A stretch of 64,000 nucleotides of DNA, taken from Schmidtea polychroa. Taxonomy: Eukaryota. The stretch is from assembly GCA_044892525.1 (NCBI GenBank), contig CM097885.1, positions 18,044,001 to 18,108,000 of the forward strand, in the 5' to 3' direction. This document shows, one piece after another, positions 1 to 64,000 of this stretch (positions are counted from its first letter, which is position 1; the number at the start of each line of letters is the position of its first letter). The position numbers were made by a program, and so were the translations under genes. A model generated the notes under the pieces. That model worked only from the letters and a program-made list of their open reading frames with translations. It was not told where the DNA came from and did not search any database.

Positions 1-274
1 AGAATTAAGAATACGGAAAGGCAGAAAGGGATCAAACCAAAGAGAAACCGAGGAAAAAGAGAGTCGGGAGAACTAAAGGAACAAAAGGTGAATATTGTTT
101 GTTGGCAAAGCATCAACGCCGAGCGGAGAATCGTATAAAACTTTGATTGGTAATTGTAGCGTGATAATAAATTGTGAACTTGTTGTTTCAATATACGTTG
201 GGTCGTTCATTGTTTTAATTTAAAGAACACCAGGAGTCAGAGAGAACCGACTAGAAATAACCCAAAACCCAACA
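1..274 (+). repeat. 3' part of the 5' LTR
   Basis: Lies just upstream of the PBS, ends in ...AACA, contains AATAAA at ~166; start is outside the window. Confidence 0.6.
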
Positions 275-281
275 TATATTC

Positions 282-300
282 TGGTGAGCCCGACGTGATT
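282..300 (+). promoter_or_regulatory. Primer binding site, tRNA-Trp type
   Basis: TGGTGAGCCCGACGTGATT differs by one base from the tRNA-Trp PBS TGGTGACCCCGACGTGATT. Confidence 0.85.
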
Positions 301-532
301 GAAAGTCGGAGGGAAATTATTGAAAGCTAGTGAAAAAGGAATTATAAAAAGAATTAGTACTGACGTGAGTGAAAGTCGGCTTAGAAGTTTGAAAATAGTG
401 TTAACGAGATTATAAAAGGCTATTATTGGGAGATTTAAAAGAAGTTGAAAAGTAATTTTAAATTATTGTTTAACGTTTGAAGTTTAGCTCAAAGTGAACC
501 GATACAACCTCAGAAGTCAGAAACAAGTCCAA

Positions 533-2458
533 ATGGCAAATGATAATGCTGTTATGCCTCTCAATAGAGAGATGATTGATTTCGCAAGTTGCCAGAAATT
601 ACCCGTCAATCAATATGGAGGAGACCCTGTTGAATTTGCAGATTTCATGGGAGATTATTATATGTACGCCTCAGCATACGGATGGACACAAGCCATTATG
701 GTTCAGAGATTCCCACTCTATCTGAAAGGTGCGGCAAGAGAAGCCTGGCAGCAAGTCGACAAACGAAATGTTGGCAATGATTGGACAAAATTGAAGGATG
801 CAATGGCACTGAAACTGGTTGGTGGAGATATCAAAAGAATCATGCGACAGAAATTTTATAATCGAGTTCAAGGTCCAGATGAATCGGTCAGTGAGTTTGC
901 TTATCATCTGACCACTTTAGCAGATAAAGCCTTTGAAGTTAAACCAGACCAAGCAGATATGGCCAAGCAGGTTAAAGAGCCATTAGAAGATCAGTTTATA
1001 ACCGGAGTCCACTCCGAAATCAAAAAAGCCCTATGTTATGTGGATTTTTCCAATTTTGATGAGCTCGTGAAGAAAGCCATGAAGATAGAGCTGAATTTAA
1101 AAAGTGCAAAAAGATCAGATGCTTTTGGAGTTAATGTGGAGAGACGTGAGCGATCAATTACGCCTGTGAGAGCACCATGGGATGAAAAGAAAATAAATCA
1201 GATCAGTAGTCCAATTTTGAGACCAAATAATAGATTTCAAGCCAGTAGATCAGCCATGAACGTACAATCAAATGGACAGGTAAATAATCCTCAATGCGAA
1301 CATTGCAAAAAGTCTGGACACTACTCAAATCAATGTTGGTTCAAATATGGGAAAAATCCCAGCCCTAACAAGAGATTCACAGAAAACAAGCGGATCAGCA
1401 GTGATGTCGAATGCTATCGATGCGGAAAGAAAGGGCATATTAGCAGAAACTGTTTTACCAGATCAAGGTCATCGTCAACGTCACCTTCACCACAAAGGGA
1501 CAAAGTGAATACAAATGGACAGATCCAATGTCATTCGTGCAAGGGATACGGCCACATGGCGCGATCATGCCCAAGGAACTCAGAAAGATTCAGCAGACCT
1601 ATCTTAAAGAAATCAATCAGATTCCAAGAAGATATGCCAAACACCAGTAACATGACATATGCTCAGAGAGAGGAATTTCAAGACAAAATGGAAAAGGAAT
1701 TTCGAGAAATGCGACAGAAGCTAAACAAACTAGTGGCGAAATTTGAATCAGATGAGGAAACTGAATCTCATATGATAATTGGAACCGTGTCAGAAGGTGA
1801 GGGAAAACCTGCCACGAAAGTGCGAAATATCGCTTCAGATGAGAATCCAACTGCACTGTTAGCCCGAGTTGAAAAATGGCTTGAGAAAATGGAAACTGAC
1901 AACTCCCAGTTGAAACGATGGATCGCAGAACTCAGTGTGATGTCACTAACCCAAAGCGAACTAAAGAGAGCCATAAATTTATGTGCAAAGTTATTCAAAG
2001 GAAACAGAGACGATGAGATACTTAAAGAAATGCAAAGGTTTGGCAAGGCTTTACGGTCAACAAGGGATTTAGCTGATATCATAGTGGAAACGACGGGACT
2101 TGATAATGTGAAGTGCCAATTCCGTTTAAACGCCTACGGACAAATCAGAGAGTTAAAGGAGCGAATACTGCGTCAATACAGTGGATGGCAAGTGCAATTA
2201 AAATTCGAAAATCGATGTCTGGAAGACGAAGAGTACTTAGTAGATTGCGGTCTGATACCAGGCTGGAAAAATAAAGTAAATGTTATTAATGCTGTTAATA
2301 CTTTGAATTCAGACAGACAAAATTGGGAAAAGATTCTAGCAGATTTACAAGATACCCTGTATGCAGGGAATAGAGATAAAATTAATGCGAGTATCGACTT
2401 CATAATGAGCATCGAAATGGATCGAGACATGAAAGAAGGGTTGTTTGAATGCACCTAA
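533..2458 (+). CDS. gag: Gag (capsid-like region, 3 CCHC zinc knuckles, coiled coil) with a C-terminal ubiquitin-like domain and the start of a Bcl-2-like domain
   Basis: YLKGAAREAW and RVQGPDESVSEFAYHL capsid motifs; CEHCKKSGHYSNQC, CYRCGKKGHISRNC, CHSCKGYGHMARSC; UBL-like IRELKERI..QLKFENRCLEDEEYLVDCGL; first ATG at 533. Confidence 0.9.
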   Translation: MANDNAVMPLNREMIDFASCQKLPVNQYGGDPVEFADFMGDYYMYASAYGWTQAIMVQRFPLYLKGAAREAWQQVDKRNVGNDWTKLKDAMALKLVGGDIKRIMRQKFYNRVQGPDESVSEFAYHLTTLADKAFEVKPDQADMAKQVKEPLEDQFITGVHSEIKKALCYVDFSNFDELVKKAMKIELNLKSAKRSDAFGVNVERRERSITPVRAPWDEKKINQISSPILRPNNRFQASRSAMNVQSNGQVNNPQCEHCKKSGHYSNQCWFKYGKNPSPNKRFTENKRISSDVECYRCGKKGHISRNCFTRSRSSSTSPSPQRDKVNTNGQIQCHSCKGYGHMARSCPRNSERFSRPILKKSIRFQEDMPNTSNMTYAQREEFQDKMEKEFREMRQKLNKLVAKFESDEETESHMIIGTVSEGEGKPATKVRNIASDENPTALLARVEKWLEKMETDNSQLKRWIAELSVMSLTQSELKRAINLCAKLFKGNRDDEILKEMQRFGKALRSTRDLADIIVETTGLDNVKCQFRLNAYGQIRELKERILRQYSGWQVQLKFENRCLEDEEYLVDCGLIPGWKNKVNVINAVNTLNSDRQNWEKILADLQDTLYAGNRDKINASIDFIMSIEMDRDMKEGLFECT

Positions 2459-5274
2459 CACGAACTGAGTTAGATCGAGATGTAATATTGACAGCGTTAG
2501 CCTATATAATATTGGAGATTGGTATTTATGGTTGTCTGGAAAATGACAGTTCAAAATCATTGATAAAGAAAGCTACGGAAATGACGAATAAATATTTGGC
2601 TAGGTGGATCGCAAACAATGGCGGATGGGAAAATTTGATACAAAAGGCTGAGAGCCCAAAAACCGAGACAGTGAGGAAAAAGGGAAAACTCGCATTTCCA
2701 TGGTTGATGATTTCTGTTATTATGTTATTGGGAATAATAAACACGACGAATTCCTTGGTGGCATACGACTGCTCCCAAACCGAAATGGGAAGAGTATATT
2801 CGTTGGTAAACGTAGCAGAGTGTTCGGATGCATATCCAGTAAAATTTAAAGTGACAAATCCAGTAAAATATTATGTATATCAAGAATCGGGATTTCGACG
2901 AGCAAAGGTGAGAGAGTGTACAGTGAAACGAACTACTTTTGTATTTTATTGTGGAAAATGGAGTCACTCATCGATGGTGAAAATGCAATCGATACCTAGA
3001 CCGATAGAAATAATTCCAGAGAATTGTTTGGTAGCCTTTGAAACAGGACAGTTGAAAATCAATGCAGATCTCAAACTACAAGCAAAGCTTAACCACAAAA
3101 TCCGTGAGACTGTAACCGTGCGAGGGATAATAAAGTCGAATGGTGATTGCCAAGGCGAGCCATACAAAGTAGACGATGCTATAATGGACAAAGCCGTGGT
3201 TGTGGAAGAGTACATGTCAGAATTAAGAGAATTTGATGGATCATTTGATGATGATACTGGTAAACTACAAACACATCCATTCTGCAACATGAAACAATCT
3301 AGCTGTCAGACAGGAGAATCAATCTTGGTGTACGATGTCGATACCAAAAAGTGCAATTTAGTGCAATTGAAGTCAATGAGTTTTAAAGAAATAACGGGAG
3401 AACAGATCAGGGAAAAGCCTGAGAAAATAAGAATGGATCCAGCAACGAGTACAACAACAAGAATCACACCTCTACGGATGAAAGATACTCCAACAGTGTT
3501 AATGTCAACCTCGGAGGAAGATGGGATGCGATTCCTGAGAAAAGAAACTAAAACAAAGTGTGGACAAAGTGTCTATGAGACAAATTATAAAGGTATATAT
3601 GTATCTCAGAAGATGATTACAGAGGCCCAAACAAACATACATGCCGGAGATATTAAGTTGACAAATTACTTTAATAACAAAATAGATTATTTATTTCACT
3701 TTGGTCAAAATACTGTTGAAAATGTGTACCGAGAAGTTATTATAAATGATTGCAATCTCAACAAAGAAATACTCCGAAATCGGATGGCAATGGCTATAAC
3801 CAATCCTAATTTGGTAGCACCAATGTTAATTGCAGAAAATGGAGTGTTCGCCAGAATTTTCGGTGAAGCACTATATAGCTATAAATGTAAAGCGGTACCA
3901 GTTAAACTGTCAAAGTATGACCAATGCACCAACGAGTTACCAGTGAATTTAAATGGAAAGTTGCGATTTATGGAGCCTGTAACACGAATCTTACTGGAAG
4001 AGGACGCGAAACCGAAAGTATTACAGTGTAATAGATTGTTAGCACCATTATACAGACTAACACCAGAATCTTGGATTGCATTACCAGATCATCGAGAAGT
4101 AAAGACACCGGAAAACTTAGAATTGACAGAATTACAATATCTGGTAAATTTTACGTCGTTAGAAAAATTGTCGCAAAGTGGAATTTACTCGAACGAAGAC
4201 ATTGAGGAAGCTCGCAGAAACTTGTTATTTCCATCAAAGAAAGAAAGAGTAATAATGGAAATGGTAGATACAATTCTCCCAAGCGGAAGTGGGAAGGTAA
4301 ATTATGAGTATTTGTTAACTCCAGATCATTACAAGAAAGCGACGTATAATACAATGAAAAAGATCTGGGGAAAGTTTATGTTCATTGGACAAGCATGTGC
4401 CGGATTGATTGGAATTTATGTAATATGTGTTGTAATCAAAGTAATAATATCGCAGGTCCTATCAACACACAGATTATATGCGATCACAGGTTGGTCGTGG
4501 AAACTAGTAATTGGTTGCATACCATTATTGGCTAGATTCTTCATTACTCATCATCAATATCAGGAGTTGGAGATACTCAAGGCTCGAATATTAAAGAAGA
4601 AAAAGGTGAGCTACGCGAGTACAACCCCTTCAAGGGACGAGAACAATGACAATGACAACGAGGGTGATAGTGCACCGTTATATGTTGACAATCAAGAACT
4701 AAGTGGAATGAATAAAGAAGCGTTAAGAACCTATCAAATCTTAAAAGAGCCACTGTTGAATGCGAGTAGCGTAGACACGTTTACAAAACTGTGTATACCA
4801 AAATCATTTATGCAACCAGCACCAGTGTATCCAGTTGATCGATTACGAGAGATGAAACCAGTGGAAAATATCGCATTACAATGTGAAGGAATGGTAGGAG
4901 AGAGAATCGAGCCTTCTAGCGCAGAGATCGAGAGAAAAAATATGTTAGGCTTACCATGCAACTACTCAATGATGACATTAACAAAAAGAGGAAAGCAACC
5001 CCGAATATTTATACAAATGAACAAACATAAAGTGGAAGCTTTAGTCGATTCGGGATCTAGTCACACAATAGTATCGGAAAATGTATTAAACGCGAAGGAA
5101 AACATGCGAATGAAGCCTACCGACGAAATAGTGAGGTCATTATCAAAAAATGAATTAAACATAATTGGACAACTTAACGTCATATTCCATATTGGAGATC
5201 GAATAATAGCGCACGATGCGCTCATAATGAAGGGAAGTCCAGTACGATGTCTGATCGGCATGGATATATTATAG
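2449..5274 (+). CDS. Bcl-2-like C-terminal half + TM/signal + envelope glycoprotein (chuvirus G / class III-like) + TM + aspartic protease
   Basis: BH2-like WIANNGGWENL (2605-2637); hydrophobic stretch 2689-2739 followed by LVAYDCS; Cys-rich ectodomain of ~540 aa; TM ~4375-4455 then LYAITGWSWKL; ALVDSGSSHTIVS and CLIGMDIL protease motifs. Confidence 0.85.
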   Translation: MHLTRTELDRDVILTALAYIILEIGIYGCLENDSSKSLIKKATEMTNKYLARWIANNGGWENLIQKAESPKTETVRKKGKLAFPWLMISVIMLLGIINTTNSLVAYDCSQTEMGRVYSLVNVAECSDAYPVKFKVTNPVKYYVYQESGFRRAKVRECTVKRTTFVFYCGKWSHSSMVKMQSIPRPIEIIPENCLVAFETGQLKINADLKLQAKLNHKIRETVTVRGIIKSNGDCQGEPYKVDDAIMDKAVVVEEYMSELREFDGSFDDDTGKLQTHPFCNMKQSSCQTGESILVYDVDTKKCNLVQLKSMSFKEITGEQIREKPEKIRMDPATSTTTRITPLRMKDTPTVLMSTSEEDGMRFLRKETKTKCGQSVYETNYKGIYVSQKMITEAQTNIHAGDIKLTNYFNNKIDYLFHFGQNTVENVYREVIINDCNLNKEILRNRMAMAITNPNLVAPMLIAENGVFARIFGEALYSYKCKAVPVKLSKYDQCTNELPVNLNGKLRFMEPVTRILLEEDAKPKVLQCNRLLAPLYRLTPESWIALPDHREVKTPENLELTELQYLVNFTSLEKLSQSGIYSNEDIEEARRNLLFPSKKERVIMEMVDTILPSGSGKVNYEYLLTPDHYKKATYNTMKKIWGKFMFIGQACAGLIGIYVICVVIKVIISQVLSTHRLYAITGWSWKLVIGCIPLLARFFITHHQYQELEILKARILKKKKVSYASTTPSRDENNDNDNEGDSAPLYVDNQELSGMNKEALRTYQILKEPLLNASSVDTFTKLCIPKSFMQPAPVYPVDRLREMKPVENIALQCEGMVGERIEPSSAEIERKNMLGLPCNYSMMTLTKRGKQPRIFIQMNKHKVEALVDSGSSHTIVSENVLNAKENMRMKPTDEIVRSLSKNELNIIGQLNVIFHIGDRIIAHDALIMKGSPVRCLIGMDIL

Positions 5275-8200
5275 CAGCTGGACGGAGTCTCACTTGATTT
5301 AAAGACAGGTAATTTGATAGCAGGAGAAACAGGAGAAATAATTCACAGGGCAGGTGAAGTGTTTGTGAATCAGACATTGACAATACCACCACAATCGGAG
5401 ATGGTATATTGTGCAAATACCATGAGTGTGGATAATGGTGATTTTATATTCGAACCAAATCAAACGCTAGTCGAAAAATATGATTTACCGATATGTGACG
5501 AAGTTGTCAAAGTGGAAAATCAGATAGTACCAGTCCATATAACGAATAGCAGCAAAAAACCGGTTCAGCTACACCCAAAAACAAAATTGGGAAAATTATC
5601 AAAAATGTCTATTGAAACAAATTGTAAAATACCAAGAAACGTCAAGGTGTATAAGGAGCCTGAAGTGGTAAGCAATGATTTAAATGAGATGCAGAAAAAG
5701 GAATTCACAAAACTGTTGAGGAAATACCGAGATATCTTTGCCAAACACGAATATGATTTGGGTTTAACCAATGTAATTGAGCATGAAATACCGTTATTAG
5801 ACGAAACTCCAATAAAAATAAAGCCATACAGAATCCCCTACGTTCATCAAGATGAAAGCGATAGACAGATTACAGCAATGAAGGAATTTGGAATAATTCG
5901 AGATAGCGCGTCACCATTCTCCTCATCAATAGTGATAGTTAAGAAAAAAGATGGAGACTTACGATTTTGCGTAGATTATCGGAAGCTAAATCAAGTTACA
6001 AGGAAAGACACTTATCCAATTCCGGTACCCCAAGAAATGTTTGATCAAATGGGAGAGGCACGATATTTCACAGTTATTGATTTAAACAAAGGGTACAATC
6101 AATTTAGAGTAAAAGAGGAAGATAGAGGAAAGACGGCGTTCTCGGATGGCAAAGGACTGTATGAGTTCAATGTGTTACCATTTGGAATAACAGGAGCCCC
6201 AGCTACATTCCAACGAGGAATGAATTATGTGTTACGAGGAATTCGACATGCATTGGTATATATCGACGATATAATAATATTTTCAAATGATTTTGAAGAA
6301 CATCTGAAGGATGTAGAAACTGTATTTAAACGGCTCAAAAGTGCAAAATTAAAAATCAAACCATCGAAATGTGAATGGGGCAAAGCAGAAGTGATTTATG
6401 TAGGACATATAATATCACGGCGAGGGTTACAAACTAATCCAGATAACATCAAAAAAGTGGAAGAGTACCCAGTACCAAAAGATGCCGATGAGGTTAGACA
6501 ATTTTTAGGTTTGGCGAGCTATTACAGAAAATTTATAAAAGATTTCTCTCATATCGCACAACCATTGAATACGTTACTAAAGAAAAACAATAAATTTATT
6601 TGGGGACAAATGCAACAAAACGCTTTCAATACATTAAAAGAGAAATTAGTAACAACTCCTATATTAAGATGTCCAGATTTTACAAAACAATTTATCTTGA
6701 TGACGGATGCAAGCAACGTTGCATTGGGTGCGGTATTGGGACAAAAATTTGAAGGTGAAAAGGACCATGTAATAGCATACGCAAGCAGATCATTGAGGCC
6801 TCACGAGAAAAACTACTCAACGATTGAAAAGGAAACGTTAGCGTTAGTGTATGGAATTACTACTTTTAGACAATATTTATTGGGCAGAAAATTTACTGTT
6901 TATACAGATCATAATCCATTACAGTGGTTAATGAAACACAGAGATTCAGCCAGTAAGTTAATACGATGGTCAATTGCCCTCCAAGAATACGACTTTGAGA
7001 TTAAATACCGGACAGGTAAAGCTAACGCGAATGCAGATGCAATGTCGAGAATCCCAGAAAATAATAGTGAAGGGACACCTGAAAAAGTGGAAGGCACTAT
7101 ATTCGCAGCAATCAAAGCTGTTAATGATATGTCTGAACTTCAAAATGATCAGGAAAACGATAGTGAATTAAAACAATTTATGGAACAAGCGGTCAAAATA
7201 AGAAAAGAACAAGACTGGAAACGACTTACAGATGCAAACAGCAAATATGTAATTCATAATGGAATACTTAAATGTTGGAAAAATGGGGAAGCATTAATTA
7301 TTATACCAGCCAAGCACAGAGATGCATTACTGATGCAGTATCATGATGGAGCGTTGGGAGGTCATTTGTCAACGCGCAAGACGCTATCAAGATTAAAATT
7401 GAAATACTTTTGGCCGACAATGGAACAAGACGTGAAAAATTGGAGTAACAGTTGCAAAGTATGCATCACCCGCAGAAATACTGGTAAAAAGATTAAAGTA
7501 CCATTAAAACCGATGCCAGTACCTGCAGCACCAATGGAGATGACGGCAATGGATATTCTGGGACCATTACCGGAAACAACAAAAGGAAACAAATACATTG
7601 TTGTTTTTTGTGACTACTTTACCAAATGGCCAGAAGCATACGCTATTCCAAACCAAAAAGCAGATACGATTGCTAGAATATTTGTGGAAAACATAATATT
7701 TCGCTATGGTACTCCAAAGAAATTGTTAACTGATCAAGGAAAGAACTTTCAAAGCGAGATGTTTAAATCAATCACAGACTTATTTGGAATTTGGAAATTG
7801 AATACGTCACCATATCATCCACAAACTGATGGATTGGTGGAACGATTTAATGGGACACTGATAAATATGATCTCATCATATGTGAATCGAAAACAGAAAG
7901 ATTGGGACGACTTCATAAAGCCGTGTCTGTTTGCCTACAGAAATGCAGTAAATCAAAGTACAGGAGAGACCCCTTTTTACTTGATGTATTTAAGGAAAAA
8001 TAATATGCCGATTGATCTCAAATTCCAACCACCAATTTCACAATATATGGAGATACCCGATTATAAAGCAGGTTTGACAATAAAGCACAACCAAGAGAAA
8101 TATAAAGAATCATACGATAAAAAAGCACATGCGCATGGCATAAAGATTGGAGATCTAGTATATCTGAACAGACCGGAACCTCTCAAAGGTTTATCGCCTA

Positions 8201-9081
8201 AATTGCAAAGACCATTTAAAGGACCCTACAAAGTGTGCGACACCACCGAAACCAATTTGAAGTTATTACCATTCAGGAGTAAAAAGGCTAACCCGATGAT
8301 TGTGCATGCAAATCGATGTAAACTAGTGCCAGAGGAAGATGAATCTAGATACCCCTTAAGATCCAAGCAGAATAAAGTAACGGGTCAAACAAAATTGAAA
8401 CAGAAATTCACGAAAAATCCAACACCAGTCAGCTACATCAATAAGATATTATATGTAGCAATAATGCTGATGTTAGTAACAGTTGCGAGCGGCAAAAAGA
8501 TTGATTTACCATATGCGGTAAACAAAATCCGAGGAATGGAGAAAATACATATATATTCCACTCTAACAAATATAGTATGGAGCTGTAAATGCGAGATCGC
8601 AGACCAAATAGAAATTATTAATTTACTAGCCAATACGGCACCAGTGGTAGAACTGAATTATGATAAAGATATAGTTGCGGTACGAAAGTTAAAGCCAAAT
8701 TACAAATACCAATGGCTGTTGAGACAGAACATGTCAAAGTGGTACACGCAAATTCCGATAGAAGTGCACACAAAAGAGATGCGAAACTTGATCGAGATAG
8801 AACCAGAGATAAACGGAATCAATATATATTGGAAGCCAGTGGACTTGGTGAAAGTGCGACTCACATTTCAAGGGTTAAATGTCGACACCCTTAACTCGCG
8901 AAAATCATTTATCCGCTACGAGAAATTGAAAATGAATCAAAATTATTCAGTTAATGCAAACTACTACGAGAACATATGCCTCGAAAATGGAACGGTAGTG
9001 AGAAACCAATGGTCACGATTTAAGAGTGAGACCCAGTCTATCTATCTCAGAGACGAGTCAAATCGTATAACCCTTATATAG
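5275..9081 (+). CDS. pol: Pol (RT, RNase H, integrase with GPY/F) fused to a signal peptide and FN3-like ectodomain; in frame with the upstream ORF across one TAG
   Basis: LRFCVDYRKLN, LPFG, YIDD (6259-6270), TDAS, HHCC zinc finger, D-D-E (MDIL, TDQG, VERFN), PFKGPY; hydrophobic ILYVAIMLMLVTVASG after the integrase. Confidence 0.95.
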   Translation, partial: QLDGVSLDLKTGNLIAGETGEIIHRAGEVFVNQTLTIPPQSEMVYCANTMSVDNGDFIFEPNQTLVEKYDLPICDEVVKVENQIVPVHITNSSKKPVQLHPKTKLGKLSKMSIETNCKIPRNVKVYKEPEVVSNDLNEMQKKEFTKLLRKYRDIFAKHEYDLGLTNVIEHEIPLLDETPIKIKPYRIPYVHQDESDRQITAMKEFGIIRDSASPFSSSIVIVKKKDGDLRFCVDYRKLNQVTRKDTYPIPVPQEMFDQMGEARYFTVIDLNKGYNQFRVKEEDRGKTAFSDGKGLYEFNVLPFGITGAPATFQRGMNYVLRGIRHALVYIDDIIIFSNDFEEHLKDVETVFKRLKSAKLKIKPSKCEWGKAEVIYVGHIISRRGLQTNPDNIKKVEEYPVPKDADEVRQFLGLASYYRKFIKDFSHIAQPLNTLLKKNNKFIWGQMQQNAFNTLKEKLVTTPILRCPDFTKQFILMTDASNVALGAVLGQKFEGEKDHVIAYASRSLRPHEKNYSTIEKETLALVYGITTFRQYLLGRKFTVYTDHNPLQWLMKHRDSASKLIRWSIALQEYDFEIKYRTGKANANADAMSRIPENNSEGTPEKVEGTIFAAIKAVNDMSELQNDQENDSELKQFMEQAVKIRKEQDWKRLTDANSKYVIHNGILKCWKNGEALIIIPAKHRDALLMQYHDGALGGHLSTRKTLSRLKLKYFWPTMEQDVKNWSNSCKVCITRRNTGKKIKVPLKPMPVPAAPMEMTAMDILGPLPETTKGNKYIVVFCDYFTKWPEAYAIPNQKADTIARIFVENIIFRYGTPKKLLTDQGKNFQSEMFKSITDLFGIWKLNTSPYHPQTDGLVERFNGTLINMISSYVNRKQKDWDDFIKPCLFAYRNAVNQSTGETPFYLMYLRKNNMPIDLKFQPPISQYMEIPDYKAGLTIKHNQEKYKESYDKKAHAHGIKIGDLVYLNRPEPLKGLSPKLQRPFKGPYKVCDTTETNLKLLPFRSKKANPMIVHANRCKLVPEEDESRYPLRSKQNKVTGQTKLKQKFTKNPTPVSYINKILYVAIMLMLVTVASGKKIDLPYAVNKIRGMEKIHIYSTLTNIVWSCKCEIADQIEIINLLANTAPVVELNYDKDIVAVRKLKPNYKYQWLLRQNMSKWYTQIPIEVHTKEMRNLIEIEPEINGINIYWKPVDLVKVRLTFQGLNVDTLNSRKSFIRYEKLKMNQNYSVNANYYENICLENGTVVRNQWSRFKSETQSIYLRDESNRITLI

Positions 9082-9099
9082 AAACGATATATAGTATAA

Positions 9100-9570
9100 A
9101 CGATATATAGAAAATCAGGAAATGATGAAAGAGTTGTTATTATCTACAAACAAAAAACCCTGACTATATTAGATGCCGGTAATCATTTTTTTACACTTTA
9201 CACTTCTGATTTAGAGACGGCATGGGAATTAACAGTTAAATATCAGCGATGGATAACCGATCCAGGCAGATGGCAAACAGTTTTCGTGGAAGTCAAGACA
9301 ATCAATGAATCGAAACGAAAATCATATACAACCACATCACCTTTCCAATTACCGACCCAAGAGACGACAAAACCTAACTCAAACAAACTAATGATGATAA
9401 ATTCGGATTTGACAGTCAACTATTGTGAATATCTCATTTACATTTTAATAACAGGTTTTCTCATCTTATCAATAACATTCATAATCATCACCATCTTGAT
9501 ATGTGTAAAAGAGAGACAACTAACTATCCTTCAACCACCATCATATTCATATTATGAGACAAGACTATAA
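9100..9570 (+). pseudogene. In-frame continuation of pol: third FN3-like repeat, S/T stalk, TM, cytoplasmic PPSY and C-terminal ETRL
   Basis: Same frame as pol, open 9100-9570; separated only by two stops inside a local AAACGATATATAG duplication (9079-9110). Confidence 0.7.
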
Positions 9571-9752
9571 ATTGTGATCTGCATGAATAGTGTATAAAAA
9601 AAAATATATATTACATTTATATTAACAATGTGCATGTTTTATAAGTACCATAGGATGAACTGTGTAATTTGTTTGAGATTCGAAGCGAGGTGTTGATGCT
9701 TTGCGAATAAAGAGTGATACAAAAAAAAATAACTATCATTTAATTTCAGAGA

Positions 9753-9998
9753 ATGCAAGAAGCCTCGGAGATGACATGCAAAGAGTGTAAAACAAGTACG
9801 CAAGAACTAAAACAAAAGTTTCGTAGCATGCAGGGCAGAATAACAGATTTGGAGGAAGAAAACTTCCGTCTGAAAAGGCGGTTGGACCGTTTGGAAATCT
9901 TATTGTTTCAACACGAAGCCGATTTCGCGATGTTTCGAATGAGAGTAGAAGAAATGGAGGAATCGGAAGATGATGGTGAGATAAATCAATTAGACTAA
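9753..9998 (+). CDS. Small coiled-coil (leucine-zipper-like) accessory protein with acidic tail
   Basis: Heptad pattern ITDLEEENFRLKRRLDRLE, CxxC, acceptor-like TTTCAG just before the ATG, AATAAA right after the stop. Confidence 0.55.
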   Translation: MQEASEMTCKECKTSTQELKQKFRSMQGRITDLEEENFRLKRRLDRLEILLFQHEADFAMFRMRVEEMEESEDDGEINQLD

Positions 9999-10451
9999 AA
10001 AAATAAATTATTTAAACGGACCCTGTTGGTGTTTTTTCGTCCTCGAGAAAAAAAAATAATAGTTAAATAATTATAAGTAAATTAACAAATAATCAAATGA
10101 ATAAACAAATTGATATAAATAAATAAGTAAAAAAGTGATAAATTAAATGAATGAATAATAGATAAAAATGAACAAAGTTAAACGAGCAAATAGAATAACT
10201 CAAATAAATGTTGCAAATAATGAAATGACTACCTTAAATGAGCATTAGAAATAAATAATATGGCTGATTAGTAATTAATGAATTAGCATAACTATATAGC
10301 AATGGGTAACCCACTGGGCGAGAGAACAAAATTTTAAATAAGTAAGGAATAATTTAGTAGTAACAAAGACTAATCGCGAAGAGGGACACAATTACCCCAC
10401 CCTTTCTAGCATAAATTAAAAACAAAGGTATGCTGAACATTTATTCAAAGT

Positions 10452-11190
10452 TTATTCGTCATCAGAGTCCAACAGAACGGGACTTTGGATGCCACAGTCC
10501 CATTCCCTGCGTACATTGCAAGGCGGGCGTCGTTCAAACCTACTGCCTGTATCCACACAGGCAAAGGTACGTTTCAATCCCTTTCGACGCGGTGGTAAAG
10601 GGACCCTGAAAAAGAAATTAAAAAAACCTGTTAGTATGGCAGTTAAATAACCATTGCATAACATCGAGATGTTCAAACTTAGGTTCTGGCACAGCCTAAA
10701 ATAGTAAGGGTTGAAAAGAAAAAACGAAATAAATACTATGTAAAACTCCGTACCATGGCGCCCTCGACAAATAATTAGTGCAGGGAAGTAATTGATTTTA
10801 AGAATTACGTAATAAATTAATAAGTATAAATACGGCTAAAATTGTCAGAAAAATACGAGTAGCTGTAATTAGAGGTTTGCTTTTAGTATAAATACAAAAT
10901 CAAAAATCAAAAATATATGACCCAAAACATGAGTGTAGGTAGTTGCATAAACAAATTAACGAATTAAAATTAAAAAGTAAATAAGTTAATTTAATAAGCA
11001 TCAATAAGTTAATTTAATATGCAACACGAGCACTTGCAATCACCGGGGTTTGGCTACCCTGGACAGCGATTGCAAGTGTTCGGTTACTATGAGGGTAGTT
11101 GAGGACAGCATGGTAAAAAGAATCACAAATACAAAAAATAACAAAAGATAGTTAATCACTTACGTCCATAGTAATTGAGGGATGGCGTTA
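10452..11190 (-). CDS. Predicted spliced antisense accessory gene (~67 aa) in the retroelement 3' region
   Basis: TATATAA 11290-11296; GT-AG introns 11191-11242, 10696-11163 (or 10696-10753) and 10606-10651 give an open frame; two AATAAA at and after the stop. Confidence 0.5.
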
Positions 11191-11297
11191 CTAAAATTCA
11201 AAGAAAAATATGAAAAAGAAAAATAAAATATAAAATGCTTACTTCAAGATTGGCAAGACAAAACTAACGAAAAGTGGTAAAGCAGAAACTTATATAG

Positions 11298-11435
11298 AAC
11301 GCTTATCAGTACAGACTACGTTGACAAACTACAGAGTAATTAATTAGAAAGCTTATCAGCACGGCTACGTAAGAAACCACAGGGTAATTAATTATAGAGC
11401 CTATCGGTATCGGCTACGTCAAAAACCGCAGGATA
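11298..11435. repeat. Three ~49 bp imperfect tandem repeats (GCTTATCAG..CTACGT)
   Basis: Direct inspection; GATA-like and ACGT cores upstream of the antisense TATA box. Confidence 0.75.
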
Positions 11436-12629
11436 AGAAAAAATTCATTCGGAATATTAATGTTCATCGCAGATACCTTATCAGGCTGAGTAAACAGTCG
11501 GTCGGTGCGGGGGAGATTAACTTTTTACCATGCTGCGAGCGAAATAAACCAACAAGTTATTAATAACAAAAAAAAAATTATTTTTAAATCATAATATTAA
11601 TAATAATAGTAATAATGATGAAAGGAAAAAAAAAATAATAAAATAAATAAATTACCTTGCAACTGAGAATAAATTAGGCATATATTCTGCACATAAAAAT
11701 CGATTTCCGCAATCAATAAAATAAAAAAAATTTTATCAGTGGTTTATCAAAATAAAAGCACCAGAAAATTCGAGTCACAATGGCTTCCAAAATTCAATAT
11801 GCGCTCCCTAGAAATATTTAAAACCAACCAATTCTGTTATTGGGTTGAGCTAATTTTTGTTCCCGGGTCGATAATAAAATTTGCGGTTGTGTCTGATAAG
11901 TAGAATGACTGACCAATCAGATTGAAATACATTCACCATTGGGATGAATTTTGAAGAAAATTGACACACACATACACGCAAGTGCACTCATTTATAGATA
12001 CACACAAAGAACCCCGATTAATGTACAAGTACCGTGAACTACTTAATCGTAAAGACACACACACAGACAGACACACAAGCATGATTCCAACAAAATATAA
12101 TTTAATTTAAAAATTTTTTTGAAACAACTAAATAACTTTTTATGATTGCAATTTTTTTATGAATTAATTATTCAAATCAAACTTTATTTTCATCTCAGAG
12201 AATTAAAATTTTTATGAGAATTTACGTGGATAATAAAATTAAAACAACTTTTGAATGTTAAATGAATATGTAGACCACATAATTTAGCTAATTGAATGTC
12301 TTTAATTTGGCCATTTTGCTTCAATTTCCACTTTTGTATAAAGAAATTATATTAAATCAATTTCACCTTTAATACTTTTTCAGTGTTCTGTACCTCAGAA
12401 TACTCAAATGAAATACTGTACGACACCATTTTTGAGTAATTCACATTTTGCGATTAAATAGTTTCATTTATTTTTAATTACCTCCTAATGAAGATTTTTA
12501 AGTAAAATAATTTTCACTATGTTTTCAATTTTTTTTAAAATAATAATCTAATTAAAATATTTAATATGAATTAATCATAAAACTTAAATTTTTGAAGAAG
12601 TTTATGTTTCACGTAGATCATCAATTCTT

Positions 12630-12777
12630 AACATTCCTCAATCATTGCTTCTAACTGCATAGCATTCTGGAACCATATATTCATATCTCTAATAAATTCA
12701 TCATTTATTCTGAGAGAGGTTTTAACTACAATAACCTTACCAGACTGTCTTTGGTCTACTCGACCATTTGAAAGATC
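12630..12777 (-). pseudogene. Isolated exon fragment resembling a PCI-domain C-terminus (CSN7-like)
   Basis: After a TTTCAG acceptor: DLSNGRVDQRQSGKVIVVKTSLRINDEFIRDMNIWFQNAMQLEAMIEE. Confidence 0.35.
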
Positions 12778-12874
12778 CTGAAAATGTCTAATATCAGATA
12801 ATATCTTTAACTGTGTTTCGGATCAGAATTAAATAACTGTATCCTGAAAAAAAAAAGGATCAGATAATATCCTA

Positions 12875-12964
12875 AAAATCAATGCCAACAGTAGATACGA
12901 AAGCTGACGTAAAACTATCACCAGCACAACGAAATAAAAATGAAGTTTTCCCAACTGAATTATT
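12875..12964 (-). pseudogene. Rab3-like GTPase exon fragment (P-loop and switch I)
   Basis: [30 protein letters not shown] closely matches Rab3 [26 protein letters not shown]. Confidence 0.85.
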
Positions 12965-13707
12965 TTTAGCATACATTGTTGAACGTCTGGAATAAAATTG
13001 GTGCGTGGTCCGCAAACGGTTAAATTGATTTCTTTCTTTTCTTCACAATGACTTGGTGAAACAGCTAAAAATTTACATCGATATAAATATTATATAACCA
13101 AATTCGGGTGCCATTACAAAATTACCTAAAACAATCGGTCGCCGATAGTTGACTAACAAAATATATGAGGCATAATCAAGTTAAATATTATTTAATAGTA
13201 TATATTACATAAAAGTTTTTATAATCTTGTAAATGAAACCAAAAAAAAAATATTTCTTGCCAAATATTGATTCGATTGATAACATTGATCACATTTGGAT
13301 ATTCAGTCATATTATTTTTACACAAAATATATAAACCTAAATTCAAGTTGCAAAATTAAAATTGAAATCATGTTTCACTACCATTCAAAATACTATCTTG
13401 ATCAATGAACTCTTGGTAATATAAATAATATAAGCCTTGTTCGGTTCGGAACGAAATCAATTTTTCAACATCACTGATAAACTAATTACCAAAAACGGAA
13501 CACGATTTTCCAATAATTAAAATTTTAAACATAATCAGAGTTTTGATCTTGCTTTCTTGATTTTGGAATCGTAATAATCTGATCAGAACTAAATAACTGT
13601 ACTGTCAATCTGAGGGAAATTTCAAATACATATGGGAAATGGCTCAACGAATCACACGAAGAGGATTTATTCGTGCTCACAATTTTTCATTGGACTATAT
13701 TTGCAAA

Positions 13708-14929
13708 ATGATTTGTGGTAAATCTGAATTATGTATATTTGATAGACCATCGCCCCAGGCTGTAATAAAATTTGGGGCTTTTGAGGAAGTTTTTCCTATG
13801 AATTCAATTACCGATAGTAGAAATGATATAGAGTTTTATATTAATGGTTCGCAAACTGAATATTTAGATTTGAACGATACTTTATTGACTGTTCAGATCA
13901 AGGTTGTAGATAAAGATAGAAAAGTTTTGGATGCCAATGCAGATGTAATACCGAACAATTTCCTGTTTCATACTCTTTTTAAATGCAGTGTTGGGATTTA
14001 ATAATATCAAGATTGAGGGTGGAAATAATACATTCATTCACAAGGCATTAATAGAAACTATTTTAAATTACAATTCCGATACTAAAAATACATGCCTTAC
14101 TCCTATGGGTTATGCAGCAGCAGATGATGAAAGAAAAAAGTGGGTTAAAGGCTCAAAGGTTTTCACCATGTGCTCATCATTACAACTCGATTTTATGGAT
14201 CAACCGAAATATTTACTACCGGGAGTTAATGTACATATTAGACTGAAAAGGTCTGATTCTGTATTATCTCTTACTAGTGCAAATGGTGCACCAATATGTC
14301 AATTAGTTGATGCAAAATTATTGGTGAGAAGAGTTAGAGTAGACCCCTTAGTATTAGCTGGTCATCAATTGGGTCTTAATTCAAAACATGCAATTTATCC
14401 ATTAAAAACAAAGGAAATTGTACAATTCGCTATTGCTAAAGGTGCTTCATCATTCTATAAAGAACAAATATTTGGTGACAGAAGAATGCCTAATTTTATT
14501 CTGATAACATTTCAAAGTGAAGCACAATATAATGGATCATATATTGCGTCCAGCTCAATTTTCAAAAACTTTGGTGTTACATCATTGACTTTGTCGAAAA
14601 ATACTGATTATAGAGAAACATATATTCAAGATTTCGAAAATGACAATTACTGTGCGACATATATGCAGAGTATTGTTAGAAATCTGGGTTATTTAGATAA
14701 AAATTTGAATTGTGGAATAACTCTAGAAGAATTTAAAAGCAAATACCCATTTTTTACATTTGTTTCAGCCCCTGATTTTGATTTAAATCAGAGTCAATTA
14801 CCTCAAAATGGAAATTTACGACTGGATATAAAGTTTGCAAAAGCTATTACTGAACCAGTACATGTTACAATATATGGAGTATTTGAAAATGAAATTCAAA
14901 TTACTGCAAATAGAACTGTGTTGGTATAA
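13708..14929 (+). pseudogene. Maverick/Polinton (adintovirus-like) major capsid protein, frameshifted at ~13982
   Basis: KSELCIF N-terminus, IEFYING..EYLDLNDTLL, QPKYLLPGVNVHIRLKR, GNLRLDIKFAK, VFENEIQI. Confidence 0.85.
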
Positions 14930-14956
14930 ATGTATATTGAAACACAAAAAGTTGTC

Positions 14957-15340
14957 ATGGAGTAAGTTTTTTTATACTGTTTAATTTATTAAAGTAGTTC
15001 TGTTCAGGTTAATCGAATTGGAAAACAAATATTGGGAAATGAATTTGTTGGAGTTTTTCCTCTTGATAAAATTCCATATTTGAGCAATAATCAAGCAATA
15101 ATCGTCAATACTCAATCGTCTCATCTTGGTGGAGAACATTGGATAGCTATATATATGAAACCTGGTAATATATTCGTGTTCGATCCTATGGGTTTTTATT
15201 ACCCAGCTTTGTTGATATCAAAACTACAAACAATGGGGAAACCTATCGTGTATAATAAAACTATGTTTCAAAATCCATTGACCCAAACATGTGGTCAACA
15301 TTGTTTAGCTTGGTTGTTGTATAAAAAATTTGATGTTTAA
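14957..15340 (+). CDS. Polinton adenain-like cysteine protease
   Basis: FVGVFPLD, IVNT..GEHW, FDPMG, Q...CGQHC; ATG at 14957 is in frame if 14962-14994 is spliced. Confidence 0.85.
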
Positions 15341-15369
15341 TAAATGTATCCTTTCCTTTGTTGTTGTGA

Positions 15370-15376
15370 TTATTAA

Positions 15377-15416
<40 letters not shown>

Positions 15417-15470
15417 TTTTATTAAATTTATTATTATTATTATTAATATTATTATTAATATTATTATTAA

Positions 15471-15513
<43 letters not shown>

Positions 15514-15555
15514 TTCAAAAATATTATTATTTTAAATTAGGTTTATTATTATTTA
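15370..15555. repeat. (TAT)n microsatellite
   Basis: Direct inspection. Confidence 0.95.
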
Positions 15556-15848
15556 GATAAATATTATTATCATTTTGTCATAAAGACATCACATGCATGG
15601 AGCATGCACAGTGCATGTTAACAAAGGCATGACTAACAAAGGCAGTCACATGAAATTTCAATGTGATTACCAATGCATGCATGCATGTGTAGATGTAATA
15701 TGATTGGTTTCTATGTGTGTGTGCCTAGATTCTCATTGGCTGGGACAGGAAAATATTCATTCTCTTTATAAACATTTACAAATCTAAAATTTGTCACAAT
15801 TTTTTAAATATTTCAAATTCTAAATTTCAACTATTAAAATTTTTCATA

Positions 15849-16400
15849 ATGGCAAAGAATAACAACAACATATTAAGAAGTCTATTGACTAGTGGTAATT
15901 TTATTATTTATTTATTTATTATATTTTATTCTTTATTTTTTAGATGTGTTCGATTGGTATCAAGTTACTGAGGACGAAAGAATTCTGAATGTGGATAAGA
16001 TTTTTGGTAATTTTAATATTTTTACTGTTTATAAAATTAATTTTTCATTTAGATCCGATTTTTATTAGCGATGACGACGATGATGTCGTATTTATTGGGC
16101 AAACTAATGCCCCAGTTTCCTGTAAATTTTTCAATAAACAAAGTAAATTTATTTTATTTTAGTAAATTATTTTTAAAAAACATTTTAGAGTTAAATGTCG
16201 ATTTGGATGCAGATACCACAATTAATAATGATGAGGAAAACAATGTGGAAAATGCCCTCACTTTTATTGAGTAGAATAATGCCCTCACTTCTATTGAGGA
16301 GAATAATGCCTTCACTTTTATTGAGAAGAATAATGCCCTCACTTCTATTGAGGAGGTAGCTGATAATGAATCTGATTCCGACATGGAATCACGATGTTAG
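15849..16400 (+). pseudogene. Spliced acidic low-complexity gene with SIM-like motif and 24-bp repeats; contains an in-frame TAG
   Basis: Exons 15849-15894, 15944-16006, 16053-16142, 16189- joined by 46-49 nt GT-AG introns in one frame; TAG at 16272 inside the repeat. Confidence 0.55.
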
Positions 16401-17356
16401 TATTTATTTATTTTTATATATTTATTTTTATATATTTATTTTTTAAAAACCTTTTAAATTTCTTAAATACTTTTAAACATTTTCTTAAAAACTTATTTAT
16501 AAAAACTTATTATGAAAATGAAGAAAATATTATGATGAAATTGAAAATGTTATGATGACTAAAATGATGAAAATATTATGAGGAAGAAATGATGAAAATA
16601 TTATGATGAAGAAAATGATGAAAATATTATGAAAATGTTTAAAAAGTTGCGATGTACTTTTTTTAATAAACTATGATTGTATATTTATTATCTATATTAT
16701 TTCGATTAGTTTTTAAAAATCAAAATTTTAAAAGTGAAAAAAACCTGACAGTGACAGATTAATAACGTGGGTAAGAATAAAAAAATTAATTCGCTCGCCG
16801 TGAACAAACAACTTAAACTTCTGGTCACTGTAAGCAAAAATAAATCTTGACTATCATTATTTTAGAAAAATCAAATAAAAGTTAAAACTTCAAAAACTGC
16901 ACTTTTTTCTTGAAAATTTGGAAAATATTGTGAAAACGGAAAGACGATAGATTTACATCATCCGGGTCATAGTTAACCAGGAGACGGGAGACTCTCGGTA
17001 AAAACGGGAGAGTTGGCAAGCCTAATATTAATAGTAAAATTGAAATTTCATAAAATTGAAAAGCTCATTAATTGAATTTTAATTAGGGTTCAAATTTTCC
17101 AAAAAAATATTCTTTTATATCAAAAAATGTACACAACATTTAAATTTCACTGACACGACTTTTTATTTAGTTTGAAATTCAAAATTCATTAATTTCTCAA
17201 TTTAAAAATTTTTATGTTCAATATTTTAAAATGTTTGAACTATTTTGACGTAAGTTGTTTTACGAACTCATTAAAATACTATATAACTTAGAAGTTGATC
17301 TACAATTTCAAAATTTTGTATATCAAGGTCACGATTTTTATTGATTAATAAGAAAA

Positions 17357-19114
17357 ATGTCAATTATTTATCAATCGAAAATGCATCAAATGTGCCATAT
17401 TGATCAAGAATTAAAAGATACAATAAAAAAAATTTCTTTTCCATTAATATTTGGTACAATTGGTTATGCGGGATATTGTTACTATCGTAGCAATCGTAAC
17501 AATGCTCAGATTAAAGAAAAGCAAAAGGAATTAAGTCATAAGAAAAGTGAACTGTTGAAAAAACTAAAAGATCTTGGAACTCCAATAAATAATATGGATA
17601 AGATTACGAATTTGAAATTGAGTGATTTACATGAAGCTATTGAAAAAGGAGAATTTACATCACTTGATGTTCTTCAAGCATACCAAGCAAAAGCTCTAAT
17701 AATGGATAAGGAATATAATTTTATAACTGATTTGAATCCCAATGCAGAATTAGATATTTCTCGTGAATCAGTCGACAAGAAAATCATTAACATTCCAATA
17801 AGTGTGAAAGAATGTTTTGTGTTGAAACATTGTGATTGCACTAATGGAATGCTAGATCAAGTTTCTAATCCAGCAAAGGAAGATGAGATTATAATTCAAA
17901 TTTTGAAGTTACACGGATTTATTCCATTTCTTAAAACCAATCTCAGTCAAGGTTGTCTTGCTATAGAATCTTCAAATCCTATATATGGGGAAACGTTAAA
18001 TCCATTCAATAAAGGTCGAACAAGTGGAGGCAGTTCAGGCGGAGAGGGAGCTATATTAGGATGTGGTGCATCGTTGATAGGATTAGGAAGTGACAGTGGA
18101 GGAAGTATTCGTATTCCTTCTCATTATTGTGGGATATATGGATTCAAACCCAGTTCACCAAGGATTAGTAAACGCGATTCCAAATGTATGTTCCCATATC
18201 CAAATTTCGTTTGTGAATCCTATGGGCCAATGGCGCGTCATATTGATGATTTAGTTGCTGTTTATAAAATGATGACAAACAGAGATTCGTTTCAATTGGA
18301 TCCATATTGCCCTCCTATATGCTTTAATACTAATGTTTTCGAAGACAAACGGCCATTAAAAATAGGTTATTATATTCATCTAGGGGGCAGTCAGGTGACT
18401 CCAGTCCCAGCTGTAGAACGGGCGGTTTTGATGGCAAAAAAGGCATTAGAATCAGCTGGACACAAATTGGTGGAATTCCAAATACCAGAGGTTGATTCTG
18501 TAGTATTGGAATTATTTTTGAGAAGTCTATTAAATGACGGTGGTGAAGGTTTCAAAAAAGAATGTTTGAAAAATAATCCCGTTGATCACTGCATTAGAAA
18601 TGTTGTTACAATATTAAAAATACCAAATTTGCTTAAAAAATGTTTAAGTTTTCTACTTTATCCATTCGATAAGAGCTCGAGTATTTTATTGAATGCAACC
18701 ATGGCGATACCTTCCGTTTATAAACTATGGCAATTTAAAGATAGGGTTATTGATTATCGCGAAAAGGTTTTAGTCCACTGGCAAAATGAGAAATTGGATG
18801 GTTTAATTTGTCCGACATTGCCAATATGTGCTCCACCATTACACAAATCTCAAGAGCTGGAAAGTGTTACTACATATACATCAATCTACAATTTACTGGA
18901 TTATCCAGCGGGATCTACACCTGTTACCACCGTAAATCAAAATGACATTGATAGCCTCCTGGCAAATTACCCAAGAGATAGTAAAATCCACCGTAAGATT
19001 CTGGAATATCAAAAGGATTCTATTGGTATGCCCATAGGAGTACAAAGCGTCTCAATGATGTGGCGAGAGGAGGTATGCCTTAGAATTATGAAAGACATCG
19101 CAACAAATATCTAA
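17357..19114 (+). CDS. FAAH: Fatty acid amide hydrolase-like amidase, intronless
   Basis: ISVKEC (catalytic Lys), GGSSGGEGA, GSDSGGSIRIPS, GMPIGVQ, N-terminal hydrophobic segment. Confidence 0.92.
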   Translation: MSIIYQSKMHQMCHIDQELKDTIKKISFPLIFGTIGYAGYCYYRSNRNNAQIKEKQKELSHKKSELLKKLKDLGTPINNMDKITNLKLSDLHEAIEKGEFTSLDVLQAYQAKALIMDKEYNFITDLNPNAELDISRESVDKKIINIPISVKECFVLKHCDCTNGMLDQVSNPAKEDEIIIQILKLHGFIPFLKTNLSQGCLAIESSNPIYGETLNPFNKGRTSGGSSGGEGAILGCGASLIGLGSDSGGSIRIPSHYCGIYGFKPSSPRISKRDSKCMFPYPNFVCESYGPMARHIDDLVAVYKMMTNRDSFQLDPYCPPICFNTNVFEDKRPLKIGYYIHLGGSQVTPVPAVERAVLMAKKALESAGHKLVEFQIPEVDSVVLELFLRSLLNDGGEGFKKECLKNNPVDHCIRNVVTILKIPNLLKKCLSFLLYPFDKSSSILLNATMAIPSVYKLWQFKDRVIDYREKVLVHWQNEKLDGLICPTLPICAPPLHKSQELESVTTYTSIYNLLDYPAGSTPVTTVNQNDIDSLLANYPRDSKIHRKILEYQKDSIGMPIGVQSVSMMWREEVCLRIMKDIATNI

Positions 19115-21774
19115 TGAAAATATTATTTTCCCAATTTTTAGTAATTATTTGAATTATGACTTCATTATTGTTGACTAGTGTGATAACAGTTATTATTAAC
19201 CTATTATTTGTCTATTTATGAAACCTTTAGTATCGTCTGATTTATGATATGAAATACGATGTAAATGTTGCAGTTTAAATTGGTTAGGTTAATTTTATTT
19301 TTTTATCAATGTATGTTTTGTTTTAATCGGTCAATTTAATTGATTTTTTTATCGAAGTGCAAGGACATTTGGAAATGAGGTAATTATATTCCTTGAAACA
19401 TTTAGTAATTCTTTTTAATAAATATTTCCACATCTATAAAATTGTAATTTAGTTTTTATTAATTCAATTTATGTATTTCATTTCTCCCCTTCGGCCTTAT
19501 GGCTAGTATGTATTATTAAAATAAAATTTGATTTTTTTTTACTAATCACTTCTCATAGGCCAATGTCATTCATGATTTACTACCTCGTAGTTTATAATGG
19601 TGACTGTGGGGCTAAAAATGTTTAGCGATTTTATTGTATGAAAGTGAATTCGTCTTTTGAAAATAACAAAATAAAATAAAAATTCGATTCAAAACTTTAA
19701 TCGCATATTAAACATTCGGAGTTACATATACATAAACTAATGCAAATCCTTAGTTCTTTAAGCTAGCACAAATTCAGATAAATTTGGTCTACCCAAAATT
19801 TCAGCATCAAATTGTGACTGAAATGCGTCAGTATTTATAGTCTCATTTTGGTGAGTGAGTATGTCTCAGTGCACTGATTTAGTAAGACAAATTTGAATTA
19901 TTTTAATTCTGATTAATTTTCAATTATAATTTTATAAATTTTGATGGAAATTTTTTATACTTAATTGTTTATTTTATTTTCTGATCTTTATATTTTATTT
20001 AATTTTAATTAATTGCGTCGCCATGATGGATATAGCCATTTTCTAGAATATTCGATGCTACTTTAATAATTTGATTATATAATTCCTATTTCTTTTAATT
20101 CTTACGTTATTTTATTCTAGTTTGTGGTAATTTCATTTCTAAATTTTTATATTTTTACTTAACTTCAACTAACTTTTGGCGGCCATGATGGATTTCACCA
20201 TTTTCATAGAATATTCTAGCATTTCCTATCATTTCAAATATAATTTTGACTCCTAATTCACCTTTTAATAATAAATCTTTTCCGTTTTCATTCCTACTTT
20301 CTTTTATCGACACTGTTTCACATTGGTTTACTTCTGTTGTGCCTATGTTATTTTGTATCTGTTGAGGTTCTCAAATCTCAACTTGATATTTTCTATATAA
20401 ATAAGAACACAAACACTGGTTCTATAAATTTATTTGATTATCACAATTACAAATTATATAATATAAAATTAACAATCACCTCAAAATTATCAGAATTTTT
20501 ATATATATATGTATATGCGTGTGTATGTGTATGTGTATGTGAATGCTTGCAGCTTCCTGAGCTCGGATGTGTAAAATAGGTATGCTCTAAATTACATTGC
20601 AATATTGATTTCTGAATTTGCAATTCTTCTTGGAAGCTTTTATTTTTTGGGTGCTTTGACTGACTAAGTCGACTTATATATAAAATCCCTGTTGACACTC
20701 TATTTCTAATGTCAATACTGATAAAGTTCTGATAAAATCGATAGAATTTCTGTTTTAAAAGTGCAGATTTTAATTGTTACTATTTTTGGAATTATCCCTT
20801 TGTCCAGCATCTTTAATGTATTTTTGTTTCTCATTGATATAAAACAATTAATCAATAAGTATTCCTAATAATTCAATAAAAGATTCAAACTATATGTTGA
20901 TTTGAACAATGTCAAAATAATTTTCATTGTATTCGATTTTGTATGTCTTCATGATATTTTATTAAATAATCAAATAATTTTTGTAATTTATCATCAGATA
21001 AGGGGGTTGTTTTTAGCTGAAATTCTTAGTTTTTTCAAATTGGCATATGTACTAGAAATTTCTATTGTAATTTGTTTTGCGGCATTTGTAAAATTAGCTC
21101 TCTGTTCAATTAACTGCTGACGCTAAGATTTAATTGAACTTTTATTTGGAATGAGACTCTTACTCTTTTCTGTCATATCGATGACTTGAGCTCCTTCATT
21201 GGCATCAACAACAACAAACTATTAAAAGTGAAATTATTAATTTCGACATTTATTTGATATTTATTGACTTACAAAAATTTCAACACTAAATACACCCGTT
21301 TGCGAAATATAACAGCCTATAATCTAAAAAAAAATCAATAAATATATATTATAGGAACACACAAACTTACCTGTGTGTAAAAATTTAATGCTGCGAAAGT
21401 TAACATATTTATTATAGGAATCTAAAAAGTGAGAGAAAATCATTTAGCATACAAACACAGCACACATAATGAAAAATACATACAAAATTAATAAAGTGTT
21501 TTTTTCGCGAAATTAACATTGATTAACATATAATTAACATATTAATATTTTCAAATTATTTAAAAAATTATGCACAAAAAAACTTTTCAATCAGTTTCCG
21601 ACTGCTCTACCTTGAGCTTTAGAGAAAAAGAAGAAAATACATCATAAGATTTAATTATAAAATAATTTAGAATATAAAATTTCTTTAGATTTACAGATAT
21701 TGAAGAATGTCCTTCGACATCTTTGAATTTGCAGGAAAAAAATCGCAAATCGTAGCACTGCTTCCATGCCAATA

Positions 21775-21782
21775 ATAATCAC

Positions 21783-21827
<45 letters not shown>

Positions 21828-21828
21828 G
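21775..21828. repeat. (AAT)n microsatellite
   Basis: Direct inspection. Confidence 0.9.
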
Positions 21829-21860
21829 TATAAAGTGATGATTTCTTGGTAGCAGCATTT

Positions 21861-24537
21861 ATTATTTAAAACAATAAAGTGATAATTTAAGCCTTTTGCT
21901 GCGAATAATGTATTAAATGAAAAAATTAGTCGTTGTCAATCTCCTGGAATTTAGCAATCTCCTTCCCGAAAATACATTTCTATCTTTCTTTTATTTCTTT
22001 TTTCTTAATTCTCATTGGGTATAAATATAATATAATGATATACTTTCTTTTTTTTTAAATTTATTATATTTTTTATATATTTTCAGTTATTCTCAAGGTC
22101 AATGACAACAGATCAAATTGATGATTTCATTGATTTCTTCTTTAGTGTTGATTTTTGGCCGTCTGTTTATGATGAGAATTGCTTCTTTGAATCTGACATT
22201 TTTCTTTTGGATGTTTCCATTAACTATGATTTCGATTGAAATATTTTTCTTCCTCTCTGTTGGTTGACATTGTTGCAGATGTCTGTTTATCGAGGATGTT
22301 CACCAGGATCTAGATGTTCTTTAACTCTTTGGTGCAAGGTCCTGAGTGTACTTCCAATGTTGATTTCATTGCATACATTGCACGTGATGCAATAGACGAT
22401 GTTTTTTCTAAAGCACATATCTTTTGGTGTCTGGGAGCTTTTCATTGTGCAATTGTTTTCTCTATTTATGTTACCTGCCAGAGCCCTTCTCGATGTCCAA
22501 GATTTATGTGCTATCCGAATTGGAAGACCGGTACGTTTAAGTTCTTTCAGGATCTTGAAATTTTATTTATTTATTAGAAAATTTAGAATTATTAGTGATG
22601 ATGAAGCAATTCATGATGATGATGATTTTTCAGCTATTCATGATGATGATGATGTTCTAGCAATTAATGAAGCAATTAATGATGATGATACAGAATCTTG
22701 CATTATAGAGAAACATACAAGGATGACAGCCGCATGTCACCAAACACCATCGAAATGAAGATCAACAAAGTATGAAAAGTCATAGCTTTGGAAATGAAGC
22801 TCAACAACAGAATAACCAGCACTTTCGTCACAAAATTTCTGATCTTCCCAACTTCTACCACCTAATTAAAACTCACAAAGAGGCTCCTGGTATCAGAATT
22901 AGACCTATAGTGTCCAACACAAATGGACCAACAACTAAAACAAGTTGGCTCCTTTCAAAGATCTTGAAACTTTTATTGGACACGATACCACCCCATCTTC
23001 AAAGCAGCGACTGCCTCGTGACAAGATTAAATAATAACATAACTTCTCATAGAGAATTCAAATACTCATTCAGTCTTGATGCCGTATCACTATACACATC
23101 TATCGAACCAAAAGAGGCTATTCAATGTTTAGAAAATAAATTAAGAGAAAACAATTTGTTAATAAAGGAAATAAATATGGAGAATATCACCAAACTGCTT
23201 ACTGTTATCCTCAAGAACACCTATTTTACCTTTGAGCAAAATATCTATAAACAAGTTAAAGGTCTGTCTTTGGGTTCTAGCATATCATGACTGCTAGCCA
23301 TCATCTTTATGGATAACCTCAAACTACAGACACGGATACTATACAACCCATCGGTTTCTATGCAAGATATGTTGATGATATCTTCATCACGACTAAAAGC
23401 AGAAAAGAAGCGGAGGAAATATTTCATACATTCAATACGGTTCACCGAGATATTAAGTTCGAAATCGAATATCCGGAATAAGATAGATCCCTCAATTTAT
23501 TGGATTTTAGAAATAAAATAGAAGCAAATACTCCAACATACGGGTACTACAGAAAACCAGCTCGCAAAAAAATATTTATGCACCAAAGATCAGCGCTTCC
23601 ATACTTACAGAAAGTACATGTCATAAGAAACGAGAAACGAATAATAACCAATAGATGCATTGAAGAAAACGAAAACTTAAAACAACAATCAAATTTCAAT
23701 AAAAACCTACACAGAAACGGACACCAAGGTGAGGCATTGAAAGAATGAATTCTACCCCAAGAAGATCTAGGGAATTAACACAAAAGAATCAGAAATATTT
23801 CTATCTTAATATCCCATTCATCAGTGACATACTCGACTTCAAGATCCTGAAAGAACTTAAACGTACCGGTCTTCCAATTCGGATAGCACATAAATCTTGG
23901 ACATTAGGAAAAGCTCTGGCAAAGAACATAAATAGAGAAAACAATTGCACAATATAAAACTCCCAGACACAGAAAGATATGTGCTTTAGAGAAAACATCG
24001 TCTATTGCATCACGTGCAATGTATGCAATGAAATAAACATTGGAAGTACACTCAGGATCTTGCACCAAAGAGTTAAAGAACATCTAGATCCTGGTGGATC
24101 ATCCTCGACAAACAGACATCTGCAACAATGTCAACCAACAGAGAGGAAGAAAAATATTTCAATCGAAATCATAGTTAATGAAAACATCCAAAAGAAAAAT
24201 GTCAGATTCAAAGAAGCAATTCTCATCATAAACAGACGGCCAAAAATCAACACTAAAGAAGAAATCAATGAAATCATCAATTTGATCTGTTGTCATTGAC
24301 CTTGAGAATAACTGATAATATATAAAAAATATAATAAATTTAAAAAAAAAGAAAGTATATCATTATATTATATTTATACCCAATGAGAATTAAGAAAAAA
24401 GAAATAAAAGAAAGATAGAAATGTATTTTCGGGAAGGAGATTGCTAAATTCCAGGAGATTGACAACGACTAATTTTTTCATTTAATACATTATTCGCAGC
24501 AAAAGGCTTAAATTATCACTTTATTGTTTTAAATAAT
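21861..24537 (+). mobile_element. Degenerate Penelope-like element (RT + GIY-YIG endonuclease) with a ~700 bp inverted pseudo-LTR
   Basis: KTHK..IRPIVS, SLDAVSLYTSI, KGLSLGS, RYVDDIF in a shifted frame, IVYCITC..IGST..RVKEH; 21861-22559 is the reverse complement of 23838-24537. Confidence 0.9.
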
Positions 24538-24680
24538 AATAATAATAATGATAATAATAATAATAATAATGACAATAATAACAACAATAATAACAACAAT
24601 AATAACAACAATAATAATAATTATTATTATTATAACAATAATAATTAAGAATAACAACTTAAAAAATAATAATAACACTC
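24533..24680. repeat. (AAT/AAC)n microsatellite
   Basis: Direct inspection. Confidence 0.9.
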
Positions 24681-24957
24681 AGAAAATTTTAAATAAGAAT
24701 ATATTAGTATTATTCATAACTTTAAATAAAATTGTAAATTGGTTTATTTTTTAATATAAGATTTCCCCAAGAACCGATAAATCAATAAAAATAAAATATA
24801 TAATTCCAGCTTGATAACATAACTTAGTCACATTCAAATTGGTAATAATCACAATATAATAATGTTTATCCCATTAATCACATAGATACATGTATTTTTT
24901 TCTATTATGTAATATTTAAGTTTCAAAATCTTTCGTGTTCGTCCATCTTCTAACATA

Positions 24958-25072
24958 ACTTAAGATTGCAAGGTTGTAATTTTTGATGGTTCATAAATTC
25001 CTTAGTTATGTAATAATTTTTAGTTATGAATCCCAAGGACATATATACTATCATAATTCAGTTTCTTAATTT
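24958..25072 (-). pseudogene. Diverged fragment of the neighbouring ETS gene
   Basis: Aligns by eye to ~26536-26650. Confidence 0.7.
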
Positions 25073-26014
25073 TTCTACCCTTTCTTGAATTCTAACATAA
25101 ATTATAAAGCGCAACTTCTACTTAATTTTTAACACACAGGTCAATAGAACTGTTTTTTTTGTTATTTTTATATTATAAATGGTTTTTAAACAGGGGTATA
25201 ATAAATGTTTCTAAGGCGCAATTTTTCTTATTTAATTTATTTTACGTTAATATTTTAAGTGTGACATTGAATTTTATTAATATTACAAATTATATTTCAT
25301 GCTTTTAATAAAATTATCTGTAAAAATATTTCTTAAAATTTCGTCAGAATAGAATTTTCTCTTGTTTTTAAAAATAAATTAAACTAAATTAAAATTTACT
25401 AAATTAAAACTGGTTATTTCTTTATATATGTTGAAAATGTTAATATAGTTAACGAGGTAAAGATACATTTTCAATTTAAACCGCACGCAGAATTCTCTAA
25501 ATAAAGAATAGCATTCACTCACATTTAGGAACATTTAACCAAAGAACTAAATCAAATAGCGGTCCTCATCCTCAATTAAAATCATAAAAATTCTTTTACT
25601 TTCATAAAGGAGTAAAATTAAATTAAATTAAAAAATTAAAGTTTATTGAAACAATTCGTTCTGATAATAATTTTTAATATATTTGATAACGATTCCTTCG
25701 CCTTAGAATAGCTTGATACCCTGCCTGTCTATAATAAATGAGAATGATTAAATTTAATAGAATTAATCTTATCTTAGATCCTTTCAACTCTAGCCCTTGA
25801 GATTTCAACGATATCTTTTTCATGTCTGATTGGAAATTATGAAGCACAACGGGGTCAATAAAAATAGATAACAATATTAAGTTTATTAATTGATTAATTT
25901 AAATTAATTAGTAAGTTATTATTCCTCATTGGATCTATTATAAAACCTTAATAGAATATTCAAAATGAATATGCTTATTTCCCCATTGTGCTTCACCTTT
26001 CCTCCAAACTTGAA

Positions 26015-27475
26015 TCAGTTATTGTCCTCTGTCAAACAACTCTTGTCAAATATATAACTTTTCCTAAGTTTATATTTCTTCAATATTCCATTGTTGTAAT
26101 AATATCTAGAAAGTAAATATGATTGAAATGGAAAAGGTAAACAAATGAAAACCTCAAATTTCTTGACATGGATTCGTAAGTCATAGTTTCATTGCCTTGA
26201 AATATTCCCCATAAAGCGGCAATCTTTTTAGTATTTTTGATGATGAAAGATCCTTCTTGTTCGTCTATCCACGCGACTCCCATGTCATGTTGTCTTGCAC
26301 ATTTATCTTTTAGAACAAATAAGAAGAATTGCCACATTTCCATCCGACATGAAATGTTGTCACGAACGTTCTCAATAATTTCTATTTGTTTTCTTGTTAA
26401 CTCAAAATAAAATTTCGATTTTTTCGGAATGGGTCTCAAACTGATGTCTTTTACTGATCTTGAAGGTTTTGAACATTTCCTGATGTCATTAGAGGAAGAG
26501 TCAGAAACTTTTTCATTATATCTATTATTTTGTAACTTAAGATTGGAAGGTTGTAATTTTTGATGATTTATCAATTCCTTAGTTATGTAAGAATCTGCAG
26601 TCATGAATCCCGAGGACATATATCCACTATCATAATTCAGTTTTGGTAATTTATAATTATTATCATTATTATTTTCATTTCCATCAAAATGGCAATTATC
26701 AAAACTTCTTTTTTTGTCAGTAGATAAAATCGAATTGTTTAATTCTTTCGGTTTGATTAGTCTATGAATTAGTTTTGGTTTTTTCTTCGTATGAATTTGA
26801 TTTTGAATATTTACAAAATCATTAGGAGCAGATTCATATACATAATTTTCAGTCATATAACCAGACATGTTATTTGCCATTGGTGTATATAAATGGGCGT
26901 TGGAATAATTTGGATAGTTACTGTTAGGTAGACTTATATATCCGGATGGGATTCCGAAAGGTTGGGGCATAAATTGTAGGTCATTGTTATTGTGACTGTT
27001 GAATAATTGATGATTGTTGTTTATGTTCAATAAATTTTGATTCGAAATAAATTGGTTATTATTATTATTATTATAATCATTTTGCAATGAAGTATTATTG
27101 TTTATTCCAAATGTCGATTCATATTGATTATAATTCTGATTGTAAGGATTATAAATAAAGTTATTAGACATTGATGGGGTCAATGGATCTTGAGGAAGAG
27201 ATTGATTGATTAATGGACTGAACTCTAAAATAACAATGAATAAAGTCAGTGAATTTTTTAAATATTACCAGGTAAATCTTTAATGATTTCATCGAATACT
27301 AAAGAAATTAGAACATATAATTTAAATGGTATACTTAATAAATTGCTTACGCTCATTGTCGGGCAAAAAGCTATCAGATTGATCTAAATTTAAATAAATT
27401 AAATAAAGTTAATTAAAATATTTAATAATTACCTTTAAAAATCTCGTCGAACCAAGCTTGATCATCCTGGTTCAT
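26015..27475 (-). CDS. ETS-domain transcription factor, five coding exons (copy 1)
   Basis: Exons 27433-27475, 27351-27383, 27269-27298, 26153-27224, 26015-26105; MWQFF..W..F..LWG..MTYESMSRNLR|YYYNNGIL restored by a 47-nt intron. Confidence 0.9.
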
Positions 27476-28521
27476 TGTATCTGAATGATGGATATTTCAA
27501 TTAAATACTCATGATAGGATATATAATCTCTTACCTAATACATTTCCAAATAAATCACAGTTGCTTTGAAAATGATTTTTCTTGTTTAAATTATCGGTAA
27601 TAATATTATTCTGAAACGATATATAAATTGAATATTATACAAATGATAAACTGACATTGTTTTGCATTTTAATCGTTTAGTTATTATTGAATCTGCGAAT
27701 TCTTATATAGCAGAAATATTCAATAAAAATAAAGAATAGAAGGATTGAAATTTGAAAGGATTGGTTTTCCATTTTATTTGATATTGCTGCATAATACATT
27801 GAATTTCTTGTATAGATAGTTGTTTTATAAAATTGTTATCCATCTTGATTAATTTACAAATGAAATTCATAGATTTTGGTAGGCTTGATTTTAATATTCG
27901 ACACTTTCTAACAGAAGTTTATCGTTATCATATTAAAAATATTGATTTTTAAAAATCTTTGATAACTCAAAATTGTCCTAGTAACAAATAATATGATGTC
28001 ATATGAAATAACACTAATAAAATTTATTGATTGTTATTCCGGTTAACGATATTCAGTAAAATTTGTCGTTCAATGTTATAAAGTAAAATCATAATAATTT
28101 ATATGTGAATATTAAACATTTGATCTACATTATTTTTATTGAATATTGTTAAAATTTATCGTGTTTCTGTTTGTAATTAATTAATTTTTTTAATATTACG
28201 CATTAATTTTATTATTTTCCAATGAGATTTCAATATGTTAACTGTAATTAAATAAAAATATGAGTTAAAATAACGATACTTTCCAAAATAATAAACAAGG
28301 CTGATATGATTTTTTTCACAAAAATGAAATAGGAGGGTGTATAAACGGGAGATTTGTTTAATATGTTTCAATAAATAATTTTTAATGATCAAAATTATTC
28401 TGCTATTTTTGATATTTGTAATTTCGGTTACTTAGAAATATGTATGATTTAATTTCGAAGGAAGACTGACATTGACAAAATTTGACATAAAACTTGTAAA
28501 TTTAACGAACTCTATTATTAA

Positions 28522-28725
28522 CCACTTGCCTGGCGCGCGCTCAAAAATGTGTACCATTTCAGACGAGCGCTCACATGTGAGCGCAAACTCATATAGAAAA
28601 AATATTGTCCTTTGAACTCGGAAAATTGAAAAAAAATATTTACGTTATATTTTGATTATATTAATGATTTAAAAAAATAGTTTTTTTTTGACCGAAAACA
28701 TGAAAAAAAATCGCCCGGCAAGTGG
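28522..28725. mobile_element. piggyBac-like MITE
   Basis: TTAA on both sides; TIR CCACTTGCC(T/G)GGCG; internal palindrome GCGCTCACATGTGAGCGC. Confidence 0.8.
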
Positions 28726-29666
28726 TTAAGTTACAAAACCAAATAACTGATCATAGTTATTATGAGATAATACAATGAGCTATTATAAATAACAATCTGA
28801 AATTACTTTCAAATGTTTGTTGCTGGAGAGAGCTGCAATTGTGTTTGAACACAGGGTTTTTGTTGACTTTACGCCTGCTAATGTTAAAGCTAGTTTTGAA
28901 AAGTCTAGCCATTTTGCGAAGTTCCATTTTCATAGGTGAAATAGTTAGGGATATTCGGTTTTGTGTTTATAATTAAATTTATAGAAAATGGGTTAAACTG
29001 AGGATAAGAATTGTCGTTCATTAGTGGAGTATTTTCTTCATTTATGTTTGTGGAGCCTTCGAATGTTCGGTTGCCTTCTTGTCAAAAGAGGTTGTTTGCG
29101 TTTGTTTGTATTAGCTGTTAATGTTTGTTTATGTTCTAAAGAAATTAGTTTAATTCAGGATATGGCTTACTGTGTTCAGCCAAAAGTACCACTATTCTTA
29201 ACACATCTATATTAGGTATCTATATTAGGGATTGTGGTCGAAAAATAAATTTCGCGAGTGTGTTTTGTATTTTTGCTTCTGAAACCAGTTATATTGTAAA
29301 ATGTTTATGTCTACGTTTATAATGTATGTTATGTTATTAATGTTTGCTTGTAGAGTGAAGAGATATGTAGGGTCCAACAGAGTCTCATTTAAAACTTGTA
29401 TTTAGATAGTTGGGGTGAATGTATATCTAATTTGTGTGCCTGTGTAGATTTTAAGAATGTGAAAAACAAATAAAAATTATTATCCATTTAACATAAAACG
29501 CACTGAAACAAATGTTTACAACTTTTATTGAAATAACAAAATAGAAAAAAACCTTTAGATTTGGATCATAAACATATTTTTAGATTTCATCATTTTTTCT
29601 TTAAATTTGCATTCTTTTCTAAATCCTACTAGTATTTTTTTAATATTAACTTTTTTAATAATATTT

Positions 29667-29825
<159 letters not shown>

Positions 29826-29996
29826 GTAGTATATAATGAGGACTCCAGGAATATAGGTCAATTGAATCATTTATTATTATTATTATTTTTTTTTAAATTA
29901 ACATTTTATTTAATAAATTCCTTCTCCAAAAGTATTTAGAATTCAAAAAATATTGAAAACTAAAAAGGTCGGCAAGGATAAACAATACTATGTCAA

Positions 29997-31070
29997 ATGG
30001 CATGGTTATCAAAACCCGTCATGGATATCAGCAAAAGACCTAGTAAAGTGAATTTTTATACTATTTTGCCGAGCAATAGTTGCTCATTAATTCATCCAGA
30101 CAATCAAGCCAGTAAATTTATGGTCAATCTCCAGAATCCGATTTCTTTAAATGGTGACTGGGAAGTTGCACTGCAAGATTTTACATTCGTGTACAACACA
30201 TTCCCATTTTATAGTCAATGTAAGATTGATTTCAAAAGGAATATTGTGAAAACATGTAGCGGTATCTTTATTATCAGTAATTATGATAAAACATATCATA
30301 TTCCGAATCAAATATTAGATTCGCATTGCTATATGTTTTACAAGGATGGATTAAATATCAGTTGTGATTTTAAACCATTTACAATAACATTCGAAACTAT
30401 TGAAGATGCCAAACGAATGGGTTGCAATAAGTTGAAAAATATTGTTACAGAGATCGAGTATTTATTACGTTTTAATCTATTTGAAGCAAACAGTGTAATG
30501 AAAGAAGAAATCAAAATATCGGTCTCGTATAATGATGAAGTTGAAGAATCATTTACCTTTGCTGATGAATTATATTTTGATAAACTCGATGTATTACTTA
30601 AATATTTAAAGTTCAATTGTTCACACATATTTAAAAATTTGGAAATTGTGAAAGATTTGATGTTTACCTTCAGTTTGAATGATGATATTTGCGAAGTTAC
30701 ATTTGATAAAAATTTGGCAAATTCACTTGGATTAGATAAGCAAAAATATCGAGAAAAATCGACTGGTATACGCAAACCAAGAATACTAGAACATCATCAA
30801 CAAATGTTCATATATACTAACATTATCGAACCCATAATTGTTGGTGATTCCAATGTTCCTCTTTTGAAATCGGTATGGATTGGCAAATATGAACATGATG
30901 AAGTTGTCAATATAAATATCGATAATCCCATGTATTTACCAATAGCAAGTTCATGTATAAACAATATAGAAATAAATATTCGTGATGATAGTGGAAAACT
31001 TATAAACTTTCCAAAAGGTTCAAAAACTCATTTGACATTACATTTTCGTAAAGTAGATGGCAAATTCTGA
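29997..31070 (+). CDS. Polinton minor capsid (penton) protein, intact ORF
   Basis: FYTILPSNS..NQASKF, GDWEVAL, MFIYTNIIEPIIVGDSNVPLL, YLP..INNIEINIRDDSG, LHFR. Confidence 0.85.
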   Translation: MAWLSKPVMDISKRPSKVNFYTILPSNSCSLIHPDNQASKFMVNLQNPISLNGDWEVALQDFTFVYNTFPFYSQCKIDFKRNIVKTCSGIFIISNYDKTYHIPNQILDSHCYMFYKDGLNISCDFKPFTITFETIEDAKRMGCNKLKNIVTEIEYLLRFNLFEANSVMKEEIKISVSYNDEVEESFTFADELYFDKLDVLLKYLKFNCSHIFKNLEIVKDLMFTFSLNDDICEVTFDKNLANSLGLDKQKYREKSTGIRKPRILEHHQQMFIYTNIIEPIIVGDSNVPLLKSVWIGKYEHDEVVNINIDNPMYLPIASSCINNIEINIRDDSGKLINFPKGSKTHLTLHFRKVDGKF

Positions 31071-31420
31071 TATTATTAGTATGTATAGTGGTAGCCAATC
31101 TGGTGGCGAATTACCATATTTTATTGGTAAACAGTACGGATCGTGATGGTTGAGAACAATTGGTAGATTTGCATTGCCTATTCTTAAACGTATTGGTAGT
31201 TTTGGTATGAAAACTGCAAAAGACGTTATTATGAATGAACAGAAAATATTACCATCTCTAAAAACAAATGCTTTAGCTGAATTAGGGAAAGTCTTACCAG
31301 GGGTTGCAGGTATGTTTCAAAAAATCTCCAGCTCCCGCTCCTGTTCCAAAACGTAAAAGACATGGAATATCACGTATAAACAAACGAATGAAAGGACATG
31401 GAACTATATTTGCAAAATGA
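31057..31420 (+). pseudogene. Polinton PZ-like core/membrane-lytic protein, disrupted
   Basis: QSGG and KQYGS*W motifs, amphipathic RFALPILKRIG, basic C-terminus; TGA at 31144 plus a frameshift; ATGA overlap with the capsid gene. Confidence 0.7.
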
Positions 31421-31543
31421 TTTGTGGTAAATCTGAATTATGTATATTTGATAGACCGTCGCCCCAGGCTGTAATAGAATTTGGGGCATTTGAGGAAGTT
31501 TTTCCTATGAATTCAATTACCGATAGTAGAAATGATATAGAGT
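31417..31543 (+). pseudogene. 5' fragment of Polinton major capsid gene truncated at the duplication junction
   Basis: Matches 13708-13834 with 3 substitutions, then switches to Gypsy integrase sequence. Confidence 0.9.
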
Positions 31544-34500
31544 AAATCAAAGTACAGGAGAGACCCCTTTTTACTTGATGTATTTAAGGAAAAATAATAT
31601 GCCGATTGATCTCAAATTCCAACCACCAATTTCACAATATATGGAGATACCCGATTATAAAGCAGGTTTGACAATAAAGCACAACCAAGAGAAATATAAA
31701 GAATCATACGATAAAAAAGCACATGCGCATGGCATAAAGATTGGAGATCTAGTATATCTGAACAGACCGGAACCTCTCAAAGGTTTATCGCCTAAATTGC
31801 AAAGACCATTTAAAGGACCCTACAAAGTGTGCGACACCACCGAAACCAATTTGAAGTTATTACCATTCAGGAGTAAAAAGGCTAACCCGATGATTGTGCA
31901 TGCAAATCGATGTAAACTAGTGCCAGAGGAAGATGAATCTAGATACCCCTTAAGATCCAAGCAGAATAAAGTAACGGGTCAAACAAAATTGAAACAGAAA
32001 TTCACGAAAAATCCAACACCAGTCAGCTACATCAATAAGATATTATATGTAGCAATAATGCTGATGTTAGTAACAGTTGCGAGCGGCAAAAAGATTGATT
32101 TACCATATGCGGTAAACAAAATCCGAGGAATGAAGAAAATACATATATATTCCACTCTAACAAATATAGTATGGAGCTGTAAATGCGAGATCGCAGACCA
32201 AATAGAAATTATTAATTTACTAGCCAATACGGCACCAGTGGTAGAACTGAATTATGATAAAGATATAGTTGCGGTACGAAAGTTAAAGCCAAATTACAAA
32301 TACCAATGGCTGTTGAGACAGAACATGTCAAAGTGGTACACGCAAATTCCGATAGAAGTGCACACAAAAGAGATGCGAAACTTGATCGAGATAGAACCAG
32401 AGATAAACGGAATCAATATATATTGGAAGCCAGTGGACTTGGTGAAAGTGCGACTCACATTTCAAGGGTTAAATGTCGACACCCTTAACTCGCGAAAATC
32501 ATTTATCCGCTACGAGAAATTGAAAATGAATCAAAATTATTCAGTTAATGCAAACTACTACGAGAACATATGCCTCGAAAATGGAACGGTAGTGAGAAAC
32601 CAGTGGTCACGATTTAAGAGTGAGACCCAGTCTATCTATCTCAGAGACGAGTCAAATCGTATAACCCTTATATAGAAACGATATATAGTATAAACGATAT
32701 ATAGAAAATCAGGAAATGATGAAAGAGTTGTTATTATCTACAAACAAAAAACCCTGACTATATTAGATGCCGGTAATCATTTTTTTACACTTTACACTTC
32801 TGATTTAGAGACGGCATGGGAATTAACAGTTAAATATCAGCGATGGATAACCGATCCAGGCAGATGGCAAACAGTTTTCGTGGAAGTCAAGACAATCAAT
32901 GAATCGAAACGAAAATCATATACAACCACATCACCTTTCCAATTACCGACCCAAGAGACGACAAAACCTAACTCAAACAAACTAATGATGATAAATTCGG
33001 ATTTGACAGTCAACTATTGTGAATATCTCATTTACATTTTAATAACAGGTTTTCTCATCTTATCAATAACATTCATAATCATCACCATCTTGATATGTGT
33101 AAAAGAGAGACAACTAACTATCCTTCAACCACCATCATATTCATATTATGAGACAAGACTATAAATTGTGATCTGCATGAATAGTGTATAAAAAAAACTA
33201 TATATTACATTTATATTAACAATGTGCATGTTTTATAAGTACCATAGGATGAACTGTGTAATTTGTTTGAGATTCGAAGCGAGGTGTTGATGCTTTGCGA
33301 ATAAAGAGTGATACAAAAAAAAATAACTATCATTTAATTTCAGAGAATGCAAGAAGCCTCGGAGATGACATGCAAAGAGTGTAAAACAAGTACGCAAGAA
33401 CTAAAACAAAAGTTTCGTAGCATGCAGGGCAGAATAACAGATTTGGAGGAAGAAAACTTCCGTCTGAAAAGGCGGTTGGACCGTTTGGAAATCTTATTGT
33501 TTCAACACGAAGCCGATTTCGCGATGTTTCGAATGAGAGTAGAAGAAATGGAGGAATCGGAAGATGATGGTGAGATAAATCAATTAGACTAAAAAAATAA
33601 ATTATTTAAACGGACCCTGTTGGTGTTTTTTCGTCCTCGAGAAAAAAAAATAATAGTTAAATAATTATAAGTAAATTAACAAATAATCAAATGAATAAAC
33701 AAATTGATATAAATAAATAAGTAAAAAAGTGATAAATTAAATGAATGAATAATAGATAAAAATGAACAAAGTTAAACGAGCAAATAGAATAACTCAAATA
33801 AATGTTGCAAATAATGAAATGACTACCTTAAATGAGCATTAGAAATAAATAATATGGCTGATTAGTAATTAATGAATTAGCATAACTATATAGCAATGGG
33901 TAACCCACTGGGCGAGAGAACAAAATTTTAAATAAGTAAGGAATAATTTAGTAGTAACAAAGACTAATCGCGAAGAGGGACACAATTACCCCACCCTTTC
34001 TAGCATAAATTAAAAACAAAGGTATGCTGAACATTTATTCAAAGTTTATTCGTCATCAGAGTCCAACAGAACGGGACTTTGGATGCCACAGTCCCATTCC
34101 CTGCGTACATTGCAAGGCGGGCGTCGTTCAAACCTACTGCCTGTATCCACACAGGCAAAGGTACGTTTCAATCCCTTTCGACGCGGTGGTAAAGGGACCC
34201 TGAAAAAGAAATTAAAAAAACCTGTTAGTATGGCAGTTAAATAACCATTGCATAACATCGAGATGTTCAAACTTAGGTTCTGGCACAGCCTAAAATAGTA
34301 AGGGTTGAAAAGAAAAAACGAAATAAATACTATGTAAAACTCCGTACCATGGCGCCCTCGACAAATAATTAGTGCAGGGAAGTAATTGATTTTAAGAATT
34401 ACGTAATAAATTAATAAGTATAAATACGGCTAAAATTGTCAGAAAAATACGAGTAGCTGTAATTAGAGGTTTGCTTTTAGTATAAATACAAAATCAAAAA

Positions 34501-35300
34501 TCAAAAATATATGACCCAAAACATGAGTGTAGGTAGTTGCATAAACAAATTAACGAATTAAAATTAAAAAGTAAATAAGTTAATTTAATAAGCATCAATA
34601 AGTTAATTTAATATGCAACACGAGCACTTGCAATCACCGGGGTTTGGCTACCCTGGACAGCGATTGCAAGTGTTCGGTTACTATGAGGGTAGTTGAGGAC
34701 AGCATGGTAAAAAGAATCACAAATACAAAAAATAACAAAAGATAGTTAATCACTTACGTCCATAGTAATTGAGGGATGGCGTTACTAAAATTCAAAGAAA
34801 AATATGAAAAAGAAAAATAAAATATAAAATGCTTACTTCAAGATTGGCAAGACAAAACTAACGAAAAGTGGTAAAGCAGAAACTTATATAGAACGCTTAT
34901 CAGTACAGACTACGTTGACAAACTACAGAGTAATTAATTAGAAAGCTTATCAGCACGGCTACGTAAGAAACCACAGGGTAATTAATTATAGAGCCTATCG
35001 GTATCGGCTACGTCAAAAACCGCAGGATAAGAAAAAATTCATTCGGAATATTAATGTTCATCGCAGATACCTTATCAGGCTGAGTAAACAGTCGGTCGGT
35101 GCGGGGGAGATTAACTTTTTACCATGCTGCGAGCGAAATAAACCAACAAGTTATTAATAACAAAAAAAAAATTATTTTTAAATCATAATATTAATAATAA
35201 TAGTAATAATGATGAAAGGAAAAAAAAAATAATAAAATAAATAAATTACCTTGCAACTGAGAATAAATTAGGCATATATTCTGCACATAAAAATCGATTT
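31541..35300 (+). mobile_element. Duplicated 3' part of the Gypsy element (integrase tail, FN3-TM, accessory genes)
   Basis: Near-identical to 7947-11700. Confidence 0.92.
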
Positions 35301-36467
35301 CCGCAATCAATAAAATAAAAAAAATTTTATCAGTGGTTTATCAAAATAAAAGCACCAGAAAATTCGAGTCACAATGGCTTCCAAAATTCAATATGCGCTC
35401 CCTAGAAATATTTAAAACCAACCAATTCTGTTATTGGGTTGAGCTAATTTTTGTTCCCGGGTCGATAATAAAATTTGCGGTTGTGTCTGATAAGTAGAAT
35501 GACTGACCAATCAGATTGAAATACATTCACCATTGGGATGAATTTTGAAGAAAATTGACACACACATACACGCAAGTGCACTCATTTATAGATACACACA
35601 AAGAACCCCGATTAATGTACAAGTACCGTGAACTACTTAATCGTAAAGACACACACACAGACAGACACACAAGCATGATTCCAACAAAATATAATTTAAT
35701 TTAAAAATTTTTTTGAAACAACTAAATAACTTTTTATGATTGCAATTTTTTTATGAATTAATTATTCAAATCAAACTTTATTTTCATCTCAGAGAATTAA
35801 AATTTTTATGAGAATTTACGTGGATAATAAAATTAAAACAACTTTTGAATGTTAAATGAATATGTAGACCACATAATTTAGCTAATTGAATGTCTTTAAT
35901 TTGGCCATTTTGCTTCAATTTCCACTTTTGTATAAAGAAATTATATTAAATCAATTTCACCTTTAATACTTTTTCAGTGTTCTGTACCTCAGAATACTCA
36001 AATGAAATACTGTACGACACCATTTTTGAGTAATTCACATTTTGCGATTAAATAGTTTCATTTATTTTTAATTACCTCCTAATGAAGATTTTTAAGTAAA
36101 ATAATTTTCACTATGTTTTCAATTTTTTTTAAAATAATAATCTAATTAAAATATTTAATATGAATTAATCATAAAACTTAAATTTTTGAAGAAGTTTATG
36201 TTTCACGTAGATCATCAATTCTTAACATTCCTCAATCATTGCTTCTAACTGCATAGCATTCTGGAACCATATATTCATATCTCTAATAAATTCATCATTT
36301 ATTCTGAGAGAGGTTTTAACTACAATAACCTTACCAGACTGTCTTTGGTCTACTCGACCATTTGAAAGATCCTGAAAATGTCTAATATCAGATAATATCT
36401 TTAACTGTGTTTCGGATCAGAATTAAATAACTGTATCCTGAAAAAAAAAGGATCAGATAATATCCTA

Positions 36468-36557
36468 AAAATCAATGCCAACAGTAGATACGAAAGCTGA
36501 CGTAAAACTATCACCAGCACAACGAAATAAAAATGAAGTTTTCCCAACTGAATTATT
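36468..36557 (-). pseudogene. Rab3-like exon fragment (copy B)
   Basis: Copy of 12875-12964. Confidence 0.8.
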
Positions 36558-37300
36558 TTTAGCATACATTGTTGAACGTCTGGAATAAAATTGGTGCGTG
36601 GTCCGCAAACGGTTAAATTGATTTCTTTCTTTTCTTCACAATGACTTGGTGAAACAGCTAAAAATTTACATCGATATAAATATTATATAACCAAATTCGG
36701 GTGCCATTACAAAATTACCTAAAACAATCGGTCGCCGATAGTTGACTAACAAAATATATGAGGCATAATCAAGTTAAATATTATTTAATAGTATATATTA
36801 CATAAAAGTTTTTATAATCTTGTAAATGAAACCAAAAAAAAAATATTTCTTGCCAAATATTGATTCGATTGATAACATTGATCACATTTGGATATTCAGT
36901 CATATTATTTTTACACAAAATATATAAACCTAAATTCAAGTTGCAAAATTAAAATTGAAATCATGTTTCACTACCATTCAAAATACTATCTTGATCAATG
37001 AACTCTTGGTAATATAAATAATATAAGCCTTGTTCGGTTCGGAACGAAATCAATTTTTCAACATCACTGATAAACTAATTACCAAAAACGGAACACGATT
37101 TTCCAATAATTAAAATTTTAAACATAATCAGAGTTTTGATCTTGCTTTCTTGATTTTGGAATCGTAATAATCTGATCAGAACTAAATAACTGTACTGTCA
37201 ATCTGAGGGAAATTTCAAATACATATGGGAAATGGCTCAACGAATCACACGAAGAGGATTTATTCGTGCTCACAATTTTTCATTGGACTATATTTGCAAA

Positions 37301-38522
37301 ATGATTTGTGGTAAATCTGAATTATGTATATTTGATAGACCATCGCCCCAGGCTGTAATAAAATTTGGGGCTTTTGAGGAAGTTTTTCCTATGAATTCAA
37401 TTACCGATAGTAGAAATGATATAGAGTTTTATATTAATGGTTCGCAAACTGAATATTTAGATTTGAACGATACTTTATTGACTGTTCAGATCAAGGTTGT
37501 AGATAAAGATAGAAAAGTTTTGGATGCCAATGCAGATGTAATACCGAACAATTTCCTGTTTCATACTCTTTTTAAATGCAGTGTTGGGATTTAATAATAT
37601 CAAGATTGAGGGTGGAAATAATACATTCATTCACAAGGCATTAATAGAAACTATTTTAAATTACAATTCCGATACTAAAAATACATGCCTTACTCCTATG
37701 GGTTATGCAGCAGCAGATGATGAAAGAAAAAAGTGGGTTAAAGGCTCAAAGGTTTTCACCATGTGCTCATCATTACAACTCGATTTTATGGATCAACCGA
37801 AATATTTACTACCGGGAGTTAATGTACATATTAGACTGAAAAGGTCTGATTCTGTATTATCTCTTACTAGTGCAAATGGTGCACCAATATGTCAATTAGT
37901 TGATGCAAAATTATTGGTGAGAAGAGTTAGAGTAGACCCCTTAGTATTAGCTGGTCATCAATTAGGTCTTAATTCAAAACATGCAATTTATCCATTAAAA
38001 ACAAAGGAAATTGTACAATTCGCTATTGCTAAAGGTGCTTCATCATTCTATAAAGAACAAATATTTGGTGACAGAAGAATGCCTAATTTTATTCTGATAA
38101 CATTTCAAAGTGAAGCACAATATAATGGATCATATATTGCGTCCAGCTCAATTTTCAAAAACTTTGGTGTTACATCATTGACTTTGTCGAAAAATACTGA
38201 TTATAGAGAAACATATATTCAAGATTTCGAAAATGACAATTACTGTGCGACATATATGCAGAGTATTGTTAGAAATCTGGGTTATTTAGATAAAAATTTG
38301 AATTGTGGAATAACTCTAGAAGAATTTAAAAGCAAATACCCATTTTTTACATTTGTTTCAGCCCCTGATTTTGATTTAAATCAGAGTCAATTACCTCAAA
38401 ATGGAAATTTACGACTGGATATAAAGTTTGCAAAAGCTATTACTGAACCAGTACATGTTACAATATATGGAGTATTTGAAAATGAAATTCAAATTACTGC
38501 AAATAGAACTGTGTTGGTATAA
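37301..38522 (+). pseudogene. Polinton major capsid protein, frameshifted (copy B)
   Basis: Copy of 13708-14929 with the same frameshift. Confidence 0.85.
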
Positions 38523-38549
38523 ATGTATATTGAAACACAAAAAGTTGTC

Positions 38550-38933
38550 ATGGAGTAAGTTTTTTTATACTGTTTAATTTATTAAAGTAGTTCTGTTCAG
38601 GTTAATCGAATTGGAAAACAAATATTGGGAAATGAATTTGTTGGAGTTTTTCCTCTTGATAAAATTCCATATTTGAGCAATAATCAAGCAATAATCGTCA
38701 ATACTCAATCGTCTCATCTTGGTGGAGAACATTGGATAGCTATATATATGAAACCTGGTAATATATTCGTGTTCGATCCTATGGGTTTTTATTACCCAGC
38801 TTTGTTGATATCAAAACTACAAACAATGGGGAAACCTATCGTGTATAATAAAACTATGTTTCAAAATCCATTGACCCAAACATGTGGTCAACATTGTTTA
38901 GCTTGGTTGTTGTATAAAAAATTTGATGTTTAA
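38550..38933 (+). CDS. Polinton adenain-like protease (copy B)
   Basis: Identical translation to copy A. Confidence 0.85.
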
Positions 38934-38969
38934 TAAATGTATCCTTTCCTTTGTTGTTGTGATTATTAA

Positions 38970-39006
<37 letters not shown>

Positions 39007-39060
39007 TTTTATTAAATTTATTATTATTATTATTAATATTATTATTAATATTATTATTAA

Positions 39061-39100
<40 letters not shown>

Positions 39101-39435
39101 TTCAAAAATATTATTATTTTAAATTAGGTTTATTATTATTTAGATAAATATTATTATCATTTTGTCATAAAGACATCACATGCATGGAGCATGCACAGTG
39201 CATGTTAACAAAGGCATGACTAACAAAGGCAGTCACATGAAATTTCAATGTGATTACCAATGCATGCATGCATGTGTAGATGTAATATGATTGGTTTCTA
39301 TGTGTGTGTGTCTAGATTCTCATTGGCTGGGACAGGAAAATATTCATTCTCTTTATAAACATTTACAAATCTAAAATTTGTCACAATTTTTTAAATATTT
39401 CAAATTCTAAATTTCAACTATTAAAATTTTTCATA

Positions 39436-39987
39436 ATGGCAAAGAATAACAACAACATATTAAGAAGTCTATTGACTAGTGGTAATTTTATTATTTATTT
39501 ATTTATTATATTTTATTCTTTATTTTTTAGATGTGTTCGATTGGTATCAAGTTACTGAGGACGAAAGAATTCTGAATGTGGATAAGATTTTTGGTAATTT
39601 TAATATTTTTACTGTTTATAAAATTAATTTTTCATTTAGATCCGATTTTTATTAGCGATGACGACGATGATGTCGTATTTATTGGGCAAACTAATGCCCC
39701 AGTTTCCTGTAAATTTTTCAATAAACAAAGTAAATTTATTTTATTTTAGTAAATTATTTTTAAAAAACATTTTAGAGTTAAATGTCGATTTGGATGCAGA
39801 TACCACAATTAATAATGATGAGGAAAACAATGTGGAAAATGCCCTCACTTTTATTGAGTAGAATAATGCCCTCACTTCTATTGAGGAGAATAATGCCTTC
39901 ACTTTTATTGAGAAGAATAATGCCCTCACTTCTATTGAGGAGGTAGCTGATAATGAATCTGATTCCGACATGGAATCACGATGTTAG
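39436..39987 (+). pseudogene. Spliced acidic SIM-like gene (copy B)
   Basis: Copy of 15849-16400. Confidence 0.5.
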
Positions 39988-40943
39988 TATTTATTTATTT
40001 TTATATATTTATTTTTATATATTTATTTTTTAAAAACCTTTTAAATTTCTTAAATACTTTTAAACATTTTCTTAAAAACTTATTTATAAAAACTTATTAT
40101 GAAAATGAAGAAAATATTATGATGAAATTGAAAATGTTATGATGACTAAAATGATGAAAATATTATGAGGAAGAAATGATGAAAATATTATGATGAAGAA
40201 AATGATGAAAATATTATGAAAATGTTTAAAAAGTTGCGATGTACTTTTTTTAATAAACTATGATTGTATATTTATTATCTATATTATTTCGATTAGTTTT
40301 TAAAAATCAAAATTTTAAAAGTGAAAAAAACCTGACAGTGACAGATTAATAACGTGGGTAAGAATAAAAAAATTAATTCGCTCGCCGTGAACAAACAACT
40401 TAAACTTCTGGTCACTGTAAGCAAAAATAAATCTTGACTATCATTATTTTAGAAAAATCAAATAAAAGTTAAAACTTCAAAAACTGCACTTTTTTCTTGA
40501 AAATTTGGAAAATATTGTGAAAACGGAAAGACGATAGATTTACATCATCCGGGTCATAGTTAACCAGGAGACGGGAGACTCTCGGTAAAAACGGGAGAGT
40601 TGGCAAGCCTAATATTAATAGTAAAATTGAAATTTCATAAAATTGAAAAGCTCATTAATTGAATTTTAATTAGGGTTCAAATTTTCCAAAAAAATATTCT
40701 TTTATATCAAAAAATGTACACAACATTTAAATTTCACTGACACGACTTTTTATTTAGTTTGAAATTCAAAATTCATTAATTTCTCAATTTAAAAATTTTT
40801 ATGTTCAATATTTTAAAATGTTTGAACTATTTTGACGTAAGTTGTTTTACGAACTCATTAAAATACTATATAACTTAGAAGTTGATCTACAATTTCAAAA
40901 TTTTGTATATCAAGGTCACGATTTTTATTGATTAATAAGAAAA

Positions 40944-42701
40944 ATGTCAATTATTTATCAATCGAAAATGCATCAAATGTGCCATATTGATCAAGAATTA
41001 AAAGATACAATAAAAAAAATTTCTTTTCCATTAATATTTGGTACAATTGGTTATGCGGGATATTGTTACTATCGTAGCAATCGTAACAATGCTCAGATTA
41101 AAGAAAAGCAAAAGGAATTAAGTCATAAGAAAAGTGAACTGTTGAAAAAACTAAAAGATCTTGGAACTCCAATAAATAATATGGATAAGATTACGAATTT
41201 GAAATTGAGTGATTTACATGAAGCTATTGAAAAAGGAGAATTTACATCACTTGATGTTCTTCAAGCATACCAAGCAAAAGCTCTAATAATGGATAAGGAA
41301 TATAATTTTATAACTGATTTGAATCCCAATGCAGAATTAGATATTTCTCGTGAATCAGTCGACAAGAAAATCATTAACATTCCAATAAGTGTGAAAGAAT
41401 GTTTTGTGTTGAAACATTGTGATTGCACTAATGGAATGCTAGATCAAGTTTCTAATCCAGCAAAGGAAGATGAGATTATAATTCAAATTTTGAAGTTACA
41501 CGGATTTATTCCATTTCTTAAAACCAATCTCAGTCAAGGTTGTCTTGCTATAGAATCTTCAAATCCTATCTATGGGGAAACGTTAAATCCATTCAATAAA
41601 GGTCGAACAAGTGGAGGCAGTTCAGGCGGAGAGGGAGCTATATTAGGATGTGGTGCATCGTTGATAGGATTAGGAAGTGACAGTGGAGGAAGTATTCGTA
41701 TTCCTTCTCATTATTGTGGGATATATGGATTCAAACCCAGTTCACCAAGGATTAGTAAACGCGATTCCAAATGTATGTTCCCATATCCAAATTTCGTTTG
41801 TGAATCCTATGGGCCAATGGCGCGTCATATTGATGATTTAGTTGCTGTTTATAAAATGATGACAAACAGAGATTCGTTTCAATTGGATCCATATTGCCCT
41901 CCTATATGCTTTAATACTAATGTTTTCGAAGACAAACGGCCATTAAAAATAGGTTATTATATTCATCTAGGGGGCAGTCAGGTGACTCCAGTCCCAGCTG
42001 TAGAACGGGCGGTTTTGATGGCAAAAAAGGCATTAGAATCAGCTGGACACAAATTGGTGGAATTCCAAATACCAGAGGTTGATTCTGTAGTATTGGAATT
42101 ATTTTTGAGAAGTCTATTAAATGACGGTGGTGAAGGTTTCAAAAAAGAATGTTTGAAAAATAATCCCGTTGATCACTGCATTAGAAATGTTGTTACAATA
42201 TTAAAAATACCAAATTTGCTTAAAAAATGTTTAAGTTTTCTACTTTATCCATTCGATAAGAGCTCGAGTATTTTATTGAATGCAACCATGGCGATACCTT
42301 CCGTTTATAAACTATGGCAATTTAAAGATAGGGTTATTGATTATCGCGAAAAGGTTTTAGTCCACTGGCAAAATGAGAAATTGGATGGTTTAATTTGTCC
42401 GACATTGCCAATATGTGCTCCACCATTACACAAATCTCAAGAGCTGGAAAGTGTTACTACATATACATCAATCTACAATTTACTGGATTATCCAGCGGGA
42501 TCTACACCTGTTACCACCGTAAATCAAAATGACATTGATAGCCTCCTGGCAAATTACCCAAGAGATAGTAAAATCCACCGTAAGATTCTGGAATATCAAA
42601 AGGATTCTATTGGTATGCCCATAGGAGTACAAAGCGTCTCAATGATGTGGCGAGAGGAGGTATGCCTTAGAATTATGAAAGACATCGCAACAAATATCTA
42701 A
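40944..42701 (+). CDS. FAAH: FAAH-like amidase (copy B)
   Basis: Identical 585-aa translation. Confidence 0.92.
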   Translation: MSIIYQSKMHQMCHIDQELKDTIKKISFPLIFGTIGYAGYCYYRSNRNNAQIKEKQKELSHKKSELLKKLKDLGTPINNMDKITNLKLSDLHEAIEKGEFTSLDVLQAYQAKALIMDKEYNFITDLNPNAELDISRESVDKKIINIPISVKECFVLKHCDCTNGMLDQVSNPAKEDEIIIQILKLHGFIPFLKTNLSQGCLAIESSNPIYGETLNPFNKGRTSGGSSGGEGAILGCGASLIGLGSDSGGSIRIPSHYCGIYGFKPSSPRISKRDSKCMFPYPNFVCESYGPMARHIDDLVAVYKMMTNRDSFQLDPYCPPICFNTNVFEDKRPLKIGYYIHLGGSQVTPVPAVERAVLMAKKALESAGHKLVEFQIPEVDSVVLELFLRSLLNDGGEGFKKECLKNNPVDHCIRNVVTILKIPNLLKKCLSFLLYPFDKSSSILLNATMAIPSVYKLWQFKDRVIDYREKVLVHWQNEKLDGLICPTLPICAPPLHKSQELESVTTYTSIYNLLDYPAGSTPVTTVNQNDIDSLLANYPRDSKIHRKILEYQKDSIGMPIGVQSVSMMWREEVCLRIMKDIATNI

Positions 42702-45369
42702 TGAAAATATTATTTTCCCAATTTTTAGTAATTATTTGAATTATGACTTCATTATTGTTGACTAGTGTGATAACAGTTATTATTAACCTATTATTTGTCT
42801 ATTTATGAAACCTTTAGTATCGTCTGATTTATGATATGAAATACGATGTAAATGTTGCAGTTTAAATTGGTTAGGTTAATTTTATTTTTTTATCAATGTA
42901 TGTTTTGTTTTAATCGGTCAATTTAATTGATTTTTTTATCGAAGTGCAAGGACATTTGGAAATGAGGTAATTATATTCCTTGAAACATTTAGTAATTCTT
43001 TTTAATAAATATTTCCACATCTATAAAATTGTAATTTAGTTTTTATTAATTCAATTTATGTATTTCATTTCTCCCCTTCGGCCTTATGGCTAGTATGTAT
43101 TATTAAAATAAAATTTGATTTTTTTTTACTAATCACTTCTCATAGGCCAATGTCATTCATGATTTACTACCTCGTAGTTTATAATGGTGACTGTGGGGCT
43201 AAAAATGTTTAGCGATTTTATTGTATGAAAGTGAATTCGTCTTTTGAAAATAACAAAATAAAATAAAAATTCGATTCAAAACTTTAATCGCATATTAAAC
43301 ATTCGGAGTTACATATACATAAACTAATGCAAATCCTTAGTTCTTTAAGCTAGCACAAATTCAGATAAATTTGGTCTACCCAAAATTTCAGCATCAAATT
43401 GTGACTGAAATGCGTCAGTATTTATAGTCTCATTTTGGTGAGTGAGTATGTCTCAGTGCACTGATTTAGTAAGACAAATTTGAATTATTTTAATTCTGAT
43501 TAATTTTCAATTATAATTTTATAAATTTTGATGGAAATTTTTTATACTTAATTGTTTATTTTATTTTCTGATCTTTATATTTTATTTAATTTTAATTAAT
43601 TGCGTCGCCATGATGGATATAGCCATTTTCTAGAATATTCGATGCTACTTTAATAATTTGATTATATAATTCCTATTTCTTTTAATTCTTACGTTATTTT
43701 ATTCTAGTTTGTGGTAATTTCATTTCTAAATTTTTATATTTTTACTTAACTTCAACTAACTTTTGGCGGCCATGATGGATTTCACCATTTTCATAGAATA
43801 TTCTAGCATTTCCTATCATTTCAAATATAATTTTGACTCCTAATTCACCTTTTAATAATAAATCTTTTCCGTTTTCATTCCTACTTTCTTTTATCGACAC
43901 TGTTTCACATTGGTTTACTTCTGTTGTGCCTATGTTATTTTGTATCTGTTGAGGTTCTCAAATCTCAACTTGATATTTTCTATATAAATAAGAACACAAA
44001 CACTGGTTCTATAAATTTATTTGATTATCACAATTACAAATTATATAATATAAAATTAACAATCACCTCAAAATTATCAGAATTTTTATATATATATGTA
44101 TATGCGTGTGTATGTGTATGTGTATGTGAATGCTTGCAGCTTCCTGAGCTCGGATGTGTAAAATAGGTATGCTCTAAATTACATTGCAATATTGATTTCT
44201 GAATTTGCAATTCTTCTTGGAAGCTTTTATTTTTTGGGTGCTTTGACTGACTAAGTCGACTTATATATAAAATCCCTGTTGACACTCTATTTCTAATGTC
44301 AATACTGATAAAGTTCTGATAAAATCGATAGAATTTCTGTTTTAAAAGTGCAGATTTTAATTGTTACTATTTTTGGAATTATCCCTTTGTCCAGCATCTT
44401 TAATGTATTTTTGTTTCTCATTGATATAAAACAATTAATCAATAAGTATTCCTAATAATTCAATAAAAGATTCAAACTATATGTTGATTTGAACAATGTC
44501 AAAATAATTTTCATTGTATTCGATTTTGTATGTCTTCATGATATTTTATTAAATAATCAAATAATTTTTGTAATTTATCATCAGATAAGGGGGTTGTTTT
44601 TAGCTGAAATTCTTAGTTTTTTCAAATTGGCATATGTACTAGAAATTTCTATTGTAATTTGTTTTGCGGCATTTGTAAAATTAGCTCTCTGTTCAATTAA
44701 CTGCTGACGCTAAGATTTAATTGAACTTTTATTTGGAATGAGACTCTTACTCTTTTCTGTCATATCGATGACTTGAGCTCCTTCATTGGCATCAACAACA
44801 ACAAACTATTAAAAGTGAAATTATTAATTTCGACATTTATTTGATATTTATTGACTTACAAAAATTTCAACACTAAATACACCCGTTTGCGAAATATAAC
44901 AGCCTATAATCTAAAAAAAAATCAATAAATATATATTATAGGAACACACAAACTTACCTGTGTGTAAAAATTTAATGCTGCGAAAGTTAACATATTTATT
45001 ATAGGAATCTAAAAAGTGAGAGAAAATCATTTAGCATACAAACACAGCACACATAATGAAAAATACATACAAAATTAATAAAGTGTTTTTTTCGCGAAAT
45101 TAACATTGATTAACATATAATTAACATATTAATATTTTCAAATTATTTAAAAAATTATGCACAAAAAAACTTTTCAATCAGTTTCCGACTGCTCTACCTT
45201 GAGCTTTAGAGAAAAAGAAGAAAATACATCATAAGATTTAATTATAAAATAATTTAGAATATAAAATTTCTTTAGATTTACAGATATTGAAGAATGTCCT
45301 TCGACATCTTTGAATTTGCAGGAAAAAAATCGCAAATCGTAGCACTGCTTCCATGCCAATAATAATCAC

Positions 45370-45417
<48 letters not shown>

Positions 45418-45450
45418 GTATAAAGTGATGATTTCTTGGTAGCAGCATTT

Positions 45451-48127
45451 ATTATTTAAAACAATAAAGTGATAATTTAAGCCTTTTGCTGCGAATAATG
45501 TATTAAATGAAAAAATTAGTCGTTGTCAATCTCCTGGAATTTAGCAATCTCCTTCCCGAAAATACATTTCTATCTTTCTTTTATTTCTTTTTTCTTAATT
45601 CTCATTGGGTATAAATATAATATAATGATATACTTTCTTTTTTTTTAAATTTATTATATTTTTTATATATTTTCAGTTATTCTCAAGGTCAATGACAACA
45701 GATCAAATTGATGATTTCATTGATTTCTTCTTTAGTGTTGATTTTTGGCCGTCTGTTTATGATGAGAATTGCTTCTTTGAATCTGACATTTTTCTTTTGG
45801 ATGTTTCCATTAACTATGATTTCGATTGAAATATTTTTCTTCCTCTCTGTTGGTTGACATTGTTGCAGATGTCTGTTTATCGAGGATGTTCACCAGGATC
45901 TAGATGTTCTTTAACTCTTTGGTGCAAGGTCCTGAGTGTACTTCCAATGTTGATTTCATTGCATACATTGCACGTGATGCAATAGACGATGTTTTTTCTA
46001 AAGCACATATCTTTTGGTGTCTGGGAGCTTTTCATTGTGCAATTGTTTTCTCTATTTATGTTACCTGCCAGAGCCCTTCTCGATGTCCAAGATTTATGTG
46101 CTATCCGAATTGGAAGACCGGTACGTTTAAGTTCTTTCAGGATCTTGAAATTTTATTTATTTATTAGAAAATTTAGAATTATTAGTGATGATGAAGCAAT
46201 TCATGATGATGATGATTTTTCAGCTATTCATGATGATGATGATGTTCTAGCAATTAATGAAGCAATTAATGATGATGATACAGAATCTTGCATTATAGAG
46301 AAACATACAAGGATGACAGCCGCATGTCACCAAACACCATCGAAATGAAGATCAACAAAGTATGAAAAGTCATAGCTTTGGAAATGAAGCTCAACAACAG
46401 AATAACCAGCACTTTCGTCACAAAATTTCTGATCTTCCCAACTTCTACCACCTAATTAAAACTCACAAAGAGGCTCCTGGTATCAGAATTAGACCTATAG
46501 TGTCCAACACAAATGGACCAACAACTAAAACAAGTTGGCTCCTTTCAAAGATCTTGAAACTTTTATTGGACACGATACCACCCCATCTTCAAAGCAGCGA
46601 CTGCCTCGTGACAAGATTAAATAATAACATAACTTCTCATAGAGAATTCAAATACTCATTCAGTCTTGATGCCGTATCACTATACACATCTATCGAACCA
46701 AAAGAGGCTATTCAATGTTTAGAAAATAAATTAAGAGAAAACAATTTGTTAATAAAGGAAATAAATATGGAGAATATCACCAAACTGCTTACTGTTATCC
46801 TCAAGAACACCTATTTTACCTTTGAGCAAAATATCTATAAACAAGTTAAAGGTCTGTCTTTGGGTTCTAGCATATCATGACTGCTAGCCATCATCTTTAT
46901 GGATAACCTCAAACTACAGACACGGATACTATACAACCCATCGGTTTCTATGCAAGATATGTTGATGATATCTTCATCACGACTAAAAGCAGAAAAGAAG
47001 CGGAGGAAATATTTCATACATTCAATACGGTTCACCGAGATATTAAGTTCGAAATCGAATATCCGGAATAAGATAGATCCCTCAATTTATTGGATTTTAG
47101 AAATAAAATAGAAGCAAATACTCCAACATACGGGTACTACAGAAAACCAGCTCGCAAAAAAATATTTATGCACCAAAGATCAGCGCTTCCATACTTACAG
47201 AAAGTACATGTCATAAGAAACGAGAAACGAATAATAACCAATAGATGCATTGAAGAAAACGAAAACTTAAAACAACAATCAAATTTCAATAAAAACCTAC
47301 ACAGAAACGGACACCAAGGTGAGGCATTGAAAGAATGAATTCTACCCCAAGAAGATCTAGGGAATTAACACAAAAGAATCAGAAATATTTCTATCTTAAT
47401 ATCCCATTCATCAGTGACATACTCGACTTCAAGATCCTGAAAGAACTTAAACGTACCGGTCTTCCAATTCGGATAGCACATAAATCTTGGACATTAGGAA
47501 AAGCTCTGGCAAAGAACATAAATAGAGAAAACAATTGCACAATATAAAACTCCCAGACACAGAAAGATATGTGCTTTAGAGAAAACATCGTCTATTGCAT
47601 CACGTGCAATGTATGCAATGAAATAAACATTGGAAGTACACTCAGGATCTTGCACCAAAGAGTTAAAGAACATCTAGATCCTGGTGGATCATCCTCGACA
47701 AACAGACATCTGCAACAATGTCAACCAACAGAGAGGAAGAAAAATATTTCAATCGAAATCATAGTTAATGAAAACATCCAAAAGAAAAATGTCAGATTCA
47801 AAGAAGCAATTCTCATCATAAACAGACGGCCAAAAATCAACACTAAAGAAGAAATCAATGAAATCATCAATTTGATCTGTTGTCATTGACCTTGAGAATA
47901 ACTGATAATATATAAAAAATATAATAAATTTAAAAAAAAAGAAAGTATATCATTATATTATATTTATACCCAATGAGAATTAAGAAAAAAGAAATAAAAG
48001 AAAGATAGAAATGTATTTTCGGGAAGGAGATTGCTAAATTCCAGGAGATTGACAACGACTAATTTTTTCATTTAATACATTATTCGCAGCAAAAGGCTTA
48101 AATTATCACTTTATTGTTTTAAATAAT
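45451..48127 (+). mobile_element. Penelope-like element with inverted pLTR (copy B)
   Basis: Copy of 21861-24537. Confidence 0.9.
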
Positions 48128-49604
48128 AATAATAATAATGATAATAATAATAATAATAATGACAATAATAACAACAATAATAACAACAATAATAACAACA
48201 ATAATAATAATTATTATTATTATAACAATAATAATTAAGAATAACAACTTAAAAAATAATAATAACACTCAGAAAATTTTAAATAAGAATATATTAGTAT
48301 TATTCATAACTTTAAATAAAATTGTAAATTGGTTTATTTTTTAATATAAGATTTCCCCAAGAACCGATAAATCAATAAAAATAAAATATATAATTCCAGC
48401 TTGATAACATAACTTAGTCACATTCAAATTGGTAATAATCACAATATAATAATGTTTATCCCATTAATCACATAGATACATGTATTTTTTTCTATTATGT
48501 AATATTTAAGTTTCAAAATCTTTCGTGTTCGTCCATCTTCTAACATAACTTAAGATTGCAAGGTTGTAATTTTTGATGGTTCATAAATTCCTTAGTTATG
48601 TAATAATTTTTAGTTATGAATCCCAAGGACATATATACTATCATAATTCAGTTTCTTAATTTTTCTACCCTTTCTTGAATTCTAACATAAATTATAAAGC
48701 GCAACTTCTACTTAATTTTTAACACACAGGTCAATAGAACTGTTTTTTTTGTTATTTTTATATTATAAATGGTTTTTAAACAGGGGTATAATAAATGTTT
48801 CTAAGGCGCAATTTTTCTTATTTAATTTATTTTACGTTAATATTTTAAGTGTGACATTGAATTTTATTAATATTACAAATTATATTTCATGCTTTTAATA
48901 AAATTATCTGTAAAAATATTTCTTAAAATTTCGTCAGAATAGAATTTTCTCTTGTTTTTAAAAATAAATTAAACTAAATTAAAATTTACTAAATTAAAAC
49001 TGGTTATTTCTTTATATATGTTGAAAATGTTAATATAGTTAACGAGGTAAAGATACATTTTCAATTTAAACCGCACGCAGAATTCTCTAAATAAAGAATA
49101 GCATTCACTCACATTTAGGAACATTTAACCAAAGAACTAAATCAAATAGCGGTCCTCATCCTCAATTAAAATCATAAAAATTCTTTTACTTTCATAAAGG
49201 AGTAAAATTAAATTAAATTAAAAAATTAAAGTTTATTGAAACAATTCGTTCTGATAATAATTTTTAATATATTTGATAACGATTCCTTCGCCTTAGAATA
49301 GCTTGATACCCTGCCTGTCTATAATAAATGAGAATGATTAAATTTAATAGAATTAATCTTATCTTAGATCCTTTCAACTCTAGCCCTTGAGATTTCAACG
49401 ATATCTTTTTCATGTCTGATTGGAAATTATGAAGCACAACGGGGTCAATAAAAATAGATAACAATATTAAGTTTATTAATTGATTAATTTAAATTAATTA
49501 GTAAGTTATTATTCCTCATTGGATCTATTATAAAACCTTAATAGAATATTCAAAATGAATATGCTTATTTCCCCATTGTGCTTCACCTTTCCTCCAAACT
49601 TGAA

Positions 49605-51065
49605 TCAGTTATTGTCCTCTGTCAAACAACTCTTGTCAAATATATAACTTTTCCTAAGTTTATATTTCTTCAATATTCCATTGTTGTAATAATATCTAGA
49701 AAGTAAATATGATTGAAATGGAAAAGGTAAACAAATGAAAACCTCAAATTTCTTGACATGGATTCGTAAGTCATAGTTTCATTGCCTTGAAATATTCCCC
49801 ATAAAGCGGCAATCTTTTTAGTATTTTTGATGATGAAAGATCCTTCTTGTTCGTCTATCCACGCGACTCCCATGTCATGTTGTCTTGCACATTTATCTTT
49901 TAGAACAAATAAGAAGAATTGCCACATTTCCATCCGACATGAAATGTTGTCACGAACGTTCTCAATAATTTCTATTTGTTTTCTTGTTAACTCAAAATAA
50001 AATTTCGATTTTTTCGGAATGGGTCTCAAACTGATGTCTTTTACTGATCTTGAAGGTTTTGAACATTTCCTGATGTCATTAGAGGAAGAGTCAGAAACTT
50101 TTTCATTATATCTATTATTTTGTAACTTAAGATTGGAAGGTTGTAATTTTTGATGATTTATCAATTCCTTAGTTATGTAAGAATCTGCAGTCATGAATCC
50201 CGAGGACATATATCCACTATCATAATTCAGTTTTGGTAATTTATAATTATTATCATTATTATTTTCATTTCCATCAAAATGGCAATTATCAAAACTTCTT
50301 TTTTTGTCAGTAGATAAAATCGAATTGTTTAATTCTTTCGGTTTGATTAGTCTATGAATTAGTTTTGGTTTTTTCTTCGTATGAATTTGATTTTGAATAT
50401 TTACAAAATCATTAGGAGCAGATTCATATACATAATTTTCAGTCATATAACCAGACATGTTATTTGCCATTGGTGTATATAAATGGGCGTTGGAATAATT
50501 TGGATAGTTACTGTTAGGTAGACTTATATATCCGGATGGGATTCCGAAAGGTTGGGGCATAAATTGTAGGTCATTGTTATTGTGACTGTTGAATAATTGA
50601 TGATTGTTGTTTATGTTCAATAAATTTTGATTCGAAATAAATTGGTTATTATTATTATTATTATAATCATTTTGCAATGAAGTATTATTGTTTATTCCAA
50701 ATGTCGATTCATATTGATTATAATTCTGATTGTAAGGATTATAAATAAAGTTATTAGACATTGATGGGGTCAATGGATCTTGAGGAAGAGATTGATTGAT
50801 TAATGGACTGAACTCTAAAATAACAATGAATAAAGTCAGTGAATTTTTTAAATATTACCAGGTAAATCTTTAATGATTTCATCGAATACTAAAGAAATTA
50901 GAACATATAATTTAAATGGTATACTTAATAAATTGCTTACGCTCATTGTCGGGCAAAAAGCTATCAGATTGATCTAAATTTAAATAAATTAAATAAAGTT
51001 AATTAAAATATTTAATAATTACCTTTAAAAATCTCGTCGAACCAAGCTTGATCATCCTGGTTCAT
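49605..51065 (-). CDS. ETS transcription factor (copy 2)
   Basis: Identical main-exon translation at offset 23590. Confidence 0.9.
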
Positions 51066-52799
51066 TGTATCTGAATGATGGATATTTCAATTAAATACTC
51101 ATGATAGGATATATAATCTCTTACCTAATACATTTCCAAATAAATCACAGTTGCTTTGAAAATGATTTTTCTTGTTTAAATTATCGGTAATAATATTATT
51201 CTGAAACGATATATAAATTGAATATTATACAAATGATAAACTGACATTGTTTTGCATTTTAATCGTTTAGTTATTATTGAATCTGCGAATTCTTATATAG
51301 CAGAAATATTCAATAAAAATAAAGAATAGAAGGATTGAAATTTGAAAGGATTGGTTTTCCATTTCATTTGATATTGCAGCAAAATACATTGAATTTCTTG
51401 TATAGATAGTTGTTTTATAAAATTGTTATCCATCTTGATTAATTTACAAATTAAATTCATAGATTTTGGTAGGCTTGATTTTAATATTCGACACTTTCTA
51501 ACAGAAGTTTATCGTTATCATATTAAAAATATTGATTTTTAAAAATCTTTGATAACTCAAAATTGTCCTAGTAACAAATAATATGATGTCATATGAAATA
51601 ACACTAATAAAATTTATTGATTGTTATTCCGGTTAACGATATTCAGTAAAATTTGTCGTTCAATGTTATAAAGTAAAATCATAATAATTTATATGTGAAT
51701 ATTAAACATTTGATCTACATTATTTTTATTGAATATTGTTAAAATTTATCGTGTTTCCTGTTTGTAATTAATTTCTTTTTTTAATGTTACGCATTAATTT
51801 TATTATTTTCCAATGAGATTTCAATAAGTTAACAGAAACTAAATAAACATATGAGTTAAGATAATGATACTTTCCAAAGGCTGATTTGATACGAAATTTT
51901 GTTCCCTTTGGATAATATGCCCAGTGGAGGATCAAAAGTCGTATCAACGGTATATATATATATATATATAAAAACAGTTGTATGGAGTGGTCCAGTATCC
52001 ATGACCAGATCGAGTAACCCTTTTTTAACCCTTTTACTGACAAAACGATTGTAACATACCTGTTTGCATGGAATAAAATCGAAAAATGGCGAAAATTGCT
52101 ATGAATTTGGAAGGTTACTCAGAATCACCCAAAAATCGATTGGAACAATAATATAAAAATACAAAAAATATGGATAAATCTTCAAAGGAAAGACGCCGCA
52201 AAAAGCAAATTGTTTTAGAAGAACAGGGAAATAAATCTGTGTTTGGTAATTAATTATAGTTAAAAATATATCTAATTTATATCAAAATAATTCCAAGATA
52301 ATTGTCATGTATACATTCCCAAAAAACAGCTGAAAAGTAATTGAAAATAAATTATAATACAAATGTTGACTAAAAGTAATATATAAGAGCTTGAGTAATG
52401 ATCTCATAATTACATATAAAATCAAAATTTAAGCCTTAAAATTTACTAAAAATTAAAATTCTCCTTTGAGAACCAGTTATAAAATAGCTAAAATGAATAA
52501 ACTTATAAATTAACTTCATTTCATCACAAATAAACAGTCATCTATAATTGAGGTACACACCAACCAGTATGATATTTGCTTTTGTAACGTGCAAACAGGT
52601 GTATCAACATCTTTTTCTAAAAGCACAAATGCACTTGCTTAGTAAAATATTACTCTTTATATATTTAATAAAAGATATAGTTGCCAAATAAAGTAGGAGA
52701 TATTCATAATGTTTTATGATGGAGTAGGTGAACTGTTCAAATGAACGAGGAAGATCAAATTAATGGTTTAGCAGAGATTTTTGTTTCAGCGATTTTCGA

Positions 52800-53000
52800 A
52801 TTTTGACGGAATAAACACCACTGAAAGAAGTACATCAACTGAGAACTTTTTTCAAAATTTCGAAATAGAGCAATTAAAAATGGTTCAACAGGTCTCAGTA
52901 TTGATGTCAGACCACGCGTAATCAAAATAGCTGATAACCAAATGCATGGTACCAGTGTGTTAAACACGTGTTCTACATAGATACTTGTTCAATTCAAGAA
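52800..53000 (-). pseudogene. Possible pogo/Tigger DDE transposase remnant
   Basis: LITRGLTSILRPVE resembles the IPxGLTSILQPLD motif. Confidence 0.3.
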
Positions 53001-53479
53001 CGTTGGAATTTGGAAGTTAGGGTACACATTTTATGACGTTGTCATCTAAAGCGCCATTAAGAAATCTAGTGTGCTGATAGTTATTTACTTAAATAAGGAC
53101 GCCGCAAAAACTGATCACGCTTAAAGAGGAGGGCAGAAAATGTATAGGTTTGGTTTATATTTAAATTTCTTTGACAATAGTGCCCAAAAAACTGACTAGG
53201 AACAGTTTGAGAAAAATCGTGATAATATTAGAACAAATAGCTAGTTGTAGTGGTAACATTTAGTGTACCTTAAGCATTCGAAAGGACTTTCATACTAAAA
53301 TATCTAATAATACCAAATCTTGTTGCTGTGTGGATATTGTCTAACTCAGTCAATAGCGACGAGGTTTCATTTGGTGGATGTTCATTTAATCATGACGCCT
53401 GTTAAGAAGCAAATTATTTTAGATAATAATGATTTCAGGGCAACATTTCACCAGAAAAATTAGATAATATTGTAAAATT

Positions 53480-54158
53480 TTGTAAACAAACATTATATTA
53501 ATACAAATGAAAATACTGAACTTTTATATATCGATATTAATAATTTGTACAACTGTGCTCTTAGCCAAAAAACTTACTAGGGTGAGTTTTCTTAGGTGAT
53601 AGATGAGCCAAATTAAGTAATTTATTAAAAGACTGAATCTATTGATCTACATTCACTTTCATGTGTGTATACTATGGAAGTGGATTTAGATATTCCAACA
53701 TCTATTCACGATAAACTGGATGATTTTCCGGTTGCGGCTGAAAGGGTGTGTGCTCCATGATCTAAAGTGGAAAAGTTGATGCTCACGCATTTGCCAAAGA
53801 AGAACAATGTTCTTCATTGGAGACTTTTCCAACTTTATCTTTCTCTTGGAGTAAAGGTTACTCAAATTCATATGGATATCAAATTTCATCAATATACTAT
53901 ATTCAAAAAATATATTGGCACAAACACTCAACTTCGGGCTGTGTCAACAAATAATCTCGACACAAATTATTTAAAACTTCGAAATAATAGTTTATATGGA
54001 AGACAGTTGAAAACTTGAAGAAGCGAATGACTTTGAGATTATGTAACTCAACTTCTAAACTATTTCCAATTAAAAATATAAAATTAGCCCTAACAAATTA
54101 TGATGATAAGAGGCATTTGATAAGTAAAAATAAAGGTTTAGCCTATGGGCATTATTAA
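53480..54158 (+). pseudogene. Degenerate protein-primed family B DNA polymerase (Polinton), internally deleted
   Basis: LYIDINNLY..ALSQ, MEVDLDIPTSIHDKLDDFP, KLRNNSLYGR, YDDKRHL..LAYGH in several frames; YxDTDS not seen. Confidence 0.8.
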
Positions 54159-56412
54159 ATAGGTAACACAGTTATGGGTAATGTCAACAATGTTGAAGTA
54201 AATGTTCCGGACGAAGAAAATGATGAATATATTCATCCACATTTCCCAGACGATGAATATGTTCACCCTCATTTTAAGTACGAAAAAGATAATCAATATG
54301 CACTTCAACAATTCTCGGATAAATTTTGAATTAAAATAAAGTTTATTAAATAGTGGGCAATTATTAAATAATTAATTGGTACGGTGTCACCAGGAAATAT
54401 GGCACCATCAGCCAATAATATTTTGCTTGAAAATTCTCACGATATAAAAGATTAAACACTTACCCCGATGGTAACGGAAATCTTAGATGATGTCACAGAA
54501 GGAATCAATCATTCGAGATGCCAAACAAAACAATAACAAGATCAGGCAGGCGTATGATTCCGCCTTCTCAGTTCAACGACTATGGATGAAGGATGTTGTA
54601 AATAAGTTTGTGCAAATATTCTAAATATCACCAAATTCAGGATATTTAAATTAGTGAATAAAACATGTCTTCAAGTTTCAAATTAGTTCTTGTTCAGTTT
54701 TTTATTTCAATTTATATTATCATTACAAACAAGAAATAATTACAGTAAAATGGTGTCAGAAGATAAACATATGTCAACAATAACAATTTTGATTGTTTTC
54801 ATCAATGAGAATGAAATTGTTGCATTTATTTCCAGCTTTTATGTTATTTATTCGAGTTTCGAGGAGCATCCCAGGGAAATATGAGATGTAGAACTACTTG
54901 TAACAATTGTTGGTCAATTTTATAACTATTTGAGACTGATATCAATTACAATAAATGTCACAGTTAGAAACATAGCATCTAATGTAGCTCTCGGTCCTTT
55001 ACAGTCCGAACCAAATGTTTTAGAAACGTTGCTGTATTAGGTTTATACTTGCCGTCTGCACTTTTATATAACATCAATTCAAGAAATCTACATTGAAATT
55101 AGTTCACCTTTTAACACAATCATCGGCATTACATATTCAAATATGACATTTTGGAAATGAATGTCACACAAAATATTAAATGGCTTCAATCCATTGATGC
55201 TGTTGTCCATAAAACTCAGGTAGAAGCATTTTTGTGATTCTTTACACGAAATATATCTACAAAATTAAAACTACTAGAAATCACATAGAAACAGAACTCC
55301 TCTTATTTTTGTGAAAAGACGATAGATGGAAATGGGTTCATTTTGAATTTATTCTGCAGTAGTGACACTTATTCAAGACATTGTAGTTATTAATTAACTT
55401 GACTATGAATCGGGAAGTATATCGATATTTTTGATATATTTACTGATTCATAGTCAAACCTTTTAATAAATACAATGTCAATGGAAAAGAAATCAGTAGT
55501 GAAATTTGACAAAAAAGTTCTTATAATACTTATTCAAGAGCTTAGATTATAAACAAATCTCTAAATGTTCATTCTCCTTTCACTTTAGCTAAAGCGCCAT
55601 AGTTACTGCAATATCTCAAATTATAACATAACAGTTCTCTCTAACTTACCTCCAAAGGTTTAATCTAAAACAATAATTCACAAGACTACAAAATCGAATA
55701 TGCCAAAAGTGCAGAAAGAAACAATAATTTCATGAATGATCAAGGTTCTGAGACTAACTCAAATAAAAATTACGCCTATTAAAACAATTTCCAATTCATG
55801 ATGAAACAAATAGTCCAGAGACAAACACAACAATTCCAAAGAATACTCGGAATTTGGAAAGTACTTGCAATCCAAGATTAGATCAAAAAACATACGAATC
55901 GAACATATCAAACTAGTTCAAATATCTAACTATTCAACAAAATAGATATCCTTCGCATATTGGAAAAGTGAAAGAAAAATACTCTTACGTAGTCAAATAT
56001 TTATTAATAAAAATGTACAATTACATAATGAATATGTAAGAAATAAATACAGTGAATTCTCTTGTCTGCCATTTTAACGACGCTGGCACTTATACACACA
56101 CACATACACACGCAGTCAAAGATAAACAAAAGTTAATCAATAAGCATCGTACAGCCTTGGGAGTTAGTTACTAAGGTGGTCAATGTTAAAGTGGTGGAGG
56201 ATACGACAAATGTCAAGAAGAATGGTCGTAGTTTCCACATTAAAGATCCAAAAAAACAGAATAAAATCATCACGACATTGATGAAATGTCGTTTCAAAAT
56301 CATTCAAAAAAGGGTTATTGATGGAAGTATAGTTATTTCTCCACTTTCCAATCAATAAAACTCTTCTTTCAAATCAGATACTAACTGACAAATTTATGAA
56401 ACAATATTAAAA

Positions 56413-56556
56413 AACCCAGTTAAAGATCATGATCATTTCACTGGAAAATATTCAGGTACAAGCTATTCAATATGTAATTTAGCAAGACGAATTAGGCTAC
56501 GCTTACCAATCGTATTTCCTAATTCGAGAGAATAGGATATACATTCTTTTATAAAG
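56413..56556 (+). pseudogene. Polinton pPolB N-terminal fragment (His-Cys/endonuclease VII-like motif to the start of the exonuclease)
   Basis: VKDHDHFTGKYSGTSYSICNL..LPIVFPN..*DIH. Confidence 0.7.
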
Positions 56557-57144
56557 AATGATTGGAATAAATTTAAACATAGGAAAAAGTCTTATTTCAG
56601 TTAGGACTAGTTTGTAAAGCCAATCGTTCATTGTAAAAAGTGCATTTATTGATTGTTATCAGTTCGTCAATGACTCAAAATGCTTCGAGCTATTTATTTA
56701 ATCTCTATAAACCAATTTTAATGAGAAATCATGGAAAGAATGTGAAACAAAATTAAATTAAAAAATTAAAGTTTATTGAAACAATTCGTTCTGATAATAA
56801 TTTTTAATATATTTGATAACGATTCCTTCGCCTTAGAATAGCTTGATACCCTGCCTGTCTATAATAAATGAGAATGATTAAATTTAATAGAATTAATCTT
56901 ATCTTAGATCCTTTCAACTCTAGCCCTTGAGATTTCAACGATATCTTTTTCATGTCTGATTGGAAATTATGAAGCACAACGGGGTCAATAAAAATAGATA
57001 ACAATATTAAGTTTATTAATTGATTAATTTAAATTAATTAGTAAGTTATTATTCCTCATTGGATCTATTATAAAACCTTAATAGAATATTCAAAATGAAT
57101 ATGCTTATTTCCCCATTGTGCTTCACCTTTCCTCCAAACTTGAA

Positions 57145-58605
57145 TCAGTTATTGTCCTCTGTCAAACAACTCTTGTCAAATATATAACTTTTCCTAAGTT
57201 TATATTTCTTCAATATTCCATTGTTGTAATAATATCTAGAAAGTAAATATGATTGAAATGGAAAAGGTAAACAAATGAAAACCTCAAATTTCTTGACATG
57301 GATTCGTAAGTCATAGTTTCATTGCCTTGAAATATTCCCCATAAAGCGGCAATCTATTTAGTATTTTTGATGATGAAAGATCCTTCTTGTTCGTCTATCC
57401 ACGCGACTCCCATGTCATGTTGTCTTGCACATTTATCTTTTAGAACAAATAAGAAGAATTGCCACATTTCCATCCGACATGAAATGTTGTCACGAACGTT
57501 CTCAATAATTTCTATTTGTTTTCTTGTTAACTCAAAATAAAATTTCGATTTTTTCGGAATGGGTCTCAAACTGATGTCTTTTACTGATCTTGAAGGTTTT
57601 GAACATTTCCTGATGTCATTAGAGGAAGAGTCAGAAACTTTTTCATTATATCTATTATCTTGTAACTTAAGATTGGAAGGTTGTAATTTTTGATGATTTA
57701 TCAATTCCTTAGTTATGTAAGAATCTGCAGTCATGAATCCCGAGGACATATATCCACTATCATAATTCAGTTTTGGTAATTTATAATTATTATCATTATT
57801 ATTTTCATTTCCATCAAAATGGCAATTATCAAAACTTCTTTTTTTGTCAGTAGATAAAATCGAATTGTTTAATTCTTTCGGTTTGATTAGTCTATGAATT
57901 AGTTTTGGTTTTTTCTTCGTATGAATTTGATTTTGAATATTTACAAAATCATTAGGAGCAGATTCATATACATAATTTTCAGTCATATAACCAGACATGT
58001 TATTTGCCATTGGTGTATATAAATGGGCGTTGGAATAATTTGGATAGTTACTGTTAGGTAGACTTATATATCCGGATGGGATTCCGAAAGGTTGGGGCAT
58101 AAATTGTAGGTCATTGTTATTGTGACTGTTGAATAATTGATGATTGTTGTTTATGTTCAATAAATTTTGATTCGAAATAAATTGGTTATTATTATTATTA
58201 TTATAATCATTTTGCAATGAAGTATTATTGTTTATTCCAAATGTCGATTCATATTGATTATAATTCTGATTGTAAGGATTATAAATAAAGTTATTAGACA
58301 TTGATGGGGTCAATGGATCTTGAGGAAGAGATTGATTGATTAATGGACTGAACTCTAAAATAACAATGAATAAAGTCAGTGAATTTTTTAAATATTACCA
58401 GGTAAATCTTTAATGATTTCATCGAATACTAAAGAAATTAGAACATATAATTTAAATGGTATACTTAATAAATTGCTTACGCTCATTGTCGGGCAAAAAG
58501 CTATCAGATTGATCTAAATTTAAATAAATTAAATAAAGTTAATTAAAATATTTAATAATTACCTTTAAAAATCTCGTCGAACCAAGCTTGATCATCCTGG
58601 TTCAT
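57145..58605 (-). pseudogene. ETS transcription factor (copy 3) with a nonsense codon in the ETS domain
   Basis: AAG to TAG at 57354-57356; also an N-to-D change. Confidence 0.85.
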
Positions 58606-59651
58606 TGTATCTGAATGATGGATATTTCAATTAAATACTCATGATAGGATATATAATCTCTTACCTAATACATTTCCAAATAAATCACAGTTGCTTTGAA
58701 AATGATTTTTCTTGTTTAAATTATCGGTAATAATATTATTCTGAAACGATATATAAATTGAATATTATACAAATGATAAACTGACATTGTTTTGCATTTT
58801 AATCGTTTAGTTATTATTGAATCTGCGAATTCTTATATAGCAGAAATATTCAATAAAAATAAAGAATAGAAGGATTGAAATTTGAAAGGATTGGTTTTCC
58901 ATTTTATTTGATATTGCTGCATAATACATTGAATTTCTTGTATAGATAGTTGTTTTATAAAATTGTTATCCATCTTGATTAATTTACAAATGAAATTCAT
59001 AGATTTTGGTAGGCTTGATTTTAATATTCGACACTTTCTAACAGAAGTTTATCGTTATCATATTAAAAATATTGATTTTTAAAAATCTTTGATAACTCAA
59101 AATTGTCCTAGTAACAAATAATATGATGTCATATGAAATAACACTAATAAAATTTATTGATTGTTATTCCGGTTAACGATATTCAGTAAAATTTGTCGTT
59201 CAATGTTATAAAGTAAAATCATAATAATTTATATGTGAATATTAAACATTTGATCTACATTATTTTTATTGAATATTGTTAAAATTTATCGTGTTTCTGT
59301 TTGTAATTAATTAATTTTTTTAATATTACGCATTAATTTTATTATTTTCCAATGAGATTTCAATATGTTAACTGTAATTAAATAAAAATATGAGTTAAAA
59401 TAACGATACTTTCCAAAATAATAAACAAGGCTGATATGATTTTTTTCACAAAAATGAAATAGGAGGGTGTATAAACGGGAGATTTGTTTAATATGTTTCA
59501 ATAAATAATTTTTAATGATCAAAATTATTCTGCTATTTTTGATATTTGTAATTTCGGTTACTTAGAAATATGTATGATTTAATTTCGAAGGAAGACTGAC
59601 ATTGACAAAATTTGACATAAAACTTGTAAATTTAACGAACTCTATTATTAA

Positions 59652-59855
59652 CCACTTGCCTGGCGCGCGCTCAAAAATGTGTACCATTTCAGACGAGCGC
59701 TCACATGTGAGCGCAAACTCATATAGAAAAAATATTGTCCTTTGAACTCGGAAAATTGAAAAAAAATATTTACGTTATATTTTGATTATATTAATGATTT
59801 AAAAAAATAGTTTTTTTTTGACCGAAAACATGAAAAAAAATCGCCCGGCAAGTGG
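59652..59855. mobile_element. piggyBac-like MITE (copy)
   Basis: Copy of 28522-28725. Confidence 0.8.
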
Positions 59856-60796
59856 TTAAGTTACAAAACCAAATAACTGATCATAGTTATTATGAGATAA
59901 TACAATGAGCTATTATAAATAACAATCTGAAATTACTTTCAAATGTTTGTTGCTGGAGAGAGCTGCAATTGTGTTTGAACACAGGGTTTTTGTTGACTTT
60001 ACGCCTGCTAATGTTAAAGCTAGTTTTGAAAAGTCTAGCCATTTTGCGAAGTTCCATTTTCATAGGTGAAATAGTTAGGGATATTCGGTTTTGTGTTTAT
60101 AATTAAATTTATAGAAAATGGGTTAAACTGAGGATAAGAATTGTCGTTCATTAGTGGAGTATTTTCTTCATTTATGTTTGTGGAGCCTTCGAATGTTCGG
60201 TTGCCTTCTTGTCAAAAGAGGTTGTTTGCGTTTGTTTGTATTAGCTGTTAATGTTTGTTTATGTTCTAAAGAAATTAGTTTAATTCAGGATATGGCTTAC
60301 TGTGTTCAGCCAAAAGTACCACTATTCTTAACACATCTATATTAGGTATCTATATTAGGGATTGTGGTCGAAAAATAAATTTCGCGAGTGTGTTTTGTAT
60401 TTTTGCTTCTGAAACCAGTTATATTGTAAAATGTTTATGTCTACGTTTATAATGTATGTTATGTTATTAATGTTTGCTTGTAGAGTGAAGAGATATGTAG
60501 GGTCCAACAGAGTCTCATTTAAAACTTGTATTTAGATAGTTGGGGTGAATGTATATCTAATTTGTGTGCCTGTGTAGATTTTAAGAATGTGAAAAACAAA
60601 TAAAAATTATTATCCATTTAACATAAAACGCACTGAAACAAATGTTTACAACTTTTATTGAAATAACAAAATAGAAAAAAACCTTTAGATTTGGATCATA
60701 AACATATTTTTAGATTTCATCATTTTTTCTTTAAATTTGCATTCTTTTCTAAATCCTACTAGTATTTTTTTAATATTAACTTTTTTAATAATATTT

Positions 60797-60925
<129 letters not shown>

Positions 60926-61096
60926 GTAGTATATAATGAGGACTCCAGGAATATAGGTCAATTGAATCATTTATTATTATTATTATTTTTTTTTAAATTA
61001 ACATTTTATTTAATAAATTCCTTCTCCAAAAGTATTTAGAATTCAAAAAATATTGAAAACTAAAAAGGTCGGCAAGGATAAACAATACTATGTCAA

Positions 61097-62170
61097 ATGG
61101 CATGGTTATCAAAACCCGTCATGGATATCAGCAAAAGACCTAGTAAAGTGAATTTTTATACTATTTTGCCGAGCAATAGTTGCTCATTAATTCATCCAGA
61201 CAATCAAGCCAGTAAATTTATGGTCAATCTCCAGAATCCGATTTCTTTAAATGGTGACTGGGAAGTTGCACTGCAAGATTTTACATTCGTGTACAACACA
61301 TTCCCATTTTATAGTCAATGTAAGATTGATTTCAAAAGGAATATTGTGAAAACATGTAGCGGTATCTTTATTATCAGTAATTATGATAAAACATATCATA
61401 TTCCGAATCAAATATTAGATTCGCATTGCTATATGTTTTACAAGGATGGATTAAATATCAGTTGTGATTTTAAACCATTTACAATAACATTCGAAACTAT
61501 TGAAGATGCCAAACGAATGGGTTGCAATAAGTTGAAAAATATTGTTACAGAGATCGAGTATTTATTACGTTTTAATCTATTTGAAGCAAACAGTGTAATG
61601 AAAGAAGAAATCAAAATATCGGTCTCGTATAATGATGAAGTTGAAGAATCATTTACCTTTGCTGATGAATTATATTTTGATAAACTCGATGTATTACTTA
61701 AATATTTAAAGTTCAATTGTTCACACATATTTAAAAATTTGGAAATTGTGAAAGATTTGATGTTTACCTTCAGTTTGAATGATGATATTTGCGAAGTTAC
61801 ATTTGATAAAAATTTGGCAAATTCACTTGGATTAGATAAGCAAAAATATCGAGAAAAATCGACTGGTATACGCAAACCAAGAATACTAGAACATCATCAA
61901 CAAATGTTCATATATACTAACATTATCGAACCCATAATTGTTGGTGATTCCAATGTTCCTCTTTTGAAATCGGTATGGATTGGCAAATATGAACATGATG
62001 AAGTTGTCAATATAAATATCGATAATCCCATGTATTTACCAATAGCAAGTTCATGTATAAACAATATAGAAATAAATATTCGTGATGATAGTGGAAAACT
62101 TATAAACTTTCCAAAAGGTTCAAAAACTCATTTGACATTACATTTTCGTAAAGTAGATGGCAAATTCTGA
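61097..62170 (+). CDS. Polinton penton (copy)
   Basis: Identical to 29997-31070. Confidence 0.85.
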   Translation: MAWLSKPVMDISKRPSKVNFYTILPSNSCSLIHPDNQASKFMVNLQNPISLNGDWEVALQDFTFVYNTFPFYSQCKIDFKRNIVKTCSGIFIISNYDKTYHIPNQILDSHCYMFYKDGLNISCDFKPFTITFETIEDAKRMGCNKLKNIVTEIEYLLRFNLFEANSVMKEEIKISVSYNDEVEESFTFADELYFDKLDVLLKYLKFNCSHIFKNLEIVKDLMFTFSLNDDICEVTFDKNLANSLGLDKQKYREKSTGIRKPRILEHHQQMFIYTNIIEPIIVGDSNVPLLKSVWIGKYEHDEVVNINIDNPMYLPIASSCINNIEINIRDDSGKLINFPKGSKTHLTLHFRKVDGKF

Positions 62171-62643
62171 TATTATTAGTATGTATAGTGGTAGCCAATC
62201 TGGTGGCGAATTACCATATTTTATTGGTAAACAGTACGGATCGTGATGGTTGAGAACAATTGGTAGATTTGCATTGCCTATTCTTAAACGTATTGGTAGT
62301 TTTGGTATGAAAACTGCAAAAGACGTTATTATGAATGAACAGAAAATATTACCATCTCTAAAAACAAATGCTTTAGCTGAATTAGGGAAAGTCTTACCAG
62401 GGGTTGCAGGTATGTTTCAAAAAATCTCCAGCTCCCGCTCCTGTTCCAAAACGTAAAAGACATGGAATATCACGTATAAACAAACGAATGAAAGGACATG
62501 GAACTATATTTGCAAAATGATTTGTGGTAAATCTGAATTATGTATATTTGATAGACCGTCGCCCCAGGCTGTAATAGAATTTGGGGCATTTGAGGAAGTT
62601 TTTCCTATGAATTCAATTACCGATAGTAGAAATGATATAGAGT
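62157..62643 (+). pseudogene. Polinton PZ-like gene and capsid 5' fragment (copy)
   Basis: Copy of 31057-31543. Confidence 0.75.
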
Positions 62644-64000
62644 AAATCAAAGTACAGGAGAGACCCCTTTTTACTTGATGTATTTAAGGAAAAATAATAT
62701 GCCGATTGATCTCAAATTCCAACCACCAATTTCACAATATATGGAGATACCCGATTATAAAGCAGGTTTGACAATAAAGCACAACCAAGAGAAATATAAA
62801 GAATCATACGATAAAAAAGCACATGCGCATGGCATAAAGATTGGAGATCTAGTATATCTGAACAGACCGGAACCTCTCAAAGGTTTATCGCCTAAATTGC
62901 AAAGACCATTTAAAGGACCCTACAAAGTGTGCGACACCACCGAAACCAATTTGAAGTTATTACCATTCAGGAGTAAAAAGGCTAACCCGATGATTGTGCA
63001 TGCAAATCGATGTAAACTAGTGCCAGAGGAAGATGAATCTAGATACCCCTTAAGATCCAAGCAGAATAAAGTAACGGGTCAAACAAAATTGAAACAGAAA
63101 TTCACGAAAAATCCAACACCAGTCAGCTACATCAATAAGATATTATATGTAGCAATAATGCTGATGTTAGTAACAGTTGCGAGCGGCAAAAAGATTGATT
63201 TACCATATGCGGTAAACAAAATCCGAGGAATGGAGAAAATACATATATATTCCACTCTAACAAATATAGTATGGAGCTGTAAATGCGAGATCGCAGACCA
63301 AATAGAAATTATTAATTTACTAGCCAATACGGCACCAGTGGTAGAACTGAATTATGATAAAGATATAGTTGCGGTACGAAAGTTAAAGCCAAATTACAAA
63401 TACCAATGGCTGTTGAGACAGAACATGTCAAAGTGGTACACGCAAATTCCGATAGAAGTGCACACAAAAGAGATGCGAAACTTGATCGAGATAGAACCAG
63501 AGATAAACGGAATCAATATATATTGGAAGCCAGTGGACTTGGTGAAAGTGCGACTCACATTTCAAGGGTTAAATGTCGACACCCTTAACTCGCGAAAATC
63601 ATTTATCCGCTACGAGAAATTGAAAATGAATCAAAATTATTCAGTTAATGCAAACTACTACGAGAACATATGCCTCGAAAATGGAACGGTAGTGAGAAAC
63701 CAGTGGTCACGATTTAAGAGTGAGACCCAGTCTATCTATCTCAGAGACGAGTCAAATCGTATAACCCTTATATAGAAACGATATATAGTATAAACGATAT
63801 ATAGAAAATCAGGAAATGATGAAAGAGTTGTTATTATCTACAAACAAAAAACCCTGACTATATTAGATGCCGGTAATCATTTTTTTACACTTTACACTTC
63901 TGATTTAGAGACGGCATGGGAATTAACAGTTAAATATCAGCGATGGATAACCGATCCAGGCAGATGGCAAACAGTTTTCGTGGAAGTCAAGACAATCAAT
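62641..64000 (+). mobile_element. Third copy of the Gypsy integrase tail/FN3 region
   Basis: Near-identical to 7947-9306. Confidence 0.92.

Follow-up and report, generated by a model that had tools for sequence, protein, structure and literature searches.

A probable defective copy, in Schmidtea polychroa, of a Burro-related Ty3/gypsy element whose env lies in frame behind gag and ahead of the protease

Features of the locus

The window, i.e. the whole stretch of 64,000 nucleotides of Schmidtea polychroa DNA that was analysed, carries on its + strand four stop-to-stop frames (488-2458, 2449-5274, 5275-9081 and 9100-9570), with an ATG at 533. The features assigned are as follows.

1-274, + strand: 3′ end of the 5′ LTR (LTR of ~1,065 bp, starting 789 nt upstream of the window and ending CA)
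282-299, + strand: primer-binding-site-like sequence (starts TGG, 7 nt past the LTR; read from the sequence)
533-2453, + strand: Gag, coiled coil and first ubiquitin-like domain (Pfam), ending at the deletion scar
about 2108-2296, + strand: first ubiquitin-like domain (Pfam and profile)
2453-2456, + strand: deletion scar, an 892-nt internal loss that changes the frame (BLAST against three copies)
2455-2637, + strand: C-terminal half of a Bcl-2-like domain (core hydrophobic helix, BH2-like W..GGW motif)
2689-2754, + strand: hydrophobic segment 1 (Kyte-Doolittle peak 1.99; kept in five of five aligned families)
2755-4461, + strand: Env ectodomain and membrane anchor (4375-4461), mononegavirus/chuvirus type (Pfam)
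4993-5330, + strand: aspartic protease of retroviral type (Pfam E 3.6e-7), interrupted by TAG at 5272-5274
5938-7863, + strand: reverse transcriptase (RT), RNase H and integrase (zinc-binding and core; Pfam)
7947-64000, + strand: tandem array with a 23.6-kb unit (self-BLAST)
8064-8070, + strand: 39 nt missing in frame from the integrase C-terminal region, by comparison with other copies
8446-9570, + strand: post-integrase membrane module, broken here by stops at 9079-9081 and 9097-9099
9571-12094, + strand: non-coding 3′ region of the element (BLAST to other copies, 94-98% identity)

The order protease, RT, RNase H, integrase behind a Gag with CCHC knuckles (Pfam), together with the family of the integrase zinc-binding domain, fits a Ty3/gypsy (Gypsy) element. 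Positions 1-278 are 96.4% identical to the LTR end of another copy, and the 789 nt upstream of the window are 96.3% identical. Direct repeats forming an LTR pair were absent from 1-14,000. Only the end of the 5′ LTR falls inside the window, which has no 3′ LTR; no second LTR match was found anywhere in it. Family homology stops at 11,490-12,094 depending on the copy compared (BLAST), and a 48-nt tandem repeat is located at 11295-11436 (TRF). Two other copies have LTR pairs of 1,064-1,066 bp that are 99.5% alike, giving element sizes of 16.8 and 17.8 kb (intact size ~17-18 kb). The LTR of one copy, read by eye, ends in TG..CA and is flanked on both sides by a 4-bp ATAG repeat.

The unit of the tandem array starts inside the integrase region and holds the 3′ part of the element together with unrelated DNA. 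By self-BLAST, 7947-28287 corresponds to 31541-51878 at 99.85% and 25620-32900 corresponds to 56750-64000. The second unit contains a 7.5-kb internal duplication, and five units are present on the chromosome.

The intact frame and the damage to the window copy

Other copies of the element were surveyed in the same genome, 48 copies being scored out of 5,085 first-look candidates. An open frame of 3,334 aa was present in eight of the 48 and one of at least 3,000 aa in 13; one of the eight 3,334-aa entries was additionally flagged with a TAG inside the match. One copy was read directly and consists of 1,392 + 1 + 1,941 codons, stop-free, over two adjoining loci. The initial annotation had proposed that repair of the window frames would give a single ORF of ~3000 aa, with env between gag and protease and in frame with pol, and had suggested that other genomic copies be compared. 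These copies do hold one uninterrupted polyprotein frame in that arrangement; only the size had to be corrected, to 3,334 codons from stop to stop (3,319 from the ATG). The single ORF is real, because other copies in the same genome keep the 3,334-codon frame and a 35%-identical relative has the same order.

The intact frame encodes, from its N-terminus, Gag with three zinc knuckles, a coiled coil, two ubiquitin-like domains, a Bcl-2-like domain and a hydrophobic anchor. A fusion glycoprotein with its own anchor, the protease, RT, RNase H and integrase follow, and the frame is completed by a second signal/anchor, an all-beta ectodomain, a last anchor and a short tail. In the relative P0008 (3,181 aa, 35% identical across 95% of the query) the parts follow one another as CCHC, ubiquitin-like/UBX, env, protease, RT, RNase H, integrase, membrane module. 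P0009 (2,974 aa) has env ahead of the protease and a weak Ig_3 match past the integrase.

Ty3/gypsy elements do not usually have env at this place, and the window copy is rearranged, its identity to other copies varying along its length (99.5-99.7% at 2453-8070, 97-98% at 8064-10122 and 94% beyond). Both observations would suit an env/Bcl-2 block that entered this one Gypsy copy as a secondary nested or chimeric insertion. We nevertheless give this explanation hardly any weight: copies lacking the block, which the initial annotation had named as the finding that would speak for nesting, did not appear, as the block lies at the same place in 47 of 47 other scored copies, with 99% identity to the Bcl2-env-PR frame of the window over residues 3-941. 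Burro1-like copies (23-48% identical) and P0008/P0009 share the order, which has also been published for the phylum in the portions available of two reports (PMC6431247, PMC13524379).

The positions given in the initial annotation for the frames and their breaks are correct, and the nature of the first break is not. It had been described as a 1-nt shift at ~2455; in fact 892 nt are absent at 2453 in comparison with three other copies (BLAST). Lost with this segment were ubiquitin-like domain 2, an acidic linker and the first (N-terminal) half of the Bcl-2-like domain. At the scar, 894 extra letters are present in contigs of two public runs (X4 and X5), and the 781-Mb genome contains the junction sequence a single time. 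The TAG at 5272-5274 is in frame as described; another copy has a sense codon there, and the TAG variant likewise occurs once genome-wide. The local duplication reported between the last two frames was confirmed and is short, with two in-frame stops (9079-9081 and 9097-9099). This rearranged variant was found five times, always inside the tandem array at this locus. Contigs of all four runs compared have 32 extra letters at the 8064-8070 site. The 892-nt deletion, the TAG, the 39-nt deletion and the two-stop rearrangement are private to this locus, and owing to these four lesions the window copy is unable to make the polyprotein.

The breaks could in principle be programmed recoding in a functional window copy, with a -1 frameshift at ~2455 and read-through of the TAG at 5272 as in retroviral gag-pol. 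The second frame is indeed in -1 phase to the first with a 10-nt overlap, and TAG read-through is known from gammaretroviruses. No slippery heptamer is present in that overlap, however; other copies are continuous at both sites and have 892 nt more at the first; the deletion junction and the TAG variant each occur only once in the genome; and the TAG sits within the protease domain. Recoding was therefore regarded as extremely improbable. Window positions 1-12,094 very probably hold a defective copy, incomplete at its 3′ end, of a Ty3/gypsy LTR element that is very abundant and was recently active. The element would be a smaller relative of Burro in the same family as Smed_errantivirus_2, and its intact copies encode one frame of 3,334 codons.

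Domains of the polyprotein

Gag, with a capsid-like domain, was identified with Pfam (Retrotrans_gag E 7.5e-10; zf-CCHC E 1.5e-10, three stretches). The ubiquitin Pfam match in an intact copy has E 4.3e-4 and 20.4 bits, under the curated cut-off of 25.4. A profile of four sequences matched di-ubiquitin in two stretches (E 0.0022); the remaining profile matches are weak (E 0.08-0.8), yet all are ubiquitin, ISG15 or ubiquilin. No C-terminal GG was seen on the ubiquitin-like domains. The ubiquitin-like assignment of the initial annotation has weak support in the family polyprotein, and the second of these putative domains is deleted from the window copy.

The Pfam Bcl-2 match has E 0.11 for the window copy and, for an intact one, E 0.011 (16.7 bits, under the curated cut-off of 31.4). 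The window's own signal comes from the BH2-bearing C-terminal half only, since the deletion removed the rest. A profile of five family sequences matched Bcl-xL/Bcl-2 with E 1.5e-4, over Bcl-xL residues 124-194, and among the profile matches listed (60 rows) all are of the Bcl-2 family. The AF2 model of the domain has a pLDDT of 66.9 and a pTM of 0.63; among the Foldseek matches listed, all are Bcl-2-family chains (BAK, Bcl-2, Mcl-1 and BOK; probability 1.00, TM 0.44-0.63). A hydrophobic tail follows the domain (Kyte-Doolittle). The Bcl-2 module proposed earlier is accordingly supported as a predicted fold by profile and Foldseek. The anti-apoptotic role attributed to it was an assumption: besides Bcl-2 and Mcl-1, the best fold matches include the pro-apoptotic BAK.

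The Env ectodomain, with 14 cysteines, matches PF24664 (Monjiviricetes_fusion) with E 9.2e-95 and 318.4 bits against a cut-off of 27. A free-standing glycoprotein of 633 aa, encoded on a contig of 12.5 kb, shares 27% identity over 94% of its length. Comparison of Env with the sequences of solved structures gave no relevant match, a word-based homolog search at near lengths returned only three proteins, and tblastn against phage records gave no match. The enzymes that follow the protease were assigned with Pfam: RVT_1 (E 1.4e-33), RNase H (E 2.9e-40), integrase zinc-binding domain (E 5.6e-19) and integrase core (E 7.7e-12).

The post-integrase module consists of hydrophobic segment 3 (8446-8493), an all-beta ectodomain of ~300 aa, hydrophobic segment 4 (9430-9507) and a short tail that contains PPSY and closes with ETRL. 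It can be aligned with six relatives, and in other families of the same genome it lies within open frames of 3,329-3,437 aa. The dN/dS between two families is 0.17; four of ten family pairs gave a value, most pairs being saturated. The module, of predicted type-I membrane topology, is thus conserved in several families and in the 35%-identical relative, which comes from another source.

The fibronectin type III (FN3) assignment of the module is not supported: Pfam finds no family in seven of seven module sequences (E up to 1). The AF2 model is all-beta with a low pLDDT of 49.6, and Foldseek searches with this low-confidence model gave TM values of ~0.1, the rows including chance matches to unrelated beta-rich proteins. 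A VIA fold search reached at best a Z of 6.7, less than the background that the tool states. Among language-model neighbours, FN3 membrane proteins came up (score 0.86, a lead only according to the tool). An exhaustive HMMER search against 1.84 billion representatives returned one match, P0012 (E 4.1e-9). The Ig-like region of P0009 was also considered as a homologue; hhalign matched only 55 columns, all in the integrase C-terminal part, so that homology to the module is not shown.

The module may tentatively be seen as a second, undescribed conserved surface glycoprotein, of type I, re-inserted into the ER membrane after the integrase and under purifying selection. Its cytosolic tail would carry a PDZ-binding-like end, [S/T]-x-[V/L] (ETRL), and in the family of the window a PPxY budding-type motif. 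If this doubtful but possible reading were true, these elements would combine reverse transcription with a multi-pass polyprotein resembling that of flaviviruses and would have two envelope proteins, of which one would fuse membranes and the other would serve in attachment, or manipulate host polarity and trafficking proteins. The portions available of the published Burro and errantivirus accounts contain no description of such a post-integrase module.

Proposed membrane layout and relation to known elements

Hydropathy was calculated with a simple Kyte-Doolittle window rather than a trained topology predictor. Four hydrophobic segments were located in the 3,334-residue frame (1030-1056, 1593-1627, 2958-2982 and 3288-3323), at the places needed for the multi-pass layout put forward in the initial annotation; the topology itself is derived from sequence only. 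Segment 1 may serve both as a tail anchor of Bcl-2 type and as the signal/anchor of Env. Unspliced RNA would then yield one polyprotein crossing the ER membrane four times, with Gag, the ubiquitin-like domains and Bcl-2 cytosolic, Env luminal, the enzymes cytosolic on the Env tail and the last module luminal with a cytosolic tail. The pieces would be released at predicted sites by host signal peptidase and by the protease that the element encodes. A further moderately hydrophobic stretch, under the threshold, lies 3′ of the Env anchor; should it span the membrane, the enzymes would not face the cytosol as proposed.

Env is expressed via splicing in retroviruses and errantiviruses. The long frame could be real here too and the full polyprotein minor or non-productive, with Env and the post-integrase module made mainly from spliced subgenomic RNAs; this would fit the usual practice and would avoid making Gag, Env and Pol in equal amounts, an unusual stoichiometry. 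Long contigs from two runs (9,754 and 10,761 nt; RNA status guessed) are, however, gap-free over the element except for copy differences, and no joint with intron-like ends was seen in the contigs of four runs (RNA status guessed). The sole large skip, from 5527 to 8424 in a single contig of one run, contains other letters between its ends. All parts lie in one frame across families that are 20-50% identical, which is hard to explain unless the frame is translated through. Expression mainly by splicing was thus considered improbable, and translation as one polyprotein is preferred.

Flaviviruses and pestiviruses make one ER-threaded polyprotein whose glycoproteins are luminal and whose enzymes are cytosolic; signal peptidase and a protease of the virus process it. 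The mechanism proposed for the family would be alike if it holds; the two differ in that there is no homology and the family of the window has a reverse-transcribing LTR backbone.

Burro1/GYPSM1 is a giant Gypsy element of Schmidtea mediterranea (Jurka 2007 and Grohme et al. 2018, cited in PMC6431247). According to the portions available of a later account, Burro1 has a Gag with three knuckles, a Ubi2/SUMO-like motif and an in-frame env between BCL2 and the protease; its env matches mononegavirus fusion glycoproteins, and RT, RNase H and integrase follow the protease (Arkhipova & Yushenova 2019, PMC6431247). The family of the window is alike in its three-knuckle Gag, ubiquitin-like and BCL2-like domains, in-frame env before the protease and RT-RNase H-integrase order. 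A Burro1-like locus in the genome is 23% identical to the family in gag, 30-36% in Bcl2/env, 33% in the protease and 48% in RT-integrase; no alignment of the post-integrase module with this locus was obtained. Burro1 differs in its length of >30 kb, its ORF1 of 4,873 aa and its MATH_TRAF_C, BIR, ankyrin and dUTPase-like motifs (PMC6431247), whereas the family has 17-18 kb and 3,334 codons, with no MATH, BIR, ankyrin or dUTPase-like motif found by Pfam at E 0.1 or better. Given its size of 17-18 kb and its lack of MATH, BIR and ankyrin, the family is a smaller relative of Burro and not Burro1 itself. BIR is found elsewhere in the genome in separate frames of 392-393 aa. In planarians, an increase of Burro RNA on smedwi-2 knock-down has been reported (PMC8532177).

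An order of GAG-ENV-POL, as in the family of the window, has been reported in Platyhelminthes, including Smed_errantivirus_2, for which 215 copies and a class III ENV of 'HSV/gB-type' are given in the portions available (Chary & Hayashi, eLife 2026, PMC13524379). An excerpt of the Smed_errantivirus_2 Env ectodomain in the supplement differs from the window at 7 of 251 positions (compared by eye), and this 251-residue excerpt suggests that the family of the window is the Smed_errantivirus_2 family. That account treats GAG, ENV and POL as ORFs, and its available text makes no mention of a single frame, of Bcl-2 or ubiquitin-like domains or of a post-integrase module; the window copy, for its part, is a broken one. 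The GAG-ENV-POL elements of Nematoda and Bryozoa are likewise described with env upstream of pol and a class III envelope (PMC13524379, citing Sacco et al. 2022); the likeness is by description only, and these elements are said to form no single clade with the flatworm elements.

The initial annotation had made novelty conditional on comparison with Burro. An in-frame env with BCL2-like and ubiquitin/SUMO-like motifs was published for Burro elements in 2019, in the portions available of PMC6431247. The layout (env in frame between gag and pol, BCL2-like, ubiquitin-like) is already known, and the window therefore adds no new kind of thing. The layout is striking all the same: an envelope of a negative-strand RNA virus, a cell-death regulator and ubiquitin-like domains would be joined within one membrane-threading polyprotein, in an element with thousands of young copies in the genome of an animal used as a model of regeneration. 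Added here are a corrected account of the breaks of the window copy, a 17-18-kb Burro relative that keeps a single 3,334-codon frame, and a conserved post-integrase membrane module with a PDZ-binding-like end.

Anakin-type elements of mosquitoes, whose backbones are BEL/Pao or Gypsy, reportedly have env downstream, as is usual, and they are not known to have Bcl-2 or ubiquitin-like parts. The glycoprotein of Anakin and other mosquito LTR elements was captured from chuviruses, i.e. from the same broad source (Monjiviricetes/Jingchuvirales type) as the Env described here, according to the portions available of the two reports (Dezordi et al. 2020, PMC7642597; PMC12440569).

Reading frames and copies of the family

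The element was divided by stop codons into four frames.

488-2458, + strand: frame 1, first ATG at 533
2449-5274, + strand: frame 2, read as an ORF
5275-9081, + strand: frame 3, read as an ORF
9100-9570, + strand: frame 4, read as an ORF

Pfam searches assigned a retrotransposon Gag domain and three CCHC knuckles to frame 1, a Bcl-2 tail (weak, E = 0.11), the viral fusion glycoprotein PF24664 'Monjiviricetes_fusion' (very strong, E = 9.2e-95) and an aspartic protease to frame 2, and RT, RNase H and integrase to frame 3; no convincing Pfam family was obtained for frame 4. The phase of frame 2 is -1 relative to frame 1, and their 10 nt overlap contains no slippery sequence. Frames 2 and 3 are divided by a single in-frame TAG (5272-5274), and frames 3 and 4 share the same phase, with two stops in a short duplicated stretch between them. 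The initial annotation had described these frames correctly and had repaired three breaks to obtain one giant ORF.

The genome was searched with frame 2 (781-Mb assembly with four chromosome-sized contigs, the largest being that of the window). 48 places were scored among 5,085 first-look candidates; all 47 places outside the window align over residues 3-941 of frame 2 with 99% identity, and the match is free of stops in 40 of the 48. The open frame measures 3,334 aa in eight of the scored places and at least 3,000 aa in 13 (one of the eight was also flagged with a TAG, a discrepancy left unreconciled). Three other copies were compared using sequence taken in 10-kb pieces. Two of them (16.8 and 17.8 kb) have LTRs at both ends, in pairs of 1,064 and 1,066 bp with 99.5% identity within each pair; TG...CA ends and a 4-bp ATAG repeat at both flanks were identified by eye in one copy. 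In one copy a stop-free frame runs from 15 codons before the gag ATG through the end of the last membrane module, comprising 1,392 + 1 (across the locus border) + 1,941 = 3,334 codons; the family thus does have the single giant ORF that had been proposed. A 5' untranslated leader stretch of about 48 nt (window 290-337) is single in the window and doubled in some of the other copies or contigs.

Relative to the three other copies, 892 nt are missing from the window exactly at 2453, and this loss, not the single missing base originally invoked, accounts for the frame change between frames 1 and 2. The missing segment coded for an acidic linker as well as for the second ubiquitin-like domain and the N-terminal half of the Bcl-2-like domain. 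The TAG at 5272-5274 is a sense codon in another copy, 39 nt are missing in frame at 8064-8070 and a small rearranged stretch bearing the two stops lies at 9077-9099. Family likeness ends at about 12,094, a point beyond which other copies have about 2.8 kb more and the 3' LTR. Window positions 1-278 are the end of the 5' LTR, the first 789 nt of which lie directly upstream, and no second LTR match was found anywhere within the 64-kb window.

Recoding signals were considered as an explanation of the breaks and were ruled out. The genome contains a single instance of the deletion junction and a single instance of the TAG variant, and the rearranged 9077-9099 variant occurs five times, always inside one tandem array. 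The longer form at 8064-8070 is present in contigs of four of four public runs; the longer form at 2453 is likewise present in contigs of four runs, two bridging it with 894 letters and two stopping there with loose ends. Since the variants are unique or confined to the array and the run contigs carry the longer forms, sequence comparison identifies the breaks as private decay of this locus, and the copy reads as a one-off wreck.

Published relatives and domain assignments

Both the architecture and the family itself have already been published, so the novelty with respect to Burro left to be checked in the initial annotation does not hold; the observation itself is real. Burro1/GYPSM1 of Schmidtea mediterranea was described by Arkhipova & Yushenova (2019; PMC6431247). 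In the passages available from that paper, its ORF1 (4,873 aa) contains Gag with three knuckles, MATH_TRAF_C, a Ubi2/SUMO-like motif, BCL-2, a dUTPase-like motif and RT-RH-IN, with an env that matches mononegavirus fusion glycoproteins placed between BCL2 and PR; BCL2-like motifs in Burro-2, -3 and -4 are credited to Grohme et al. (2018). Across gag, env, PR and RT-IN, a Burro1-like locus in the present genome is 23-48% identical to this family. Chary & Hayashi (2026; PMC13524379) reported errantiviruses of GAG-ENV-POL order, with class III ENV, in Platyhelminthes, Nematoda and Bryozoa, and their list includes six elements of S. mediterranea. For one of these, Smed_errantivirus_2 (copy number 215), the env excerpt differs from that of the window at seven of 251 positions by eye. 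Neither Bcl-2 nor a single frame nor any membrane part after integrase is mentioned in the available passages and word counts of PMC13524379.

BIR domains (inhibitor-of-apoptosis repeats) were found at 150 or more places genome-wide, nearly all in frames of 392-393 aa (including loci L043-L045) that are separate from the polyprotein. One such frame adjoins a Burro1-like polyprotein (loci L046-L050), and the BIR frames look like a repeated accessory gene of giant elements.

A profile of the Bcl-2 region was built from five families, four of this genome and one from P0008 (a 3,181-aa relative from another source). It matches Bcl-xL and Bcl-2 over the BH1-BH2 part (E = 1.5e-4), and the best 60 rows listed are all Bcl-2-family chains. 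An AlphaFold2 model from this shallow alignment (pLDDT 66.9, pTM 0.63) gave Foldseek matches that, among those listed, all belong to the Bcl-2 family (BAK, Bcl-2, Mcl-1, BOK, Bcl-xL and one poxvirus homologue; prob 1.00, TM 0.44-0.63). Profile and model thus support a predicted Bcl-2 fold; the anti-apoptotic role originally attached to it is not established. Two ubiquitin-like domains are tentatively assigned in intact copies, with a ubiquitin Pfam match below the cut-off (E = 4.3e-4) and a profile match to di-ubiquitin in two stretches (E = 0.0022); both lack a terminal GG. They are in line with the Ubi2/SUMO-like motif seen in the Burro1 passages (PMC6431247). By Pfam the envelope is classified as mononegavirus/chuvirus type, and the closest free-standing glycoprotein found, 633 aa long and located on a 12.5-kb contig, shares 27% identity with it over 94% of the query.

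Predicted membrane layout and the post-integrase module

In the 3,334-residue polyprotein a Kyte-Doolittle scan gave four membrane-length hydrophobic segments (1030-1056, 1593-1627, 2958-2982 and 3288-3323), not counting the core helix buried in the Bcl-2 domain. Followed from the N-terminus, these segments would leave Gag, the ubiquitin-like domains and Bcl-2 cytosolic and Env (14 cysteines) in the ER lumen, return protease, RT, RNase H and integrase to the cytosol, and put the last ectodomain (four N-glycosylation sequons) in the lumen with its tail in the cytosol. Small residues suited to signal peptidase stand before the ends of segments 1 and 3, where it would cut, and the element's own protease would make the cytosolic cuts. 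Flavivirus polyproteins follow the same logic, deduced here from sequence for a reverse-transcribing element. The scheme could be upset by a stretch of moderate hydrophobicity that follows the Env anchor and stayed below the scan threshold, and spliced messages may produce parts of the element instead of the full polyprotein. A giant polyprotein with env in its middle, as originally proposed, holds for the family, and the hydropathy scan suggests that it threads the membrane.

The module after integrase begins with a hydrophobic segment; about 300 residues predicted to be all-beta follow, then another hydrophobic segment and finally a short tail. It is carried by several families of this genome within open frames of 3,329 to 3,437 aa, by P0008 and by P0012, a 410-aa protein predicted on its own. 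For one pair of families dN/dS is 0.17 (dS 1.4); values of 0.18-0.30 were obtained for three more pairs, and another six were saturated. Because the module matches no Pfam family, its model is poor (pLDDT 49.6), fold searches stay at background level and its language-model neighbours, FN3-type single-pass membrane proteins (score 0.86), are graded by the tool as a lead only, the FN3 label given initially is possible and not established.

Five of the seven modules aligned (alignment A1) end in [S/T]-x-[V/L], which we take to be a class I PDZ-binding-like motif; of the other two, one ends VLL and one ends early. The window polyprotein ends ETRL (9508-9567), and the other four with the motif end ETTV, ETFV (twice) and STLV. 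PPSY occurs in the tail of this family only among the seven. The tails of rabies virus G, which end in QTRL or ETRL, also bind PDZ proteins. No description of a conserved post-integrase module with such an end was found in the literature passages on these elements, and we regard it as a lead to an undescribed part.

Two loci of another family of this genome (L038 and L039) are internally deleted copies in which the stretch just upstream of the protease is fused in frame to the hydrophobic segment of the module. The junction is the same at both separate loci, which may represent a propagated deletion derivative.

Surrounding tandem array

Within the integrase region, at 7947, begins a head-to-tail array of a 23.6-kb unit that comprises the 3' part of the element and unrelated DNA; the repeats are 99.85% identical, and the chromosome has at least five units.

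7947, 31541 and 62641: tandem unit starts (array 7947-64000; two more units beyond the window)
13597-15340 and 29982-31543: virus-like DNA element ORFs, adenovirus-type cysteine protease (Peptidase_C5, E = 1.7e-6)
17345-19114 and 40932-42701, + strand: intronless amidase-signature ORF, 589 aa (Pfam Amidase, E = 1.5e-85)
21859-24539 and again 45449-48129: Penelope-like remnant, RT-like and GIY-YIG ORFs in inverted repeats
26080-27264, 49670-50854 and 57354-58394, - strand: Ets-domain ORF, three copies (Pfam, E = 7.1e-15)

The array is not part of the element and appears to have arisen after the element's landing and truncation, by segmental tandem duplication or expansion in the assembly. The second unit holds a 7.5-kb internal duplication (49210-56749 repeated from 56750 to 64000 and onwards), and the Ets ORF, with a C-terminal DNA-binding domain and an asparagine-rich N-terminal part, is present three times because of the duplications. 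The amidase ORF, duplicated with the unit, has a full Amidase-signature domain and an N-terminal hydrophobic stretch and looks fatty-acid amide hydrolase-like. In the Penelope-like remnant the 700-nt inverted repeats are 97% complementary; the GIY-YIG ORF lies at 23958-24299, and the RT-like ORF (22727-23290) gave no Pfam match. The Peptidase_C5 ORF is preceded by frames of 134 and 326 aa without credible family and belongs to a DNA element that may be Maverick/Polinton-like; a 147-nt stretch (13688-13834) recurs at 31397-31543, exactly at the unit junction. Long AT-dinucleotide-rich microsatellite tracts lie within each unit (29603-30008 and 60747-61108). The G+C content of the window is 24-40% overall, the element being its most G+C-rich and most A-skewed part.

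Follow-up and report, generated by a model that had tools for sequence, protein, structure and literature searches.

A predicted Bcl-2-like domain ahead of the probable envelope signal in an envelope-carrying gypsy-type retroelement of Schmidtea polychroa

The first 9.6 kb of the window (the whole 64,000-nt stretch of Schmidtea polychroa DNA that was analyzed) is a gypsy-type retroelement, as identified from Pfam matches and open reading frames. It is a broken copy of an envelope-carrying element, and in natural unbroken copies a single frame runs from Gag through two ubiquitin-like units, a Bcl-2-like domain, a signal, and Env to protease and Pol. The domain of these unbroken copies, for which a Bcl-2 fold is predicted, may well be tethered to the endoplasmic reticulum (ER) via the Env signal and dampen host death or innate signaling. 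In this proposal, Gag, the predicted Bcl-2 domain, the Env signal, and Env would be translated together in one frame, and a cut at the likely internal signal of Env would leave Gag together with this domain held at the ER membrane. There, the domain would serve as a binding module of a non-standard kind and dampen the cell-death or innate signaling of the host.

The element and the deletion in the window copy

Pfam places a Gag capsid, three zinc knuckles, a class III fusion glycoprotein, protease, reverse transcriptase, RNase H, and integrase in this order along the forward strand. The inner end of the 5' LTR occupies positions 1 to 280 and aligns at 96-97% with the 3' LTR of two other copies; this LTR of about 1.06 kb starts before the window and continues upstream into stretch L073. 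Directly after it comes a likely primer-binding site (282 to 299) that begins with TGG and was assigned from sequence and position rather than from a tRNA match. The first part of the polyprotein frame (533 to 2458), which is cut short by a deletion, contains the Gag capsid region (710 to 964; Retrotrans_gag, E 7.5e-10), three CCHC zinc knuckles with approximate limits of 1295 to 1570 (zf-CCHC in three stretches, E 1.5e-10), and, preceded by a helical part, ubiquitin-like domain 1 (2081 to 2257). Downstream of the Bcl-2-like domain and the signal lie Env, a class III fusion glycoprotein (2755 to 4520; Monjiviricetes_fusion, E 9e-95) with a transmembrane segment placed by hydropathy near 4393-4449, an aspartic protease (4993 to 5271; gag-asp_proteas, E 3.6e-7, and RVP), reverse transcriptase (5938 to 6414; RVT_1, E 1.4e-33), RNase H (6676 to 6990; RT_RNaseH, E 2.9e-40), and the zinc-binding and core domains of integrase (7303 to 7821; Integrase_H2C2 and rve). 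The post-integrase tail (8428 to 9498) was delimited by hydropathy and extends from a second signal-like segment (8428-8484) to a final hydrophobic one (9442-9498). With Gag, a class III Env, the PR-RT-RH-IN order, and flanking LTRs, the family has the features of Gag-Env-Pol errantiviruses, that is, of Ty3/gypsy elements with a class III Env.

The window copy is defective and cannot make the Bcl-2-like domain. Besides the deletion, it carries a stop at 5272-5274 that cuts the protease, it has a gap of some 33 bases close to position 8067, and its post-integrase tail is broken by a stop at 9079. No 3' LTR of this copy was found within the window.

The ubiquitin-like domain is part of a helix-plus-ubiquitin-like unit that was seen at positions 1850-2453 of the window, at 3-926 of natural copy L006, and in L072 and L079. 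The unit is doubled in element families A and C of this genome and in metagenome contig L072, and is single in family B. Ubiquitin-like domain 1 alone matches Pfam ubiquitin with an E value of 0.028, and a profile built from seven units has ISG15 as its best PDB match (E 3.5e-6). A resemblance of the helical unit to TFIIS-N-like or LUBAC-tether-like domains was also considered, found no support in profile searches, and was rejected.

The initial annotation had placed the Bcl-2-like domain at 2300..2745, with a helical region spanning a frameshift. The presumed frameshift is in fact an 892-base deletion private to the window copy, with its junction at 2453..2454 and a 1-base overlap. When aligned, each of the other 39 copies that were scored is split at position 2453 of the window, and 17 of the 19 copies that were fetched have exactly 892 extra bases at the break (one has 873, and one could not be measured); the entire locus is open in 13 of the 19. 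The deletion is considered private to this copy because other copies carry the extra bases, the junction was found once in the genome (781 Mb, with four large contigs), and splice ends are absent. Splicing at the break was rejected given that the ends are not GT-AG, and a programmed frameshift was rejected given the uniqueness of the junction. No joint at the deletion was seen in four sequencing runs, and the assembled contigs were uninformative on that point.

The deleted part comprises most of the second helix-plus-ubiquitin-like unit, an acidic linker, and approximately residues 1-67 of the 134-residue Bcl-2-like domain. The sequence at 2300 to 2453, which has no Pfam match, belongs to the helical start of this second unit according to alignment A5 and natural copy L006, and lies outside the Bcl-2-like domain. 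What survives of the domain in the window is its second half, at 2454 to 2646, which matches Pfam Bcl-2 with an E value of 0.0078.

The element family is abundant and young. Among 1,155 candidate copies, the 150 that were scored for the Bcl-2-like domain all have 90-100% identity; 10 of these have open frames of 3,333-3,336 residues, and 8 have a stop inside the domain. Each of the two copies examined has LTRs of about 1.06 kb that are 99.8-99.9% alike, and their total lengths are 15.1 and 17.8 kb. A 9,754-base contig from one sequencing run spans the region; this run is only presumed to be RNA, and the contig was therefore not counted as evidence of expression.

Several other features were observed in and around the element. 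The second signal-like segment and the last hydrophobic segment after the integrase suggest a second membrane protein, and comparable segments lie between three protease-like domains in L071. An 84-residue coiled-coil-like frame at 9744-9998, with no Pfam match, follows the polyprotein. Segments that are 99.85% alike (7947-28287, 31541-51878, and from 62641) are repeated in tandem about every 23.6 kb; the repeat starts inside the integrase tail of the element and may be a genuine array or an assembly effect. Two adjoining frames at 13597-14929, for which Pfam gave no informative match, presumably resemble Maverick-associated genes.

The Bcl-2-like domain and its predicted fold

In the unbroken copy of family A, the Bcl-2-like domain matches positions 7-100 of the 100 in the Pfam Bcl-2 profile (PF00452), with an E value of 0.0012 and a score of 19.8 bits, which is below the Pfam gathering cut-off of 31.4. 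Three family B copies (L048, L057, and L059) score above this cut-off, at 32.2-33.3 bits. For profile A4 and the structure model, an alignment of 14 retroelement-only rows was used, of which 11 have a Pfam Bcl-2 match (E up to 1). When compared with the PDB, profile A4 retrieved only Bcl-2-family chains among the best 60 matches listed, with a best E value of 0.004. The domain occupies an equivalent position in all three families of this genome (A, B, and C), in the proteins P0002 and P0003, and in two metagenome contigs, L071 and L072. The domains of the other lineages have 18-34% identity to that of family A, and the sequence signal is very weak in L071 and L072. The Pfam matches in natural unbroken copies, taken together with an alignment-based model that matches Bcl-2-fold structures, support the earlier proposal of a retrotransposon-borne Bcl-2 domain.

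A HMMER search of 1.8 billion representatives returned two matches, P0001 and P0002, the first of which is a repeat protein and was dropped as a chance match. No longer proteins with the domain were found among 634 candidates, which is weak evidence, and no relative was found among 29 pattern matches in viral_contigs. In the ESM Atlas, Bcl-2-like 15 and Bid were retrieved at 0.90-0.91 with recognition values below the threshold of the tool, and these are taken as a lead only.

Structure prediction indicates that the domain almost certainly adopts a Bcl-2 fold. AlphaFold2 with the 14-row alignment gave a model (pLDDT 76, pTM 0.75) in which the whole domain forms a helical bundle round a central hydrophobic helix, the arrangement that characterizes the Bcl-2 fold superfamily and that the initial annotation had anticipated. 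When this model was compared with 48,161 chains, ranks 1-36 were all Bcl-2-fold chains, and the first unrelated chain had a Z score of 5.1. The best match, with 128 of the 134 residues aligned and an rmsd of 3.5, had a Z score of 12.7, which is close to the level at which the tool issues a warning for helical bundles. Foldseek matched the model to Mcl-1 (E 2.3e-3, probability 1.0) and also to viral Bcl-2 proteins, with no match reaching an E value of 0.001. The case for the fold rests on the consistency of the family and on full coverage. A model obtained from the single sequence (pLDDT 61, pTM 0.48) did not yield the Bcl-2 fold. For that model, Foldseek ranked Bcl-2 first, but with an E value of 0.23 and an rmsd of approximately 15, and the wide search led to generic three-helix bundles. 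It was discarded for its low confidence, and the alignment-based model was used instead.

The strong BH2-like sequence that had been reported is present: LARWIANNGGWENL, at 2596-2637, has the WIxxxGGW pattern of BH2 and aligns to the BH2 of human Bcl-2. The BH2 Trp is near-invariant across the aligned lineages, and BH2 is eroded in L071 and L072. The reported BH1-like sequence holds for its position but not for its signature. ELDRDVILTALAY, at 2467-2505, sits in the BH1 position and has DRDV where the Bcl-2 family has NWGR. NWGR is replaced by DRDV in family A, by DKEV in family C, by NRDK in family B and P0002, and by TFTK and TFNT in P0003 and L071. The BH1 Gly is lost in all lineages seen, and the position of the Arg is occupied by Val in families A and C and by Lys in family B and P0002. 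The canonical pro-survival signature, NWGR with its Gly and Arg, is absent from every lineage seen. On sequence reading, helix 2 has no Asp at the BH3 position. Directly before the Bcl-2-like domain, family B (L041 and L046) has a helix, AAERLRDIANNM, which lacks the usual BH3 Asp and which we take to resemble BH3.

Published descriptions give the Gly and Arg of NWGR an important part in BH3 binding (PMC9027176, PMC7719400), and the loss of this signature in every lineage seen makes standard BH3 binding doubtful. Some poxviral Bcl-2 proteins are reported to bind BH3 through other Arg residues (PMC7719400), and the loss of NWGR therefore leaves BH3 binding possible. The domain is probably maintained, though probably in a role other than that of a standard BH3 trap. 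The version proposed by the initial annotation, in which a standard pro-survival viral Bcl-2 binds BH3 in its groove and the hydrophobic helix is a true tail anchor, has to explain a mixed record. The predicted fold, the conserved BH2, and the Lys at the Arg position in family B and P0002 are compatible with it, whereas the missing Gly and the Val of families A and C are not. Together with the properties of the hydrophobic helix, this makes such a protein quite unlikely.

The hydrophobic segment before Env and the possible role of the domain

Any Env encoded in frame behind Gag needs a signal peptide. The basic linker and the hydrophobic helix noted in the initial annotation were confirmed, and both belong to a likely internal signal peptide of Env at 2674 to 2754, which comprises a basic n-region (2674-2688), a hydrophobic core (2689-2739), and a c-region (2740-2754), with a predicted cut after 2754. 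This assignment comes from hydropathy and from the comparison of nine sequences, which represent only about six lineages. The n-region is positive in all nine. The (-3,-1) rule is obeyed in eight of them at TNS|LVAY (2754/2755), and in four at most at any other offset. The distance from the hydrophobic core to the A-[YF]-D-C motif of Env is fixed at 7-9 residues, while that from the BH2 Trp to the core ranges from 23 to 62. We read the segment as the Env signal peptide because its spacing is fixed relative to Env and variable relative to BH2. It is likely a cleavable internal signal peptide, and the cut predicted at TNS|LV, where signal peptidase cleavage had been proposed, is very probably correct.

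The related claim that a tail anchor doubles as the Env signal was sustained as far as the signal-peptide features are concerned, but the term "tail anchor" was an overstatement. The spacing follows Env and not BH2, and the uncharged run has only 12-16 residues in five of the nine sequences, with 20-27 in the other four. For the standard Bcl-2 protein discussed above, the 23-28 residues that separate BH2 from the helix in family A and P0002 are Bcl-2-like, and the uncharged run of 26 residues in family A is also favorable. The spacing of 51-62 residues in five sequences and the short runs argue against it, as does the co-translational context, which would point to the ER.

More than 2,000 residues follow the segment during synthesis, which on general cell biology precludes post-translational tail-anchor insertion and favors the ER over mitochondria. 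The upstream product would be left on the cytosolic face of the ER in the orientation of a tail-anchored protein. The earlier picture of a membrane-anchored Gag-Bcl-2 may thus be right in effect, although the membrane would be that of the ER and the anchoring perhaps only brief. We lean slightly against a lasting ER tether, which the protease of the element or signal peptide peptidase could release.

Selection on the domain was estimated from dN/dS. Between subfamilies B and B', the ratio is 0.12-0.13 for the Bcl-2-like domain, 0.05-0.06 for capsid and Env, and 0.19-0.35 for the flanking linkers, in a comparison whose dS of about 1.1 is near saturation and whose three pairs are not independent. 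For a pair of copies from family A, with approximately 24 changes, the ratio is 0.40 in the domain versus 0.34 in the linker. The transmembrane and Env rows of L051, which diverges after the linker, and the saturated rows comparing A with C were dropped. By these ratios, selection on the domain is moderate. If the domain were a relic of an earlier capture and by now no more than a spacer, this would agree with the value within family A, with the very weak sequence signal in L071 and L072, and with L091, a copy that has lost the middle of the Bcl-2-like domain in frame. Such a relic is nonetheless improbable in view of the low ratio in family B, the near-invariant BH2 Trp, and the fold-compatible pattern that is kept across lineages less than 35% identical.

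The Bcl-2 fold could also have been repurposed as a matrix-like adaptor, with the stub of the Env signal holding Gag where Env is made and cell death unaffected. Poxviral Bcl-2-fold proteins with non-apoptotic roles are known, and this arrangement would suit the position directly before the signal, which is kept in all lineages seen, the erosion of the groove signature while the fold is kept, and the absence of a myristoylation-type Gly after the first Met. It seems unlikely, given that the domain evolves faster than capsid or Env in family B, that the BIR and MATH domains of the related Burro elements point to death and ubiquitin signaling, and that Gag-Env-Pol elements of other phyla are reported with no mention of such a domain in the text and supplements consulted (PMC13524379). 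An effect of the domain on host death or immune signaling, as in our preferred reading of an ER-tethered binding module, is a proposition that we regard as evenly balanced.

The origin of the domain was explored by comparing the retroelement profile with 257 frames of host-like and Maverick-like loci. The best match was L032, a divergent and apparently cellular Bcl-2-like gene (E 3.6e-11), followed by the Maverick-borne L054 (E 6.9e-6). No donor is claimed because a tree of 23 rows lacks resolution (support for the retroelement group, 33/30). A bolder and rather unlikely scenario is that a divergent animal Bcl-2 was captured once, long ago, and fused before Env, giving a working cell-death inhibitor with a rebuilt groove that is anchored by the signal and keeps producer cells alive in a regenerating animal. 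If this were true, reverse-transcribing elements would have their first functional Bcl-2-family protein, with a parallel in the Bcl-2 cargo of Mavericks in the same genome. Multi-copy Maverick-like elements of this genome (L036, L039, L054, and L055) carry a Bcl-2 gene, in some cases apparently split by an intron. Separately, seven near-identical canonical Bcl-2 genes with NWGR (L021-L027) are clustered on one contig.

Relation to known elements and Bcl-2-fold proteins

Gag-Env-Pol elements of flatworms were described in a 2026 survey (PMC13524379). One of them, Platyhelminthes_Rhabditophora_Smed_errantivirus_2, has a 251-residue Env stretch that, compared by eye, equals that of the window at 244 positions. 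Like the element of the window, it has the Gag-Env-Pol order, an Env of the HSV/gB type, and many copies (215 listed). It differs in having no Bcl annotation, the term "Bcl" being absent from the main text and the supplements examined of the survey, and the window copy differs from it in being broken.

The giant gypsy elements of planarians known as Burro or GYPSM1 were reportedly described by Grohme in 2018 and Jurka in 2007. In planarian Burro, one frame is described in which Gag and CCHC knuckles are followed by a domain like ubiquitin or SUMO, a BCL2-like motif, and an Env resembling that of mononegaviruses, all upstream of protease, RT, RNase H, and integrase, and interference with apoptosis and ubiquitination has already been proposed for it as a hypothesis (PMC6431247). 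Its transcripts are reported to go up on loss of PIWI silencing (PMC8532177). The family found here shares with the published Burro the ubiquitin-like domain, the BCL2-like domain, and Env in frame between Gag and protease. It differs in size, with 15.1 and 17.8 kb and about 3,334 residues compared with more than 30 kb and a 4,873-residue frame, and the MATH, BIR, and ankyrin domains of Burro have no Pfam match in its polyprotein. Because the element is half the size of Burro and is without MATH, BIR, and ankyrin, it is called Burro-like and not a Burro, a separation that is drawn from the published description of Burro.

A giant Burro was also sought in this genome. No Burro-1-like polyprotein was found, and the frames that hold the gypsy pol near a TRAF/IAP pair reach about 1,200 residues at most. 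This multi-copy gene pair (L081 and L083) is TRAF-like (RING, zinc fingers, and MATH) and IAP-like (BIR and RING), with at least 149 BIR matches, and in L082 a gypsy pol lies on the opposite strand near the TRAF/IAP genes. Troyka was rejected as a relative, being described as without Env (PMC12440569).

Both the order of the domains and the family of the element had been published before, and the original Burro description may cover the present family. In the literature consulted, no paper was found that tests the domain or discusses a shared anchor and signal; the original Burro description and Repbase may say more. What is new is the structural support from prediction, the erosion of the groove, and the analysis of the signal peptide. 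With these, a motif mentioned in print for Burro becomes a delimited domain whose fold and ER topology are predicted and whose groove is altered, both in a compact family and in relatives found in other samples. If the domain is kept under selection in a very abundant and recently active retroelement, transposons too would tune host cell death.

Most known viral Bcl-2 proteins come from large DNA viruses. With those proteins and their cellular counterparts (Hydra Bcl-2-4 [6wgz], Bcl-xL, Mcl-1, KsBcl-2, and A179L), the retroelement domain has in common the predicted fold over the whole domain and the BH2 pattern WIxxxGGW. Unlike them, it has neither NWGR nor the BH3 Asp of helix 2, it is embedded in a polyprotein, and the helix that follows it leads into Env. 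The matched poxviral chains N1, A52, B14, and A46, which we take to have the Bcl-2 fold and non-standard roles, resemble the retroelement domain in having the fold without the canonical signature (ranks 29-35). Their Z scores of 5.8-7.4 are lower than those of cellular Bcl-2, and they are stand-alone proteins. For the proposed topology, the closest parallels lie in unrelated viruses and in proteins without a Bcl-2 fold: in flavivirus C-prM, hepacivirus core-E1, and the foamy virus Env leader, a cytosolic protein is left on the membrane by the signal of the downstream glycoprotein.

Follow-up and report, generated by a model that had tools for sequence, protein, structure and literature searches.

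A predicted class III fusion glycoprotein encoded within the Gag-Env-Pol polyprotein of a planarian Ty3/Gypsy retrotransposon

Introduction

What kind of glycoprotein lies ahead of the protease of a retrotransposon in Schmidtea polychroa, how did it come to be there, and how would it be produced? We addressed these questions in a window of 64,000 nucleotides (assembly GCA_044892525.1, contig CM097885.1, positions 18,044,001 to 18,108,000 of the forward strand), to which all coordinates below refer. A first-pass annotation of this DNA had described a chuvirus/class III-like fusion glycoprotein in a fully open env frame, carried by a Gypsy lineage and placed upstream of the protease, and had read it as an independent env capture at a non-canonical position.

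Results

The signal, the LVAYDCS motif, the Cys-rich ectodomain of ~540 aa, the transmembrane segment (TM) and the LYxxxGWSWKL motif on which that annotation relied are all found in a single frame, 2449-5274 (941 aa), as read from the window sequence:

2674-2754, + strand: putative internal signal peptide of the glycoprotein (G), basic then hydrophobic, with a predicted cleavage site; a hydrophobic segment before an AYDC-type motif also occurs in homologues
2755, + strand: LVAYDCS, motif in the env frame
2755..4380, + strand: predicted class III (gB/chuvirus-type) fusion glycoprotein ectodomain (Pfam, predicted model, fold searches)
2944, + strand: FYCG, motif in the env frame
3148, + strand: CQG, motif in the env frame
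3742, + strand: INDCNLNKEILRNRMA, motif in the env frame
3862, + strand: GEALYSYKCKAVPV, motif in the env frame
3925, + strand: CTNELPV, motif in the env frame
3967, + strand: FMEPVTRIL, motif in the env frame
4381..4545, + strand: env TM anchor (4381-4452) and juxtamembrane tail, conserved in the env alignment
4474-4506, + strand: LYAITGWSWKL, motif in the env frame, after the TM

The G ectodomain contains 14 Cys and one N-glycosylation sequon, and its flanking signal and TM were detected by rough hydrophobicity scans, as a type I topology would have. Env scored 318 bits with Pfam family PF24664 (Monjiviricetes fusion glycoprotein; E 9e-95), where the cut-off is 27, which is far beyond chance. 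An alignment of 108 sequences yielded an AlphaFold model with a mean pLDDT of 90.7 and a 48-residue central helix. In a Foldseek comparison of this model with the PDB, the matches listed were to herpesvirus gB alone (best E 4.9e-14, TM-score ~0.45, rmsd ~13), and among viral models chu-like virus glycoproteins led (E 4e-39, TM-score up to 0.74, ~20% identity), followed by qin-, xinmo- and rhabdo-like G. A fold search independent of Foldseek placed gB in its top five rows (Z 10.4, rmsd 7.6, 427 aligned), ahead of thogotovirus GP, rhabdovirus G and GP64. At the sequence level, the env family profile had gB as its top PDB match, at a weak E of 0.02, and the single env sequence returned centrin-like noise and nothing else from the same database.

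The prediction that 2755-4545 encodes a class III fusion glycoprotein with a gB/chuvirus-type fold is thereby well supported, and membrane fusion would be its role as predicted from this fold. The first-pass annotation had proposed the same class and had named gB, VSV G, gp64 and chuvirus G as comparators; gB, chu-like G, rhabdovirus G and GP64 were matched here. A chuvirus donor is not established by these matches, with identity of ~20% to named viral G proteins and matches that extend to qin-, xinmo- and rhabdo-like G.

The env frame sits within a larger element, represented in the window by the following parts:

1..274, + strand: 3' end of the 5' LTR (LTR ~1,060 nt, TG...CA), which starts ~786 nt before the window
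282..299, + strand: primer-binding site, 7 nt after the LTR; its 18 nt pair with the 3' end of host tRNA-Trp
533..1600, + strand: Gag, with Retrotrans_gag (PF03732, E 7.5e-10) and three CCHC knuckles at 1295, 1412 and 1529 (PF00098, E 1.5e-10)
2105..2453, + strand: ubiquitin-like segment of the Gag-Env linker (PF00240, below the cut-off, in another copy), truncated at ~2453 here
2458..2640, + strand: Bcl-2-like remnant with the last helices and a BH2-like WxxxNGGW (PF00452, below the cut-off; profile; ESM neighbours)
4990..5271, + strand: aspartic protease (PR), in frame with env (PF13975, E 3.6e-7; motif 5032-5058)
5782..8340, + strand: reverse transcriptase (RT; YIDD at 6259), RNase H (RH) and integrase (IN) in Ty3/Gypsy order (Pfam)
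8443..9570, + strand: putative second type I membrane protein, post-integrase, with a signal (8443-8493), beta-rich ectodomain, Thr-rich stalk, TM (9430-9507) and short tail
9571..13694, + strand: long 3' region of the element, with matches, up to 13694, to the downstream sequence of other copies

The in-frame fusion of env to Gag and Pol, the ubiquitin-like and Bcl-2-like domains and the post-integrase membrane protein were absent from the first-pass annotation. The window copy ends at 13694 and carries no 3' LTR; a frame at 13949-14929 gave no useful match in Pfam, PHROG or the PDB. The protease lies 190 codons downstream of the env TM in the same frame, with its motif at 5032-5058, so env is indeed upstream of the protease.

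The carrier is a Ty3/Gypsy element (Metaviridae), as judged by its LTR ends, target duplication, tRNA primer site, PR-RT-RH-IN order and Ty3-like RT, and as the annotation had stated. Among copies with fetched flanks, 8/10 have LTR pairs, which are ~1,060 nt long with TG...CA ends and 99.2-99.9% alike, and a purine run precedes the 3' LTR. A 4-bp target duplication is clear in five of seven copies, likely in one and uninformative in one, and copy coordinates give an element length of 16.5-17.3 kb. Genes for tRNA-Trp(CCA) with the matching end are present in the same genome. The best solved relative is Ty3 Gag-Pol (E 2.8e-112), with the RTs of caulimoviruses and retroviruses trailing well behind.

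The family is young, high in copy number and recently multiplied. At a minimum of 99% identity, at least 40 copies of the env stretch occur in the same genome (987 candidates, of which 40 were scored), along with at least 110 copies of the post-integrase protein at 96-100%. In other copies, the polyprotein runs in the order Gag, ubiquitin-like, Bcl-2-like, signal, G, TM, PR, RT, RH, IN, second signal, second ectodomain, TM, and an intact copy has a frame of ~3,330 codons; frames of 3,333-3,361 codons hold 10 of the 110 scored matches of the post-integrase protein. The env stretch is open in 15/19 other loci, the whole 4.9 kb around env in 7/20 (the window copy plus the others), and the 9.4 kb fetched in 5/19, corresponding to four distinct insertions. 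Env of the window is therefore part of one Gag-Env-Pol polyprotein and not a separate gene.

Most copies are broken, and the window copy is among them. It has lost ~0.9 kb at ~2453, with a shift of frame, and a short in-frame stretch near 8070, and it also has a stop at 5272-5274 right after the protease and a break at ~9079-9099 within the post-integrase protein; the contexts of these four lesions were found in 0/19 other loci. The env frame is open in the window, as the first-pass annotation had noted, but its apparent start at 2449 is an artefact of the private ~0.9 kb deletion, and in other copies the signal is internal to Gag-Env-Pol. A programmed frameshift was considered for 2449-2458, and read-through for 5272-5274; both were rejected, since by comparison with the 19 other loci the shifted junction and the stop are both private to the window copy.

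In the linker between Gag and Env, the ubiquitin-like segment of another copy matches PF00240 with E 3.4e-5 and the Bcl-2-like domain matches PF00452 with E 0.0016, both below the curated cut-offs. A six-sequence Bcl-2-like profile matches Bcl-xL (E 2e-4), and the nearest ESM neighbours of this domain are BCL2L15/BID (0.91). The BH2-like GGW motif is retained and the BH1 NWGR is not. A Bcl-2-like segment also precedes env in the homologues P0003, P0008, P0011 and P0017, and was not seen in the remaining homologues scanned.

The post-integrase protein, in frame with Pol in other copies, has a beta-rich ectodomain of ~270 aa, which a Thr-rich stalk joins to a strong TM, and ends in a short tail. 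Past the integrase, four of five distant polyproteins (P0006, P0007, P0010 and P0013) also end in a signal, an ectodomain and a TM, and P0020 has the signal and lacks a clear final TM. No homology of their ectodomains to the post-integrase ectodomain was detected, and a profile of the protein found nothing beyond the TM in the tails of these five; the shared feature is therefore the layout. The second signal falls just outside the threshold of the hydrophobicity scan in a sister family and in a Burro-like element of the same genome. ESM neighbours of the post-integrase protein are FN3 domains (0.86-0.88), which we treat as a lead only: Pfam fn3 gave no match, an FN3 profile test with 44 host domains did no better than an integrase control (at best, the score was reached by 12-14 of 500 shuffles, as against 5/500 for the control), and hhalign to FN3 gave 25.6% for one of three segments, which had been cut after inspection. 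The predicted model (pLDDT 34) was unusable and its fold search (best Z 5.0) uninformative. Searches of the PDB returned no match, and stand-alone proteins of 205-655 aa included no homologue.

Comparison with the sister family, which has the same layout, gave amino-acid identities of 78% for env, 90% for RT, 57% for the Bcl-2-like domain and 46-50% for the tail, making the tail, with the post-integrase protein, the fastest-changing part. Synonymous sites are saturated (pS 0.77-0.86) in all eight regions measured while amino-acid identity is retained, so that all parts are under purifying selection.

Two raw single-cell RNA runs covered all 30 bins of the element (2/2 runs) with strand bias, and their reads carry stretches that are missing from the window copy and continue beyond 2453. 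Most reads are 95-99% alike, under a species label that differs from that of the best DNA sources. From these data, either the family itself or a close counterpart is transcribed. The libraries were sampled at ~2 in 100, with a depth of ~10-150, at which minor splicing would escape; GT..AG ends were found at 0/9 listed joints in the reads.

The origin of env was examined in a FastTree phylogeny built from 40 of the 93 stand-alone G-like proteins, 16 embedded envs and three others, all retrieved with the window env as query. The embedded polyprotein envs (16/16) form one clade with support 1.0, which nests among the stand-alone G-like proteins. Identity to the envs of distant polyproteins with the same domain order is 29-42%, and the range extends to 29-78% when the sister family is included; identity to named viral G proteins is ~20%. 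Within this sampling, the tree shows an old shared origin of the embedded envs, and the unnamed stand-alone proteins do not name a donor. The independent capture proposed earlier is accordingly plausible for the deep lineage only and fails for the family.

Discussion

We consider it probable that the window holds the env of an enveloped Ty3/Gypsy retrotransposon in a dugesiid planarian, Smed_errantivirus_2 or a very close counterpart (~16.5-17.3 kb, 1,060-nt LTRs, tRNA-Trp primer), that makes one membrane-threaded polyprotein. Unspliced RNA would be translated into a single chain with four ER membrane passes (signal, TM, signal, TM), and rough hydrophobicity scans order the hydrophobic segments of the polyprotein in this way. 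Gag and the ubiquitin-like and Bcl-2-like domains would be synthesised in the cytosol, the internal signal would direct G into the ER, and the signal peptidase cut would leave the N-terminal part tail-anchored. The env TM would bring the chain back to the cytosol, with PR-RT-RH-IN attached to the G tail. The post-integrase protein would be threaded by the second signal and TM, so that its ectodomain, like G, would be luminal. The element protease would then release capsid and enzymes, particles would assemble on membranes already bearing their own fusogen, and G would mediate their fusion into other cells, with stem or germ cells the probable targets. The fusion of the parts would itself provide membrane tethering and Env/Pol packaging, making a spliced env message unnecessary. 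Flavivirus and alphavirus polyproteins offer a comparison for such a membrane-threaded strategy. Counting against the model are the 1:1 Gag:Env:Pol ratio of a single polyprotein, which is awkward for particle assembly, the broken state of most copies and the single sequon in the G ectodomain. The core helix of the Bcl-2-like domain also scores as hydrophobic in the rough scan, and G would face the cytosol if this helix crossed the membrane; the cysteine-rich fold of G and the lack of the core helix in other homologues argue against such a topology.

A one-frame genome could instead balance its products by RNA processing, with splicing or early polyadenylation yielding separate messages, rich in Gag or coding for Env or Pol. 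Elements with a single frame often require additional Gag, and one RNA run has A-rich loose ends behind 337 and 9729, the latter near an AATAAA at 9706-9711. However, a genomic A9 run lies at the 9729 site and would explain this end equally well by internal priming, and the coverage of every bin together with the lack of GT..AG ends at the nine listed joints makes this explanation rather unlikely. We regard it as improbable that G serves intracellular spread, being kept for cell-cell fusion or for budding into internal membranes and fusing out of them, in place of free infectious particles. Such a use would suit a signal that would tether Gag to ER membranes, and in the accessible part of PMC13524379 activity of gB-type errantivirus env is shown for none outside Drosophila-type elements; yet the model suggests that the complete class III fold has been retained, and the second, fast-changing surface protein is kept in frame across lineages, which fits contact with the cell exterior.

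For the origin of env, recent capture of a G gene from a chuvirus by this one family would agree with chu-like virus glycoproteins as the best named structural neighbours and with the nesting of the embedded envs among stand-alone G-like proteins. It is highly improbable and, at the level of the family, already contradicted by the ~20% identity to named viral proteins as against 29-78% within the single, fully supported clade of embedded envs, and by the Burro-like element, which has the same env in the same place with an RT merely 51% identical. The element thus belongs to a known family and an old lineage and is not a new capture.

In the membrane-threaded polyprotein that we favour, the post-integrase protein may be an attachment partner of the fusogen. 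Tentatively, these elements could be enveloped viruses with two-protein entry from one membrane-threaded polyprotein, in which a gB-like fusogen would act with a rapidly evolving attachment or trigger protein, possibly of fibronectin-III-like type, in a role like that of gD or gH/gL for herpes gB, and the env signal peptide would hold Gag on the membrane and tail-anchor the Bcl-2-like domain. If the post-integrase protein is such a partner, it would explain the entry of gB-type errantiviruses and would reveal a polyprotein strategy of flavivirus type in a reverse-transcribing element; two-protein entry would also answer the question, raised in the accessible text of PMC13524379, of how a gB-type env on its own gains entry to cells. 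No description of the post-integrase protein was found in the literature searched, with figures, the sequence archive of the authors of PMC13524379 and Repbase lying outside that search, and it looks to be the sole part of the finding that is undescribed. The element itself is a compact, recently active, transcribed retroelement with a predicted class III fusogen inside Gag-Pol, in a laboratory animal amenable to RNAi.

The env finding of the first-pass annotation is real, correctly identified and already known. Its non-canonical position is no novelty, because the arrangement has been published (PMC6431247, PMC13524379) and, as far as the accessible parts of these papers go, apparently for this very family. 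Chary and Hayashi (eLife 2026, PMC13524379) report, in the text available, GAG-ENV-POL errantiviruses of HSV/gB type in Nematoda, Bryozoa and Platyhelminthes, with nine flatworm elements, and argue for an ancient acquisition of env. Like the present element, these are multi-copy Ty3/Gypsy elements with a gB-type env between gag and pol and include flatworm hosts. The env segment of Smed_errantivirus_2 (215 copies in the available supplement) differs from the window at 7/251 residues and agrees at 244, in a comparison made by eye of this segment alone. Its table entry gives no LTR or primer site, whereas the present element has LTRs of 1,060 nt and a primer site for tRNA-Trp, together with Bcl-2-like, ubiquitin-like and post-integrase membrane domains, of which the accessible text of PMC13524379 makes no mention.

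The planarian element Burro, with an in-frame env between gag and pol, was called the first such case by Arkhipova and Yushenova (2019, PMC6431247), who in the accessible text cite Grohme 2018 and Jurka 2007 for the giant planarian retrotransposons Burro/GYPSM1. As described there, Burro/GYPSM1 has in common with the present element a Gag with three CCHC knuckles, Ubi/SUMO-like and BCL2-like segments, an in-frame env and PR-RT-RH-IN, but Burro exceeds 30 kb and encodes ~4,900 aa, compared with ~17 kb and ~3,330 aa here. The Burro arrangement of Ubi-like and BCL2-like segments followed by an in-frame env before PR is found here, with both Pfam scores below the curated cut-offs; ankyrin, BIR and MATH, the Burro cargo, gave no Pfam match in the present element, which is thus not a Burro in the strict sense. 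In nematodes, the non-canonical endogenous retroviruses of Sacco et al. 2022, compared here through their description in the available text of PMC13524379, are Metavirus elements with an RNA-virus glycoprotein before pol, as in the present element, in another host phylum.

Herpesvirus gB and the G proteins of chuviruses and other Monjiviricetes share the class III fold, long central helix and conserved cysteines with the present G as modelled, at 10-22% identity, and differ in that the present G lies within a retroelement polyprotein. Dezordi et al. reportedly described, in 2020, Anakin elements of the BEL/Pao type with a chuvirus G; these would combine the same glycoprotein family with a BEL/Pao backbone and an env at the 3' end, after the integrase, whereas here the backbone is Gypsy and env lies ahead of PR. 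None of the Pfam families that we take to mark BEL elements was found in the window, and the RT is Ty3-like. The Burro-like element of the same genome, with an RT 51% identical to that of the present element, has a PF24664 env that is 37-38% identical and preceded by a Bcl-2-like segment, and past its integrase it carries ankyrin repeats and then a cassette of signal-like segment, ectodomain and TM.

Sequences within and 3' of the polyprotein gene

The interval separating PR from RT (5275-5781, 170 aa) found no match in Pfam. Burro, the giant planarian retrotransposon (PMC6431247), carries a dUTPase-like domain at the position that this Pfam-blank segment occupies in the window element. Among related polyproteins, P0003, P0004, P0006, P0010, P0014 and P0019 carry two or three protease-like domains, one of which sits 3' of the integrase in P0006 and P0010. 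Env pieces were also observed fused to host-like domains in the predicted proteins P0023 (where the host-like domain is MRP-L47) and P0031, and these joins are probably gene-prediction artefacts.

Directly 3' of the polyprotein gene lies a further short frame, for which Pfam returned only weak matches:

9744-9998: coiled-coil-like frame, 84 aa

RNA reads have A-rich loose ends at 9706-9729, where the genome itself has an A9 run 3' of an AATAAA; these ends reflect either internal priming or early polyadenylation.

Duplications and neighboring features

The 3' half of the element is included in the large tandem segmental duplications of the window. Other features were found in two copies:

7947-28287 and 31541-51878; also 62641-64000, 25620-32900 and 56750-64000: duplicated segments, 99.5-99.9% identity
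13597-14929, with a copy around 37542-38522: capsid-like frames, starting at the point where the window element copy stops
17345-19114 and 40932-42701: amidase frame, 589 aa, without introns (PF01425, E 1.5e-85)
21859-24539 and 45449-48129: inverted-arm element, ~700-nt arms (97% complementary) flanking a 1.3-kb core
26080-27264 and 49670-50854, minus strand: Ets-domain frame (PF00178)

The inverted-arm element is probably a non-autonomous DNA transposon. The capsid-like frames resemble a Polinton/Maverick major capsid protein; searches of Pfam, PHROG and PDB matched nothing useful.

Elsewhere in the genome, the flanks of loci L022 and L024 (L041/L053 and L042/L054) are 100% identical across ~8 and 10 kb; here a stretch of chromosome is duplicated on a small contig. 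The search pattern for tRNA-Trp, the host tRNA matching the primer-binding site, yielded 855 matches genome-wide, apparently mostly within tandem arrays; in one of these, tRNA-Trp genes recur every 284 nt from 55022433 on G000:C4 (L073).

Follow-up and report, generated by a model that had tools for sequence, protein, structure and literature searches.

A predicted FN3-like membrane module fused in frame to the integrase end of a Burro-type Ty3/gypsy element

The 64,000-nucleotide stretch of DNA analysed here (the window) carries a retroelement of Burro-type Ty3/gypsy order, gag-Ubl-Bcl2-like-gB-type fusogen-PR-RT-RH-IN, which is laid out in a single frame of ~3,334 codons. Pfam profiles place Gag and the order PR-RT-RH-IN in the element, and the gB-type Env lies in frame between Gag and Pol (PF24664, E 9e-95). 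This fusogen is ~97% identical, by eye, to that of the published Smed_errantivirus_2. The Bcl-2-like remnant has a weak Pfam score (E 0.11), and the spacer ahead of the reverse transcriptase is putatively dUTPase-like, judging by its position in Burro. A membrane module lies directly behind the integrase. The distinguished features are as follows.

1..274, + strand: 3′ part of the 5′ LTR (full LTR ~1,058 bp, starting ~790 bases before the window)
488..2458, + strand: Gag (Retrotrans_gag, 3 CCHC knuckles) and ubiquitin-like domain
2449..5274, + strand: Bcl-2-like remnant, internal signal, gB-type/Monjiviricetes fusion glycoprotein with its TM, aspartic protease
5275..8433, + strand: spacer, RT, RNase H, integrase
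8434..8493, + strand: internal signal sequence, in frame with the integrase (from hydropathy)
8530..8778, + strand: FN3-like domain 1 (model residues ~13-95)
8779..9051, + strand: FN3-like domain 2 (model residues ~96-186)
9052..9315, + strand: FN3/Ig-like domain 3, interrupted in the window copy; type of sandwich less certain
9079..9110, + strand: break, a 16-nt tandem near-duplication with two in-frame stops, private to 5 tandem-array copies
9316..9420, + strand: Thr/Ser/Pro-rich stalk, poorly conserved between lineages
9421..9507, + strand: transmembrane helix (hydropathy peak 3.1)
9508..9570, + strand: cytoplasmic tail, with PPSY at 9535-9546 and ETRL-stop at 9556-9570
32040..33164, + strand: tandem duplicate of the module, with the same break
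63140..64000, + strand: third tandem duplicate of the module, cut at the window end, with the same break

The window copy of the element is damaged. Compared with dispersed copies it is ~890 nt shorter at 2453, where its frame ends, and it lacks 39 nt near 8071; an in-frame stop at 5272-5274 closes the fusogen-protease part, and there is no 3′ LTR. Dispersed copies have paired 1,058-bp LTRs, 99.7-100% identical, with TG..CA ends, a polypurine tract and 4-bp target site duplications (3/3 tested), and the near-identity of the LTR pairs together with these duplications indicates recent movement.

The element lies within a tandem array (12000-64000) with units of ~23.6 kb and 31 kb and at least 5 copies of the module region. 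The array DNA is Polinton/Maverick-like, with an adenovirus-type protease (PF00770) at 14993-15340 and a 326-codon frame without a Pfam match at 13949-14929; 700-bp inverted repeats are present at 21859-24539. As tandem duplicates with 99.9% identity, the three module copies in the window are not independent of one another. Directly behind the module there is an 81-codon ORF (9753-9998, + strand) encoding a coiled-coil-like product with a CxxC motif, preceded by an acceptor-like TTTCAG. The same ORF occurs in the dispersed copy L159, in which ~5.4 kb without a long ORF separate the polyprotein stop from the 3′ LTR. In lineages B and C of the element an ORF of ~500 codons, exonuclease-like by eye, follows the polyprotein (L057 3267-4757, L055 2975-4546). 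In copy L034 (residues ~960-1057) the internal signal of the fusogen comes immediately behind the Bcl-2-like domain, to which it may provide a tail anchor after cleavage, comparable to those of cellular Bcl-2 proteins.

The RT-RH-IN frame (5275-9081) continues without a stop into the signal-like YINKILYVAIMLMLVTVASG (8434-8493) and then into two domains. The initial annotation had described a signal-like start, domains with W/Y patterns, a Thr/Ser stalk, a TM, PPSY and ETRL; all of these are present, and the tail of the window copy ends in PPSYSYYETRL. Hydropathy points to a type I layout, in which a signal sequence opens the module and a single TM helix precedes the short tail. Small residues occupy positions -3 and -1 of the likely signal cleavage site in all lineages aligned (by eye), and each module contains 4-12 N-glycosylation sequons. 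Only four strongly hydrophobic segments were distinguished over 3,237 residues of a natural copy (in the Bcl-2-like part, the fusogen signal, the fusogen TM and the second signal), the TM of the tail being the fifth of the polyprotein. No conserved Met precedes the second signal in the aligned lineages, so the module is not a separate ORF. An in-frame module composed of signal, ectodomain and TM thus supports the proposal, also made in that annotation, of a second surface-type protein behind the integrase. A spliced leader joined into position 8424 in one public run, which would supply a Met, was considered and rejected, because the joint exists as DNA at 27 genomic places and belongs to a deletion derivative. 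No GT..AG joint into the module was found among contigs of public runs, although contigs cannot exclude one.

In the window copy, in-frame stops at 9079-9081 and 9097-9099 interrupt the module, and from 9100 the same reading frame runs on into domain 3. The region 9075-9110, for which a comparison with other copies had been suggested, was examined at the DNA level in the best 30 of 381 candidates (41 matches listed). Among these, the break is present in 5/5 tandem-array copies and in 0/25 dispersed copies; 24/25 dispersed copies are open across it, from the signal to ETRL, and 23/25 of these best DNA matches are open from the integrase end as well. Contigs of 4/4 public runs, from two organisms, carry the unbroken form. 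Stop read-through or a programmed event at 9079-9099 was therefore rejected, the break being private to the tandem array and absent from the contigs of all four runs. A protein search gave a module without an internal stop in 96/110 copies and a frame of at least 3,333 codons in 11/110; these are the best-scoring 110 of 1,345 candidates, which biases them towards open copies.

FN3 domains typically have a Trp in strand B and a Leu..Tyr pair ahead of strand F. In the module, W29/L66/Y72 of domain 1 and W113/L145/Y151 of domain 2 are conserved at ≥90%, the corresponding positions of domain 3 more weakly. The Pfam fn3 profile (PF00041) gave no match above its cut-off in the module, and we therefore use the label FN3-like. 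A PDB sequence search with the module yielded no FN3 or receptor match, and shuffling tests showed no significant sequence similarity between the three domains (p 0.06, 0.21 and 0.76). Of the FN3 repeats initially proposed, the W/Y patterns and a predicted FN3-like fold thus stand, while a Pfam fn3 match and significant similarity between the repeats are lacking, so that the FN3 assignment draws on the predicted fold.

ESM features of the module gave 0.93 (170 shared), with 10/10 best matches in the fn3 clan; for domain 3 alone the value was 0.89, which we treat as a lead only. AlphaFold run on the single sequence was unusable (pLDDT 35). With 17 natural alignment rows the five models reached pLDDT 78, 59, 50, 47 and 41, of which one was confident, and the best (78.4) shows three all-beta domains (beta-sandwiches). 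The AlphaFold/Foldseek check for an FN3 fold, envisaged at the outset, returned tandem FN3 fragments (of fibronectin, CD45, Tie2 and LAR) as top matches over ~290 columns (E 2.1e-9, prob 1.0), and 231 matches in all reached E 0.001 or lower. Because the angles between domains differ, the TM-scores are low (0.28, rmsd 13). In VIA-align comparisons domain 1 was superposed on fibronectin extra-domain B (Z 7.8, rmsd 3.2, 81 aligned), domain 2 on 2w1n (Z 7.5, rmsd 2.9, 76 aligned) and domain 3 on 7kwc, a bacterial Ig-like domain (Z 9.5, rmsd 2.2, 81 aligned); most per-domain Z values are 7-8 and may reflect the common sandwich alone. Domains 1 and 2 are thus predicted to form seven-strand beta-sandwiches of ~90 residues, and modelled domain 3 fits FN3 and other Ig-like sandwiches equally. 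Viral structures matched were generic sandwich proteins, with alphaherpesvirus gC only at ranks 33-45.

The module is kept in 8 lineages at 24-63% identity and with an omega of 0.118, which argues against a chance frame. The initial annotation had made conservation of the 9100-9570 frame within the family a test of its proposal, and the eight lineages together with the 24/25 open dispersed copies bear it out. The three-domain form behind the integrase occurs in lineages B, D, E, F and G of the genome and in a metagenome lineage (P0003, P0006). In the distant lineage C, whose integrase is 50% identical, the module consists of a single, putatively related domain and a long Thr stalk. Lineage H (L091, one early-ending copy) and 10/63 truncated or frameshifted frames were left out of the count. 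The independent metagenome protein P0006 shows the same IN-signal-ectodomain-TM-STLV fusion, with 70% identity in the integrase and 24% in the tail. In the local lineages the integrase is 79-94% identical and the module 34-63%, a faster divergence of the kind expected of a host-facing surface protein.

The ectodomain is under purifying selection. A codon model of 7 natural copies from 5 lineages gave omega 0.118 for the ectodomain versus 0.023 for the integrase, with synonymous sites saturated across the autonomous lineages; invariant W, Y and R positions run through the lineages, and no lineage-wide omega >1 was seen. Synonymous distances in the module are 3-4x those in the adjacent integrase (0.20 vs 0.05 for L057 and L122, 0.47 vs 0.15 for L106 and L110; the misaligned NG86 row of B versus B2 integrase was left out), which suggests exchange of the module between subfamilies by recombination. 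Word-index searches with module and lineage C queries gave no match, and none of 234 pattern matches from a scan of metagenome contigs with P0003 was confirmed. The search for host receptor homologues suggested in the initial annotation found none among the sequences compared, and comparison of the module with 5 genomic FN3 loci, out of 104 matches, as possible donor genes gave a best tblastn E of 0.39.

A class I PDZ-type motif (S/T-x-hydrophobic at a free C-terminus, as defined in PMC4810129), noted earlier for the window copy, proved to be conserved in kind in the sequences of 7/8 lineages, whose tails are otherwise unalike and end in ETRL, ETFV, ETTV, ETFV, ETWV, STLV and S[ST][LW]V (SSLV/STLV/STWV), respectively. 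Such a motif occurs at 37/872 background ORF ends; the lineages are related, so its recurrence represents conservation and not independent trials. In lineage E the tail is 10 residues long and lacks the motif at 7/7 loci, while the ectodomain is kept; three of its matches have frames of 3,346 codons. The PPxY motif, initially read as a viral late domain, fared worse, since [PL]PxY is found in 1/8 lineages (lineage A only).

Two families of non-autonomous derivatives were also distinguished. In the first (L136-L157), found as a joint into the module at 27 genomic places, RT-RH-IN is missing in 14/14 fetched copies, and the region behind the protease is joined in frame to the second signal. The frame is open through to ETRL in 7/14, in a sample biased by the choice of 8 of the 14 from open copies. 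Shared changes (non-synonymous:synonymous) number 0:13 in Gag and 3:12 in the fusogen (p 7e-5 and 0.026) and are likewise mostly synonymous in the protease, so that Gag, Ubl-Bcl2, fusogen and protease show purifying selection (Fisher p 7e-5 to 0.03). For the module of this derivative no significant constraint was detected (14:16 shared vs 60:40 private, p 0.21). Judging from these sequences, the derivative appears to supply its own coat while borrowing reverse transcriptase and integrase. The second, high-copy family (L178-L191; 14 copies retrieved out of several dozen matches, with frames 1,305-1,333 codons long) encodes a Gag-Ubl-Bcl2-like part and the fusogen signal, which runs into an FN3-stalk-TM remnant with domain 2 deleted; there is no fusogen and no Pol. 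This remnant drifts (36 non-synonymous to 9 synonymous shared changes, PDZ motif absent in 11/14), hence an open frame alone is no proof of use. Both families keep the module frame, but they do not prove a need for it.

The order of hydrophobic segments (signal 1, TM 1, signal 2, TM 2), combined with established signal and stop-transfer rules, suggests two type I glycoproteins, with the Gag and Pol blocks tethered on the cytosolic side. The module is the in-frame last part of a single polyprotein. In the alternating topology predicted, the cytosol would hold Gag-Ubl-Bcl2 and PR-RT-IN and the lumen both ectodomains, with all parts made 1:1. A signal peptidase cut would free the module from the integrase, yielding a type I membrane glycoprotein predicted to carry three FN3-like domains. 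The tail of the fusogen runs into Pol, so that of the two membrane proteins only the module has a free C-terminus, and a PDZ-type motif is kept at that end.

Herpesvirus gB-type fusogens depend on partner proteins. We tentatively favour, with a confidence somewhat short of an even chance, the reading that this polyprotein-derived type I glycoprotein is an adhesion or attachment helper to the gB-type fusogen, acting in cell-to-cell transfer at PDZ-scaffolded contacts. The PDZ-type tail would place the module at scaffolded cell contacts, where it would aid the fusogen in transfer between touching cells; cleavage, surface delivery, PDZ binding, adhesion and a role in transfer are all steps that we infer. 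Our preference follows from the PDZ motif kept at the free C-terminus of the module and from the use of such a motif by HTLV-1 Env, whose class I motif, according to the available part of PMC4810129, binds DLG1 at virological synapses and serves also in cell fusion. A broader proposal, which we regard as doubtful, is that these flatworm elements are enveloped retroelements and use a two-protein entry system new to retroviruses and errantiviruses: a class III fusogen and a captured FN3 adhesion molecule, both derived from a polyprotein that sandwiches Pol, would form a PDZ-anchored “transfer synapse”, and the Pol-less satellites with their own coat would be its parasites.

Among the alternatives, a receptor mimic or host modulator is unlikely, though it has to be weighed with some care. 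The FN3 ectodomain would act as a decoy that engages an immune factor or another host ligand, while the tail would occupy PDZ scaffolds involved in polarity or survival signalling; the module would then be host-tuning cargo, like the Ubl and Bcl-2-like domains, with no direct role in entry. Cytokine receptors and receptor phosphatases (IFNAR1, gp130, CD45) are among the structures closest to it in fold, its tail has no signalling domain, and the fast evolution and apparent module swapping (dS 0.20 vs 0.05 and 0.47 vs 0.15) fit host conflict. Burro elements carry apoptosis and ubiquitin cargo, as recorded in the available text of PMC6431247. However, our searches found no sequence link to a host receptor and no lineage-wide omega >1. 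The superinfection block, in which the module occupies or down-regulates a surface molecule used by sister elements, would suit the diverged ectodomains of at least 8 co-resident lineages and the retention of the module by high-copy non-autonomous families; we consider it quite improbable, there being no known receptor, and the present results do not separate block from attachment.

An assembly or sorting device, in which the second signal and PDZ tail tether Pol to the membrane and direct Gag-fusogen-Pol into exosomes or a particular membrane domain, with the ectodomain as a folded spacer, is improbable as well, if less so than such a block. It would explain why the tail is best conserved at its PDZ motif, why lineage C manages with one domain and a long Thr stalk, and why the frames of both derivative families lead into the membrane module. 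Signal cleavage would nevertheless make the module a separate chain, the ectodomain keeps its invariant W, Y and R positions at an omega of 0.12, and lineage E retains the ectodomain without the motif. A PPxY/NEDD4 late-domain role in budding is very improbable: PPSY is found in both tail length variants of lineage A, and Gag lacks PPxY, PTAP and YPxL, but the motif is absent from 7/8 lineages, and a YPxxxL-like stretch sits in the cytosolic part of the fusogen. We give the least credence to a passenger, i.e. a captured host exon kept merely for its open frame. Drift in one derivative family agrees with it, whereas the codon model, with an omega of 0.118 among autonomous lineages whose synonymous sites are saturated, already largely rules it out; the position of the module as the last part of the frame, where one stop could remove it, also speaks against it.

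For most env-carrying retrotransposons the mechanism of reaching new cells is elusive, according to the available text of PMC13524379, and outside Drosophila the route is open; under the attachment-helper reading, the module is a selected, fast-evolving candidate for the partner of the fusogen. Its putative docking motif can be tested, and the host animal is open to RNAi and imaging. If the reading is true, the module would be a clear example of an animal adhesion or receptor fold acquired by a retroelement.

The element itself is known, and an FN3-like membrane module was not found in the searched literature. The GAG-ENV-POL HSV/gB-type errantiviruses of Chary and Hayashi (PMC13524379), with Smed_errantivirus_2, have the same gene order and fusogen type in the available text, which records 215 copies for S. 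mediterranea; the window glycoprotein differs from the Smed_errantivirus_2 ectodomain part at ~7/251 residues (by eye), which makes a planarian the likely host. The terms “fibronectin” and “FN3” are absent from the main text of that paper, and “fibronectin” also from its supplementary files; a second membrane protein is not described in the available text. Burro/GYPSM1 giant planarian gypsy elements share a single polyprotein with Gag, CCHC, Ubl, a BCL2-like domain and a mononegavirus-like Env between Gag and Pol, and are longer (~4,900-5,100 aa vs 3,334 aa for the window element), as given in the available part of PMC6431247. Unlike them, the window element has no BIR, MATH or ankyrin domain in Pfam. 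The main text of PMC6431247 does not contain “fibronectin” and mentions no FN3-TM module, and literature searches covering the available text of further open-access papers, including PMC8532177, gave no description of the module.

Animal FN3 molecules (fibronectin, CD45, LAR, Tie2, contactins) have the same tandem FN3-like fold and type I layout, but the module is 9-14% identical to them, lacks a Pfam fn3 match and a signalling domain, and no donor gene was found in the loci compared. Two-protein entry is established for herpesviruses (gB with gC, gD or gH-gL) and paramyxoviruses (F with HN, H or G). With these systems the element shares a fusogen accompanied by a second surface glycoprotein, a likeness of arrangement for which no homology is shown. 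HTLV-1 Env, as described in the available part of PMC4810129, is likewise a membrane protein ending in S/T-x-hydrophobic and tied to cell contacts. There the PDZ motif is carried by the fusogen, whereas here, as predicted from sequence, it lies on a separate, non-fusogenic protein, and the tail of the fusogen runs into Pol.
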